Notes: generated by a model not told the origin, from the sequence alone. Numbered from the stretch's first letter, positions 1 through 64,000 are shown. The stretch is DNA of 64,000 nucleotides from Lepidodermella squamata (GCA_047495785.1 JBLDXI010000026.1:1240001-1304000), one strand, 5' to 3'. Program-made: numbers and translations.

Positions 1-533
1 AGCGGATGATGTTATTCCGACCTCCTACATCCTGTGACATGCGTGTTTATTATCACATTTATTAACCATGGACAACACTTGCGTTGTTTGGGTGGAGGTT
101 GATATTATAACATATGCGATATTTTTTTCTTCCACGTGAGTCATTTAACGCAAATAATCAGGCTGCGCACCACAATTGCACTGTATTACTATGTCGGCAT
201 TTTTTATTGAGTTTCAACTGATTCCGAAATTTGCGAGCCTGTTTACGTTTCTCAACGAAATCCTCCGCATATAAACAGCCGGCTAGACGAACTTATCAAT
301 TTTCAGACGTATATATAATGCTATTATATTGCGGGTTTTTAGCTGACAGACGGCTAATTATTCGCTGCCAGTCGTCATCCTCCGGAACAAGACCTAAACA
401 CTCTACCTTCTGTCAACCTTATCATAATTTATATTAAAAAAATTTCCGCGTCGGATTTGATTATATCTAAATTTTCCTGATTTTTCTTCTAGACGCACCT
501 TTTAGTTTTTAAAATTTTTATCGCCTAAAAACA

Positions 534-1270
534 ATGAAAGCACTAGCGACCTGTTGCCTTGTACTCGCCGCCTTTGTGGCTTGTTACGCCGAGGATGAAG
601 ATAAAACCGAGTCGAACTTGGTTGAATCTGCCGAGCCGCAACACGAAAGCCAACTCTCCAGCGATGAATCATCGTTCGTTCCTAGCGAAGACAACTCAGC
701 AATTGATTCAGACATTGATTTGGCCGATATCTTGTAAGATTTCGAATTATTTTTAAATATTTTTTCACATTTTAATCTATTTTTAGGGAAAAACGTTTCT
801 CCTCGTCCGCGCTAGTTGATAACCTGCGGCAGCGACTACAGCAAAGCCCGCGCAGCAAGCGTTTTTCGTCCTCAGCCCTCGTCGATAACCTACGTCAGCG
901 GCTGAGTGAAAAATCGCGTAATAAGCGTTATTCCTCCTCCGCCTTGGTCGATAACTTGCGTCAAGTGTTGAGAAACAGCCAGCAGCGAACGAAGCGATTC
1001 TCATCCGGAGCTATGGTCGACAACTTGCGGCACATGTTGAATGAAAACAAACAGCGATCGAAGCGATTTTCATCCGGAGCTATGGTCGACAATTTGCGGC
1101 AATTTGTCATTCAAACTCACGGCTCGCGTTCGAAGCGCTTCTCTTCGGCTATGCTTTTCGATAATTTGCGCGAGGCGCTCGCAACTGGACGTGACATTTC
1201 GATAATTCGAGTTCACCGCGACCCGGTTAAGCGATTCGTCGACGAAGATGGACATTTGTTCGAAGAATAA
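534..1270 (+). CDS. Multi-copy neuropeptide precursor, DH44/CRF/ELH-like (exons 534-733, 787-1270; 227 aa)
   Basis: Signal peptide MKALATCCLVLAAFVACYA is followed by an acidic spacer. A GTAAGA...TTTTAG intron (734-786) joins in frame to six repeats of (F/Y)SSxxxxDNLRxxx, five of them xSSxA(L/M)VDNLR, separated by KR/RxKR convertase sites. The repeat core aligns with the LSIVNPLDVLRQRL motif of insect DH44. Confidence 0.85.
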
Positions 1271-1606
1271 TTTATTCTTTTTTTATAGTAAAAATATGAA
1301 AATTCAATAGTTCAAACGATCATGCCATTTATATTTCATTTCAATTCCATATCAGAATAATGTATCTAGTCCGTTTTGATTTTTCTATTTGGAGACAGCC
1401 AAAAAATAAACTGTGAGTAATTTATAAAACCTTCTAATTTCTTGAAAAGGAATTAGACAATTTCTTCATCAATAATAAATATTCGTAATAAGTCCAGAAT
1501 TTTTATTTTTGCCATTTCAATTTATTGTTAAATATTATTAGTGCTTTCGGCGACGCAAAAAATTAAATGTGAGAGATGAATTAATTCGTCTGTTTTTTTG
1601 GGATAG

Positions 1607-4061
1607 CTAATTACCAGGTTTCAATTTCGAGAAAAGAAAATTCAACCTAGGCCAAAACACTACGATGCTGGAAATTAGCGACAGGACTAACGAAAAACAA
1701 GACAGGAGAATGGGCATGGCTTGGCCTGAATTGTTCAAAGCAATCGAATTCGAAAAAATTTCGGCGATAAAGACGGCAGCAACGAAAATAGCGATGAAAT
1801 TGATGCAGGCCATCGAAATTAATTTAGATTCATACAAAAAATCTGATAGTATTTGGGGGCTATTAGATAGAGCTTTTAGCGCTCGAGTTGTCATTTGCAT
1901 TCCGAAAATGCGCGCAAGTCCGATGATTATCAGGAATCCATTCAAAGCTAATAGAGCGGAAATCCAGTAGATTTCGAAACCGCGAACTGATTCGCATTTG
2001 AAAGAGATAAAATCGTAGATAGTATCTTCTGTAGCGTCGTAGATAGGTTTGGGGTAAACGCGAACTTCTGATACTTTGTACCCGTCCAAAGTAAGGAAAA
2101 TAGCTAAGATACAAGAATGTATGACCAGGATTGCAATCACAAACTTGATAGCAGGGCTTTGATTACGTAGTTCAGATTCGTTCACTTCAATAGCGTCATT
2201 GGATCTAGTCCCTGCACGCGAATCTACCCTGGCAGTTTCCTCATTATTCTTCTTGCTTGTCTTAAATTTGGATGCAATCGTCTGAAATCGTGATTTTTTA
2301 TCTCGTGAAGTCAAATGCTTGTGATGTAAATCTCTAGCAAGTTTCGAATAGTGCCAGATCTGTCCGAACAGACAGGAATTCAGCAGCCCAACTCCAAGAG
2401 TTAGCATCGCTCTTTGGACATAGCAAGATGCCACTGAAAGTTGAATAGGAATGAGGTGCACAATTGCAGTTAGATTAAGAAGTAGACAAGAAACGATGAG
2501 AAGTCGTTTTACAGATCTCAACATTTCAGAATTAAACCTCACTCGACTGTCGCTTGAAGTTCCGCACTGAGCTTCAGACAGAATTGACAGCCCAATCGAT
2601 GACAGCACCATAAAGACTATGACAAAGTAAAGAAGACCATTAGGAATTGAGTCAAACGCCATAACTTTCTTTGGAAAGTCTTTTGGTGGCTCGCCATCTT
2701 CAGTAAACCATTTGACGCTGCTTATCTGGCTAATCTCGTGATTCTGAGGGTCATCTGGATCATCTACTCCTCTGTAAACAGTTTTCCCGACAGGTTTGTA
2801 AACACTTTTCTCTAGGTCGTATTGAAAGATCCATTGAGGCTCAAAGTCCAATTCCAATCTCTTCGAATACTTCAACGGACCAGCTCTGAAGGAGTTGAAC
2901 TCAACACTCGCTGCAGTTTTCCATAATACGTCTAAAACCGCTTTAGGAGACTCACTGTAGTCCTTTAAGGATAGATTAGACGCCTTAAGAGTTTTTTCAG
3001 TCTCATCAAGTGTTTGAACCGCCTGTAGCATCTGATCGAAATAGCGATGTCGGCTTTCATAATCAGGCAGTCTCGATTTGTTGGTCCTAGTGTCAAACTC
3101 CCTCTCAAAAGCAGCTCGTGAGAAGTTGAGATAATTAGCCACTCCGAAGTCAATGGGTGCGTCTTGTGAGAATCCGATCCAGAAAGACCTGCGAGCTTGA
3201 TCTAAAGCCATCGACATACTGCATTCCGGCGGTAGAATGTTCGGAGTTATAGCGGCGATAGTCGATGTCGGGAGTATGAAGATGAATCGATCCCCTGTGA
3301 TTCCACCTTTGTGAAATCCACACAAGTATCGATAGGCGTTGTTGACTGATCCAGTTTGAACAATGATTATCCGAGCATTGCTCTGAAGTATCAGTTGGGC
3401 AGCTTCTAACTCAGTCCCTCCTTCGACGACATCGAACCAAATTGGTTTCATCCCAGCTTTAAGACTGCGCTGGTAAAACGTGTTCGCAGTGTTAAAGTCG
3501 AAGTTTTGTGATGGTGAGACCATAGCGTATTTTGTCCATTTGTCCTGCATGAACCTTACTCTGGGGACTGAGACTAGTTCAACAGGCACGAAAGATGTTT
3601 TTGAACCTAGCTCGATTGCCTGTCATTGAAGGATCAGAGCAAGAATGGGGGATGTGGATCATATCGTATTGAGTGACGAGCGGGGATAGCTCCAAGCATC
3701 CTGGCGCGTAGTATGGCCCGATAAGGATAGGAGAAGGCAGTTTCTCCTCTCTTTCAAGACCCCGTAGGAAATTAACAAGCGCTGTCGGTCCATTGTTGCC
3801 GTTTCCTTCTTCGTCAGCGAATTTGGGGTCGATTTGATAATCTGGCAAAATGTCATTTTTGCTGTTTACCAGATCTGCAACAATTTGCATGGTCACGTTG
3901 CAAAAGCGCCCGTTACGGGGAGGAAAGCTTGAAAAGGGATGTAAGACTAGCATTGTCATCACATGGGATTTTCTGATTTTGGCAAATTGTCCCATCACTG
4001 CGACTTCGGGACTCAGAATAACAAAGCCAGCGATTAAAACAGGGAAAATTTTGGCAATCAT
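1607..4061 (-). pseudogene. GABA-B-like class C GPCR, copy 1, split by a frameshift at ~3585-3595
   Basis: ORFs 3579-4127 and 1607-3589 are the N- and C-terminal parts of a protein colinear with the four intact neighbours (NIFR / VPVEL versus NVFRTFIPTEL). Likely start is MIAKIFPVLIAG at 4061. Could also be an assembly error. Confidence 0.75.
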
Positions 4062-4792
4062 ATCTGTTAAAAAATCTTCAGAACTATGAGTCGAGTTGAA
4101 GCATCTTTTGCGCGGGGCGGCAGGCATCAGTATGTGTCGTAGTGATTATGTTGCTGACTTCATGAATATCGAACGTGACTTTCTGCTCCAGTTTCGATAT
4201 ACGGTGAGCTTCAGACTCTCAATTTCAGTTATTTATGTCACGCTGGACGACGTCAGGCTTCTAGAGCTAATCAGATAGGAGCAGGACTGAGAGCCAATCA
4301 CCGATTCTGTGAGAACAGTGCATTGCAATTTTGCCGAAAAATCTGTTTCAACTTTGGAAATTTGACCTGATTTGTTTCATTTTATTGAGGGTTCGCTATT
4401 AAAACAACGACGTTTACTATTAAATCCAGGTGGAATTAATGATGTAAATGACTGAGCAATTCGCGGTTCAAAGGATAACAGAAGCCAAGTGTTGCTGTAA
4501 TCACCTTGCAGTCGACATTGGTTGTCGTACTTTCAAATGCCAAAAGATGAGTGGCAATCTTTAAGTAAGAAAACTGACTTTGATCGGCTGATGATGATAA
4601 GCATGCTGCGAGGACGAAATTTCCTACTTAGAGAAATAATTAGGCATAAGGCGTGGCGTGCTGCTCGAAGATAACAAACCCATCTATTAAAGCTTCATTT
4701 TTAAGGCGGAAAGATTGCCGCGTCTTAACAAGAGGTAAGTTTTATATGCTCGAGTTTTTGACAACTTCAAATATCATAAAGCCACAATCCTG

Positions 4793-7156
4793 CTATGCTT
4801 CAGGGGCTGGAAAACAGTTTCCTCTATTACTTATCAGAAAACTGACTGCCGACCAGAACAGGATCAAACTAGTAGATATTGAAGTTAACAGAGTGATACC
4901 AGAAATTGTCACTGGAAGAGCCAGCAGGACTGTGCGACGGTCAGGAGATTGAGAAAGCAGAGTAGCAATCGATGCACCAGCCAATGTCAAGATTGTACTG
5001 TTAAATGCAACTGAAGCCATTGAATGAGCTTCTCTCAAGAAACAATCCACATTTTCGTTAACCGCAAAATGGAATGCAAGAAAGTCTGCATCTCGTTTTA
5101 GTTTACATGCTCGGAGTGACGAGAGAATCTGCGTGAATATGGTGATTAGCGCGATCGTTGAAATCCAATAAATCTCATTTCTATGCATCGAATGGCAAAC
5201 GTAAGCGTGCGTCGAGTAGTAAGTGTCGTCGAGCTCATCGTAGCGAAGCCCACCTGGCAGCTCTGTCGCAGAAACCACGTAGCGGTCAGATGTCATGGCT
5301 ACAACCAAAGTAATAACAATAATTGCCAAAAATCCGCTGGATCGCCGAAGAATGTAGAAGTAGTCATTGAGCATTACGTCGTCAAGATCTCTTCCCAACT
5401 CAGGCTTATAGCTGAAGTAAGGCCTGGCAATGAATTCAAGTCTTGAGACTTGATTGGCACAAAGTTTTATCATAATCTCCCGATAGTGATCGATGAAGCC
5501 TAATATGGCTCCAGTTAGTATCGAAAATCCCATCGTCATCAGAATCCGTTGAGCTGCACACAGTCCTGCGGTCAAATTAAAGCCTCCAGCTGCAAATGTA
5601 AGGGAGCCCAAGTTTAGTAGGATAAACGAAACTAAGAACGCTAGTTTCTCTTTTGCCATTATGATAACCGCCATACCATTATTATGCTTTAAGACCAAAG
5701 GTAGCATCCATAAGAAAATCTGAAAAAGGCAAACCGACAAGTTGATCGTAGTGATTATGATGAAAAGGATGCTGGGAATTTCGATGAATTCAGCAGCGAC
5801 TGTTGGCGCATCCTTTGGTTGCTTGTTCCAGATAACCCCGCTTAAAACCTTCAGATCGTGATTGAGGTAGTCATTCGGATCGCCAGAGCCTGTATATCTC
5901 GTCGTCGCAAATGCTCGGAAGTAACCATCGATGTATTGGTACATCGCTTGGGGTTCAAAATCGAATTCAATACGCGGGGAATATTTCATCTGTCCAACTC
6001 TAAGCCCAACAAAATGTAGGGTTTGGGCGGTGGATCTCATAACTTCCTCTACAATGGGTGAAAAAGACCTGTAATCAATGAGGGTCAGGTTTCTACTTCG
6101 AAGAAGCCTGTCGGTCTCGTTAAGCATTAGGATAGCCTGAAGGATTTGATCGTAATAGCGATGTCTGCTTTCATAATCGGGTAGGCGAGATGCTGCTGTT
6201 CTTCGGTCGAATTCTCGCTCGAATTCAGCTAAATTATATCCGATGCCAGTTGTAGGACCGTAATCCCCGGAAGCTTCTTGTGTATAACCCACCCAAAAAG
6301 CTTGTTTTACTTGTTCCATTAACACTTCCATCGTGCACTTAGGAGCTATCGAATCAGAAGTAAAGTTAATCATTGATGGACTCATTAGTATGAAAGCATA
6401 GTTTTGACCTCGAAATCCGATGGTGAACAAATTACATAGCAATCGATGAGATGTGAAAGCACTGTTTGTTCCTATAACAATAATGCGCGCTTCACTTTTC
6501 TTCAGAGCTGAGACGACCGAGTCGCTTATCATACTATCCCTCGGCTCACTTACATCGAAGCAGATTACGTCGATTCCAGCTGCAGTTGCTTTTTCATAGA
6601 AATCAGAAGATACTTTCAAATCGAAGGGGTTCGTTGAGGATAGGACTGCAACTCTTGACCAATTGCCGATTTCCTTTATGAACTTGATACGTGCTACGGA
6701 AGACAACTCAGTGGGGATGAATGTTCTGAAGACGTTCGGGTATTGCAGTCTATTGCCGGTCATAGTTGGTTCCGAACAAGAATGAGGGACATGAATCATT
6801 CGGTACTGCGCAATGATCTTCGATAACTTTAAGCAGCTAGCGCCAAAAAATGGCCCAAGAATGATCGGAGAGACGAAACTGTTTTCAGATCGCCGAATGA
6901 AGTTGACAAATCTAGCTGGTCCTAGATCTCCAGAAGCGCCCTCGTCCGCTAGTTCCAGTTTAAGGTCGTAATCGGGCAGAATATCGGATCGCCGGTTAAC
7001 TGCATCGACGACAATTTGCATTGTGACATTGCAAAATCGACCATTTCGCGGCGCGTTGTCGCTGAAGGGATGTATTACAAACAATGTCAATCGGTGGGCT
7101 TTCTTCGCTGTTGCAACTGTCGCGAACAGGAAAGTTAGTTTCACTAATAGCAGCAT
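4793..7156 (-). CDS. GABA-B-like class C GPCR (Venus flytrap + 7TM), copy 2, intronless
   Basis: Signal peptide MLLLVKLTFLFATVATA. VFT motifs VNRRSDILPDYDL and YPNVFRT, a PKD stalk, seven hydrophobic segments with a TM3 Cys and an ECL2 Cys, and no cysteine-rich domain. Confidence 0.85.
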   Translation of the reverse strand: MLLLVKLTFLFATVATAKKAHRLTLFVIHPFSDNAPRNGRFCNVTMQIVVDAVNRRSDILPDYDLKLELADEGASGDLGPARFVNFIRRSENSFVSPIILGPFFGASCLKLSKIIAQYRMIHVPHSCSEPTMTGNRLQYPNVFRTFIPTELSSVARIKFIKEIGNWSRVAVLSSTNPFDLKVSSDFYEKATAAGIDVICFDVSEPRDSMISDSVVSALKKSEARIIVIGTNSAFTSHRLLCNLFTIGFRGQNYAFILMSPSMINFTSDSIAPKCTMEVLMEQVKQAFWVGYTQEASGDYGPTTGIGYNLAEFEREFDRRTAASRLPDYESRHRYYDQILQAILMLNETDRLLRSRNLTLIDYRSFSPIVEEVMRSTAQTLHFVGLRVGQMKYSPRIEFDFEPQAMYQYIDGYFRAFATTRYTGSGDPNDYLNHDLKVLSGVIWNKQPKDAPTVAAEFIEIPSILFIIITTINLSVCLFQIFLWMLPLVLKHNNGMAVIIMAKEKLAFLVSFILLNLGSLTFAAGGFNLTAGLCAAQRILMTMGFSILTGAILGFIDHYREIMIKLCANQVSRLEFIARPYFSYKPELGRDLDDVMLNDYFYILRRSSGFLAIIVITLVVAMTSDRYVVSATELPGGLRYDELDDTYYSTHAYVCHSMHRNEIYWISTIALITIFTQILSSLRACKLKRDADFLAFHFAVNENVDCFLREAHSMASVAFNSTILTLAGASIATLLSQSPDRRTVLLALPVTISGITLLTSISTSLILFWSAVSFLISNRGNCFPAPEA

Positions 7157-7596
7157 GCAGGCTGTTTTGCGTTCTGAAAACTGAGAATCAGAGGATACAT
7201 TATTTCTGAGGTAAATTGAAGGAAAGGATTCGTCGCTACGAAAAACACGCATCAGTGTGTTTGTAGCAGGAAATGTTTTAATGGAATTAATTCTACATAT
7301 CTATGAAATGGGTCAAATATTGCTTACAGAGGAGTGTAGTGAAACGATTCTAGAGAAATAAGTTCATTACACCTAAGTATTCCTCGAGTAATCTTGGCAC
7401 AGCATGCGGCGTGATTTTTCCAGTACCGAATCTATATAGGGAGATTCGAAATTTTTGAAACTGTTTTTAAAACTCTCCCAGAAATATAGACTAATCTGCA
7501 AGATGTTTTAATAATTCCACGAAATGAAAGTTTATTTTTTCAGTCTGCTCAATTTTATTTTTACCAGGTATGACGGGATACATCATTTCAAAGTAA

Positions 7597-10053
7597 CTAG
7601 CCGCGGCTCCTGATAAACGATGTAACTGTAGACCAGGAAGTAATCAAAGTTGTTGAAAGCGAAATGCAGAGTGAATCAAAAGCGATTGTTAGCGGCAAAG
7701 CAACACCTGATCTTCGCAAACTAAGTGAGCTAGTAATAACACCAACAATTACAACCCCAGCAACAAACAATATCATAAGGTTTGCTACAACAGCTGTAGA
7801 CACATCTGACAGTTTCTTGAAGTCTCTCCACAACTGCCGTTCGCTCGGCGTTCTTCTTAGCGCAGTTCGCGTCTCGTAGGAGAAGGCTAACGCCAGACAC
7901 AGCAAAATAGCGTTGTATGCCACGATAGCTCCAACCCAATAGCTTTCGAACGATGATCCACAAAATCTTGCGGTGTATCGAATGTAGGAGTCTACACCGT
8001 CGCCATCGAACACAGCATAACGCCAACTTGTTTCCTTCACAGAGTAAGGATCGGCTGACAGCATTACGACAATCAGCATCACTGGGGTTATCAGTATGCC
8101 GAACGTTCTAATGCTTACTGCTCTGGGTTCTAGAAGTTTCTCAAGTTGGGCCTTCTGCTGTGCCAAGACTATTGCTCCTCCGTCTGGGGTAGGCGTAGTT
8201 GGGAACGGTGATATCTTCGCAAAAGGTAATCTTGCAAATGTTGACTTAAGCTTTTTCTGGCCTCTCTGAGCGGTGAAAAGTTGCGTTGCGGTGTTGAATC
8301 TGTTGACCACTGATAAGAGGGACACGACTGTCATGGTTAATCCGCAAACCATAAAGACTCTCTGAACATAGCAGATTTCTCTACTCAACATTTTAGCGTC
8401 GACGGCAAAAGCAATACAGCCTATGTTTAGCAAAATGCTAGAAATCGGAAATGTAGGCTGTGAAGCGATTAGTTTAACCGCCCAGGACTCGCTTGGGCTG
8501 TGATTTATTGAATTAGCTGATGATACCGAAAGGGCGAAAATAGACATCTGTAATGCAGAAATCGCCAGCGAAAGAATGGTAATAACAATAAAAAGCCATG
8601 CAGGAACTTCGTCAAGCAAATTTATCACCAATGGCATGTCAACTGGAACATGGCCACTACGTGTCATCCATGTAACGTCTTGAAACAGCGTCATATTGAA
8701 GTTCCTGTAATCATTCACATCACCGGCTCCACTGTAAATGATTCTGCCCACTATTTTGTGAGGATTCTGCTTTAGTCCAGTAAATTGCATGATCCATTGC
8801 GGTTCGTAATCAAGCTCCAGGCGTTGAGAATACTTAGTCTCACCAGCTCTGAGTCCAATAAATGATACATTTCCGGCTGCTGATTTCATGGCTTGTTCAA
8901 TTATAAAGGGATGAGTCATCATATCACTTATAGACATATTCATTTGCTTCAATCGTTTTTCACCTCCATCGAGGACTAATATTGCTTCCAAAATTTCGTC
9001 AAAGTATCTATGACGGGTGTCGAAGTCCGGCAAACGAGATATATTTGTGGCCAAGTCAAACCTTCTCTCGAATTCAGCTAGATCCCATCCTAATGCGGTT
9101 GGGCCAAAGTTATAAGGGGCTTCATTGATATATCCTATCCAATACGATATTCTGAATTGCTCAAGAACCATAGAAACATCGCAGTAATTAGGTAGTTGCT
9201 GGGGAACTATCAACGCCGGGTTCACAACCCCAGCCGCTATTGAGACCAGCACATACTTCTGGCCTTTGAAACCAAATTTATAGAGGCTACACAACATGGG
9301 AAGTCCGGCGCCAGCTGTGCCAGTAACAATAACTCGGGCTTCGCTTCTCCTGAGAGACTCAGCCATTTCTTCGGTGAATTCCATGTTAGTCGCAGCATCA
9401 AACCAGACAACTCGAATGCCCGAAGTCAGGGCTTTATTGACAAAATCGATGGCGATATTGAAGTCAAAGGGCGGCTGGAGGGAAGTCGCGACCGCCACAC
9501 GATTCCACCCTGCAACCTCCTTAATGAATTTGATTCTTGCGACTGACAACATATCTGCGGGAATGTAAGTCCGGAAAATGTTTGGGTACCGTTTCCTATT
9601 TGCCGTCATCGATGGGTCGGAACATCCGTGAGGAACGTGGACTAATCCGTACTTGGCTACAACAGGGGAGAACTTCAAACAGCTCCCTGCGTAGAAAGGG
9701 CCAGCTATGACCGGGGATATCCGATCTGGAATCGCTTCATTCTTTCGCATGAATTTGATCAGCTCTGTAATCCCATTAAAGCCATTATCAGATTCGTCTG
9801 CATACTCCAACTCGATTTTGTAATCAGGGAGTATATCGGATCGATTATTCACGTCATCGACGACCATTTGCATTACAATTTTACAGTATCTGCCGTTCCG
9901 AGGGAAATTACCGCTGAATGGATGGATCACAAGCAAGGACAGGTTTTTCGATTTCGATTCCAAAAGAATATTTGACCAGCCCCCCCGACATAAAATTACA
10001 GGTAAAAGATAAATCCATAAGCTCGAGAATCGCATTATCTTCTTGCTATTCAT
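7597..10053 (-). CDS. GABA-B-like class C GPCR, copy 3, intronless
   Basis: 818-aa ORF with VNNRSDILPDYKI, YPNIFRT, RLPDFDTRHRYFD and 7TM; colinear with the paralogs. Confidence 0.85.
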   Translation of the reverse strand: MNSKKIMRFSSLWIYLLPVILCRGGWSNILLESKSKNLSLLVIHPFSGNFPRNGRYCKIVMQMVVDDVNNRSDILPDYKIELEYADESDNGFNGITELIKFMRKNEAIPDRISPVIAGPFYAGSCLKFSPVVAKYGLVHVPHGCSDPSMTANRKRYPNIFRTYIPADMLSVARIKFIKEVAGWNRVAVATSLQPPFDFNIAIDFVNKALTSGIRVVWFDAATNMEFTEEMAESLRRSEARVIVTGTAGAGLPMLCSLYKFGFKGQKYVLVSIAAGVVNPALIVPQQLPNYCDVSMVLEQFRISYWIGYINEAPYNFGPTALGWDLAEFERRFDLATNISRLPDFDTRHRYFDEILEAILVLDGGEKRLKQMNMSISDMMTHPFIIEQAMKSAAGNVSFIGLRAGETKYSQRLELDYEPQWIMQFTGLKQNPHKIVGRIIYSGAGDVNDYRNFNMTLFQDVTWMTRSGHVPVDMPLVINLLDEVPAWLFIVITILSLAISALQMSIFALSVSSANSINHSPSESWAVKLIASQPTFPISSILLNIGCIAFAVDAKMLSREICYVQRVFMVCGLTMTVVSLLSVVNRFNTATQLFTAQRGQKKLKSTFARLPFAKISPFPTTPTPDGGAIVLAQQKAQLEKLLEPRAVSIRTFGILITPVMLIVVMLSADPYSVKETSWRYAVFDGDGVDSYIRYTARFCGSSFESYWVGAIVAYNAILLCLALAFSYETRTALRRTPSERQLWRDFKKLSDVSTAVVANLMILFVAGVVIVGVITSSLSLRRSGVALPLTIAFDSLCISLSTTLITSWSTVTSFIRSRG

Positions 10054-10348
10054 CCCTCAATAATCATAGGCTGACTTATGAAATCATCCTGCGGAATGTA
10101 TCTACGCCTAATATACTCTATGCCTAATTAGCTAAGAAGCTACACTGATTAGTGAACGTGACTAGATTTCAAAAGCCCACTTTCTGTATAATCGCAAAAT
10201 CTCATCGCAAGACAATCTAGGGTACACATTTCATTCATTTACTTCATAAGACCAAGCAGGAACGTGCAAAGAGATGATTTTGAGAAGATGATTACCGTGT
10301 GCACATCAAAAAGCACATCCAGCGGTTATCAATCTTGTCCAGCTGATA

Positions 10349-12763
10349 TCATAATGAACGCAGTCTCGTCCCACGCATTATCGCTTTCGCCTTTGCATTA
10401 ACATAAGATGAGAAGAATTTGATACGCATCCAGAAAATGATGCAGCCAGTAGAAACTGAAATCACTAGAGCTAAAGCAGAAATCAGCAAAGGTAGTATAA
10501 TATGAACAGTTCGTCGATCTCGAGATTCCGAAACAACTGCAACAACTGAAGCTCCAGCTATTGATAGAAATACAACATTTAAAGCTGCTAAAGTCATTAA
10601 TCGGGCTTCGCTTAAGAAGTTCTTCACGGTGGGAGGAGTGGAGTAATGATGAGCCACGTAATTAGCTTCACGCTGCAAGTCGTAAGCACGCGGAAGGGTG
10701 AATAATTGGGTAAAGAAATTCAAGGCCGCGATAGTTGCAACCCAGTAGATTTCACTTGAATTAATTGACTTGCACGCCTTCACCAAAACCGTTGTGTAGC
10801 TATCTGCCACAGCATCGTAATAGGATTCTTTGTCGGCTTTAACATCAGAAACTAAGTAGCTGTCCGATGCCATTACACCCAGCAATATTACACCATTTGT
10901 GACCCAGAATCCGACCGATCTCTTCAGGATGAAACTCTGATCTTTCAGCAACGCTTCATCAATGGTTACGGGAGGTTTTTTGCTCGAGATAATGTCCGTT
11001 ATTCTTGGAGTGTGCATTCGGCTGTTACGTGCATTCAGCCTTATGCACAAATGTCTGAAATAGCTGACGAAACCAAAAATGACTCCAGTAGTAAGTGAAA
11101 GTGCCAGTGTTAATAGAATTTTCTGCGCCGTACAAATAGCAGGCGAAAGAATAGTTCCAGTTAGTGAAAAAAGGACGGCCGCTATGTTTAATAACAGAAG
11201 CGCTAGCAGAAGGACGAGTTTGCTCGGCTGAAACGATATAGTGTCAAATCTCAAACTAGCTCGTATTCCTTCGTTTCCTGGAAGTAGATTAGCTGAATAC
11301 CAGAGTAATATTTGCGCGATTGAAATCATTGTTGCAATGGTGACAAATAAAGGTAACGCCCAAGGAACTTCTGTAAGTCTATTCTTGAAGAGCGGAAAGT
11401 CTCGAGGAGGGATCCCAAGTTCACCTGGCCAAGCAATTTCCGAAACGAACGAAAGCTGATGATTCAAATAATCATTCGGATCCCCGTAACCACTGTAAAC
11501 AGTTTTAGCTATTGCTTTGAAAGAGTCGTTGACGTATTGATATATCCATTGAGTTTCATAATCTAGTTCAATTCGTGATGAGTATTTCGTAAAACCTGCC
11601 CTCAACCCGACGAAGCTGAGATTCGTAGCTATAGATTTCGCAACTTCTTCAATCTCTCGTGGTGACTTGGCAAAGTCGCGAAAGGTCTTCCCAATACTCT
11701 GTAGATACTCATTTGATCCATTAAGGATGAGGATTGCTTGAAGTATTTGGTCATAGTATCTATGACGACTCTCGTAATCTGATAGCCTGGAATTGTTGGT
11801 CCTTTGGTCTAGTAATTTCTCAAATTCTGGCAAATCTAATCCAATGCCTGTTGATTTACCGTAGTAGCCAGTGGATTCTTGGGAGTAGCCAGCCCAAATC
11901 GTTATTCTAACTTGCTCTAACAGGATTTTCATGGTGCAACCATTCGGGATCGACTGCGCATTCAACTGCATGATTGTCGGGCTCGTCATGATAAACGCGT
12001 AGTTTGTTCCCCTAATCCCTGTTTCATAAAGGCTGCATAAGAATCTGTAAGCTGCAGATGCGCTATTGCTTCCAATAACAATAACCCGAGCGTCACTTTT
12101 TTTCAATGCGGTTATCAAGGATTCACTGATAGGAATTATGTTAAGATCGACAAAGTCTAGCCAAACTACATTTATGCCAGCTTTGAGTGCCTTTCGATAG
12201 AAGTCGTTAGATATCGTGACATCAAAAGTGGCGCTAGCGGAAAAAACCGCGACCTTCGACCACTTTGCAACTTCGCGAATAAATTTGATTCTGGCTACAG
12301 ATATCATTTCCGTTGGAATAAACGTCCTGAAAATATTTGGAAACTGACGCCTGTTGCCTGTCATTACTGGCTCAGAGCAAGAATGGGGAACATGAATCAT
12401 GTTATACTGCGTTATCAGTCTTGAAAATTTCAGGCAACCTGCTCCGAAAAATGGACCAACAACCACCGGCGAAATCAAGTAACGAGGATCCTCTTCAAAA
12501 CGGCGAAAGGATCCCATAAATCTAACTGGACCATAGTCCCCCAACCCTCCTTCATCCATGAATTCAAGATTGATGTGATAGCCTGGCAATAAATCTGGCC
12601 TTTTGTTGACAGCATCGACAACGAGCTGCATTGTCACGTTGCAAAAGCGACCATTCCTTGGTGGATTGTTGCTGAATGGATGAATTACAAGGATAGTGAG
12701 AGGAATAGGTTCGAATGCGATGACGAACTCAAGCAACGAAAAGAAAATTAAAAACAGCAGCAT
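10349..12763 (-). CDS. GABA-B-like class C GPCR, copy 4, intronless
   Basis: 804-aa ORF with signal peptide, VNKRPDLLPGYHI, FPNIFRT, a WPG..PPRD stalk and 7TM; most similar to copy 2. Confidence 0.85.
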   Translation of the reverse strand: MLLFLIFFSLLEFVIAFEPIPLTILVIHPFSNNPPRNGRFCNVTMQLVVDAVNKRPDLLPGYHINLEFMDEGGLGDYGPVRFMGSFRRFEEDPRYLISPVVVGPFFGAGCLKFSRLITQYNMIHVPHSCSEPVMTGNRRQFPNIFRTFIPTEMISVARIKFIREVAKWSKVAVFSASATFDVTISNDFYRKALKAGINVVWLDFVDLNIIPISESLITALKKSDARVIVIGSNSASAAYRFLCSLYETGIRGTNYAFIMTSPTIMQLNAQSIPNGCTMKILLEQVRITIWAGYSQESTGYYGKSTGIGLDLPEFEKLLDQRTNNSRLSDYESRHRYYDQILQAILILNGSNEYLQSIGKTFRDFAKSPREIEEVAKSIATNLSFVGLRAGFTKYSSRIELDYETQWIYQYVNDSFKAIAKTVYSGYGDPNDYLNHQLSFVSEIAWPGELGIPPRDFPLFKNRLTEVPWALPLFVTIATMISIAQILLWYSANLLPGNEGIRASLRFDTISFQPSKLVLLLALLLLNIAAVLFSLTGTILSPAICTAQKILLTLALSLTTGVIFGFVSYFRHLCIRLNARNSRMHTPRITDIISSKKPPVTIDEALLKDQSFILKRSVGFWVTNGVILLGVMASDSYLVSDVKADKESYYDAVADSYTTVLVKACKSINSSEIYWVATIAALNFFTQLFTLPRAYDLQREANYVAHHYSTPPTVKNFLSEARLMTLAALNVVFLSIAGASVVAVVSESRDRRTVHIILPLLISALALVISVSTGCIIFWMRIKFFSSYVNAKAKAIMRGTRLRSL

Positions 12764-13482
12764 ATTTTCAGTTTGAAAAATATGACTGATGGAATACCAA
12801 GCTATAAAAGTTATTTAAGACTTGAGACGTTACCACGCTTCCTGGTCGCTAAAACAACCGTCGCCTCCGGCGTAATTAGAGAGCTTGAAAGCAGTCTTTG
12901 GATGCGATCGAAGGCAACATTCTGAGGCAGCACGACTTTATTTCCGTCGAGCAACTCTACTTTCAGCGCCCCCTTCTTGTTTCATTTAAAACTATAAGTG
13001 CCGACTCCCGACTCTCTGAACAACTGCACAGCCTATGTTTTGAGTATGCCAGCGTTAAAATCGCAAGAAAAGTCTTGGAATTTTCAAACTCATATATGAT
13101 GATTTTATCCGGAACATCGGGTTCTTTGCAGTTGGACTTGGACCACAACTTGGAAATCACACCGCGCGAATCTTCCCGGCCGATTGCTGACGGAAAGCAC
13201 CCTGTAGTGGCGGTTCGCCATTAGTATTACGTCCATCCTTTCAGTTGAGTGTCGAGCGTGTGTCCGTCTTAACACCGTGCGTGTGCACACCCACACAGGA
13301 ATTTATAGTGCAGAAGGATGTGAATGCAACTTAAGTATTAAGAGCATCTCCGCTTATTCCTTGTTCGCGATTTGGAACACATTTTGGTACACGATTTTTT
13401 GTTAACTAACTTCACTTTTAGCGCCACATTTTCATTTAAACTTCAAACATTTATTAAGGACCTACAGCAATATGTTAGAATG

Positions 13483-15945
13483 TTAATCTTTGATCATTTT
13501 AAGCATAAATCTGATTCTCGGCCAAAAAACGAGCGTTGCTGTAGACCCAGAAATCACAAGGCATGAAAATGCACAAGATAATGGTACAGCCTGTCCAGAC
13601 GTGCTAAATGATGGCGAAGTCGAAACTATTGCCACTATAACCACGCTTGCAATAAAGAGAGTTGCAGCATTGCAAGTAGCTATAGTAATCAGCTGTATTT
13701 GTCTTTTGAAGTGCTCAGATATAATTTGCATCGACTGCTGCTTTAAAAGAGTTTGAATCTCGTAAGCCCAGGCCATGCTCGCACCAAGAAGAAGAAGAAT
13801 ATTTATCGCGAGAAGAGCTGCGATGAAGAAAATTTCATAGCCGAGAACGCTTGAGCACTTGGTGGATAGGGTATCCACGTAAACATCAACATCCTCGTCA
13901 AGTTCAACATCCTGGCGGGACCGAATCGTGGTTACCTGATAAGAATCAGCGGAAAACATGGTGACAATCAAGATAGCTGTTACAGTAAATGCAGCAATGG
14001 TAATTTTGACCATAACTGTTTGATTTATGGCGGACTCGTCCACATTTTGTGATTTTGCTTTTCCCTTATTTTTGGGTGTGACTGTGCTAGCTTGGGGTTC
14101 TGATGAGCTTTCGCTTTTCAAGGCCTTTGTAAATAATCGTGTTGCCAATCTAGTGGCAAAATCACTTTTCTTAACTGAAACTTTGGATAAAACAGGTACC
14201 AGTAGAGACTTGTAGTGCTTCAGGACGGAGAAGAAGTATGCATGAAGTAGCGAGAAACCTGCAGCTAAAAGAATTCGTTGCGCATAACAAATTTCCGGAG
14301 ATATCGAACTGGCATCTGCTGCAAAAAGAATCGCGCCAATATTGAGCATCAATAAAGCTGCCACAGGGCTGAATAAGGACATCTGGGAATCACAGCTTAT
14401 CTTCAATCCGGAAATCGCCATATCGCTTATCTTCGAAATAATGAAATTTCTAGCGCCAAAAATTGTCAGTTGCATAGCTGAAAGCAACCCACTGAACACT
14501 GCTAAGAAGATGAAAAGACCCGTTGGAATAGAATCAAATACTTGAATTGTCCCAGGCATGTCGATCGGTCGTTTCCCGCTTCTGGTCATCCAGCGAATGC
14601 TCTCGAATAGCGTGACCTTGTGATTATCCGGGTCACGAATGTCGCCCTTGCCTTGATATACTATTTTCCCAATCACCTTGTAAGGATTATCAGCAGGCCC
14701 TGAATATTGTACTATCCATTGCGGTTCTGAGTCGAATTCCAATCTAGGTGAATAAAAGGTCTCTCCCATACGTATTCCACTAAATTTGAGGTTAGTAGCT
14801 GCTGTTTTCATAACAGTTTCCACGATTTCAGGTTTTGCTTGGAAATCTGTCATTGTCATGTTGATGGCCTTGAGTCTCCTCTCGCCATCATGAAGTGTAA
14901 GTAGCGTCTGCAGCATCTGATCGTAGTATCGATGTCTATTTTCGTAGTCGGGCAAGCGAGATCGATTCGTCATTTTATCAAACTCTTGCTCGAAAGTAGG
15001 CAAGTCCATGCCAAGACTGGTCTGACCGAAAGTATCCTGAGCCTCACTACGGTAACCGATCCAGAATGAATGGCGCATCTGACTTTCAACGACGCTCCAC
15101 GTACACCAAGGCGCGACCATGGCCGGATTGAATGGAGTGATTGAGGTTCCGACCATTATGAATACGTATCTGTCACCTCTAAATCCGTAGTAGTACAGAC
15201 TACATAAAACTCCAGCAGCTGGCCCATTGACCCCAATCACGATTATTCTTGCATCACTTTTCCTCAACGAGTCTGCCATCTCTTGGTTAGTAAGTTCAGG
15301 TTTTTGTATGCCAGCTTCAAACCAGGCAACTCTGATTCCTGCGGCAGAGGCTTTCACAGATAGATCAAGAGCAATTGAGAAATCGAATCCTCCAAATAGA
15401 AGGGTTGTGATGATTGCGATGTTACTCCATCCACCGATTTCCTTAATGAACTTTATTCTGGCCATGGCGATAATATCGCTGGGCGAAATCGTTCGATAGA
15501 TATTTGGGAATCGTCTACGATTGCCAATCATTTGAGGATCTCCACATGCATGCGCAACATGGATCATGTTGTATTTAGCAACGATAGGGGATAGCCTAAC
15601 GCAACCAGCGCCCAGAATCGGTCCAGCAAGAACAGGTGCGAACCTAGCCTCGGAGCCTTCATAACTCCGTAAGTAGTTAATGTAATTTACGGGTCCAATA
15701 GACCCTCCCAGACCTTCGTCAACATAATCTAGCTCAATGTGGTAATCAGGTAGGATATCTGTACGATTGTTTACCATGCGAACGACCATCTCCATTATCG
15801 GCTTAAGGAAACGGGGTATTGCCATTGGGTCAGTGAAGCAATGCACCACAAGTAGGCGAATGCGTTTCGGCTTACTTTGACCTTGCCCATCTCCTGATAA
15901 AAAGAATGAGGTCAAAAGCGCCAACTGAAATAAAGCAAAATTCAT
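13483..15945 (-). CDS. GABA-B-like class C GPCR, copy 5, intronless
   Basis: Signal peptide MNFALFQLALLTSFFLSG, VNNRTDILPDYHI, FPNIYRT, and 7TM ending LVFWPR (compare GABA-B LVFVPK); most similar to copy 3. Confidence 0.85.
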   Translation of the reverse strand: MNFALFQLALLTSFFLSGDGQGQSKPKRIRLLVVHCFTDPMAIPRFLKPIMEMVVRMVNNRTDILPDYHIELDYVDEGLGGSIGPVNYINYLRSYEGSEARFAPVLAGPILGAGCVRLSPIVAKYNMIHVAHACGDPQMIGNRRRFPNIYRTISPSDIIAMARIKFIKEIGGWSNIAIITTLLFGGFDFSIALDLSVKASAAGIRVAWFEAGIQKPELTNQEMADSLRKSDARIIVIGVNGPAAGVLCSLYYYGFRGDRYVFIMVGTSITPFNPAMVAPWCTWSVVESQMRHSFWIGYRSEAQDTFGQTSLGMDLPTFEQEFDKMTNRSRLPDYENRHRYYDQMLQTLLTLHDGERRLKAINMTMTDFQAKPEIVETVMKTAATNLKFSGIRMGETFYSPRLEFDSEPQWIVQYSGPADNPYKVIGKIVYQGKGDIRDPDNHKVTLFESIRWMTRSGKRPIDMPGTIQVFDSIPTGLFIFLAVFSGLLSAMQLTIFGARNFIISKISDMAISGLKISCDSQMSLFSPVAALLMLNIGAILFAADASSISPEICYAQRILLAAGFSLLHAYFFSVLKHYKSLLVPVLSKVSVKKSDFATRLATRLFTKALKSESSSEPQASTVTPKNKGKAKSQNVDESAINQTVMVKITIAAFTVTAILIVTMFSADSYQVTTIRSRQDVELDEDVDVYVDTLSTKCSSVLGYEIFFIAALLAINILLLLGASMAWAYEIQTLLKQQSMQIISEHFKRQIQLITIATCNAATLFIASVVIVAIVSTSPSFSTSGQAVPLSCAFSCLVISGSTATLVFWPRIRFMLKMIKD

Positions 15946-16284
15946 TTCTTCAAAATGCTCGCAGGTAATAATATTCAAAGCATTTTGCTCAACTGATAAA
16001 TCGCAACTTATCGCGATAAATTAGCTGGCTTGAAGCCCAATCATATCTAACGCACCGTGGTTTGACTTTGAGATGTGTAACCCATAGTTGCGTAACGCGC
16101 ACGTAAAGGGTACAGTCTCTACTCACTAACGAAGCTAATTTTCGCGCTCGGGCTTGTGAATTTTCCACAGTGCATTGGTTCAGAAATGTAGTACTTATCT
16201 CTAAAATTTTATTTATCGTGTTTCACATTGAACTTATTCATGCATACAAAACATTTTAGGTCGCATCTGAGACTTGATAATCTC

Positions 16285-16667
16285 TCATTCTTCATCATCC
16301 GGCATCAATTTAGTGCCCAGTTCGAAGAAAGCTTGCTCTCCAGCGATGTAAGGACGTAATTGCTTGCACTGTGGATAGCAAATTTCAACTGGAAATTCAG
16401 TGGCCCTCGCGTAGAATAAACAGTAGGCTTGACACATACATCGGTTCATACACGACTCGTGACGTCGTTTTGAACTCATGGTCGATACGCATCTTTCTTT
16501 TTCGCATTGCCTATACAGTAAAATGTAAGGATTATCATATGAAGTAACAAATAAGATGAGTGAACCAACTCTTTGATCTCATCGGTATCTTCAGCTACCT
16601 CGTCCGCAATCGAAATGTCGGAAGCGAAAATGGCTGTTCCGAGTAACAATAAAATAGTGGCTTTCAT
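16285..16667 (-). CDS. Small secreted 8-cysteine peptide A (exons 16667-16570, 16510-16285)
   Basis: Signal peptide MKATILLLLGTAIFASDISIA. A phase-2 intron (16569-16511, GTTGGT..TATAG) gives EQCEKERCVSTMSSKRRHESCMNRCMCQAYCLFYARATEFPVEICYPQCKQLRPY...; supported by the adjacent paralog. Confidence 0.8.
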
Positions 16668-17417
16668 GTCGAAAAGCATTATGCAAATTTCCTACTACAG
16701 TCCAGAAATAGAAATAAAGTAAAAATGTTTGAGTATTATAAGGATTGTAATATTCTTAAGTAGCATTTTGCGTGTGCCCATATTTTTCAAAACTTGTAAG
16801 TATCGATTTGATGCCAGAGGGACGTTTAAGTTCAATGCAAATCTTCGCATAATTGTGTCATGGCCCGGCAAAAAATCGTTTCAGCTTAAAACGTGGGCTC
16901 ATATAAAAGGACGGGGGTGGGGTGTTTATCAAGCGGGCAGCATTCAGCAGCCGTATCGAATTGATCAGCCTCAAAAGCAAGACCGTGACTGGTTAACTAG
17001 TAGTTGCTCTATCAACCAGCCGCTAAACAAACGATTGATTTGACGTTAAAAGCAAGAATAACAAAATTACTTGCGAATTCTAGCGGAACGCCGTTTCCAC
17101 TTCAGGCTCTCAGTTCCTGGCCAGAGCTTTCCGCCTTCAGAGGCGCCAGGATCACTCATGCATACAACTAGATTTCTGGTTTCCGGAACTCAATTAACGT
17201 GAGCGGTCGATTAAAATCTGATTCAACCCCTCTTTTCAGAACCGTGGGTTACTTTAAATGAATGGCTAAAATTACAAATGAAGGTAAATACACCCTCGTG
17301 GTTTTCATTTTGTAGAATTGTACAGCTTCCATCAAGGACAAAGTATTTGACTTCATTTTTTACGACAAATCATTTTTCACGGCAATAATAGTTTATAGTG
17401 AGCTAATATGCATGCTA

Positions 17418-17774
17418 TCATAGTGCCATTAGAATAGCTTCCATTTTCGGGTAAAATGCATCGCCACTAGTGTAAGGTTTTAGTTCATTGCACTCCACCT
17501 TGCAAGTCGAAATAGGATAGTCGGCGACTGCTTGAAACACGAAACAGTAGCCAGTGCATATGCAAGTATTCATACAGTACTCGTAGACTGGGGAACCAGC
17601 AAAAGCTACGCATTGTCTGCTTTCACATTCGCTAGAAATTCAGAAAACGCTAGTGTGAGTAAAATTTAAGAAAATTTAGATTTACCTGATTATTTCATCC
17701 TGCCCGCCAGCCGGTGCGCCATGAGCGATGGCAATCGCCGCGAAAAGCATGAGCGCCACGTAGCTTGAAATCAT
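17418..17774 (-). CDS. Small secreted 8-cysteine peptide B (exons 17774-17686, 17631-17418); absent from the ORF track
   Basis: Manual translation: MISSYVALMLFAAIAIAHGAPAGGQDEIISECESRQCVAFAGSPVYEYCMNTCICTGYCFVFQAVADYPISTCKVECNELKPYTSGDAFYPKMEAILMAL*. Intron position, intron phase and Cys spacing match peptide A. Confidence 0.8.
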
Positions 17775-18561
17775 TTTTTCGCTTGGAAAATTGAAAATAT
17801 AAAATATCTGAAATGATGGTGATCTATAAAAATTGACAGCGGTCGTCATTTCCTATAAGGAAGCGCTTTTTTCGCCACGCGCTTCAGCGGTCCGTGCGAA
17901 TTCGATGGGAATTAATTTGATTTCCGCGTAGAAAACGGAAATTTTGTAAGCCGCCCGCCGAACTGTCACATATCATCTAAATATCGAGTTTTTGCAAGAA
18001 GGCGTTAAAGAGGACGGAATTATTAGTTGCGTCTCAAATAATAGTGCATAGTGTATATATACCAAAAAAAGTGCGAGAAGCTGAGGATTTACTTTCCATT
18101 AAAATCGAACTGCTCTTGGCAGCAGTAGGGCTACTCCAGTTGCGACAATTTAACAGCTTAAATAGGTCCGAACACACGAGACGACCTTTCCTGTCAAAAT
18201 CGATTCTAGACTCTTGACCATAAATCAGCGTCAATTACTGGAAATTGCTCACATGATCGGCTCATTTCACGTCGGCGGCAATGTAATCGAATAGCGCTTA
18301 ATTGTTAGTCTCAGTTATCTGCGCCATGTGATTGATCAGGACATATCTCATACTCAAACCGCCCACAAACCACTGGCTGGAATGATCTATTAATCACGTG
18401 GGAAGTCCGCTTTGAGAGTTCGCTTATTATTTATTACTGATTCTGCGACAAAAAATTGCTCAAGGATGATAAAAACGTTCCGGCGATTACCGGGTACTAT
18501 CAATGAAATTATGGGAAAAAGCAAGTCCTGTAACATGAGAACAAAAAACACCATTGATCAA

Positions 18562-21135
18562 TCAATCATCGGCGGTGGACATTTCAACGTCGTCTTCATG
18601 ATCGACGTCAACCGGGGCGACGGCTAGCTCGGCAGATTCAATGCGGGCCGGTTCGCCCTCCCGCGTTTCGTCATCCTCATGGTCCAGATCTACAGCAGGC
18701 GGCGTTGTGGACGCAGCTCCATTTTTGTTACCGTTCGTCACGTCGGAGGTGCCCTTTTTCTTTGAAGCGCCCGCTTTCGGGCCGGGTTTTTTCTTGCTAA
18801 CGGCCTGGGCTGAGCCGGACCGGGGTGCTGCTGACTCTCCAGTCGGTTTTCCGGTGGATTTTTTGAACTCTTCCAGGGCGTTTTGAAGTGGTTTGATGAA
18901 CTCAGTAAATTCCATGTCGTGAAGAGCACCTAGGACGTCATTTGGCAGGATTGTTCGCCGATCAGCGTGTTGAGCAATGTCATTGGCCCTGAAATATCGA
19001 AATATACATTTGAAAGTCTTCAGAATAGAGCTAAAAATTACGCAGCAGTGCAGTAGAGGACGAAAATGCTCGCAGCCCGAGAGACAGCTAGACGAGCTTC
19101 TTTGGATAGCGCAACGCCTTCAGGAAGCTGAAAGTAAATGACACGTAAATTAGAATGGTTATGCGTAAAAATATGAATTTTAAAAGCTTGCCATTCAATG
19201 TTCTAACAAAGGGGCATCTTTTGATTAATCAGTTTTGCTCAATAAGTTCGATCATGAAATACCTAACTACTAGATCGCGCAATGGTATGTTAGCTTCAAG
19301 TTACAGCTTATGATTCATTTTTTATAATAAAAAAACTAAAAACGGGCGATTCGAATCTGTTGTCTCGAGGTCTATCAGCGCAGCTCCATCGTCCTTATTC
19401 AATCTTGTAGCAGCCGCTATTGGCTCAGCTTCTGCAGGCGGTCATGGAAGTTGTTAAGGTTATACAGATTGAGGCTAGTTGAAGCAACAGAGTTGATTTT
19501 CATGCAAAAATGTTCGATCGTTACAGAGATATTTTGGTCTCAAAAACGAAATCCGAAATCACACCACTTTTAACTTGTTCTGAAAATCGTTCAGAAAAAC
19601 TAATAACAAAATACCTCAATACGTAATCAACTCCCGATCTATCTTTGCGTTATTATACTTCACAAAACTTGTTGAGCGATTTAACCCTTAGCCGCCGATG
19701 ACGTGTACACGAGTCAATTCGAATAAAAATTTGCCGAAAATTCATTTTTAGTCCAAACGGTTTCATTTTTGCACGGTAATTAGTCTCAACTACCCAGGTA
19801 ACCATAGGTCGAAGCTTTGATTCGGAAAATAATTACCTGTTGGCCCAGTGGGGGACAGTGACAAATTTTTTTCAGAACTTGTAAACGCGTCCGAAATCGT
19901 GTCAAGTCGAGCTCGATTGGGAGGCAACACGTTTTTTGCAATGACGCGAAAGGGCGTTACGACTGTTGCGTGAATACACGACGTATTATTATGATTCACA
20001 GGGATGCACGCCTCGCACACAATAAAAGCAAACAAAAACTGTTAAAAAAGTGCACTTTCGATTTTTTGCGTTTTTTTCTCTTTTGCGAATGTCTATCGCC
20101 GAGGTGGAAGACTTCGAAGAGGTGGGTTCCACCGGATCTGAATTATCGGAAGATGAAGAAGATTTGCCCTCTTACCTATATGTGATTTTTGAAATATCTT
20201 CGTCTTGCAACATCGTCGAATAAATTTCTCGAAAAAACAAGCCAATAATAATGCGTTAATAAAAAGCCGCGTGTTGACACGTTCTTACTTGTAAACCCGT
20301 CGATCTGACGCTTCAGCGCGTTTTCTAATAATAAACTTTGACCTAAGTTCACACTTCGTTATTTGGCTTCAACGAATCGGCCACCTTGGTCAGCTATGTT
20401 CAAAAAGATAATAAAGCGATTATTCTAATGTCTACCATGAATCATGACGGCGATAAATATTTTCGTTGAACAGAACAACAAACCAATCATTAACATGGAC
20501 TGTAACGAAACCTAGGGTGCAGTTGATACATTGGACAAAATGACTCACTGCTATACAACGCAAAAGCCGACGAATAAGTGACCACATGTTATTTTCGCCA
20601 ACATCATCAACATGGCTATGTTAAACGCGTTTGTTTGCTGTGAACATCGTGAGGATCAGCAATCCGACGAAAAGTGATCGACCGTCAAAATTTCTTTATC
20701 GTCAAAATTTACGAAAAGAATCTGTTTGAAAAATCGCAGGGAGGCGCCCCAAAATTAGCATAAAAATAAGCTTTTCGAACCTTGGCTGCATATTCAGTCA
20801 ATTGCTAAGCTGAAAACCGAAGCGACCAAACGATATCCCACCATGTCTAGCCATAACTTTCAAAGCCACGTAATGCGAGCCTAAGCTGAATTGACGTGAC
20901 CCCGAATCGTCCATCCAATCAAACTTTTCTTTTCATAACTTTGTGAAACTGTCATTTAATTCAAGAGGGAACCAATAGGGAGCTCGAAAAAAGAAAATCC
21001 CAAGAAAATGTCTCAACTTCAAGTAACCATTTTCATTTTTTATAACAGCTATATTGCAGTTCGACTTACATTTGACTTGATGAACCGGTTTACGGTAGCT
21101 AGAGGCAGGTACAAATCGTCAACTCTTTCAACCAT
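18562..21135 (-). CDS. POLE3: DNA polymerase epsilon subunit 3 / CHRAC-17 (exons 21135-21070, 19127-19042, 18988-18562)
   Basis: Spliced product [78 protein letters not shown] is the POLE3 histone fold, followed by an acidic tail. Confidence 0.9.
19681..20640 (+). mobile_element. Degenerate piggyBac element in POLE3 intron 1
   Basis: TTAA-CCCT left-end signature at 19681. Region 20350-20640 translates to [29 protein letters not shown]...[24 protein letters not shown]...[19 protein letters not shown], a piggyBac transposase C-terminal core with stops. The right end was not identified. Confidence 0.8.
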
Positions 21136-21225
21136 TGCGGCAAGAAACCAAAATTAAAACCCTAATTAGCAAATTGAATCATTTCACGATGGCAAAGTAA
21201 GATATTTCATAGACCTATGTACAAT

Positions 21226-23130
21226 TCAAAGACTTCGCGTAAATTTTTCAATAAAAATCTGAACGTCACTCGAGTTAGGAAACCAGGTGAATAAAAATTT
21301 GCAGCAGTCAAAGAAGTAAGCCTCAGACTCGGCGTCGAAAAGCACCGGTGCCGATGAAACATCGACAATGCCGCAGTGGCAAGACGCCGCAAATAGTAGA
21401 AGCCCTGCCAGTGTCCATTCAGTGGGCAGAAGAGCCGTATTCTGGGCGGTCAAGTCGAAGGTGGCGACCAGGCGGCGAAAAACGGCGTTCACCTCTGAGA
21501 TGTTGTTCAGAAAGGCGACGAAATCGACGAGAATCGACAGTTGTTGATCGGCATATTGCTGGCGACGTTGAACTAGCACGTTGAAAGACCGTAAACAGCT
21601 GCTGCTAAGCCGCTCGATTGCTATACCTTCTCGGATCTACAAAAAATCGTTAAATAATAATTTAATTTATTAATTAATGGAAAAAATTCAAAATCTACTG
21701 CGAAAAACCGTCAATATCAATATCAATATCAATAGACTTACACGTCTCTGGTCAAGGTAATCAACAGGTGGTAGAATAACGTCATCCTGATCAGGAATTT
21801 CGACAGAAAGTTGGTCCGCCAGCTCTTGTTCTTCCGATTTTTCACCAATTTTAGGTTCGTCTTTGAACTGAACCTTCTTCTCTTGACGCTCGGCCTTCTC
21901 GCCAAGGAAAAACGCTTGAACTCTCGCCTCAAATTCGCGCTGCTCTTCGGTCAATAACCGCTCGCGATTAGCAATAACCGCAGCCAAATCTGGCTCAGTA
22001 ACTAGTTGCGTTACAACATTTTCAGCTTGCACGGGTTCAATCATTGGTGGCGCCGGAATTCCTGCGTCAATATCGCCGGATTTTTTCGTATACCGAAACA
22101 GTTTCATTGTCTCAGCAGTTTTCCATTGTTTCAGCGTATCGCAAACACGAACCCAATCTTCTAGGGTAAGCTTGATTCTCTTATGAGAGGTAAGTTGCTC
22201 CGATTTAACGCCGTCCAAATTATTTGGTAGAGACGATAATGGGATAACTTGAACCTTTTTGAACTGCTCCTGTTTCGCGGGCGATTTCGATTTTTGAGCT
22301 ATGTAATCCAGAGAATCGACAGAATCATTGTCTGACAAATCACTTTCTTCCTCATGTTCACCCTCCAATGTAAGCGTCGAGCCTTGAAATTGGCTAGATT
22401 GGGTATCCGACGGGTACGGATCGTCATCACTGTCCAAATCTTCAGTGGCGACCGATTCAGAATCAACATTTCTGCGTTTCACGTTTGATTTTAGGGATAA
22501 CGCATTTAGCTGAGCTTCTAAGATCGATTCTTGATCCTGATTTGGTAGTTTCACAGGCGACTTCGAATCGAGCTTGCGGTCGTCTGGCTTCAAAAATGTT
22601 ACGCTGACTTTGAAATCAGATCCGCGATCCCAACATGCATCAGTTGGAACTTGTTCAGCCACATGGCGCGATGCAGTAAAACAAAATCCAGAGCAAAATA
22701 CCTGAAATCAAAGCTGAAAGCTGTTCAAAATTCAGCTAAACTCAAACTCTTACCTTGCGCTTTGTAATATCGTAAACTCTCTTTTGCTGAAGATTGATTT
22801 TGAATTTTCCTTGAGACTAAACGAAATAATGACAAAATGCTCAGAATTAGGATTTCAATCTACCTTGTCGATTTTATGAGGTTTCCCGCAAAGGGGATAG
22901 GCACACATTCCGGCTAGCAATCGTTCTTCTTCCAAATTAAGATAATGCCGAGGTTCGACGTGACGAATGAATTTTCGAAGGTGATCTTCGGAAATCGAAG
23001 GAACATCAGCTAGCGAGGCGACTAAAGCCAAAGCTCTTCTTTCAGCTATCATCTTTTTGTCAGGCTTAATAGGCATTTCATATTCATCTTCATGCGGTGT
23101 AATTGAAAATGATGGTTCCCAGGTAGACAT
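21226..23130 (-). CDS. RPAP2: RNA polymerase II CTD phosphatase RPAP2/Rtr1 (exons 23130-22864, 22816-22754, 22701-21742, 21636-21226)
   Basis: HYLNLEEER...CAYPLC, KFKINLQQKRVYDITKRK and FCSGFCFTAS form the Rtr1 zinc-finger domain. All three introns are GT-AG, phase 0. Confidence 0.9.
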
Positions 23131-23191
23131 TATTAAATTTAAAAAACTAGTAAGATTTAAATGAAAATTGAGCGTTTAATGATAAAAACAA

Positions 23192-24296
23192 TTATGAAAG
23201 CTTGACATTATAGTCCGTAGTAAATTTTTCAACAACTTCTTCATCTTTTTGTGGCACAACTTGCGCGCTTTTATCTTTGATTATCGTATCTCGAGACAAA
23301 TTCTCGATTACATTCCGCCCCTTTTCGGTGCAGATGGCTAGGTTTTGAGCGAAATTCTCCAATGTCCAATGTTTGTCCAACAATGCGTCATCAAGGGTGA
23401 AAGGGCCTTGTTGAATACGCCGAATTTTCAAGCAGCAAGCCGAGCTTTTCACTCTAGCCCCTAGATTATGAACTAAATCCGCTAAATAATGCGTTGATTC
23501 ATTAATTGCATGAATTTCCAGGGCAAAATTCGGTAAATCGAATGACACGCATTTTATGCCGTAGATAACAGGTGGTGTATCAGTATTAGGTGGTCGGATA
23601 AAACCGCTGCAGGCAAGCCGGTAAGCCTCGGGTGAGGACATTCGAGGCACTCCTGCATAAGTATACATAGCTTTTTGATGCTCCGCTTGAAGGCTGCTCA
23701 ACACTTTATCGACTCTGACTCGAGAAACATTTTTCCAGGCAGTTTTTGCGATTGTTTTACCAGCCACGGTTCCATCACTTGTGGCCCGGCCGAAAAATGC
23801 TTCGATTCGATATACTCGCATCATCAGGCAACTGGCAAGTTTCTTCGATAAAACGCCATGTTCGTTCATTCCAATCACTAGAAAAACTCGTATAATTTTT
23901 CAATTTCGAATTTTGATTACTAACCTTGCACTCCTGATGAAAATATTGACAACGGATCAACGGGTGAACAGTCAAATTCGTCCAGCTCAAATGGAGGACC
24001 AGTGACTGAAAAACCGAGGTTCAACACACATCCCTTAAGCTCATCCGCAAAATACCTAGCTCATGACTGGTTAAATCAGGCTCAACTGAGACCAAAGGCT
24101 TGCTTCGACCAACATTCTCGTCGTGAATACGGATTAAACTGCGAAGTGGCGCTTGTTTCTGAGCAGCCGCGGCTTCTTTTTGAAGTTTCAGCTTTATGTT
24201 GTTCAGCGTCAACGATATCGACTGGTTACTATTCTTATACACACAGGCCAATCCAGCATAGGTTTCAATAATAGATCGTTTAACAATGTTGGCCAT
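23192..24296 (-). CDS. TRUB2: Mitochondrial pseudouridine synthase TRUB2-like (exons 24296-24056, 24005-23925, 23877-23192)
   Basis: Motifs GLACVYK, HELVTGP, SSGVQVIG, FGRATSD, PVIYGIKCVSFDLPNFALEIHAINE and IRRIQQGPFTLDDALLDKHWTL are typical of TRUB2. Confidence 0.85.
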
Positions 24297-24374
24297 CTAG
24301 ATGAAAGTCAAAAAGGCAACTCAATAATCACAATGAGCACATTTTATTACATGTAAAATATAAAAATGAATATC

Positions 24375-25796
24375 TTATTGATCGGAAGGTTGGGTCACGT
24401 GACTAGCAGACAGTCCAACATTAGCGATTCCCGTCAAAAAGCTAGGCTGAACCGGTGAACTGCTGGTTAAAACTGAGTGATTAGCTGACTGAGATCCGCT
24501 GATTGAGCCGTGATGAACCAAAGCAGTCGACCGAGAGCGAAACATTTCGAGAAGAATAGGGCCAACGCCTTGCATGAAACGCTGCCATGATGGTATGAGA
24601 GATGTCTGAAATTTCAGGTCGATTTGCCTTAGTTCGGTGAGAAGTGTTTCGAAGTCTTTCATTGACCAGCCGGCTTCGAAAGACGGCTCCACGACATCAT
24701 CCATGAGATCGACAAACAGGTCTCGAACTTCTTTAGCGCGATTCAATTTCACTGCTATGCCAACAAGCGACCGTACCGATTCCCGAATCCAATCATAATG
24801 ACCCTGAGTAGATATCAAACCACGACTGGCCGCGCGAGAATTCCAAATTCGAGTGGCCGCGTCGAGATTTTCTCTTTCCAGGAGGATGCGAAGCTCTCGA
24901 AGCTCTTGCACGAATTCTCGATCGAAATCGAGGTCAAAATCGTCGAGATTCCTCGAATTTGACGCACTATCCTGACTCGCGCTCATAGGGACATCTTTGC
25001 CCGAAGATGGTGGACAAACGCTGAGGTAAGACCATTGATCAATCAGACACCTAGCGAAATAAAAGAAGGCTTGTCCATTTAATGACGAAAGCCCTCGCCG
25101 CCTAGCTGCTTCGAAGCGATGCCGACATAAGAATAAGACGCAAGTATATTGCCAAGCCAGATTCAAAGGCAAACATAAAAATGTGCCCAAAAAACTAACA
25201 GTGGTTTGTGGGAAGCATTCCGAATTGGAACTTCTGCCACCAACCGGTGTAGAACTGGTAACGGGTCCAGTGATTTGGATTCCACTGGAGTTTCCTGAAT
25301 TGTTAATCATATCCTCCAGGAACTTGCTAGCTCGGCGAATGTTATCAAATTGTCTGCGACAAGACCGTATTGGCACAGCTGTTTTCTCGCTGACGTCATC
25401 AAGATCTTTGCGGTCGGTTTTGGCGAGAGGCTTGCGGCCAAGAAATTCTCTGACAACATTAGGGTCAAAGGAATAGTAGCGCTCAATGAGGGCCAGTTTC
25501 ATCTGCTCAGTCAGCGCACCGAAAAGAGGAGAAGAGCGCAGGAAAGCAAGGGGTTGGTGAAAATGCGGTTCAATTAGACCGAAAATTCGATAAAAATCAG
25601 CCACTTCCCCGATGACTCCTTCCTCGATGACACTCAGAGGCAACTCGCCACGTATACCAGATGCCTGGGATGTTTCATACGCTACTCGCCGCTGAACAGC
25701 TTCTTCCATCTCGATGCCCTCCACCCACCATTCAAATAGTTCCAAGTCAACTTCGAATTGGAATGGGACAAATGTGTAAACTTCTTGCCCTGCCAT
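24375..25796 (-). CDS. FIBP: Acidic FGF intracellular-binding protein, intronless
   Basis: LIERYYSFDPNVVREFLG...RKDLDDVSEKTAVPIRSCRRQFDN and KEVRDLFVDL are FIBP family motifs. Confidence 0.9.
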   Translation of the reverse strand: MAGQEVYTFVPFQFEVDLELFEWWVEGIEMEEAVQRRVAYETSQASGIRGELPLSVIEEGVIGEVADFYRIFGLIEPHFHQPLAFLRSSPLFGALTEQMKLALIERYYSFDPNVVREFLGRKPLAKTDRKDLDDVSEKTAVPIRSCRRQFDNIRRASKFLEDMINNSGNSSGIQITGPVTSSTPVGGRSSNSECFPQTTVSFLGTFLCLPLNLAWQYTCVLFLCRHRFEAARRRGLSSLNGQAFFYFARCLIDQWSYLSVCPPSSGKDVPMSASQDSASNSRNLDDFDLDFDREFVQELRELRILLERENLDAATRIWNSRAASRGLISTQGHYDWIRESVRSLVGIAVKLNRAKEVRDLFVDLMDDVVEPSFEAGWSMKDFETLLTELRQIDLKFQTSLIPSWQRFMQGVGPILLEMFRSRSTALVHHGSISGSQSANHSVLTSSSPVQPSFLTGIANVGLSASHVTQPSDQ

Positions 25797-26781
25797 CAGA
25801 ATGTAGCTAACTTTCCTTTAAAAAGATGAATCACAATTATAGGCAAAATTTTTACATTTAGAAACGGTAGATAGCAGAAAGCGTCAAGCGTCTCTGTGAC
25901 AATGAAATAAAGGAAGCAACCACACAAGCTTTTTACTGTCAACCTTTCGCCTTTCGCATACAAAAGTATCAAGAAGTTCAACCTAAGTTTTGTCAGTCCA
26001 AGTTCGGAGTCGCAGTTTTCGATTTTTTTGTAGATTTTTCGCGCCAAGAATCATTTTACTTTGATTGTAATTGAATCATTTGTTACAGATAGATTTTTAT
26101 ATATTAATTAAGGCAAACAAATCACAACACAAATTAATTTTTGAAAATGTTTTTCCGCGGTATTTTAGAGGGTCCCTGATGTTAGTCAGGCGACACCTCG
26201 TGTTGCATCAGCCAGGAGCCAGGGGCTCTCGGATATGGAAAGTGGAAAGTGGAAAGAGGGACATTTTGTAGTAGGTGGTGATATGGAGTGTTGATCCTTC
26301 AACCCCGGCCCTTGAAAATAGGCGCCTTGAAAATAACAGGACTTCGTAAAACTTGAAAACTTCGGTTGATTCGTTGTTGAACGATTGCCCCAATTAAAAC
26401 TTGAAACATTAAATTAGTAGTAATTTCTCAATTCCTAATTCATGGTTGGTCCAGTATCAAGCCTAAGCTTGGTCCCGTCTAAAGTTCTCGTTCTCAATAG
26501 AAACACTTGCGGCGCTGATACTTTTCGACGGCTCTATTTTTTCATGGCTTGATGTATATTCTGTTGTTTTCCAACCGATGCTTTTCCACCAGATACCTTG
26601 TAGATGCGAATGTTTCTTCGCGATGCAAGAAGCTTGGTGATTGAGAAATGGATGGGCTTAAGCGACTTTACTGACTTCATATTATTTCGGCTGCGAGCCG
26701 CGAGCCGCTAACCTCACTTTTAATGACGCTTTAAGCTGACGTCTGTTTCCTTTGTCATTTTAGGCTTGTGGAAGTTTTCTG

Positions 26782-28554
26782 ATGCCAAAAGTGGATGTCT
26801 GCAGCACTCTCGAGTTTAAGGAAGGGGATGTTAAGGAATATCAACTACTTGAAGGGGCGTTGAAGGTTTTGCTTTACCGTTGCGATGGGAAGTTTTATGC
26901 TACTTCATCAGCTTGTACGCATTATGGAGCGTCGCTGATAAAAGGTTCAGTAAATGGTTGTAGAATCCGGTGTCCTTGGCATGGCGCTTGCTACAATCTC
27001 AAATCAGGAGACATCGAGGATTTTCCCGCATGGAGTCCATTAAAATCATATCCTGTCGAAGTGGAGGATGATAGAGTTTCAATATTTGTCGAAGGTGCAG
27101 TTCCTGTTGTGGGGAAATTGATTGATGAAACTAAAACCATTGTCGTCTTGGGAGCTGGAGCAGCAGGTTTTACAGCTACTCAGACGCTAATGATAATGGC
27201 TACGACGGGCGTATATTATTGATAACTCGTGAAAATCTACTGCCGTATTATCGCGTGAAGCTCTCGAAGCAACCCGATATGGATCCTGTTAAAATAATGC
27301 TTAAACCTGCCGAATATTTCAGTGCCATGAATGTCGAAATTCTTCTGAAAACTGATGTTACTAATTTTATCCCACATGAGAGCACTGTTGTAATTGATGT
27401 ATTTACGAAACTGCGATATTCTTCGTTGGTTTTGGCCACTGGAAGTCGCCCGAGAAAGCTTTCTTCTTCCGAGGTAAGTGATAACTTTTCTTCCATATAG
27501 AGTGCTTAACGGCTTTGATGGTAGGCTGTACCCGGAGTCCATTCGATCCGCACCAGTGACGATGGAAAAGCATTTGCTTTGGACGCAAAGGATAAAAAAC
27601 TGATAGTCATCGGATCAGGATTCATTGCTTTTGAAATTGCCGCCTCGTTCTCGCGTCAATCGAAACATGTTACTGTTATTTCCAAAGAAAAAGCCCCAAT
27701 AGAGAAACTATTTGGCGAAAAAGTTGGCCAAGTTCTGCTTCAAATGCACAAAACTGCAGGCGTTGATTTCATCCCGAATTCGTCTGTTGTTGAGTACAGC
27801 CTTAATTCGGGCGGTAAATTTGCTGGTGTAAAGTTGTCTGATGGAAGGCGAATCGATGGAGATGCCTGTTTAGTTGCTATTGGAGCCGAACCCGAGACGG
27901 AATTTTTGAGGAGCTCAGGTCTTGACATGGACAATAATGGCTACGTACTTGTAGATGAGGTGAGAGTTTTTTACATTCGTTAGTTTATTGTTTTACACCG
28001 CGTCAAGCAAATATTTGTTCTCACAGTTTTCTCATTCATATAGTTTTTTCACGTTTTTTGCTCCCTAAAATTTTGCTTCTGTTACTTTTCAGTATATGAG
28101 AACCAACTTTCCTAATGTGTTTGCGGCTGGCGATATCGCTTCCTACTACTTGCCGCTAAGTCTAACCAAAGGCGAACGCATGCGAGCATCTTTCGGCCAC
28201 TGGCCACTGGCCCAAATGACAGGGAAAATTGCGGCTCTTAATATATTGGGAAAACGGACCCCTTTCAACACTGTTCCGTTTTTCTGGGCGACTATGTATG
28301 GAACTAATATTCGATACAGTGGTTACAACGCTTCAGGTTCGACTGACGACGTGATCATTCATGGCGATCTCGAAAACCGAAAATTTATCGCTTATTATAT
28401 GGATGGCGACCGGGTATGCGCTGTTGCAACCATGGGAAAAGATCCGTTGGCTTCTCATTTTGCGGAGCTATAGACTAGTGGTGGCCAACTGATGCGAAAA
28501 GATATAGTCAATGATGAAAACGCTTCTTGGTCTGAAAAATTCAATTCTCGTTGA
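26782..28554 (+). pseudogene. AIFM3-like Rieske/FAD oxidoreductase, disrupted tandem copy
   Basis: Contains Rieske CTHYGA/CPWHGA and GAGAAG motifs, with introns at 27474-27524 and 27960-28092. There is a 1-nt frameshift at ~27190 (QTL / DNGYDGRILLIT) and an in-frame TAG at 28471-28473, after which homology to the intact copy continues to TGA at 28554. Confidence 0.8.
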
Positions 28555-28808
28555 ATTCTCTTGTGTTTTCCTCTCGTAAAATCTCACTGAAGTGATATCA
28601 AATTTTTGTTGAATGATTACTGCTCATTATTAGTCGATGGCTGTGATAAATCAAAATTTCCTTTAGATATTGCACAATTTTTACCTTATTATCATAAATT
28701 CATTCATTTATTTGCGAATTTTATTTATAATGGTGTTAAACATCGTTTCTGGATTTAAAAATTGCTTATTTTATTTTAGGTTATCATTAAATTATTACCT
28801 GTTTCACC

Positions 28809-30471
28809 ATGAAAACCTTCGAGGCTTGCGCTGTTACCGATTTGAAGGGCGGTCAGCTGAAAGATTTCCAGCTCGATGAAGATGTCAAAATTTTGCTGCT
28901 GCACAAGGACGGGAAATTCTACGCATCTGGCACGAAATGCACCCATTACGGAGCACCCTTAATTAAGGGATCCCTCTGCGGAACGAAAATTCGCTGCCCG
29001 TGGCACGGAGCTAATTTCGACCTGACGACCGGTGATATCGAGGATTTTCCGGGCTGCGATTCGATTGCGAGTTATCAAACTGAAGTCAAGGACGGAAAGG
29101 TGTTTGTAACCCTCGACCCGGCTGTTGCTAAGGACGGAAAGCGTCCGTTGAAACTCGCGGCTTACAAGCCGACGGAAGATAAGCGCACCTTTATCGTTAT
29201 TGGCGGGGGTGCTGCTGGGCAAATGGCGGTTCAAACGCTGCGAGAAAACGGTTACCAAGGCAAACTGATTTTGATCTCGGCAGAGAAGTACCTGCCTTAC
29301 GACCGAGTCAAGCTGTCGAAGCAACCCGATATCGACCCTGCTAAAATCGCCCTGAAGTCTGCGGATTTCTATAAAAATGCCTCGGTTGAGCTTGTTATGG
29401 GTAAGGCTGTGAAAAAGGTTGACCCGTCTGCGAAATCGGTGGCGTTGGAGGACGGAACTTCGTTCAAATACGACGCCATACTTGTCGCAACTGGCGGAAA
29501 GCCGAGGACCATGGATAATGCGAAAGACATTAAGGGAATTCATGTTTTGCGGTCGCCCGATGACGGCAAAGGCCTAATTGAAGCCACCAAGGACAAAAAT
29601 GTCGTTATCCTCGGCTCTGGTTTCATCGGACTTGAGCTCGCCGCTGCTCTGGTGAAACCATCAGCCAGCCTGCATCTGATCGGCCGTGACCCGGTTCCTC
29701 TCCGCCAAGTTTTCGGTGAGAAAATCGGAAAATTGCTGCTTAGTATGGAGGAGAATAACGGAGTCAAGTACAAAAGCGGTGTTACGATCAAAGATTTCCA
29801 GTCGGCAAAGGGTGTTTTGACCGGCGTTGTCCTCTCGAATGGCGAAACACTTCAAGCTGATGTTTGCCTGCTGGCAATCGGTGTCGACCCTGCCACTGAT
29901 TTCATGCGCGATACTGGCGTTACTATGGACGCTCAGGGCTACATCGAAGTCGATGATGTTAGTTGATATAGAATATTTCATCATTAAATATATTTTTATA
30001 ATTTTTCAGCGCATGCGCACTAATGTTGAGGGAATTTACGCCGCTGGAGATATCGTCAATTTCCCACTGCCATTGAACGTCACCGGTGGTGTTGCCCGTA
30101 AGACCCACATCGGTCATTGGGGCTTGGCTCAGAATATGGGCAAAAGCGCGGCTTTAAGCATGTTGAGCCTCGAAAAAGCTAAATTCACCACCGTTCCATT
30201 TTTCTTCACGATGCTCTACGGCAAGGGTATTCGTTTCGGCGGTGATTTGAGCGCCGGGTTCAGCGATGTCATCGTCCACGGTGATATGGAGAAATTCACC
30301 TGGGTCGCTTATTTCATTGAGAATGGCGATTCGAAACGTGTTTGTGGCGTTGCTACTATGGGAATGGACCCAATTGCCAGCCATTTCGCCCAGCTGGTTG
30401 GTTCAGGCCGCCAGTTGACCAAGTCTGACATTGAAAGCGACGACAAAGCTGCCTGGGTCAGCAGGCTGTGA
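28809..30471 (+). CDS. AIFM3: AIFM3-like Rieske [2Fe-2S] + pyridine nucleotide-disulfide oxidoreductase (exons 28809-29957, 30010-30471)
   Basis: Motifs CTHYGAPL, RCPWHGANF, GGGAAG, LPYDRVKLSK, GSGFIGLE, YAAGD and VPFFFT; one GT-AG intron; C-terminus ends in SRL. Confidence 0.9.
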
Positions 30472-30789
30472 AGGGGTTCAAATAGCCTCCTTAAAACTTT
30501 TAATTAAAAGACTTCGCGAACAATGAATTACTGCCTTATTTTTCCGCTTATATTTGACTTGAGTGTTTTTATCGGAACATTATGTTCGAAATCGGTGGCC
30601 TTACTCTCTTCAATGTGATTTCGCTTTTTTGTCTCGTAACAATCGTTCATTATGCATCTACTCGTGCATTTTTAACTAGTTCTCTCATCTCGCTGCGTTT
30701 ATTGGTTGTAATCACGATTTTTGCGCTTTTAATTATTCAAAGCAAGATCGATTCGTAAATAATTTTGTTCTATTCAATAGGCCATTTAT

Positions 30790-32592
30790 ATGATTCCGGA
30801 AAAATCAATCAGATGGCTCAAGAAAAAGCGAGCGAAATTTCTGGCGAAACTAGCGGACTCAGCCGCTGACGACAGAGTTTATTCGTTGATAATTGACGAG
30901 AAAAATCCTTCGAAATTTCTGCTCCTGGCAAATGCGGGTCTCAGCAACGGATTGAGCCAGCTCAAAATTCGTGAAATTCTGAAGTCAGATTCGGCGAAAA
31001 TAACGCTGCCTTTCAATCGGAATTATTCAATCGCAGAGTTTGGCGACGAAAAGTCTGCCATCGACGCTTTTACTCACCTTAGTGATCAGCAAACGAGTAA
31101 TGGGGATATTTTCCCTTTCTTCCTCCGATCTATGGTCAATTTTGACATTGTTAAGGTGGAAATCGACCCTCCCTCTGGATTGAAATTGATGGATAACTTC
31201 CTGAGTGAGGAAGAGGAACTGCTTTTGTTGAAATTTGTCGACGATCTGAAAATCTCGAAACCAATTGATTCTACTTTGAAACAGCGAAAAGCCTGGCATT
31301 TCGGCCATATTTTCGACTATTCAATGAATCAAGTCAAGTTTGCGGAGTCGAATCCGTTACCTGAGTTCTGCGCGCAATTTTTATTCGAAAAATTGTTGAG
31401 AGAGAAATTGGTCACTGAAGAGCCTGATCAACTGACTATAAATGAGTACGACCCGGGTGATGGAATTCCCTATCACGTTGAATCACATTGTTTTGGTGAC
31501 GAAATTGTTTCAATAAGTTTGGGAAGTCCCATAGTTATGGAATTGAGGAAATCTCAGTTGGACGATCGGCGATTGGTCTCCCTCCGTCTTGAAAATCGAT
31601 CTGCCTTGTTGCTATCAGGGGAATCGCGGCAAAATTGGGAACATGGAATTCCGAGCCGGAAAACCGAAGTTGTAGTTGAAAAAGAGGACGGCAGCTATTT
31701 GAACGTATTTGATCTGCCGAAAACAGACCTGGTAATACCCGAAAACGGCTATAACTTCGGCACTTTGATTAGGCAACGTCGAGTCTCGTTCACCTTTCGG
31801 AAAGTTGTTCAAAACCAGCCTGAACCCGAAAAAATTCCGAGCCGAGTAATTCTGCCTGATACTCGTGTTTTGGAGCAGAATTACGTTAAGGAGGTCTACG
31901 AAGCTGTCGCGCCAGATTTTTCATCAACCCGCCACACTCCTTGGCCCAAAGTCGCCGATTTTGTCCGGTCTCTAACAGAGGGTTCGTTACTTGCGGATGT
32001 CGGATGCGGAAACGGGCGGTATTTTGCTGTGAATCGCGACATTTTTACGATTGGTTGTGATTTTTGCGAAAATCTTCTAAAATTGGCCGCGCAGTCTACC
32101 CCAAAATGCGGTGTTTTAGTCAGTAATTGTTGCAATTTACCCTTTCCTGATAATTCTATGGATGCTGTGATATGCATTGCGGTTATTCATCATTTAGCCT
32201 CGGAGGAAAGACGGAAACAAGCGGTTGATGAGCTATTCCGAATTTTGAGACCAAGCGGCCGAGGCTTGATTTCAGTATGGGCGGTTGAGCAGTCTGATGA
32301 GTCGACTGGGTCAGCCTCGAATTATGTCGCCAATCGCAAAAACTACGATGAAAATAACGTGGAAATGGTGAATGTTGATGGGGTAACGTTACCAGTCCAC
32401 AAACCTCGAACACCGTTCAACCCAAACCGTCGCGATTGTTTTGTGCCATGGAAGAAAAATTCGTATCGTTATTACCACGTGTTCAAACGCGGCGAGTTGG
32501 AACAGCTTTTCGATCATTTGAATGGCAAAGTAACGTTTGCTCAAAATTATTTTGACGACGGCAATTGGTGTGTGGAATTTGTTAAATCTTGA
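30790..32592 (+). CDS. ALKBH8: tRNA wobble-uridine methyltransferase/hydroxylase ALKBH8 (RRM + AlkB + Trm9-like MTase), intronless
   Basis: Motifs LLLANAGLSNG (RRM), PDQLTINEYDPGDGIPYH, WEHGIPSRK, RVSFTFRK, FSSTRHTPWPKV, DVGCGNGRY and RYYHVF. Confidence 0.92.
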   Translation: MIPEKSIRWLKKKRAKFLAKLADSAADDRVYSLIIDEKNPSKFLLLANAGLSNGLSQLKIREILKSDSAKITLPFNRNYSIAEFGDEKSAIDAFTHLSDQQTSNGDIFPFFLRSMVNFDIVKVEIDPPSGLKLMDNFLSEEEELLLLKFVDDLKISKPIDSTLKQRKAWHFGHIFDYSMNQVKFAESNPLPEFCAQFLFEKLLREKLVTEEPDQLTINEYDPGDGIPYHVESHCFGDEIVSISLGSPIVMELRKSQLDDRRLVSLRLENRSALLLSGESRQNWEHGIPSRKTEVVVEKEDGSYLNVFDLPKTDLVIPENGYNFGTLIRQRRVSFTFRKVVQNQPEPEKIPSRVILPDTRVLEQNYVKEVYEAVAPDFSSTRHTPWPKVADFVRSLTEGSLLADVGCGNGRYFAVNRDIFTIGCDFCENLLKLAAQSTPKCGVLVSNCCNLPFPDNSMDAVICIAVIHHLASEERRKQAVDELFRILRPSGRGLISVWAVEQSDESTGSASNYVANRKNYDENNVEMVNVDGVTLPVHKPRTPFNPNRRDCFVPWKKNSYRYYHVFKRGELEQLFDHLNGKVTFAQNYFDDGNWCVEFVKS

Positions 32593-32682
32593 CGAAATAT
32601 TTTGCTTTGGGAACTTTAATCACCGTATTTTTTTGAATAGGTTCATTTTTAATGAAATTTGAACTTGGACAAATCAAATCAA

Positions 32683-35600
32683 ATGGCTACTTCTTCAGCT
32701 GAACTCGAAAAGCTCCAGTTGAGAAACGAACTCGACCGCTTGCGGGCGGTCATAAATGAAGGCAGTGCCCAGGAAAATGAAATTATTGGAGATGGACTCG
32801 GAGATACCGTTTTAGAACCGACCTTATTCGACGATCCTAATCCACCTCAAACGACTTCATACGACCTTTTAGTCACTTCGACTATCGCCCCGATGGAACC
32901 GGCTGTCGTTCAAAATTATTTGAGGCAATGTTTGGAGGTCAATCTGCAGTATCAAGAACAAATTCGCCAGAAAATCGATTACATTCGTAAGGCGAAAGAG
33001 AAAATTAAACAAATGATGGCGGAGAAGAAGCAAGAAATCGCGATTTGTGGCGATGAAAGGGACACTTACGAGGTTTTGAGACCCCTCCCAGTAAATGCAA
33101 GACCTTCAGAAATGACGATTAACAGCTTTTCTATGCCGTATTTGAGGCGAGTTCATGGTATCTATGCACCGCCGAATGATGACGTGAAAACTAAGTCGAA
33201 AAATGGCGAAAATATGGCGCATGAAGAGAATTACTCGAGCGGCTGGAAATGGGGTGATGCGAATCTGGAAAATTCTTTGCGGCGCGAAGTAAGACGGGAG
33301 GTTTTATCCCGGTTTCTCGCGCCATACATCCAGGAGCGAGACGATTTGCGCGAAATTATGAAAGAAATCGACGATGTTGAAAAGGCGAGGCGAGATCTTC
33401 AACAGGTTGAAGCGACGATAAAACGCATCATCCACGAAACTGATATCACTGATTTGTTCAAAAACGCCGAGTTGATGGAAAAAGTTGACTGGATGAAAGT
33501 GGCGAAAAATATGAAGAGCCAAGTTACGCATAGGACTTGTCAATTAGTTTGGACGAATTACCTATCGCCGTGCGTGAATAAGCACAAATTCAAACGTGAC
33601 GAGGATCAAGCGCTGAGGAAATTGACGATGAAATCGGTGAAGCGTTGGTCGAAAATTGCGGCGAAATTAGGCACGAATCGAACGGCTTATCAGTGTCTGC
33701 AGCGGTATAACTCAAAAATCAACCCGCGGTCGGAATATCGGAGCTTTTACAAGTTCGAAGGTGACGGGCCTAAGGTACTCTGGCGACGGGTTGACGATGA
33801 GCGGTTGATGGAGCTCGTCTCTGAATTCGATTTGGTTCAACACTCGAATGAAAACACGATTCGGCACATTGATTGGAACCGAGTATCCACGGTGAGTTTG
33901 GCAAATTCTTATGAAGTATAACATATGGCACAGTACTTCGGTTGATAATAGCTTAGGAATATCTGAAAGATTCCTGGAATTTTCATAGCCAGACATAGTG
34001 GTAGATCAAGTTACGTTAGTCGAGCGAATTCGAAACCGACTTGATCGCTGTCAGCTCGCATTTTTCCAGCCGGGGTAGTTAGTTTGATGACGGTTGGGGC
34101 TAGCTTGAGCTTTTATATAGTTCAAAAGCGGAGTTTAGTTATAAAGAAATGATAACCTACCAGGAACTACGGTGTCCATGGCGTCCCTGGTGCTACTTAC
34201 TATGCTAGAAGGAATCAATCTCAGCCAGGCAGACTCCCCTCCTTGAAACGCTTCACAAAAAATGCCATGCTTTATAAGAAATGTTCGAACCAAAGTCCTA
34301 ACTTTGAAATCATTTAAGGTCCAAGAAGACCAATATTGCTAAGAATTAGTATACAGATGCGCTATTTTTTTTGCAATCTGTTAAAAATCGTTTATCCATT
34401 CTCTAGCTTATGGGTGAATTCTCCGCGAACGAGTGCATGAAACGATACATCTATCTGAGCTCAATTGTTGCGAAGGGTCGCTGGAACGACGATGAAGAAG
34501 TGCGCCTGGAAGAAGCCGTTGCAACGTATGGAACTTCCAGCTGGTTCGCAGTGTCAACTTACGTCGCCACGCGCTCGCCATTCCAATGCCGATCTCATTA
34601 CGAAAAAATCATGATTCTAAAAAACGAGACGAAGCTACTCGGAATGCGAGGACCGATTGAATGGTCGCATGAAGAGGATACGATTTTATGGTTCAACCGC
34701 AACTCGTCCGCTGAACATGTTCGTAATTACAACGAAATTAACAAATTATTGCCGAATCGGCTGAAGACTGAATTGAAACAGCGGTTCAATTTGCTGAAAT
34801 TATGGCATAAACACGCTCGTTGGTTGCTGAAAAACGAGGGCACCTTACTATCGTTATTAGTCAAATCAGACACAGATCTCACATTCGCTGAAGTCGAGAA
34901 ATTGAAGAATGAAATGGAGCGACATACAAATTCGCGCCGTAGCAATTCGAGCGATAAATTTGAAGCTGGCGCGATAACTTTCGCTGAAATCGGTCAACTG
35001 GAAAAATTGACTAGTGCCATGATTCTCGAGGCTGGTTTATCCCGCGAATTGGTCGATGATAAGCTGAAATTGATTCGAGATATCGCGAATTATCGCGCAG
35101 TTCCTGTTCCGCTAATGCGAAAACTGCCGTCGAAAGACAAATTTTTCGAGCGGAAGGAAGAAGTCCACCTTAAAATCAAAGAAATGATTTTGCGACTTCA
35201 ATATCTTCGCTGCAAGAAAATTGATGATTTCAACATGAATCGAAAAATCATTACAAAGCGTCATCAGCTGAAGAAAAGATACCCTTCGATTAATATGGCT
35301 ATGGCGAAATTGCATTACGCGATGCGATTTCCTCGTTACATTGACCGGGCTCGTAATTTGCTGCTCGAAATGGAAAAAGTTGATAGCGGAACTCCTGTTG
35401 CAAAATTGATTGAAATTTCGAGAAAAATCGATTTCCTAGCGAGGAAGGTCAGAACTCGTGAGGCTTTGAGGCTCAAACAACCAGCTTCAATGACGACTTG
35501 GAACGATATCGCGACTCGGATTAGGGTCATTTACCGCAAGAAGAGCTTGATCTATCCCTCCCAACCTCGCAAAATGTATGCTGACAAACTATGGCGGCGC

Positions 35601-37193
35601 TTTAAAACGTCTGTACCTCGACCAGACCAAGACAAGATTTCGAAGGGGCTAGCAAAGTAAGTTGGTTTCAACTCAAAATGAGCCTGGCTTAATCTAATAA
35701 AATCCAGGTTGTTGATAACAAATCTCGGCAGTAACATCGAAGGTCTTGCTAAGTATGCGAAAAGTTCATTGGAGCAGGCTGATGCCCAGATTCAACAGAG
35801 CAAAGAAGACCGACCTGCAGAAAACGATTCAGATACCGATTTCGCGAATCATTTGCCTCAAATCAATGCAACCGATGCGATTTTACGTATGAGGCGTTTT
35901 CGGGCAGCCTTATCGCTCGACTGCCTTAATGCTGATGTAGACGGCCCCAGCACTTCATCCGGTTCTTTCGTTTCGTTGAGAAATGAATTTGCTACAATTT
36001 CTGACATTGACGACGACGAATTCGTTTTGAGAGATTTGTCGCCGGTTATACCACCGAACCCGGTTACTACCGTCTCATATCGGAGTCTGCAAATGGCTCG
36101 AATGCGGTTGCAAGATTTGCTGTCTGAAAGTTGTAATTCGTCGGAGAGGCAACATTTAATCGAGACAGTTGCTGCTCTGAAAGAAAAGCCTGACGAAGGC
36201 TATTCATTGCTGCAACGGCGATTTGAAGCCCTATTTACGTGGCCTGCTTTATTGGAAAAAGTCGAGCCTAGATTTGATAACGAACCCGTTCGAATCGCGA
36301 AAACTCCAGTTTTAACTCCGAGCGATGTGCCTGATACAGACGATCCACCCGAATACAAAAGTGATAAACCGCGACCTCGTCTCGTACCGAAATTTCTGCG
36401 GACCAAAGAAGGAAGGGCATTACGGGAGAAGTATCTCCAAAAATACCCATTTGCTCGTAAAGATCGAGCCAAGCTTTACTTCTCATTTCAAAATTGGTTC
36501 AAGGGCGACTTGGAAAGCAAGAGAGCCCCTGCGAGGTTTGATATTCCGACCAATGTTTTCCTGCCTCCCTCTCATCGAGAGCCGAGATCTCAACGCATCA
36601 AAACTCTAATCGAACAGGGACGGATTTCGAGAGAGAGATTAAGTGGGCTTTCAAGACAGGCGATTTTACGTCGATCCATGAAATTTGCGAAATTGAGGCA
36701 AATTGAAATCGAGAGAGAAATTATGGAAGTGTCGAATCATAGTGATTCATCCGATTCTGAAGTTCAGCCGGTTCACTCAAGACGGGATTTCGCTATTGAA
36801 TTGGCCCAAAGAGCTATCTTGAGACACCAATTTGAGGGAACCGAGGTCGATATTACAGTTGGTCGAAATAACTTCACTTCCGAAATTTCGTCAAACAAAC
36901 GAGCTGTCGATAGGAGGCCTGTACAGCAATCGATAAATGTTTCCGACTCGGATAGCTCGGAAAATGAGCAAGAGACGACAGCTCCAGCAAAACAAGTTCG
37001 TTTTGCGCCGAAAGACGAGGTGATTGTTCCTCAAATTCTGCCAGTCCAACCGCCTCAAGTCGCGTTGCTCGAGCTGAATTACGAAGACTTGCTGCGATTG
37101 TTCGAAAACGGTGCTCGAAGCAGTGTTAAAATTGCCATTCCCCTTCCAGCCGCTGCTGCTGCTGCTCATCCACCAAATTCTTCTTCACGATAA
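32683..37193 (+). CDS. SNAPC4: snRNA-activating protein complex subunit 4 (SNAP190), paralog A (exons 32683-33891, 34407-35656, 35708-37193)
   Basis: CLEVNLQYQE coiled coil, FSMPY..PPNDD, and Myb repeats (DWMKVA..WTNYLSPCVNK; WSKIAAKLGTNRTAYQCLQRY; KGRWNDDEE..RSPFQCR). C-terminal PPN and YSLLQRRFEALFTWPALL blocks match SNAPC4. Confidence 0.85.
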
Positions 37194-37395
37194 AATTGTT
37201 TGTGTTTCATCATAATTTTCTCACCCAGTTTTTCATAATAATTGCAATTTGGCATCCGGTTTTTAAATTTGCCCAGTTTTATTGGAGGAAAGAATGTGAA
37301 TTATCTAATAATCGATCTTTTTTATTTTCTAGGTAAATTTTTAATGAGTTATTGATAAGTTTGGCAACCTTCCTGTCTCGATTTTTCCCGATCGA

Positions 37396-40300
37396 ATGGA
37401 ACCTGATGATGAGCAGGAGCAGCTGAAACGGGAACTTGACCAGCTACGACAGTTTATCAATCTCGATGAAGACCTCACGTTTTCATCAGGAATCGGTTCA
37501 TCTCAAAGTTTCTACGAGGATAATAACACCTTCATTCCACCGCCCGAAGAAGATTCTCTAGCATTAAGTTTACCTCAAAGTTCCAAGTTATCGCTGTCTC
37601 GAGTGCCTAGCGAAGTTTACTCGGCTAAAACAACAAGTTCTCACCAAGCGTCGAATAAGCGGAATTTGCGTCGGTGTCTAGATCTCAACCTCGAATACCA
37701 AGCCACGCTATGCAATTATCTCGACGCGCTGCGCCAGACCCGGCGCGATATTCAAGCGCAAATCAAGTTCACTAAATCCGAGATTGAATTTGAGGAAAAT
37801 GAGCGGAAAAAACGCGATAATCGCAGACCGACCCCGGTCATTTTAAGACCAGGCGCTTTGACCCTGGCTTGTTTCCGCCGGCCTTATTTTCGCACCCGTT
37901 TCGGCCTATTACCACCCCCGAACCCGGACTCGATCGAAAAATGCCGTCTCGGACATTTACTACCCTATGACGAAAGTTACGAGAGTAATTGGAGGTGGTA
38001 TGATGGATCTTTGAAAGACCGTCTACTTCGAGAAATTCGGCGCGAGCTGCTAGCAAAAATTCTGCAACCTCACATCGAGACTCGAGACGAATTGCGTCAA
38101 TTAGCTGGTGAGATTGACGGCCCTGCTTTAAAAAATGTCTACCGAGATTTGTATGCCACTGAGAAAACTATTAAAACTATTGCTCAAGAAACGAACGTGG
38201 ATCAACTGTTCACAGATGAAGAAATGATGAAACAGGTCGATTGGATGAAAATTGCCAAGCAATTGGGCGGGTCTTTTTCGCATATTACTTGCCAGCTGGT
38301 TTGGATCAACTACCACTCGCCTCTCGTGAACAAAAAGCCGTTTAAACGTGGGGAAGATGGGAATTTAGCTGCAATTGCGAGTGGGCGGAGTTTCCGAAAC
38401 TGGGCAAAAATTGCCTCGGACTTGAAAACACGTCGCAGTGCTTTCCAGTGTTTGCAGCGCTACCATTCCAAATTAGCCCTGAAAGAGGCGAAAAAGGAAG
38501 AAACAAAGGAAGAAATGGTGGATGTCATCGATCGGCCAACGATTTGGCGACCCGAGGATGAACAGCGACTGCTCAGTGTCGTTTCGGCTTTGGGCGTGAA
38601 AACTGCCGATGCAGTTCGTTACATCGATTGGCGTTTCGTATCTCAGGTTTGTTCAATTTTATAACTCGGATTAGCAAAAAATACGCTCAAATCTATGTTA
38701 AAAATTCCACCTTAAAATTAAAATAGTCAATTTTTTCAATTTTTCTAATAATATTATTTTCTATTACAGCAAGTCGGTCAATACTCACGAACCGAGTGCT
38801 GTGAACGGTATATTCAACTATCCTCGAAACTCAACACTGGCTGTTGGTCGAAAGACGAGCACGAACGGCTCGAGGAAGCTGTTAAAACTTACGGCTCCGG
38901 AAATTGGATTGCTGTATCTACTTTTGTCGGAACACGTTCCCCAAAACAATGCTATTCACACTGGGAAGGCACTGTGCATAGAAATGTTGTGAAAACCATG
39001 CAGGAAAACTGCCCTGCCCCAGACTGGACCGCTGAAGAAGACGCGCTGCTTTGGTTCAATCGAAACAGCCAATTGAGGTCCATGCGGCATTTTTACGAAA
39101 TAAACCGGCTGTTACCTGGCCGGCTGAGGGGCGAATTGATGGAGCGGTATAAACAGCTCAAAGCATGGCAAATGCAGGCGAAATGGTTGCTAAAGAATGA
39201 AGGAACCCTCTTGTCTCTTATTGTAAAATCCGATGCCGAGCTAACCATGGCTGAAGTGCAAAATCTGAGGTCGGAATTGGTGCGTTTCAAAGCGGATCGG
39301 CGGCATAAATTGCTGAGCTTATCGAAGGAAGATGCTGAAGAGTTTGCGACGCTTTCGTTCAACGAACAGGCCCAGCTCGAACAGCTGACAAATGCGATGA
39401 TCCTCGAGGCGAGTATGTCTCGCGATTTGGTCCAGGAGAAATTGCAACTGGTTCGAGATATCGCTGAAATGAGAGCTGTCCCGGTTCCTTTAATCAAAAA
39501 CTTGCCCTCGCGAGAAATTCATCTCAATAAACAAAGCGAGGCAATAGGTAAAATTCGTGAATTGTTGCTCAAAGTCACTGCTGATCGGTACGCGAAACGG
39601 GACCGGCCGGTTAAAGCGCCGAGTTTCAATCAAATAATGGCGCGAATTCGTGATGCGACGCGCGACCCTCAAGCTGCGGAAATGGCCCGCGACATACTGC
39701 AACGCCTCGCTTCCGTCCAGGGTGGTACAAAAGTTCGATATCTCATTAATCTATCACACCAACTGGACGCGTTATCTCAGAAAAGTCGGTTCTATTCGGC
39801 TAACCAGCCGCCTCGATGCGCTACGCCGTCTGAGTGGAATTTCTATGGATCGAGAATCGGGTACTTGGTAGCGCGAAATCCGAAACATCGGCGGAAATTT
39901 TACGAGAAGCCTGCCAATGTTCCACGCGGTGAACGGCGCTACCACGCTGCTGAAAAAGTTTACCCTGTTGCCAAGTAAGTTGATCCACCTTAAGAGAATA
40001 GGAATATTTAGTTTATTGCTGTCTGGGATTTTACTATGATTTTTCTTCCACCAGGTTGTTGATATCGAGTTTGGGCTCTGATCTTGACGCTATTTCTGCC
40101 GAAGTCACTACGCAACAAGAATTCGACCATCGACTCGATCGCGATCATATCAGCGAGGCTGCGAATAACCTCGGCGTTTTTCTACCATCTACAACCACTA
40201 CAATGGAAGGGCGTTTGCGGCGGTTCAACATCGAAGTTGCGAAACAAACAATCGAAGCCGCGACTGATTCATACGAAACTGGCAGCGGGGTTTTCCCATC

Positions 40301-41579
40301 GATTCGCGACGAGTTCTGCTCTTTAGCCGACCCGATTGCCGAGGGCCGAAATTTGCCGTGTTTGCCGCCTAATGTCGCCACCGCAAACGGATACCGACTT
40401 CTGCAATCGATGAAATCGAAATTGGCCGAAATTATCAACGAATCCGGTCGGCATAATGCTGAGGCGCTGGGTACGAAAGTTCGGGAGTTGCGAGCAAAAG
40501 AAGATGCAGGCTATATTTTGCTGAAGAAACGCATGCAGGCACTATTTTCTTGGCCGGGAGTTCTGAGCCAAGCCGAACCCGAACCCTGGTCTATGCCTCA
40601 AGATTTCCCTTTCACCGGCGAAATCGCGCCTGAAACTCCGCGGAAAATTGTCGAAATCTACAAACCTTATCAGCTCGACGATAATGGCGATATGGTCGGC
40701 AACAGGGGCCAAAAATTACCCAGCTATCAAGAATCGTTCTGCAGCTCGGTGATGGGCTCACCAGTTGTTCCTTCGGTCTCTTCCAAGTTAAAAGTTCGAA
40801 AACGTTGCACTGTCGCGGCTTTGATTCACAAAAATCCGATCGAATCGAAATCTCACGAACCGTCTGGCCCTAAAACTGTTTTGAGCCCATCCGAGATGGA
40901 TTCATTGAGATTCATCCGAGAAAATCGGAAAAGAGGTTCGATCGCTCTTCAAATCGCTGACATTGCGATTGAACGGTATAAAGCTGAGGAAGCAAATTCT
41001 TCAATCGTTATTGAGAACGAGGCTGGCCCGAGCGATCCACCTTTAAGTATCGCGAGTAACTCGACTGACGATTTGCCGGTTTTCTCACCGCCCCGCTTGC
41101 CCGTGTATCCAATGCCGCAAATCGAACTGATCAATCCACCTCAAATTGAGATGATTGACGCGAGTGAGAATTCTGAGTTGCCTAGTCCGTTGAAATCAAA
41201 AGCTATCAACAAATTGCCATTCAACCCCCTAACACCGGCCCAGCAGCAACAGCCGCAAAGCGTGTTGAAATCGGATGATATGGAGGAAACTACCAGTGGT
41301 AAGAAAAATGAGCGTGAAGTTGAGAAGACTACGAAGAAAACTGTGAATTTTAATACCAGCCGGGGTGGTGGTCGTCAATCAAGTTTGTGTAAAAAGCGAG
41401 TAGCAAGCATGCGGGCTGGCAGCGATGCTGAATCATCAATCAAAGCGAAACAGCCGAAAACTGGCGAGGTCCAACAAGTCAAGGTGATTCAATTCACCCC
41501 TGCTGATGTTTTGGGTTGTCTTACCGCAAGTCCGAAGAGTTTCACTGCTGCTCTGGTTCGAGAGTCACCTGCTCAATAG
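37396..41579 (+). CDS. SNAPC4: SNAPC4 paralog B (exons 37396-38646, 38770-39974, 40055-41579)
   Basis: Motifs CLDLNLEYQ, FRRPYF..PPPNPD, WINYHSPLVNK, RSAFQCLQRY and YILLKKRMQALFSWPGVL. Both intron positions match paralog A. Confidence 0.85.
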
Positions 41580-41903
41580 GAAATCAAATAGCTAGAAAAA
41601 AACGATGATTTTTTGACTTTTTTACTCTGAATCGCTGGGAAGAAAACAGGAAATTTTATGTTCAATCTATATCATGTTCTCGGCGAGTTCTTCAAGCCTT
41701 ATGTTTTTAACTTCATTTTTTGTGTTGCTGATCATTGTAGTCAAACATTCTGCGCAATTCCGATGATGAGATGAAAGTGATGATACAAAAAATCGTGCCC
41801 TTGTTGGGTCATTTAATAGGCTATTGCAATTCAAGAAAAAAAACGAGTTTTGTCAATATTGTGTTTTTGGGTATATTTAGAGCTTTACAGATATTTCAAC
41901 GAG

Positions 41904-44900
41904 ATGATTCCTGCTAATCACGACTCGGCTGAGCGGTTGCGGGATGAAACTCGAAAGCTGCAAAATGCGTTATTACTAGAAGAAGCGAGTAATGAAGAAA
42001 ATATGTTGGCTGACAATTCGCTGAATATGATAATGGAAGCCGACCCAGTTCCTGATTCCACCTTAATTTCTGTGGAAGACGTGCCGCTCGAACTTGCAGC
42101 CGCTGAAGAAATGCGACGTTGTCTCGATCGAAATCTTGAATATCAAGCTATGTCGAAAAAATATTTAAATTTGGTTAAGCTGGCTAAGGAAAAAATTGCC
42201 GTTGAAATAAAGCAGAAAGAAGAGATTATTCGGTTGGATGTTCTAGACCGCAAACAGCGAAAGCGCGTTGATGCACCGCTTGAAATGAGGTATGACGGAA
42301 ACACGGCCCTGATTAGTTTCAGGCGGCCGTATTTCAAGCGAGTCCACGGTGTTTCTGTGGACCCAAACGAAGATGTTTTGACTAAATTTAAGAATGAAGA
42401 GCCGTTAGCCTCTGAAGAGTTCTACGACAGCATGTGGAATTGGGGCGAGGCTGGTTTGAAGAAGATATTTTTCCGCGAACTTCGCCGCCAGTGCCTAGCC
42501 AAGCTATTGGAGCCGCATTTGAAATACCGCGATGAATTGAAGGAAACCCTGCAGTTTTTGGAAGGCAGTGCGCTGGAAGGGGCACGGAAAGACCTCCGAG
42601 ACCAGGAGAATAAAATCAAAAGAATGGCGAATGAAATGGCGATGAAAGACGATCTGCTGAAGAACAGAGGGCTTATAGAGCGAATCGACTGGATGAAGGT
42701 GGCGAAAAACATCTCTGGTAGAATATTTCGCACGCACATTTCCTTCCAAACTTGCCGGCTGGTGTGGCACAACTTCTACTCACCCACCGTGAACAAATCG
42801 TCGTTCAGCAGAGAAGAAGATCTCAAATTGAGGAAGCTGTTCGAGGAGGAGCCGAATATTGCCATGATTGCTAAAAAGGTATCTTATTGGATTACTAAAA
42901 GAAATGATAATTTATATTTCTCGCAATTCGGAATAACACTGTATTTGGTCGATAACAAGGGTTTTTGCCATAAGATCAATGCGGGTCCTTCGGGTATTAT
43001 CGCCACAATTGTAATGTGGAAGACGCAACTTGAAGAAAAGTGAATCTTTTCAGTCATTCCAATGGTCAATGATCGAATTTTAGGATTAGGTAGGTTAGCG
43101 TTGTCTCCTTTAGGGTGGACTGCCTACCTGGCCGAGACCCAAGTCCAGAGTCTTCCTCGCCTTCAGTTGTCCTCCTCTTTCGAGTTATTATTATTATTAT
43201 TATTTTATTTCGAAAAATATATTCATGAAAAAAAATATGATGGTACAAAATTCGAGGAAACAGAAAGGCACGCAGGCCACTAACTCTGAACCGTATAGCG
43301 GGTAATGTAATGATAGGTATAAAACAGTTCTGAAGAAGGAGAATGTAGTTTTGAAGAGCATGAAGTAGTAAAATTAGTTAGTAAGAGTGCAGTGTTTAGA
43401 AAAATCAAGTTTACGTATTTTTTATTTAAAATATGTCAGATTAGTATCACAATTGTCAGAAGAAGGAAAAATATGAGACGGTAATTCGTTCCAAATGGGA
43501 AGAACGCGATTAAGAAAAAAATTTGCGAAAAGAGGCGAGGTAGCATTGCGATAACGGTCATCAGGTCGACGATATCTAAGACGATGACAATGACCGCGAG
43601 TTTTAGTAGATAAGGGTTCGATGTAAGAAGAAATAGACGAATCAACTGCATTGTAGGAAATTTTGTACAGAAGAGACAGATCTAAAAGAATTCGGCGCTT
43701 TTCTAAAGAGTCTAGTTTGAGGATTAAAAGCCTTTGTTTATAAGATGGGCGGTTAGGATCATGAGAAGAGAAGCCCAAGGCACGACGGGTAAAGTATTTT
43801 TGTACATTTTCAACAAGTTCTTTGTCACATTTTTTGTAAGGCGACCAAATAGAAGGTAGGTATTCAAGCAAAGGCCTAGAATAGACGCGATAAGCCCAGG
43901 CGAGGACGGAAGGTGACTGGCCATGAAAGGCTCTAAGAATAGCATTAACGCAGTTATAGGCTTTGGTAACAATAGTGTTAAGATGAGGGCGAAACGTGAG
44001 ACCGTCGTCGATGATCAGACCGAGGTCCTTGTACGAGTGACAGGTAGGAAGTTGATGAGAACCAAGAGAATATGAAAAATGAAGATTGTTACGGCCCAGA
44101 TGAAGGACACCTTGTAGTTCCCTGTTAAAACATCGTAAGATGTATGTACAGTTTTACACCTGCCCATGCCGTAAGGAAATTAGGGATAGTGTTTGTGATG
44201 CGTTAGTATTTCAACGTTTGACTTTCAATGATACCGCTGAAAGTGCGTTCCCCTCTGCAATGAGACTATTTTCCACTGTGTCGAGGCGAGCATTGAAACG
44301 TTTTTCTACTACTTTGAGGCGATTGTCGATTGCCTCGAACTAATTTTCGGCTCGAATGGAAATTGGTTGCGTTTGGCGACTTGTATATGCAACCTGGTTC
44401 GCCAAATTGTTGACCTGCTTCTTTCGAGATACGCAGTTACCCATTTACTCCATGTAAAACACTTGGAATAGTTTGCTGAGGTTTCGAAAACAAGTGCTTT
44501 TTTATGTGGCGGCTCGTTGGGCATTGGGCTGAGCTCCACTTTTGCCAATTTAGCCGCAATAATAGGTTAGCGATTAGACCAAATTTGACAGTGGAATAAG
44601 TCAATTCCACTTATTGGAATATGTGAACTAGTATATGCAATTGTTGAGTTCAACGAACACAAAGGCGGCCAGCAAAGGTAATTTCGAGTATATTAGAGAA
44701 TTGAACTAATGGCGGATGATTGCTGCGCTGTTTGCACTTGTAAGTGTGGACCAGTTGATCTATGGTGCATGGTGTCAACGCCTATTTTCGTTTCGTTTTA
44801 GAATAGAATGATCTCCAGCTTTTTTGTTTCCTCATAAGCACTTGGGTCATGTAGAATTATTTTCTATGGCGAGTCGACGCATGATTTCTCGGGCGAAGTG

Positions 44901-47900
44901 CATACCACCCTCCGTGTAGATCTTCGTCGTTGATGATATTGCCTTGGTGTACGGCACTTGGAGTAATACTAGTGTCTATTCCTCCAAGGTACGGCAGCCC
45001 GGTCCAACGAGTAACTCTGGCGAGTAAGTGACCGAAAGTAGAAATTAACGGAAGCCATCGCTAATAGTTCATAGAGGAGCAGAGCGTAGGTACCGTTTTT
45101 TAAGGTGGGTAGATTATCCTGATAAGATGTTTCTTTTTTGTAATTTTCAATGTGAACAACAGCGCGAAGAATTTGCGACCATTTTCCTTTTTTAAAGGAA
45201 AAGGAAAATGGTCGCAAATTCTTCGCGCTGTTGTTCACATTGAAGATTATCCTGAGCCTCATAAATTGAAAAATTCGAAGTTCATTAGAAAACCTGTTTT
45301 AGATATGAGAATGTTTCTTTTTGAACTCATTGCTAGAAAATTCGAATGATTTGCAAAACCTCTTATTTCACTTGCTAACGGTTATTTATCGATTTCTAAA
45401 TTTTGAATGTTGTTTTTCTTGGAATGTTGACTCTCGAAATTTTTATTTATTTTAGCTTGGAACTGGCAGAACAGCCTTCCAGTGCTTACAGCGTTATCGA
45501 TCGAGAATAGCGCCGAAAAAGTACGAAATCGACAGCAACGTTATAACGGGACTGGCATGGCATCCCGAAGATGAACGGCGTTTGATGGATGCGGTTGAAT
45601 CTCTGGGCGGCAGCCTGCAAGACCTCTCCAGTGCGGTACGAATCAGCTGGCAAGCTGTTGCCGAGGTACATTTTCATCTTTATTTTTTTTATCTCAAAAT
45701 CTAATTTTTGTATCAATTTATCGTTTATTTTAAATTATTTCTAGATGCTGGGAAATTTCAATTCGACTCAATGCTGTGAGCGATACTTTGAACTGAGCGG
45801 GAAAATCGTGAGGGGTCGCTTTTCGGACGAGGAGAAGAGATTGATCGACGAAGCGGTTGAGATTTACGGCCAAAACTGGATCGAAGTAGCGATGTATGTC
45901 GGAACTCGCTCGCCGAATCAATGTTTCGAATATTTTATCCAAAAATGCCAGCGGCAACTGCTGAACGCGGCTAGTAGGAAGGAGGAGCGTTGGACGGCCG
46001 AGGATGACGCGCTCATTTGGTTCAGTCGTTGCCAGAATTTGCAAAACATGAAGACGATGAGACAAATCCACGCAATGATACCGAATCGCTCGTTCCGCCA
46101 GGTCGTCGGCCGATATGCTAAACTGCGCATCTGGTTCCGACAAGCTCAAGTATTAGTTCGGACCGAAAACGCGTTGCTGGAAATTTTATCCAAACCCGAG
46201 TCGGAATTAACGCTGCCCGAGATTGAAAGGCTGCAAACTGAGTTGAAACGCGTGCATGACGAGAGGCACAAACGAGCGAGACACGAAACGCCGGAGGAGC
46301 GTCATTTGAAAAATTTTGTCGAACAAGGCGAGATTCAAAAATTGGTGACTGAGCTGTTGGTTCAAGCGAGTCTTTCGCGGCAGGCTGCTCGCGAGAAAAT
46401 TCGAATGATACGCGACATAGCGTCGTACCGAGCTACGCCCTTGCCTCTTTTGAGTACAATTGCTAACAGAAGAGCTTGTTTTGATGAGCATATAACTGCG
46501 AGAGAGAAGGTCCTGGAAATGCTGGAAAAGAACAAGAAAAGCTCGAGAAGGGCTGGAGGTGCGCCGGTTGAGCCGATAATAGATGATAATCTCAATGCCG
46601 ACGACTTGTTTGAGGTTGTGAAAGGTTACATCGAAAGAGCAATGCGAGATCCAGACACGGCTGCCCCAGCTCAAAAAGTTCTCGCGGATTTTAACAAAGT
46701 CCGGTCTAAGGCTACCGTGCGGCAGTTGCTGAGAATTTCAAGGAAGCTGGAAGAATTAGCGGCAAATGTCGATTCGGATAGCCAGAACAAGGTTGCGATT
46801 GCGAGTCCGGAGGAGTGGCTTCGATTCCGGATAGCTATTTCGCTATACTACCGGCCAGCGACTGTTTGGAAGTGGAAAAATCGTTGCTTCTATCAGCCGA
46901 TTTATATCGGCCTGACTCGACACCATACCTACCAGATTCGGGTGCCTTTCGAGGCTTTCTTTGAGACTGCCAAGTAAGTTTCTTGTACAGTTCTGAATTG
47001 CATATATAATTACGAGCCAAGTCGCAAAAATATGTGCTTACAGAGTAAATATGTGACCCATAAGTACCCATGGGTCAACCAATGGGGATGGGATGGGGTT
47101 TTCTGTTTTTTTTAACCATTTTAGAGCTAGATGAGGGAGTATGGGTTACATTGAGAGTGATGGATCGTTACGAGTTAGACTCTCAATAGGCCGTTTTCAA
47201 TCGAAAGTAACCTCTCAATATTGAGAGTTAACTATGCCACATGGATAGTAAAAATAATAAAGGGTCGTTGAGAATGCACTTTCCAAGAATGAGCGAATGA
47301 AAGTACCTACCGTAAACACTCGTACTTAAGGTGGGTCTTATATTCGCATACGTTTCCGAAAAAAGAGCATTTTAGTTCAAAAAAACAATTATAAGACTAG
47401 TCTTATATTCGAATCACCCACCTATGATGGTCTACCTAATGATCGAGCCTCCCTTAAGTACGAGTTTTTACGGTATACCCAGACGAACGCCGTTAATATT
47501 TTAGCTCAAAAATTCATATGAGAGATATGAATTTAATACCTAGATGTTTGTTGGTTGTTCCATTTGTCACTCATTTTGATGTGTAAGCCGAAATACTGCA
47601 TATCAACTTGTTAATATGAAAACCATGTTGGATTGATGTTAAATTCACATAAAACTCCTAGTCATATGAAATACCTATGCGATTCATGCCTATGTCCGAA
47701 ATTAATCGTTTTCACAAAAATTCCTGTTCATAGGTATGTGAATAGGAAAATGAGCTATGAGCAATGAGCAAGATTCATCTTAACCGAATTACATGTGAGC
47801 AAAAATCTTGGTCATTAGCTCAAGGCACTTGCGTCAGTCGAGTTTCGACTTTTTCGCTGTCTTCACTTCATGTTCGCTATCCTCCCTGTCACGTTTCAGT

Positions 47901-50900
47901 TTTTGTCGTAACCGATCCAGTCCTTCAAGATCCTTTACGACCAAGCCGATCCCTCGTCGTTCGACAATGTCCACAAAATCCAAGCTAGAGTCGCCTAGAC
48001 TTCGAAAGGCAGCAAAACTAATTTATAGGTGGATGGCTGGTTCCGACCCAAACTGTATGGAGAAACTTGAAGGGGATTTCTTCGAACCTTATGATCAGGA
48101 GCCACACTTGATTCTTGAATGGCGAAATACCGTCAAAAAACCACTGCAGATTTAGAGTAATTTTCGAAACATTTTCAACAACTGTGATGCGATCTGCAGC
48201 AAACTTGATGAATTTTGCCAAGTCGTAAGAGACTCCGTTACCAATTTTCTTGCAGGAACACTTTGCGAGTAGACTACGCTCTTCAGGGTCACGCGAAATT
48301 TTACCGCAGCTGCACGTCGTAAATTGAGTCATAGACTGGCTGTCAACGATTCGGCGAAGAATTCGGCCTTTCGACGCGATAGTATCAGCAAAGAAGTTGC
48401 CGCCAACCAAGCCGTCAATGATCTTCAGTAGGTTCAGTAGGTCGACCACAGCTACCCAGGGCAGCTTGTATCGCCATGCGACGCCCAGAATTAGAACGAA
48501 GACAGAAAGATAGGACATTCTGCAAGCGGCAAATACGGGTTGATCGAGTTGAGACCAGTCAAAGTCGGAGTTGTTTGACTTGGCAGATGCGAAAAATTCT
48601 TCGTAGCCATCGTCCTGTAGAGACTCAGGAAATTGGTCTGATGCATCGAAAAACGGGCTGTCGTCATCATTAACGTGGCGGTTGCGGTGGCACGAGTCTC
48701 AATCGCTTAAACCCTGATATTTTTGAAGCTAGTTTCGATTCCAAGTTCCCTAGCCATGTATAGAGCGTCAATCAGAAAAGCAGGTTTGATCATAACTTTC
48801 AGTGTCATAGCCAAAAAGTTCTTCACGAAACTGAGGCAGAGCTTTTTAGAGCCTTTTCAGGAGATGCTCAAGCCACTTCGCTGGTTTCTACTTGTAGGTG
48901 TCCATAACTGAAAATTGGTCTCATTGCTAGTTTCTTTTTAGTAGTTTTCGGGAGACCACATTGGTGAGCTAGCCCAGATCCTCTTGCTTCTACCGGTCCG
49001 TATAATTAATTCTATGTAGTTCAATATCAATCAATACCATTGCTGATTATACAACTTATTTTCGAGATCATTTATTTGCTGTGAATTTTCAAGATCGAGT
49101 TTCGTAATTAGTTAAGTTGACCAATTCCCATATTTGAAACTGTTAATAGTTGCATTTAATCACATTTTTCACTGTTGATTTAGATTGCTGATCAGCGGCA
49201 TGGGCTCAAATGTCGAAGAACTCAAATCCGAAGTTCAAAAGCAGCTGAGCGACGTCGACCGAGGACGAGCTAACGATTTCATCCAATCCATCGAAGACGA
49301 AGAAATCCAAAAAGTCGCCCGCGAGGTTGGTCTATCTCAGGAACAGCCTCTACCCGAGTCATTCTTGCGCCGTTTTTACGCTATCATGGCTATTCGAGCG
49401 TTGCAGGCTCCGGTCGACAATTCGCATTCCGCTCGTCTTTCTTATCCGAATATTCAGGCGGAATTCGAAGAAACTAGCCACGTGAGACCTGATGAGTTCA
49501 AGGATAAGGAAGTAGCCCCGGTTTTCCCACCCAACCCGGCTACAGCTAATGCCTACCGGATTTTGACCATGTCTCGGCTTCGTTTGCAACAAATTGTCGC
49601 CGAACAATGTTCTAGCGAGGGCGAGAAAGCGAGACTAGCGAAAAAGGCTGAAGACTTGCGGTATAACCCGACTGAGGGCTATTCGCTATTACAACGGCGG
49701 TTCGAAGCCCTATTCACGTGGCCGTCAGTGCTAGCCCGGGCGATGCCGCGAAACCATGAAGAAAAAATCAAATTCCCAAGGACTGAGAAGTTCGCAAATA
49801 TCAGCGACTTTTTGGCGAAAAGCGAATATCTTGTCGATTCCGACAGCTCGGATGGCGAATTTGAGGAGGAACAGCAAGTCGTGGATAGGTCGAAGCAATA
49901 CGTCTTCCCGCCTGTTGATCACGATGAATATTCGGAGGTTTTCGATAAGCTGAGTCGAGAATTTGTGCCCAGTCAAATGACGCGAGATGCGAAATTGAGG
50001 TTCCCTAACACGCGTCGCGGTCATCTGAGAAAAGGCTCCATTCCTAGGGAGCTGTTCCCGAACTACGATACTGTAACCGTCGAGCAGGTGAAGGAGCGAA
50101 CGGAAAAGTTTCGCGAGCAGAAACAGCGTCTCGAAAAGGAACTCGAGAAAGAACGGGCTGAAATGAGGAAAGCGTTGAAGTCGCCCACGACGAAACAGGA
50201 AATTGACCACCAGCTTAATACACTTTTTCCGATTATTATGCTGGATCCATTGCCTGGTTATCCGCCACCCGAGTCAGCGATTCCGACGTTGCGAAAGAAG
50301 AAAAAGCCGGGCCGGCCGCGAAAATTCGAATCGGATGAAAAGGATGAACCTGATCCTTCGGACCCCGATGTCGCTCTAACTGTTACTAAGCGACTGTTTG
50401 AAAAAAGTAGGCAAAAATATGGGCATATTGTGGATCCCGAGCAGGTCGACCAGTCGCCTGATTTCGCGCCTCGCAAGAAATTTCAGAGGTTTTCGAATCG
50501 TAAACACGACTTGGGCCTGACAAAGAGCTTGTTTCGCCCAACTCCAGCTATGCTTGATGGTGTCGACAGGAGAGGATTCGAATATCTTGATAATGCATCA
50601 GCATTCGACTCGTCAGCAAGCGAAAAACCAGTTGACAAATCGAGTCCAAAAGCCCAAAAGTGGATGGAAACCGTAACCACGCCTTCGGTATCGTCGGAAA
50701 ATCTGCTTGAGAACTGTTTGAATAATCCGGACTTGACCGGGCCTGAAATCAGTTTCGACCAGCCAATCCGGTTGAAGCCGGAAGCGGTTTCAGCTCGAAG
50801 GCCAATGAAACCGGTCGAAAACCCGTCAAAACCAGGCAAGCCAAAATCGCCGGTAAAGAAACCCGTGAAAAACTCGAAAAGACCGGAAAAGTTCATGCCA

Positions 50901-51554
50901 TCTTCTTCGTCGGATTCGGACGATTCTGACCAAGCCCCTGTAGCACAACAGGCATCGAGAGCTCGCAAAAAGCAAATTTCGCCATCGGACGAAGCTCCGA
51001 GTCCGAAGAAAGCGAGGCGGAAATCATTTTTCACCCCTTCATCGCCGCCGAATGCTTCGCCAAAACGGCCTCCCAAATCGCCGAGAAAAAATTCCGAAAA
51101 CGATTTAATGGGCAACTCATCCCCCGTAAATCATTCGGATGCGGCCCAGGCTACCCCTTCAATCCAACGGGTAACCAAATCGCCCCGACAGGAAAAATCT
51201 GCCTCCAACAAATTTGTTGGCACTTTCACCCCTGTTCAGTCTATGGAGACTCCATCCACCCAGCGGGTGGGCAGTATTCCGGATTCGAGCCAACCGCCAG
51301 CTGCTACTCCAGTAACTCAGTTTCCAACATCGATAATTCAGGCGAATTCCGACCAGCCGGTTGCAGTGATTCAACTAACTCAAGCTGATTTGCTCAAAAT
51401 TTTTGAAGGCGGCGCGAGTTCGGTCGCTATTGCGATACCGCTATCTCAAGCCGCTACGCCCGGTTCTTTCACTGCAACGCCGCAACTGGTCTTGCCGATT
51501 AATTCGGCTGTTTCAACTAATAGTAGTAACATACCGCCTGAGAAACAAAAATAA
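41904..51554 (+). CDS. SNAPC4: SNAPC4 paralog C (exons 41904-42878, 45456-45665, 45745-46973, 49184-51554)
   Basis: Motifs CLDRNLEYQ, FRRPYFKR and WHNFYSPTVNK. A hidden exon at 45456-45665 encodes LGTGRTAFQCLQRY...WHPEDE. Also RGRFSDEE..RSPNQC and YSLLQRRFEALFTWPSVL. Two long TE-containing introns. Confidence 0.82.
43184..44110 (-). mobile_element. 5'-truncated CR1/L2-group non-LTR retrotransposon in SNAPC4-C intron 1
   Basis: Open frame 44108-43422 reads VLHLG...YKDLGLIIDDGLTFRPH...RPLLEYLPSIWSPY..ENVQKYFTR...LDSLEKRR...FFLNRVLPIWNELP (RT C-terminal region). It is followed by a 3' UTR and a (TAA)n tail at ~43184-43210. Confidence 0.88.
45146..45244. repeat. Perfect inverted repeat with 46-bp arms and a 7-nt loop
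   Basis: 45146-45191 is the exact reverse complement of 45199-45244; the loop is TTAAAGG. Confidence 0.95.
47310..47473. mobile_element. MITE of the Tc1/mariner-pogo superfamily in SNAPC4-C intron 3
   Basis: Terminal inverted repeats CCGTAAACACTCGTACTTAAGG / CCTTAAGTACGAGTTTTTACGG (1 mismatch) are flanked by TA on both sides, with an internal duplicated GTCTTATATTCG. Confidence 0.8.
48018..48518 (-). mobile_element. EnSpm/CACTA-like transposase fragment in SNAPC4-C intron 3
   Basis: AVVDLLNLL, Cys pairs (CSC..CSC) and LNLQWFFDGISPFK..VW..IIRFEEIP...WVG..HP resemble the DG..FK..W....ELP N-terminal catalytic block of animal EnSpm/CMC transposases. The fragment is truncated by a stop. Confidence 0.55.
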
Positions 51555-51805
51555 TAAGTTTTTTCATTTCGCCATCGCTTTTTTTTGTTCGATTTCCGTT
51601 ATTTTGACTAAAAAGGTGATCAATGCAATGCACTATCTCTGGTTAATTAATATTCGTAATAAATCGTTTTATTGTGCTGTTTTATTTTGTTTGAAATGTG
51701 AATCAGTGGAAAATATGAGGTATCGGATTAAACTAGGTACTATAAATGATGAAATAAAATTTGCGAAAAAATGTGAAAAATGACGTGAATTTGATGGTTT
51801 GGACT

Positions 51806-52791
51806 TCAATAAAAGTCGTTATCGTTCGGATTGTAGATGGTTGGCGTTGTTGCTGCTGTGTCGGTACAGATGATCAGAGGTCGCTGGTAATTGTACTCAG
51901 TGATTGTGCGATCGACAATGAGCAAGACCTCCCCAGATCTGAAAAGAAATACACAAAGCCACATTCAATGGACAATATGAGTGTCATTGCTTAGGGTTGA
52001 AAATCGATATTTGAAAAATCGAAAAAATATTTCGCAATGTGAAGACCCTTTCGAAGCCGACTTCCAAAGGCTTTCGGGGCGCACCAATGGGTTTTATGGC
52101 CTGTTGAAAATCGAATTTTCGAGAAATTTCAATGAACCAGAGTTTCAAATTGATCAAAATTGCTACAAAAATGCAGTTTTTCGAACTGGCCCTCGCGCAT
52201 TCGCCCCAGTCGTCTCACATTGGACTATCAAAATGTCACGTTTAACCTAGGAGGACCGCAGATTGGAGTTACCTCTGCAACCTGAGCTCATAATTATATA
52301 CCTTGACTCCATCACATCAACTACGGCGCAGGAAATTCCGCAGACTAGAAGCAGAGAGAAGCCAAGGGCGGTCCACAGCCATCGACACATGAGCAGAGGA
52401 ATAAGCGCCAGCATGCCGTATAACGCTCCTTTGTGCCACCTGGGTCTATCAGCGAAAAATTGATTGATTCCATTCAGACACTCCCAATTGACTGGAGCTT
52501 CTAGTCCCATTATCACAGTTGCGAGTATTATCAGTAAAACGCCGGAGGAGAAACATAGCGAAGACAGGGTAAACATTGTGAAAAATCCGCAAATAATAGC
52601 TGCGCAACAGACAATGACTACGCCACCTGGGCAAAAATATTAGTAATTGTGAGAAATTGTTTTCGAAAAATACTTTTCACGATAACCCGAATTCGGCTAG
52701 ATTTGGTTTGGAAATTTGGTCGACTGAGCTCATCGATGACCAAATAATTACTGGATCCGTAAGGCGAAACCGAATGACTTAAGGTCATCAT
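51806..52791 (-). CDS. Divergent Flower/CACFD1 paralog (approximate exons 52791-52674, 52626-52302, 51938-51806)
   Basis: GVVIVCC...GLEAP...DRPRWHKGALYG.LALIPL.MC is colinear with the neighbouring Flower gene. The middle exon is solid; the first and last exons are inferred from splice sites and phase. Confidence 0.65.
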
Positions 52792-53829
52792 TTTCGGACT
52801 TTTCTCAGCTATTTTTAAGACGGATAAAAAATGGAATGCGCTCGCAATAATATTTTTAATTGTTCTTCTGCTGCGGTTCGCATTTTCGGTGAATCGATGC
52901 TGTCTCAAGAGAGCGCACAATGTGACAGTCCGTCTGCAGCACTTCCGCTGTTAATATCATTCAGCCTTTCAAGACTTCGCACTCGCAGAAAACAGGTCAT
53001 TATTTTACTCACGTTTATCCGCCGTTTTATTTTTCGGAATTTTTCATATGCGGCACTACAACGCATTGGATTGTATATTATTATAATAATAATAACGAAA
53101 CTCCTGGTAAACGTAGAATAATAATAATATTGAAGACAGGTATAAATTAATCTTCGCTTGAGTGCGCGCAAAACGGACACCAGGATAGACACCACGTTTT
53201 TTTCAAACTTTGACTTTCACAGTCGATTTTTACGGAGCAATCAAAATCACGAAATTACCACAGAAAAAAGACGCATAATTCGTTTGGTTGTTCGCTTCTG
53301 AACCATTAACAACAATCGCCGTCAAAATGTAGCCAAGAATTACTGGAAATTGTCATATCAATTAATTTTAATTACAGTCGAATTAAGACTAGGAACATTT
53401 ATCTACATGCAAGTTATAGTGAGACTCATTGCAATATTCAGAGTTTGATCTCACCAGGAAAAACGCCAAATACTGACAGAAAAACATTGTACATTTTAAT
53501 GCACGGATATAACGAGAAAGGACATGATTCATTATAACAGTAAATAATTTCAGTGCGCTTTGTTTACGGTATGTGTCAAGAAACTCTGAGCCAAAAATAT
53601 TAATTAGCATCCTCAACAATGTCATCGAATGTGCATGATAGAGACTTTAAACCTCAAATCCGCGATAAAAAAGTCAACATTTTCCTTCTAATATCATTCT
53701 ACCCTTTCGATTTTTATCATTATTATTACGCCCAAAGGGGAACACGATAAGTAAAGAGATCAAAGGGTAGTAGATATTCTATCAAAATTAAAGCGGTAAC
53801 TTTAAAGGCAGCTGCGTTCCTAATTTTGC

Positions 53830-54661
53830 TTAGTATCCACGTGGGTTGACAAGTCCGGCCTGGTCGTGTTCGGGACCGGCTTCGACACCTCCTTGTCCCG
53901 GGGCAGCGGCGCGTCGCAGCATAGTATCGCGATCAGCCCTATTCAAATGTAATCACGCGTGAAAATTGCGGAAGTAAATAAATGCATAAGAACTCACTTT
54001 TTGCCGATGACCAAAACGCCGTATAGAGCAGCGCATGCGAATGTGAGAATGAAACCGAAAATTGTGGCCAGAGATTGGCATAGAATAAGGGGTATAATGG
54101 CCAGTCTGAAGAAACATAATTATTAAATCAACGCAAATTCTTGGCGGAAACGAGATATCGATTTTTCTCTCGTTTCATCGATCGCGTTAGACTTACACAG
54201 CGTAAAAGACAGCCTTCTGCCACTTCGGGCGGTCTTGACCGAGTTTTTGCACTTTATCCATCCATTGGATCCACTGACAGCATATCGGAGCTTCAAGGCC
54301 GACGATAATTATAGCTGACAGCATCATAAGTATGCCGGCGATGATACACATTGGTGACACACTTATTGCAGTGAAAAGACCACAAACTAGAGTTAAGGAA
54401 CCCGCAGTAGTTACGCCACCTATAAAAATCAAAATAAAGACTTGTTTATGATAATTAGAAATGAATTAATTCACCTTTAATTAGCCATTTCATCCACCAA
54501 GATAATTCCTCTTCTTGGCCTTGGCCGCCCTGGCCTTGCTGAGTCTGTACATTCTGGTAGACTTGTTGCTGCATTTGGGATGTTGCCGCACTAACAGCTG
54601 CCTGTCCAGCAGCCTGCCCAGCAGCTTGACCGATTTGATTGTAAAAGTTGTTGCTAGCCAT
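53830..54661 (-). CDS. CACFD1: Calcium channel flower homolog (exons 54661-54475, 54419-54197, 54105-53998, 53938-53830)
   Basis: Motifs WWMKWL, CIIAG..M...LEAPICC, RPKWQKAVFY, LCQSLATIFG, LYGVLVIGKKADR; three canonical introns with consistent phases. Confidence 0.9.
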
Positions 54662-56456
54662 TCAGCTCAAAAACTCTACTAGCTAATAGATAAAGTTCAC
54701 TTCTAAACAAAACAAACAACACGTGATCGCGCTATCGTCTTGCGTACTGATGATTCAGCTTATGATTCATCTCTGGAAGATTGACATGTAAAACTGTAAA
54801 CATGGAAGATAGATAACCATAAGCGCAACTACCCAAATGAGAGAACACAGCGAAATAACACCGATTGCTGTTTAGCACATTTGTATATAGCATTCTGATA
54901 AGGATTTAGCAGTTTTTTTGTCACTTTCGCTGTGGAGTTCCTTTTTCTGTTTTGTTGTCTTAAAAAAAATATCAAGGACGCAACTATCTTGGGTAGAAAT
55001 AATGGAATGTAGGTACTCGCAAAACGGCCACTATTTACATGTGGGTTCATGTTAAGACACTCAGAGACGTGAACAAGTCACACCGAACATCAGATGTTTG
55101 AACGAGAAGGGCAAATAACAATTAACAAGATGAATAGCAATTTTATAGCCGCTTTGAAATATATCTCGGGGCTCGTTGCCAAAGCAAATAGGATAATGGG
55201 CCATGGGTCACGTATAGCTAATAGGAATGTAAGTTACGCACAATGGTCTCATCATCTTTAAGCCATTGACACTTCTAATCAACAGTTCGGACGGATAACG
55301 AGGCAAACCAGAAGACGAAGTATGATGTATGAAATCATGTTGAAAACGTAGTTAGCAATCGAATTATTAATCAATAGCACTTCAGCGAAAACACATATAA
55401 TAACTTAAATAGTAATTAAGCAGCGCAAAAATGAGGATGCAGTTTAAATGTCTCCTTCGCAAACTACAAAGAAACAAGCTGAGTACAAACAGAAAAAAAA
55501 ACTAAAAATTCTGATACAATGATGAAATTCACAGTAATTCCTAGCTACAAATTAGCCACCAAGTACAGACTTGAACGAAAATTCAAAGAAAATTCAAAGA
55601 CTTGAATGGAAATACAGGGCTGCCGGACATCAGATTGAAATAGAATTCAAATGGTGTCAACTCAAATAAGCGTATCCGATTAAAAAGCTGGTATTTATAC
55701 CATTTCAATACCTTCAATGTCGAGAAGTTGGCATTTAATACAAGTTACCTGTGGGAGATATAAGTATACTTAATTTACAGAATCGCGCTAGGCACAAGTT
55801 AAAAGTATATAAATATACTTGTATGAGAAAACAACAATAGACTGAAATCAGAGATAATCGTCCTAAAGTATGTTCCACAGACAAACCCTACTTACTGTTT
55901 CTATCAAAATTTCAGATTTGAGACAACTAATAGTAAAGCATAAATTTTGGCGCAAACGAGGGACATTTTTCATCCACTAATTTCAAGCGGAAAGAGATCC
56001 GTCCTTCCAGAATCGAGGATTGGATTTGGTACAGTGTTTCTTGTTTCTATGTGTACGATGGCTCGTGGTACACGGTACACAACGAAATATACTTGGGGAG
56101 AGACACCGGCAGAGAGACGCGTCGATTCGTCCTTCGAACAACTGATTGATTGCCGCGCGCTAAGTTTGATGAAAAATAGGTTTTCACATAAATATAAAAT
56201 CGTGTGCAATTAATTTATGTAAAATTACCGATTGCTGGTTACTATGACATATTGTTTGCAAAGCGTCCTTAGAGCTCTCATAACGACGGCCACCGGTTTG
56301 TATGGCCAAAACGGCTAAGCGTAGATTGGTCTCAAGAGAATTGCCAAATTTCCCATATTCTGAATATCAAAGTATGTTTTATTTTTATATGATATTAATA
56401 ATATGATGTATAATATGCTCTTTGAACTATTTAGCTGCGGACGTGACCACTGGAGG

Positions 56457-57377
56457 ATGTCTTCCAAAATGAAATCACTCCACTGCGTTGTCGATATAGA
56501 CCTGTCGGCCATCACATGTCCAGGAGTGTGGCTGCCGAGGAGGCAAGAAGTTTACATTAGTATCTGCTTCTTAGGGCAGTATCGAAGAACTTGTCTGGTT
56601 TCTCCGACCTTTCCCTTGATATTTCGCGAGAGTTTACGATTTGAGAAAACATTTTATGACGTTAGAGATCCATCTCACGTTTGTCGGCTATTGGAGGGTC
56701 AACATGTCTTGATTGAATTGATTCAATTATCTCCCTTGCATGACGAAGGAATACTTCTGGGTTTCTATGAGGCTAACGCACGGACCTTCCTTTTCCCACC
56801 TCACGTAACTGATGGTAATGGGATAAACCGATTTTTGCTTTTCGAAAAGACGAACGATTTTCCTGCAAACGGCATCTCTCCTCGCCTGGAATTTAGAACT
56901 TTTACTGCAATGAAAGACGCTGTGGATTTTTTACCGGAGACTGTGCGCCGCACTCAGCGCTCTCAACCTCGCGGCTATCAGAAGCCAACCTTCTCTTCCG
57001 CCGTCCGCGCCATGGAAATTGCTCAAATTCAAGAAGGAAAGCCTACATTCGCTTTGAGGCGAGTAAATGCCAACTTGATTGGTAGAACTCCAGGCGCAGA
57101 GCCACAACAATCATACGCCAGAGGAAGACGTCGACGACCCCCTTCTGCCGCTCCTTTATCGCCCTACACGCGCTATTCTGAATTTCCAATCGAACCTGAA
57201 GTTGAAGCGTATACACCTAGATATGACGATTCGCTTTTGCGTCGCAGCCTATCTGTCCCTCGTTTATACGACTGGGAACCTTACCCTATCGGTTGCTCAC
57301 CTCCTCCTCCACCATTTCCTTATGATTCCATTGATCTATTAGCTCGTGATTTGGAACGATCAAACCTCAGATATTGA
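56457..57377 (+). CDS. SPATA6: Spermatogenesis-associated protein 6 family, intronless
   Basis: AITCPGVWL..EVYISICFLGQY..T...PTFPLIF.E..RFEKTF and GISPRLEF match the SPATA6 N-terminal domain. Confidence 0.88.
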   Translation: MSSKMKSLHCVVDIDLSAITCPGVWLPRRQEVYISICFLGQYRRTCLVSPTFPLIFRESLRFEKTFYDVRDPSHVCRLLEGQHVLIELIQLSPLHDEGILLGFYEANARTFLFPPHVTDGNGINRFLLFEKTNDFPANGISPRLEFRTFTAMKDAVDFLPETVRRTQRSQPRGYQKPTFSSAVRAMEIAQIQEGKPTFALRRVNANLIGRTPGAEPQQSYARGRRRRPPSAAPLSPYTRYSEFPIEPEVEAYTPRYDDSLLRRSLSVPRLYDWEPYPIGCSPPPPPFPYDSIDLLARDLERSNLRY

Positions 57378-57714
57378 CGTGAAATGCTAAATTATTATTG
57401 TATTTCTGCGCAGCATAGATAACATATGGCTGCACCAGTCGTCCTGTTTCGCTTTTCAAAAGTATTGCTGCATTGCAGAAAATTTTATCATAGAATTCAT
57501 ATATATTATATATATTTTATCGTACCTCTCCTCTGCTTTGGTGTGCCATGCGTCACTTCTGCCAACGACGTTTTAGAATGTTTTTTACTGTCTGTGCACT
57601 TTTCTTGACCTACACTTGCATTTTCGAGGATTGATGGTGATAGTATTTCAATAAATTGATTAAACTGCAAAATGTTTCTTCAAATTCTTAGGCGCTTTAC
57701 TTAAGGCTTCTGAC

Positions 57715-60700
57715 ATGGCTTCAAGTTACACCGAAGCTGCCGAATCTAAGCGTAAGTTATTTACCTTTCATCAGATAACTTGCGCAACTGCTCAATAATT
57801 CAGAGATCGCAATGGTTGCACCTATGCAGCTGCAAGAAGCAAGAAAGCAGAGAGCTGGCGCAGTTGATTGCTTTCTGCCCGATGAAGTCATTAAAGCTCT
57901 TAAACCAGCACCACAGCTACCGAGAGCAAAAACGTTTCATTCTGATGAAGTATGTCCATTGGACGATATATTGTCTCTTGCTGTACAAATCTTTTTACTA
58001 GAATCAGATGGCACTCGCCGTTGCTCCATCTTCCCGCCCTCCCGCTAGCTTATGGTTCTATCCAAGCCAACGCAAGCGTTTCAAGCACCTACTCGCAGAC
58101 ACGATATGTGCATGCGGAGCCGGAAAGTATGTTTCCCTTGGTATTTTGTAAGTTTTTACTAGCTCTTATTTTGCAGGGATATTTCATTTCTTTACGATTC
58201 GGCTACTCTCAAACCAGTAACGCGGTTGGATGGGTTGAATGAAGACCTTGCTATCAAGGATAAGAGTGACCCCAGCGCTGTCAGGAAAGACTTGGTTCAG
58301 AAAAAGAAATCGCGCGAAAAGCTGCCTCCCGTCGTATCAGCCGAGGAAATGCAACTGGTGCAAAATCTAGGCGTGGTTTCTCTCGACGTCAAGCAACAGG
58401 GACCTGCTGGCTTAGCTGTTGCTGAACACATGCGCCACCCAGCCTTGCTCCCGGCCATGGGACCAACAAGTCGCGAGCAGGCAAAACAGCTGAGAATCAC
58501 CTTGGAAAACCTTCTGGCTAAAATTGGCTTCGGCGAGGAAAGCGAGCAGCCGACTCAGATGCACCACCTTCTCGAGCTGATAAAGCAGGAGCAGGATGTT
58601 TATAATACAGTTTTCCATGAGCTGATTCGTCAAGTTACGGTCGATTGCTTTGAACGCGGAGAGCTGCTATCCGCTCTTCGAGAGAAATACAACGGCTTGA
58701 TAAATCGAATCCCGAAGCAGGTTCTCAGTTTACATCACGAACTGGTCGCACAACGTGCCCTAGATCGCCGGCTAGTTGAAGAATTAGCTCGATTTCAGGC
58801 GACGGTAACGATGCTAACGAAAGACCTCGAACGCGCGAGGTCTCACGACAAACTCGTCACAGAGCAGGCGAAACAAATGGAAAAAGAATTGAGAACCGCG
58901 CTGCGTCAATCAGAGCGGACCGACGAATTAGTCGGCCAATTTCGACAGCTGTACGAGCTGCAACGAAGTCGCCTTGAATCTCGCGTGGTTTCACTTATCG
59001 AGGAGCGCGATAACTGGGTTAATATGGCGTATTTAATGGCTGCTAAAGTCGTTGACGCAAACGGCTTAGCGGCGGCTAGAAATGCCTTACAAACCGAACG
59101 ATCTTGGAGTACGATGGCTCAACACTTCGCCGCAGTTCTGTCTGACCGAGATGCGGATTGCTTGCTGAAAATCGCAAATTACGTTCAAAAGTAAGAATTT
59201 TTAGGTCGATTTTTCGTGGATTCATTCAATTTTGTCAATAGGGTTCAAACTGAATGCAACTTTTTGTCAGCCAATGCAGCGAATGAAAGTGAAATTGTGA
59301 AGACTAAATTGACTACGCTGAGAGCCTCAATGGCTCGCATGGCCACTCGGCCCATCATTATTCAAGGCCCCGTCACGAATAATACAAACCAAACCCCGCA
59401 GACTAAGAAAACATCTCGAGAAACCGCAAATGGCCCTATTGATTCTGATGTGTTCATGGACCGAGTTCGCCGTTGGACCCAGGTTGTTTCCGAGTTGAGT
59501 GAGCTCATGTCGGGCGATGCTTTACTAGTAAAACGGCAACGAGTTGACGGATGCAAGAAAAATTTCAGCGAATGCCGCGAGTTAGCCCTGCTGTTATACC
59601 GCTTCCACAAGTCAGCCGACGGGTCGGACTTACCAAGTCGAGCTATTATGTCAAAAATCACCCGAGAATTACCAGTTTGGTTGGAAGCTATGTTCGTCCG
59701 AATGTCCGGCGATGCGGGTTTAGGCGCGGCGTTAGCTCGTTACGCGCGAGAAATGGATCTATGGCTGGTCAGCGCTACGTCTCAAGGCCCTGATCTAGCC
59801 AGAATTCCAGGTTCAATTCAAACCTGGATCCGGCGAACAATTGAATGTCTCGATCTATTTGAAGCAACCTTAAAGGTCAAAACAATCAATTTGAACGATA
59901 TAGTGAATGATATTGATAACTGGCTGACTGCGTTGAATAACGAAATCGGCGGGGATAATTCGGTCATTTCAGACCGTTCGAGGGAGATTCACCAGACTTG
60001 GCTGCAATGGCTTGCCCAGGCGTTGGTGCGACTGGTGCCTGAAAATCCGACCATGTCGAACGATCAAATCGATCGAGCTCAAAAGTTCATGCTACCAGTT
60101 GAGACCGTCTACCGAACTGCTGTTAACCTCGGCCGAGGGGTTGATGCTTTCACGGAGTTGGTCACCGTGTGCCTTCGAGATCGAATTTCGGATGATTACG
60201 AAGATTCTGAGGCGTTGACGCAGCTGAAGGTCGACGCGCATGCGTGGTTAGGCGCGACGTGGGAACTTCTCGTGCAACTCATGCCGCAAAACGAGCCGCC
60301 ACAGGTTCATCGATGGGCGGCTTCAACGCTGCCCCTGCCGCGGCTAAGATCCGCGATTAACACGCGCGCGTTCGAGGAGATACCCGAATCCGACCAGCTC
60401 TACTACGCCGCGGCTGAAAAGCAGCAAACCGACGAGGAAATGGACAAAATTGACGAGGAAGACAGCGATGAAGAAGGCGCGTTGCTGCGACCTGGCCCGC
60501 CGAAGGCGGCGTCTAAGCCTGAGGAGAGCCGGTCGCAGTCACAGGCTCAAGTCGAGGTACCTATTGAGAGTGTTCAGAATGAGCAAGTTACCTGGGTCAC
60601 TGAGGATGGAGCTTTGATGGCGTACCAACCCGAGGCCCCGCCGGAATCGCGCCAACATCTATCCACCTTAACGCCTGGGTTAAACGCCTTCCTACCCGAT

Positions 60701-61593
60701 ACGCAGCGGGCTGCCTCGGCGATTCCGATTGTTGAAACGCTTCAGGAGCAGCTTCAAGCTGCGGAAGAGCGGTGCCGTGAATTGGAGATTCGAGCGAGAA
60801 AGGCCGAACATAGCTTGGGTGAATTGGAGGATAAGCTTAGATTGCTCGAAAAGGGACCACCGTTGCCCGAGGGCCAAGAATGGCGACTTAATGAAGACCC
60901 GGCATTTGCTGCAATTTTCGAAAAGGTTCGTCAATTTTCTGAAAATTGAGCGAAAGAGCTGAAATTAGGCGAAAAATGTGGTTGCTAGGCGAATGTGCTA
61001 ATTATGTGAATGTTATATAGCTCGTCACCCTCGATAAAAAGTTGAAAGCCGGGAAACTTGTAAGCGATTTTGCGTTTAAACTCAGCCTTCAACTTGACAC
61101 ATCTTTTTCCAACTTTCCTTTTCCTATCTATTCAACAAGTCTTTGCTCGACGAAGAACGAGACAGCGTAAATGATCGATTTCCCTGTTGTCATCTTTTGA
61201 TTTTTCTTTCCGTGAAACTAATTACAAGCACGAAATTTTTACTGGAAAAAACCAATTACCTAAAGCGATTAATTTGTTTAATTGACATGTGACTGACTTG
61301 ATCTGATTTTATTTCAACTCACGAATTTCTCTTTCAGTTACATTAATGGCGTTTACCCTGTCTTTATTCGTGGAACAAAATTAATTTAGTGCTAAATTGT
61401 TTTTGTTTTTGTCTTACAGTTATCGAGTGGGGATGTCACGCTCAACATACCTCAGACAGGCGGAGCAACAGGACCTGCGTCACCCTCGGCTCACAACACC
61501 GGAGCGGGTGCTGGAAAGGCGCAAAGTTCGGCCCGAAAGGTGCCAGCTACACCTGGCCGAGCCCCAGCTGCGACGAAAGGAAAGAAAAAATAA
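57715..61593 (+). CDS. AXDND1: Axonemal dynein light chain domain-containing protein 1 (several short 5' exons; main exons ~58177-59190, ~59242-60925, 61420-61593)
   Basis: EQDVYNTVFHELIRQVTVDCFERGELLSALREKY and AQRALDRRL..EL..F are AXDND1 motifs, followed by long coiled coils. The last exon LSSGDV...KGKKK* is inferred from a phase-0 donor at 60926 and an acceptor at 61419. 5' exon boundaries are approximate. Confidence 0.8.
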
Positions 61594-62170
61594 TCGGACA
61601 GCCAATTTTTTTTATTTTTTGTTGTTGTTTTTTCCTATAATACTACTCAACTAATTTTGCCAAATTTATGAAAATCATGCCAAAGTAATGACATCTCGAG
61701 CCAACAGAGAATTTTTCCTATTTTTGTGTTGAATTTATTTTTGCAACATTACTTTGCCTTTCGAAGCTGAAATGTCGATAATATGATAAAAAAATAAAAC
61801 ATCTGTGATTTGAGCGAAATGTATTACATATATCCCACGTGTTTTTTTTCGAGGGATTGCCACGCCTCACTCTCAAAAAATAATCGACTGAATCAGTGTC
61901 CACCGGCCGGGCGCTGTGGGATCACACGCAAATTGACAATTACAACATCGGCGGGAAGAAGTCCTCGATGAACCCGTAAATGCATTTGACGACAAAAATA
62001 CGCTTCCCCCGCTCGGAAAAAAAACCGTGCTAATAATTTATTCAATCAACCAAATCAATACAACGTCATCGTTGACTCCCGCTGAAATTGAGTTAGCAAT
62101 TCTAGCAGACGGCGATCATCTTATATTTTGATATTTTTATTTCTCGATCTGTTGATAAATCTTACTCGCC

Positions 62171-62569
62171 ATGAAACTGGTCGTTATCATAGTAATTTTC
62201 GCAGCCGTAACTGTTAGTGTTCAGGCCTGGAAAGTGGCCATGGATATGAAATCAGCCGATGAGAAAATCAACGTACTTCTCAGCCAAATGCCTCCAGAAG
62301 AAGCAGCAGGCGCGTTGAAGAAAGCTTGCGAGGCCTGTTTCCTGCCGGTGAGTCACTCACTACCTCTGACTCTCGCTGAAAAAATGCACCAATTTTCACG
62401 TTTTTCTTTTAAGGATCAACCAAAATTAGCTGAAGTGTGTCAGAGGCAGAAACCGGCGGCTCAGATTAGAATTCTGCGCAGCAAATGCCGCAAAAACGCT
62501 GGGCTAATTCGAGCGAAATTGCTGGAGAAAAATGTCTCCCAACCAACCACCACGTCATCGAATGCTTAA
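62171..62569 (+). CDS. Small secreted protein of unknown family (likely in-frame intron 62348-62413)
   Basis: Signal peptide MKLVVIIVIFAAVTVSVQA, four Cys, a GTGAGT donor and TTTTAAG acceptor, and a downstream AATAAA. Confidence 0.65.
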   Translation: MKLVVIIVIFAAVTVSVQAWKVAMDMKSADEKINVLLSQMPPEEAAGALKKACEACFLPVSHSLPLTLAEKMHQFSRFSFKDQPKLAEVCQRQKPAAQIRILRSKCRKNAGLIRAKLLEKNVSQPTTTSSNA

Positions 62570-63908
62570 TTTTAGCTTTGCAAAACTTATTCTGCCTTTT
62601 ATATGTAACTTTGTTTTTGTTTATATTGTTGTGAATTAATCTTTCGATTATGGCCGCAAATTTTGATTATAAGGCGGTGGTTTTCAGCGATGAAAAGTTG
62701 TTTTTAATAAATAATACGGCTATATAGGTACGGATAATAGAACTTTGTCGCAGCTCTATTCTTCAATCTTTTCGCTAACCAACGCGCCTCAATAGCATTT
62801 ATTGTTCTGTATGATTGAGTTATGAACAACAGACGTCCAAAACGCTATTAATATACAGGCGCGATATTTCAAAACTTGGGTATAAAAATGATTGAAATAA
62901 GGGAACGTTTTTTGCGCTGATTTCATAACCAAGCGTGATAGGGTGACTTCGACATTCCGGGAAAAAAATCGTGCGAAAAATTCACGTGTCATTTTGCGGT
63001 GTTAATTATCCATTTCCATTAATAGGTATCTCAAAATTATTCCATGGAGCATGGCAATCAGAATTAAATGACACATGTCACGTTTTTTTTACCTGCAAAA
63101 TTGCTATATTGCTCTCATCGACCTTTCTATGGCGCCTGGATTCAAACGCTTTTAACGGTATTGAAAAGGAGGCACTACCTCTTTGCAGCGTAAAAAGATC
63201 GAACGAGTCTATTATCGTTGTTATAATACTATTCCGGTGCAAAGCGTCACTTGATAAGCCCTCGGATTTATCGGCGACACTTGGTTAAAAAAACGAACAT
63301 ATTGATTGCTATTCCGATTCATAAATTATTACCGAAAAAAAACGCGCCATTTCGGGATGAAACGTCTGTGCAATTAAGCCGGCTAGTCGCGCTTAGCAAT
63401 TATGTACGCCATAGAGGCGACTCACTGCCCACCTGATGACGTCCGCAATTTTACTGCTATCAAACGCAGGACGGTTTTTTGACCGTTTTGGAGCGCGCTC
63501 GCGATTTTTATCACCGCGCGCAGATCACTCGCGCAGATATAGCATTTTTTTCTTGCGCGATGTCTACTGGCGTAATAATATTTGTTGTCAACAAGCGCCA
63601 TCGCTGTGATTTGTCGTATAAATTATCAGGTGACACTAGTCACTAGACATTGTTTTTGTTTTGCTCCAGTTTTCTTCGTGGACAATCAGCCGATGTAAGA
63701 AATCGTTGCGAATCTTGTTTACAACCGTCTCGTACGAAAAGCTCGTTAATTACTTTCCAGGCTTCTTTCGCGTCCTACACTTTAGCATGATTGGCTTCTC
63801 AGGTTTAAGGTCTCCCTCGAGTAATTATCCTGCACTCAATTTGTCTAATTCAGTGTTCAGTTCAAAATTCTACTGCTATATTATTTTTAGACTTAAAACG
63901 TATTGAAA

Positions 63909-64000
63909 ATGTTTGCAGTTACCATAATCTTCTTCGCTCTGGCCCTTGTTTCCCAAATCTCAGCCTCAAGCGCACCGTGTAAACACCAACCGGGTAAAGC
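63909..64000 (+). CDS. 5' end of a probable secreted protein, truncated by the window edge
   Basis: MFAVTIIFFALALVSQISASSAPCKHQP is signal-peptide-like and is preceded by an unpaired TTTTTAG acceptor. Confidence 0.5.
   Translation, partial: MFAVTIIFFALALVSQISASSAPCKHQPGK

Follow-up and report, generated by a model that had tools for sequence, protein, structure and literature searches.

The region from 32683 to 51554 of the window, by which we mean the whole 64,000-nucleotide stretch of Lepidodermella squamata DNA analysed, is occupied by three genes on the plus strand, A, B and C, which are very probably three functional genes for SNAPC4 (SNAP190), the Myb-repeat, DNA-binding scaffold of the snRNA-activating complex SNAPc. 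The best explanation of the cluster as a whole, to which we give a probability of about 0.6, is that SNAPC4 expanded in tandem long ago, specifically in this lineage, and that the copies are probably non-redundant. Judged from its genome sequence, the animal may build more than one version of the SNAPc machinery. SNAPC4 is single-copy in human, and our reading of the literature found no published SNAPC4 paralog system. SNAPc has to direct two polymerases, Pol II and Pol III, to genes for small RNAs, and animals with trans-splicing also need it at their spliced-leader RNA genes. The known solutions are a change of shape of one complex on different PSEs (fly) and SNAPC1 paralogs that use one scaffold (C. 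elegans). A lineage with three deeply diverged DNA-binding scaffolds offers a natural test of which SNAPc component determines the choice of promoter. The sole relative found is a metagenome contig (L001) that carries two SNAPC4 copies, L1 and L2; these together with A, B and C are called the in-group genes.

Structure and transcripts of the cluster

The initial annotation described three full-length genes with open frames, and the models built from ORFs and splice sites agree: the frames run for 1314, 1326 and 1594 codons with 0 in-frame stops, and every modelled intron is GT..AG. The limits first drawn for the cluster, 32683 and 51554, are exactly the ATG of A and the stop codon of C. The features of the cluster and its flanks are as follows.

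30790..32592, plus strand: ALKBH8-like upstream flanking gene (2OG-Fe(II) oxygenase and methyltransferase by Pfam), a single 600-aa ORF.
32617..32655, plus strand: 39-nt element upstream of the A ATG (repeat family D3), a T-run and then AG.
32683..37193, plus strand: SNAPC4 paralog A, 1314 aa; exons 32683-33891, 34407-35656 and 35708-37193; Myb domain 33484-34811.
37396..41579, plus strand: SNAPC4 paralog B, 1326 aa; exons 37396-38646, 38770-39974 and 40055-41579; Myb domain 38236-39174.
41299..41359, plus strand: optional 61-nt GT..AG intron in the last exon of B; cDNA joint 41297>41359 (cut +1) in run X2.
41904..51554, plus strand: SNAPC4 paralog C, 1594 aa; exons 41904-42878, 45456-45665, 45745-46973 and 49184-51554; intron-split Myb domain 42684-46140.
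42879..45455, plus strand: C-specific intron of 2577 nt, phase 0, within Myb repeat Ra; missing from A, B and both copies of the relative.
43422..43972, minus strand: antisense ORFs in the extra intron of C, no Pfam match; by eye a putative retrotransposon tail (LINE-type reverse transcriptase C-terminus).
46974..49183, plus strand: last intron of C, 2210 nt, against 51 nt for the homologous intron of A and 80 nt for that of B.
47308-47475: 24-nt inverted-repeat pair in the last intron of C, from the repeat analysis.
48018-48518, minus strand: ORF in the last intron of C with a weak Pfam match to DUF7695.
36051..36245 (A), 40365-40556 (B) and 49527-49724 (C), plus strand: conserved last-exon block, PPNxxT to EGYSLLQRRFEALFTWP (repeat family D2).
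52247..52576, minus strand: exon of a CG6151-P family membrane protein, downstream flank (Pfam PF10233, 2.9e-08).

Two intron positions are common to A, B and C, one in phase 0 within Myb repeat Rb and the other in phase 2 ahead of the last exon. The conservation of introns put forward at the outset holds for these two positions, but C has its extra 2577-nt intron and B its optional 61-nt intron. Both long introns of C carry transposon debris. The spacers between adjacent genes are 91, 203 and 325 nt. A second copy of the 39-nt element, 72% identical to the one ahead of A, lies upstream of B at 37309-37347; the element may serve as an acceptor or in regulation. T-rich AG sites lie upstream of the ATG of A, B and C.

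Contigs derived from cDNA, which give no expression levels, touch all three genes. The contigs of run X2 have SMART adaptor ends and contain GT..AG joints at both main introns of B. The coverage of A is confined to the 3' end of the gene (36960-37138, about the last 180 nt), and the coverage of C is confined to exon 1a plus one junction. The loose cDNA end past 42878 reads CTTGGAACTGGCAGAACA, the start of exon 1b; this 18-mer is unique in the window, where it lies at 45456, and hence the 2.6-kb transposon-bearing intron of C is precisely spliced. The joint of the optional B intron was present in one cDNA contig of run X2, and the flanking contigs stop at the joint. Upon translation, removal of 41299-41359 from B gave a frame shift and an early stop with loss of the conserved C-terminal motif. 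With regard to a possible trans-spliced operon, the cDNA contigs span the A-B spacer and the B-C spacer to 41838, and the C contig begins at 41903, one base ahead of the ATG. No spliced-leader junction or leader sequence was seen at any of the three genes in the cDNA contigs.

Assignment of the genes to SNAPC4

Database searches used single exons as queries; for trees and codon counts, aligned segments were joined as alignment columns. In phmmer searches of the PDB the best match was human SNAPC4 for exon 1 of A (2.4e-20), exon 1 of B (3.5e-21), exon 1a of C (1e-10) and exon 2 of A (8e-15), and with exon 1 SNAPC4 stood ahead of c-Myb and CDC5L by 6 to 16 orders of magnitude. Residues 13-344 of A, 4-373 of B and 56-312 of C aligned to the N-terminus of human SNAPC4, non-Myb residues included. 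As the non-Myb N-terminus matches SNAPC4, the c-Myb, CDC5L and DMTF-type identities were dropped. Exon 2 of C alone matched solely generic Myb/SANT proteins in the PDB.

An exhaustive HMMER profile search of 1.84 billion representatives returned the two proteins of the relative first, after which the score falls to 1e-44. When ten outside matches were looked up, 9 of the 10 clusters were named snRNA-activating protein complex subunit 4, and one Trichonephila entry was labelled MYB3R-4. The top outside matches looked up included SNAPC4 of Limulus, Argopecten, Haliotis, fishes, frog and bird and one unnamed ENA protein, and thus among the matches looked up the nearest outside relatives are annotated SNAPC4 proteins (Limulus, molluscs, vertebrates). 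The SNAPC4 identity proposed by the initial annotation is therefore supported, both by these relatives and by the PDB best matches with their non-Myb N-terminus. One Myb-only match (P0003) also ranks among the HMMER matches beyond the two proteins of the relative. The five in-group genes formed a single clade (100/100) against 24 profile-search matches, 8 of which were verified as annotated SNAPC4. A word-index protein search gave nothing beyond the two proteins of the relative, whether the query was A exon 1 or an alignment of five exon 1 sequences.

A fragment-addition alignment put the Myb repeats in the wrong place, and segment-wise alignments were used instead. In these Rh, Ra, Rb, Rc and Rd of A, B and C all aligned with SNAPC4 of Limulus, Haliotis, frog and bird. 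Pfam found Myb repeats in exon 1 and exon 2 of the copies; Rc of B lies upstream of the listed ORF start and thus was outside the Pfam input. The full set of Myb repeats claimed at first is present by alignment, but Rd is atypical in A, B and C and was called by Pfam in no copy.

Invariant in all five in-group genes are C83, L84, N87, L88 and Q91 together with F149, P152, Y153, G159, N165, D167 and K171, which map onto human residues 82-109 and region I (144-179). The CL..N..YQ motif and the region I stretch F..PYF+...G....PN.D...K are retained in A, B and C. In human SNAPC4 region I docks on SNAPC3 (PMC9652321). The last exon of A, B and C holds the C-terminal block PPNxxT ... R[FL]..LF.WP, which SNAPC4 of other animals also has. 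The EGYSLLQRRFEALFTWP block of C is the same as that of A, and R[FLM]..[LIVM][FY].WP is found close to the C-terminal end of 28 stored proteins, almost all of which are SNAPC4 profile-search matches. A single-sequence phmmer search of the PDB with the last exon of A gave no match, the human chain included. A long post-Rd region (..WLLKNEGTLLSL.. to ..RDIA.YRAVPVPL..) is conserved in 5 of 5 in-group genes; a pattern search of the stored SNAPC4 matches with two short pieces of it gave merely loose matches at unrelated C-terminal positions. An RxFA(I/L)..A..AI.R motif is common to A, B and L1 and missing from C.

The copies resemble human SNAPC4 (PDB 7XUR, 7ZWC, 9FSO) in the N-terminal motif, region I, the coiled coil and the 4.5 Myb repeats, Rh-Ra-Rb-Rc-Rd, in the same order. 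They differ from it in their number, the atypical Rd, the lack of conservation at the equivalents of Y389 and R445, and the long conserved post-Rd region of the five in-group genes.

Duplication history and constraint

In L001 the copies L1 and L2 sit in the same slot as the cluster, between ALKBH8-like and CG6151-P-like neighbours. The ALKBH8-like gene precedes the SNAPC4 copies as it does in the window, and after them a minus-strand membrane ORF (15460-15900) resembles, by eye, the CG6151-P neighbour. A scan of JGI metagenome contigs found no further relatives. A short ORF between L1 and L2 was considered as a third copy and dropped; its match to the L1 last exon is weak (38 aa, E 1.5e-5).

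The initial annotation had proposed a phylogeny and a dN/dS analysis of the copies. The phylogeny separated {B,L2} from {A,C,L1} with support of 90/97, but the AU test did not reject placement of all duplications after the species split (p 0.083), and AU tests do not settle the order of duplications. The first duplication, which would have given the lines {A,C,L1} and {B,L2}, most likely predates the split from the relative; After that, either A and C would have parted within this lineage, or the relative has lost a third copy. The dN/dS analysis reached saturation: identity at 4-fold degenerate sites was 0.23-0.35, versus a chance expectation of about 0.26, and thus dS and the ratio are undefined. 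Given the saturated synonymous sites, the duplications are old. Pairwise identity among A, B and C is 25-49% by segment, with the lowest values in the N-terminal part, the regions beside the Myb repeats and the central part of the last exon, much as the initial annotation had it in stressing divergence around the Myb repeats.

The listed variants of B comprise 34 synonymous and 6 nonsynonymous changes (pN/pS about 0.05, p = 1e-16), and hence B is under strong purifying selection, a figure for recent selection that covers B alone. Intact and old copies were thus found, with strong constraint on B and cDNA from all three. Two assemblies of the relative, L001 and L002, showed 9 differences in 11.7 kb; inside the SNAPC4 copies 5 of 5 differences were nonsynonymous, a number too small to interpret.

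DNA-reading repeats and the number of SNAPc complexes

Copies A, B and C each retain the CL..N..YQ motif, region I, two repeats for assembly (Rh, Ra), three for DNA binding (Rb, Rc, Rd) and the C-terminal block. Because the assembly and DNA-binding parts are all retained, conservation of the contact regions suggests that each copy most likely is able to seed a SNAPc-type complex with SNAPC1 and SNAPC3. Divergence of C is greatest in the DNA-reading repeats: identity of A and C is 55% in Rh, 54% in Ra, 38% in Rc and 25% in Rd, and that of A and B is 56% in Rc and 53% in Rd. Hence C has kept the assembly repeats and diverged mainly in Rc, Rd and the post-Myb region. Two base-reading positions also differ between the copies, the equivalent of human Y389 being K in A and E in B and C, and that of R445 K in A, G in B and Q in C. 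The same positions differ among single-copy orthologs too (N in Limulus and Haliotis, K in frog and bird). In human SNAPc just two SNAPC4 residues read bases, a large share of the specificity comes from SNAPC3, and a single alanine replacement of a base-reading residue lowers affinity by only 2-4 fold (PMC9652321); for these reasons the paralog differences may matter little.

Functional specialisation of some kind has slightly better than even odds in our estimate, and sub-functionalisation by promoter class, tissue or stage would be the most likely cause of retention. Specialisation by target promoter class specifically has clearly less than even odds. Specialised complexes are plausible from the sequence, but we consider it unlikely that there are three distinct SNAPc complexes, each with its own SNAPC4 scaffold and its own PSE preference; a possible split among these would be Pol II snRNA genes, Pol III U6-type genes and spliced-leader RNA genes. 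Of the initial interpretation, the intact old SNAPC4 paralogs with differing DNA-reading positions stand, but the division of labour, PSE classes and complexes remain interpretation. Rfam and tRNA scans found nothing in the window or the cluster, neither snRNA nor spliced-leader gene, and so there is no SNAPc target promoter to compare here.

Drosophila DmSNAPc is a single complex whose conformation depends on the PSEA variant it binds, with small PSEA differences between Pol II and Pol III promoters. It likewise is one PSE-binding factor for promoter classes with different polymerases, whereas three scaffolds, should this be their role, would amount to a solution by gene duplication. TBP-related factors and tissue-specific TAF paralogs are duplicated core promoter-recognition subunits that have taken promoter or tissue subsets; these belong to other protein families, and their specialisation is proven by experiment. 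In C. elegans SNPC-1.1, SNPC-1.2 and SNPC-1.3 share one SNPC-4 in mutually exclusive complexes that serve snRNA, female piRNA and male piRNA genes (bioRxiv 10.64898/2026.08.31.747621; PMC7884074). There too a SNAPc core subunit is duplicated, but the subunit is SNAPC1 and the complexes have the Myb scaffold SNPC-4 in common, whereas here the scaffold itself is multiplied. The initial interpretation had this nematode model in view; the animal studied here is probably not a nematode. If three complexes did exist, scaffold paralogs would set promoter-class choice, a role that PSE-induced conformations have in the fly and SNAPC1 paralogs in C. elegans.

Alternatively, all three proteins could join one kind of SNAPc and recognise a common PSE set, the array being kept only for expression level or robustness. 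The domain set and assembly motifs are the same in all copies, and the contribution of SNAPC3 to PSE specificity in the human complex fits this view, but the low identity by segment, the saturated silent sites and the concentration of C divergence in the DNA-reading repeats make it rather improbable. Fully redundant duplicates are not expected to remain intact so long, and retention of three copies beyond saturation of silent sites argues against simple redundancy. Were the copies equivalent, the cluster would simply be a well-documented old gene family expansion.

It is also improbable, in our judgement, that one copy, C being the likeliest, has left snRNA transcription to become a Myb factor elsewhere, with or without SNAPc partners. 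Copy C has the longest branch (1.10-1.34), the best PDB match of its exon 2 is no longer SNAPC4, the second Trp of its Ra is replaced (NIAMIA) and the RxFA(I/L)..A..AI.R motif is missing. However, the N-terminal motif, region I, Rh and Ra are kept, and the EGYSLLQRRFEALFTWP block is identical to that of A. Decay of C or another copy, with the long transposon-filled introns as the first sign of loss, is very improbable: transposon fragments lie in two C introns of 2.2-2.6 kb and C evolves fastest, but its conserved motifs persist, the extra intron is precisely spliced in cDNA and the frame is open over 1594 codons, with one exon of 789 codons.

Gene models and SNAPC4 identity

The three tandem paralogs of SNAPC4 (SNAP190), the Myb-repeat scaffold of SNAPc, are called A, B and C, and their models were built from the ORF table and the junction sequences:

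A, exons 32683-33891, 34407-35656 and 35708-37193, + strand, 1314 aa
B, exons 37396-38646, 38770-39974 and 40055-41579, + strand, 1326 aa
C, exons 41904-42878, 45456-45665, 45745-46973 and 49184-51554, + strand, 1594 aa

The description of these in the initial annotation as full-length genes with open frames and conserved intron positions holds: every exon is open, every intron is GT..AG, and two intron positions are common to all three genes, the first (phase 0) within Myb repeat Rb and the second (phase 2) between ..AK and LLI.., ahead of the last exon. C has an additional phase 0 intron of 2577 nt within repeat Ra (between IAKK and LGTGRT), and its last intron is 2210 nt long, whereas the last introns of A and B have 51 and 80 nt. 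The first intron of A (33892-34406) is 515 nt versus 123 nt for the homologous B intron, and ARAGORN found no tRNA in it. A tblastn search of the 64-kb window gave no SNAPC4-like piece besides A, B and C.

All database searches were done exon by exon rather than with joined spliced models. Pfam called Myb repeats in exons 1 and 2, and in phmmer searches of the PDB human SNAPC4 was the top match of A exon 1 (2.4e-20, residues 13-344 on 27-356 of 7xur_A), A exon 2 (8e-15), B exon 1 (3.5e-21) and C exon 1a (1e-10). These alignments extend through the non-Myb N-terminus, and c-Myb and CDC5L scored many orders of magnitude below SNAPC4. The matches of C exon 2 alone were limited to generic Myb/SANT proteins. 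The five exon 1 sequences at hand were made into a profile for a HMMER search of 1.84 billion representatives; the two proteins of a metagenome organism, the sole close relative in the databases, scored ~1e-165, after which scores fell to 1e-44, the first match below the fall (P0003) being via Myb repeats only. Eight of the ten outside matches looked up are named snRNA-activating protein complex subunit 4 (horseshoe crab, scallop, abalone, fishes, frog and bird), the others being a spider entry labelled MYB3R-4 and a nameless ENA protein. In the scallop cluster there are two entries, both from the same chromosome and one of them flagged as low quality; a duplication or an annotation artefact could explain this. 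The last exons of A, B and C carry PPNxxT ... EGYSLLQRRFEALFTWP, and 28 stored proteins from the SNAPC4 profile search have the core R[FLM]..[LIVM][FY].WP close to their C-terminus. All three genes are therefore SNAPC4-like in their N-terminus, Myb array and C-terminal block, in agreement with their initial assignment as SNAPC4 paralogs.

Transcription, splicing and selection

Contigs of two sequencing runs, X1 (genomic) and X2, were compared with the window over 36900-42900; such contigs show presence, not expression level. X2 is cDNA-derived, as seen from contig ends with SMART adaptor sequence and from GT..AG joints, and is ~2% diverged from the window. Both B introns (38647-38769 and 39975-40054) are removed in X2, which also has an extra 61-nt joint in the last exon of B (41299-41359). 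This splice shifts the frame to ..TS AGVVVVNQVCVKSE*, with loss of the C-terminal motif. The flanking contigs end exactly at the joint and so both spliced and unspliced forms seem to be present. X2 contigs also cover the A 3' end and C exon 1a, and at 42878 two of them continue into CTTGGAACTGGCAGAACA, an 18-mer whose single occurrence in the window is the start of C exon 1b. Therefore, the large extra C intron is really spliced.

Forty differences were listed in B. Of these, 34 are synonymous and six nonsynonymous, and 32 fall on third positions of codons; pN/pS is ~0.05 (p = 1e-16), the poorly conserved last exon included. That A and C have been kept as genes is argued from their long open frames, which persist past silent-site saturation. 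In X1 a second B haplotype, which agrees with X2, was seen at about half depth at 38319-38373 and 40559-40895. It is marked by clusters of third-position differences and by a deletion of 3 nt, in frame, at 40855, and so the sample sequenced was either heterozygous or a mixture at B.

Both long C introns contain transposon debris:

43422-43972, antisense to C, ORFs resembling a retrotransposon tail
45141-45249, inverted repeat inside the extra intron, 51-nt arms, 98% complementary (one mismatch), 7-nt loop
47308-47475, MITE-like inverted-repeat pair in the last intron, 24 nt each, 96% complementary, 120 nt apart
48018-48518, - strand, 166-aa ORF in the last intron

The repeat at 45141-45249, which gives the same peptide from ORFs on both strands, may represent a foldback element or one of MITE-like type. 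The 166-aa ORF has a weak DUF7695 match (3.4e-05, below the Pfam cut-off) and by eye resembles part of a DNA-transposase gene.

Age of the duplications and the locus in the relative

Segment-wise alignments gave 25-49% identity between copies, bearing out the extensive divergence noted initially. Phylogeny and dN/dS had been proposed for these copies, and the latter failed: dS is undefined, and at 4-fold degenerate sites the identity between copies is 0.23-0.35, the value expected from composition being ~0.26 (A-C at 0.35 and B-L2 at 0.33 are slightly over chance level; L1 and L2 are the relative's SNAPC4 copies). On this basis the duplications are very old. With 24 profile-search matches as outgroup, of which eight were confirmed to be annotated as SNAPC4, A, B, C, L1 and L2 formed a single clade on a long stem (support 100/100), and the expansion is hence lineage-specific. 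Within the clade, a tree of all alignable segments separated B and L2 from A, C and L1 (90/97), the branching of A, C and L1 varying with the exon used. Constraining A, B and C together was 11.5 lnL units worse (p-AU 0.083), which favours, but does not prove, that the earliest duplication predates the separation of the two species.

The relative's locus is on two nearly identical contigs, L001 (ENA ERZ27332993, 16.5 kb) and L002. The order on L001 is an ALKBH8-like gene, L1, a 214-aa ORF, L2 and a minus-strand membrane-protein ORF, the last resembling by sequence the CG6151-P-type gene of the window. The SNAPC4 copies of the window have the same flanks. In the window the ALKBH8-like gene (30790-32592), which combines an AlkB-type oxygenase with a methyltransferase, is an intronless single ORF of 600 aa, and the spacer from this gene to the first SNAPC4 copy is 91 nt in the window (to A) and 78 nt in the relative. 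The copies are ordered differently in the two: the window has A, B, C, with B between two copies of the other line, and in the relative L1 precedes L2. L1 has three exons. In L2 (L001 13074-15074) the last two exons are fused: the phase-2 intron preceding the last exon has been lost, and ..LAK LMISKLGAN.. reads through. The last-exon region of L2 is only ~264 aa, versus 494-789 aa in the window copies. The 214-aa ORF (L001 10931-11575) has a weak match of 38 aa (45%, E 1.5e-5) to the central part of the L1 last exon, and it is possibly what remains of a partial duplication or of a third copy since lost.

Assembly and DNA-reading regions

The best-supported reading of the sequences is that A, B and C are three working SNAPC4 genes, each of which could still seed a SNAPc-type complex, and that the three would be retained by sub-functionalisation, with a putative split by promoter class, tissue or sex, or partner. 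The analogy to nematode piRNA transcription drawn in the initial annotation found no support here. In C. elegans the specialised SNAPc paralogs are those of SNAPC1 with one shared SNPC-4, whereas here SNAPC4 itself is multiplied. No account of a set of SNAPC4 paralogs was found in the searchable literature, where the specialisation of SNAPc paralogs described is that of C. elegans SNAPC1.

In the human complex Rh and Ra serve assembly, and Rb, Rc and Rd occupy the major groove (PMC9652321). Region by region, B and C are about equally near to A in the assembly parts; in the DNA-binding repeats and the region that follows them, C is much farther from A than B is.

Identity to A by region (region I, SNAPC3-docking stretch in human)
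Rh: C 55%, B 60%
Ra: C 54%, B 48%
Region I: C 45%, B 32%
Rc: C 38%, B 56%
Rd: C 25%, B 53%
Region after the Myb domain: C 33%, B 53%

Only Y389 and R445 of human SNAPC4 read bases, and single alanine changes in the human complex cost just 2-4 fold (PMC9652321). The equivalents of these residues and of H369 were mapped by alignment:

Residues at human SNAPC4 positions
Y389 (Rb): A K, B E, C E, L1 E, L2 E
R445 (Rc): A K, B G, C Q, L1 G, L2 T
H369 (Rb): A H, B Y, C R, L1 L, L2 R

These positions are variable among single-copy orthologs too. Given this variation and the small alanine effects, the differences between copies are a hint of altered DNA reading rather than evidence for it. By these three positions A looks the most canonical copy.
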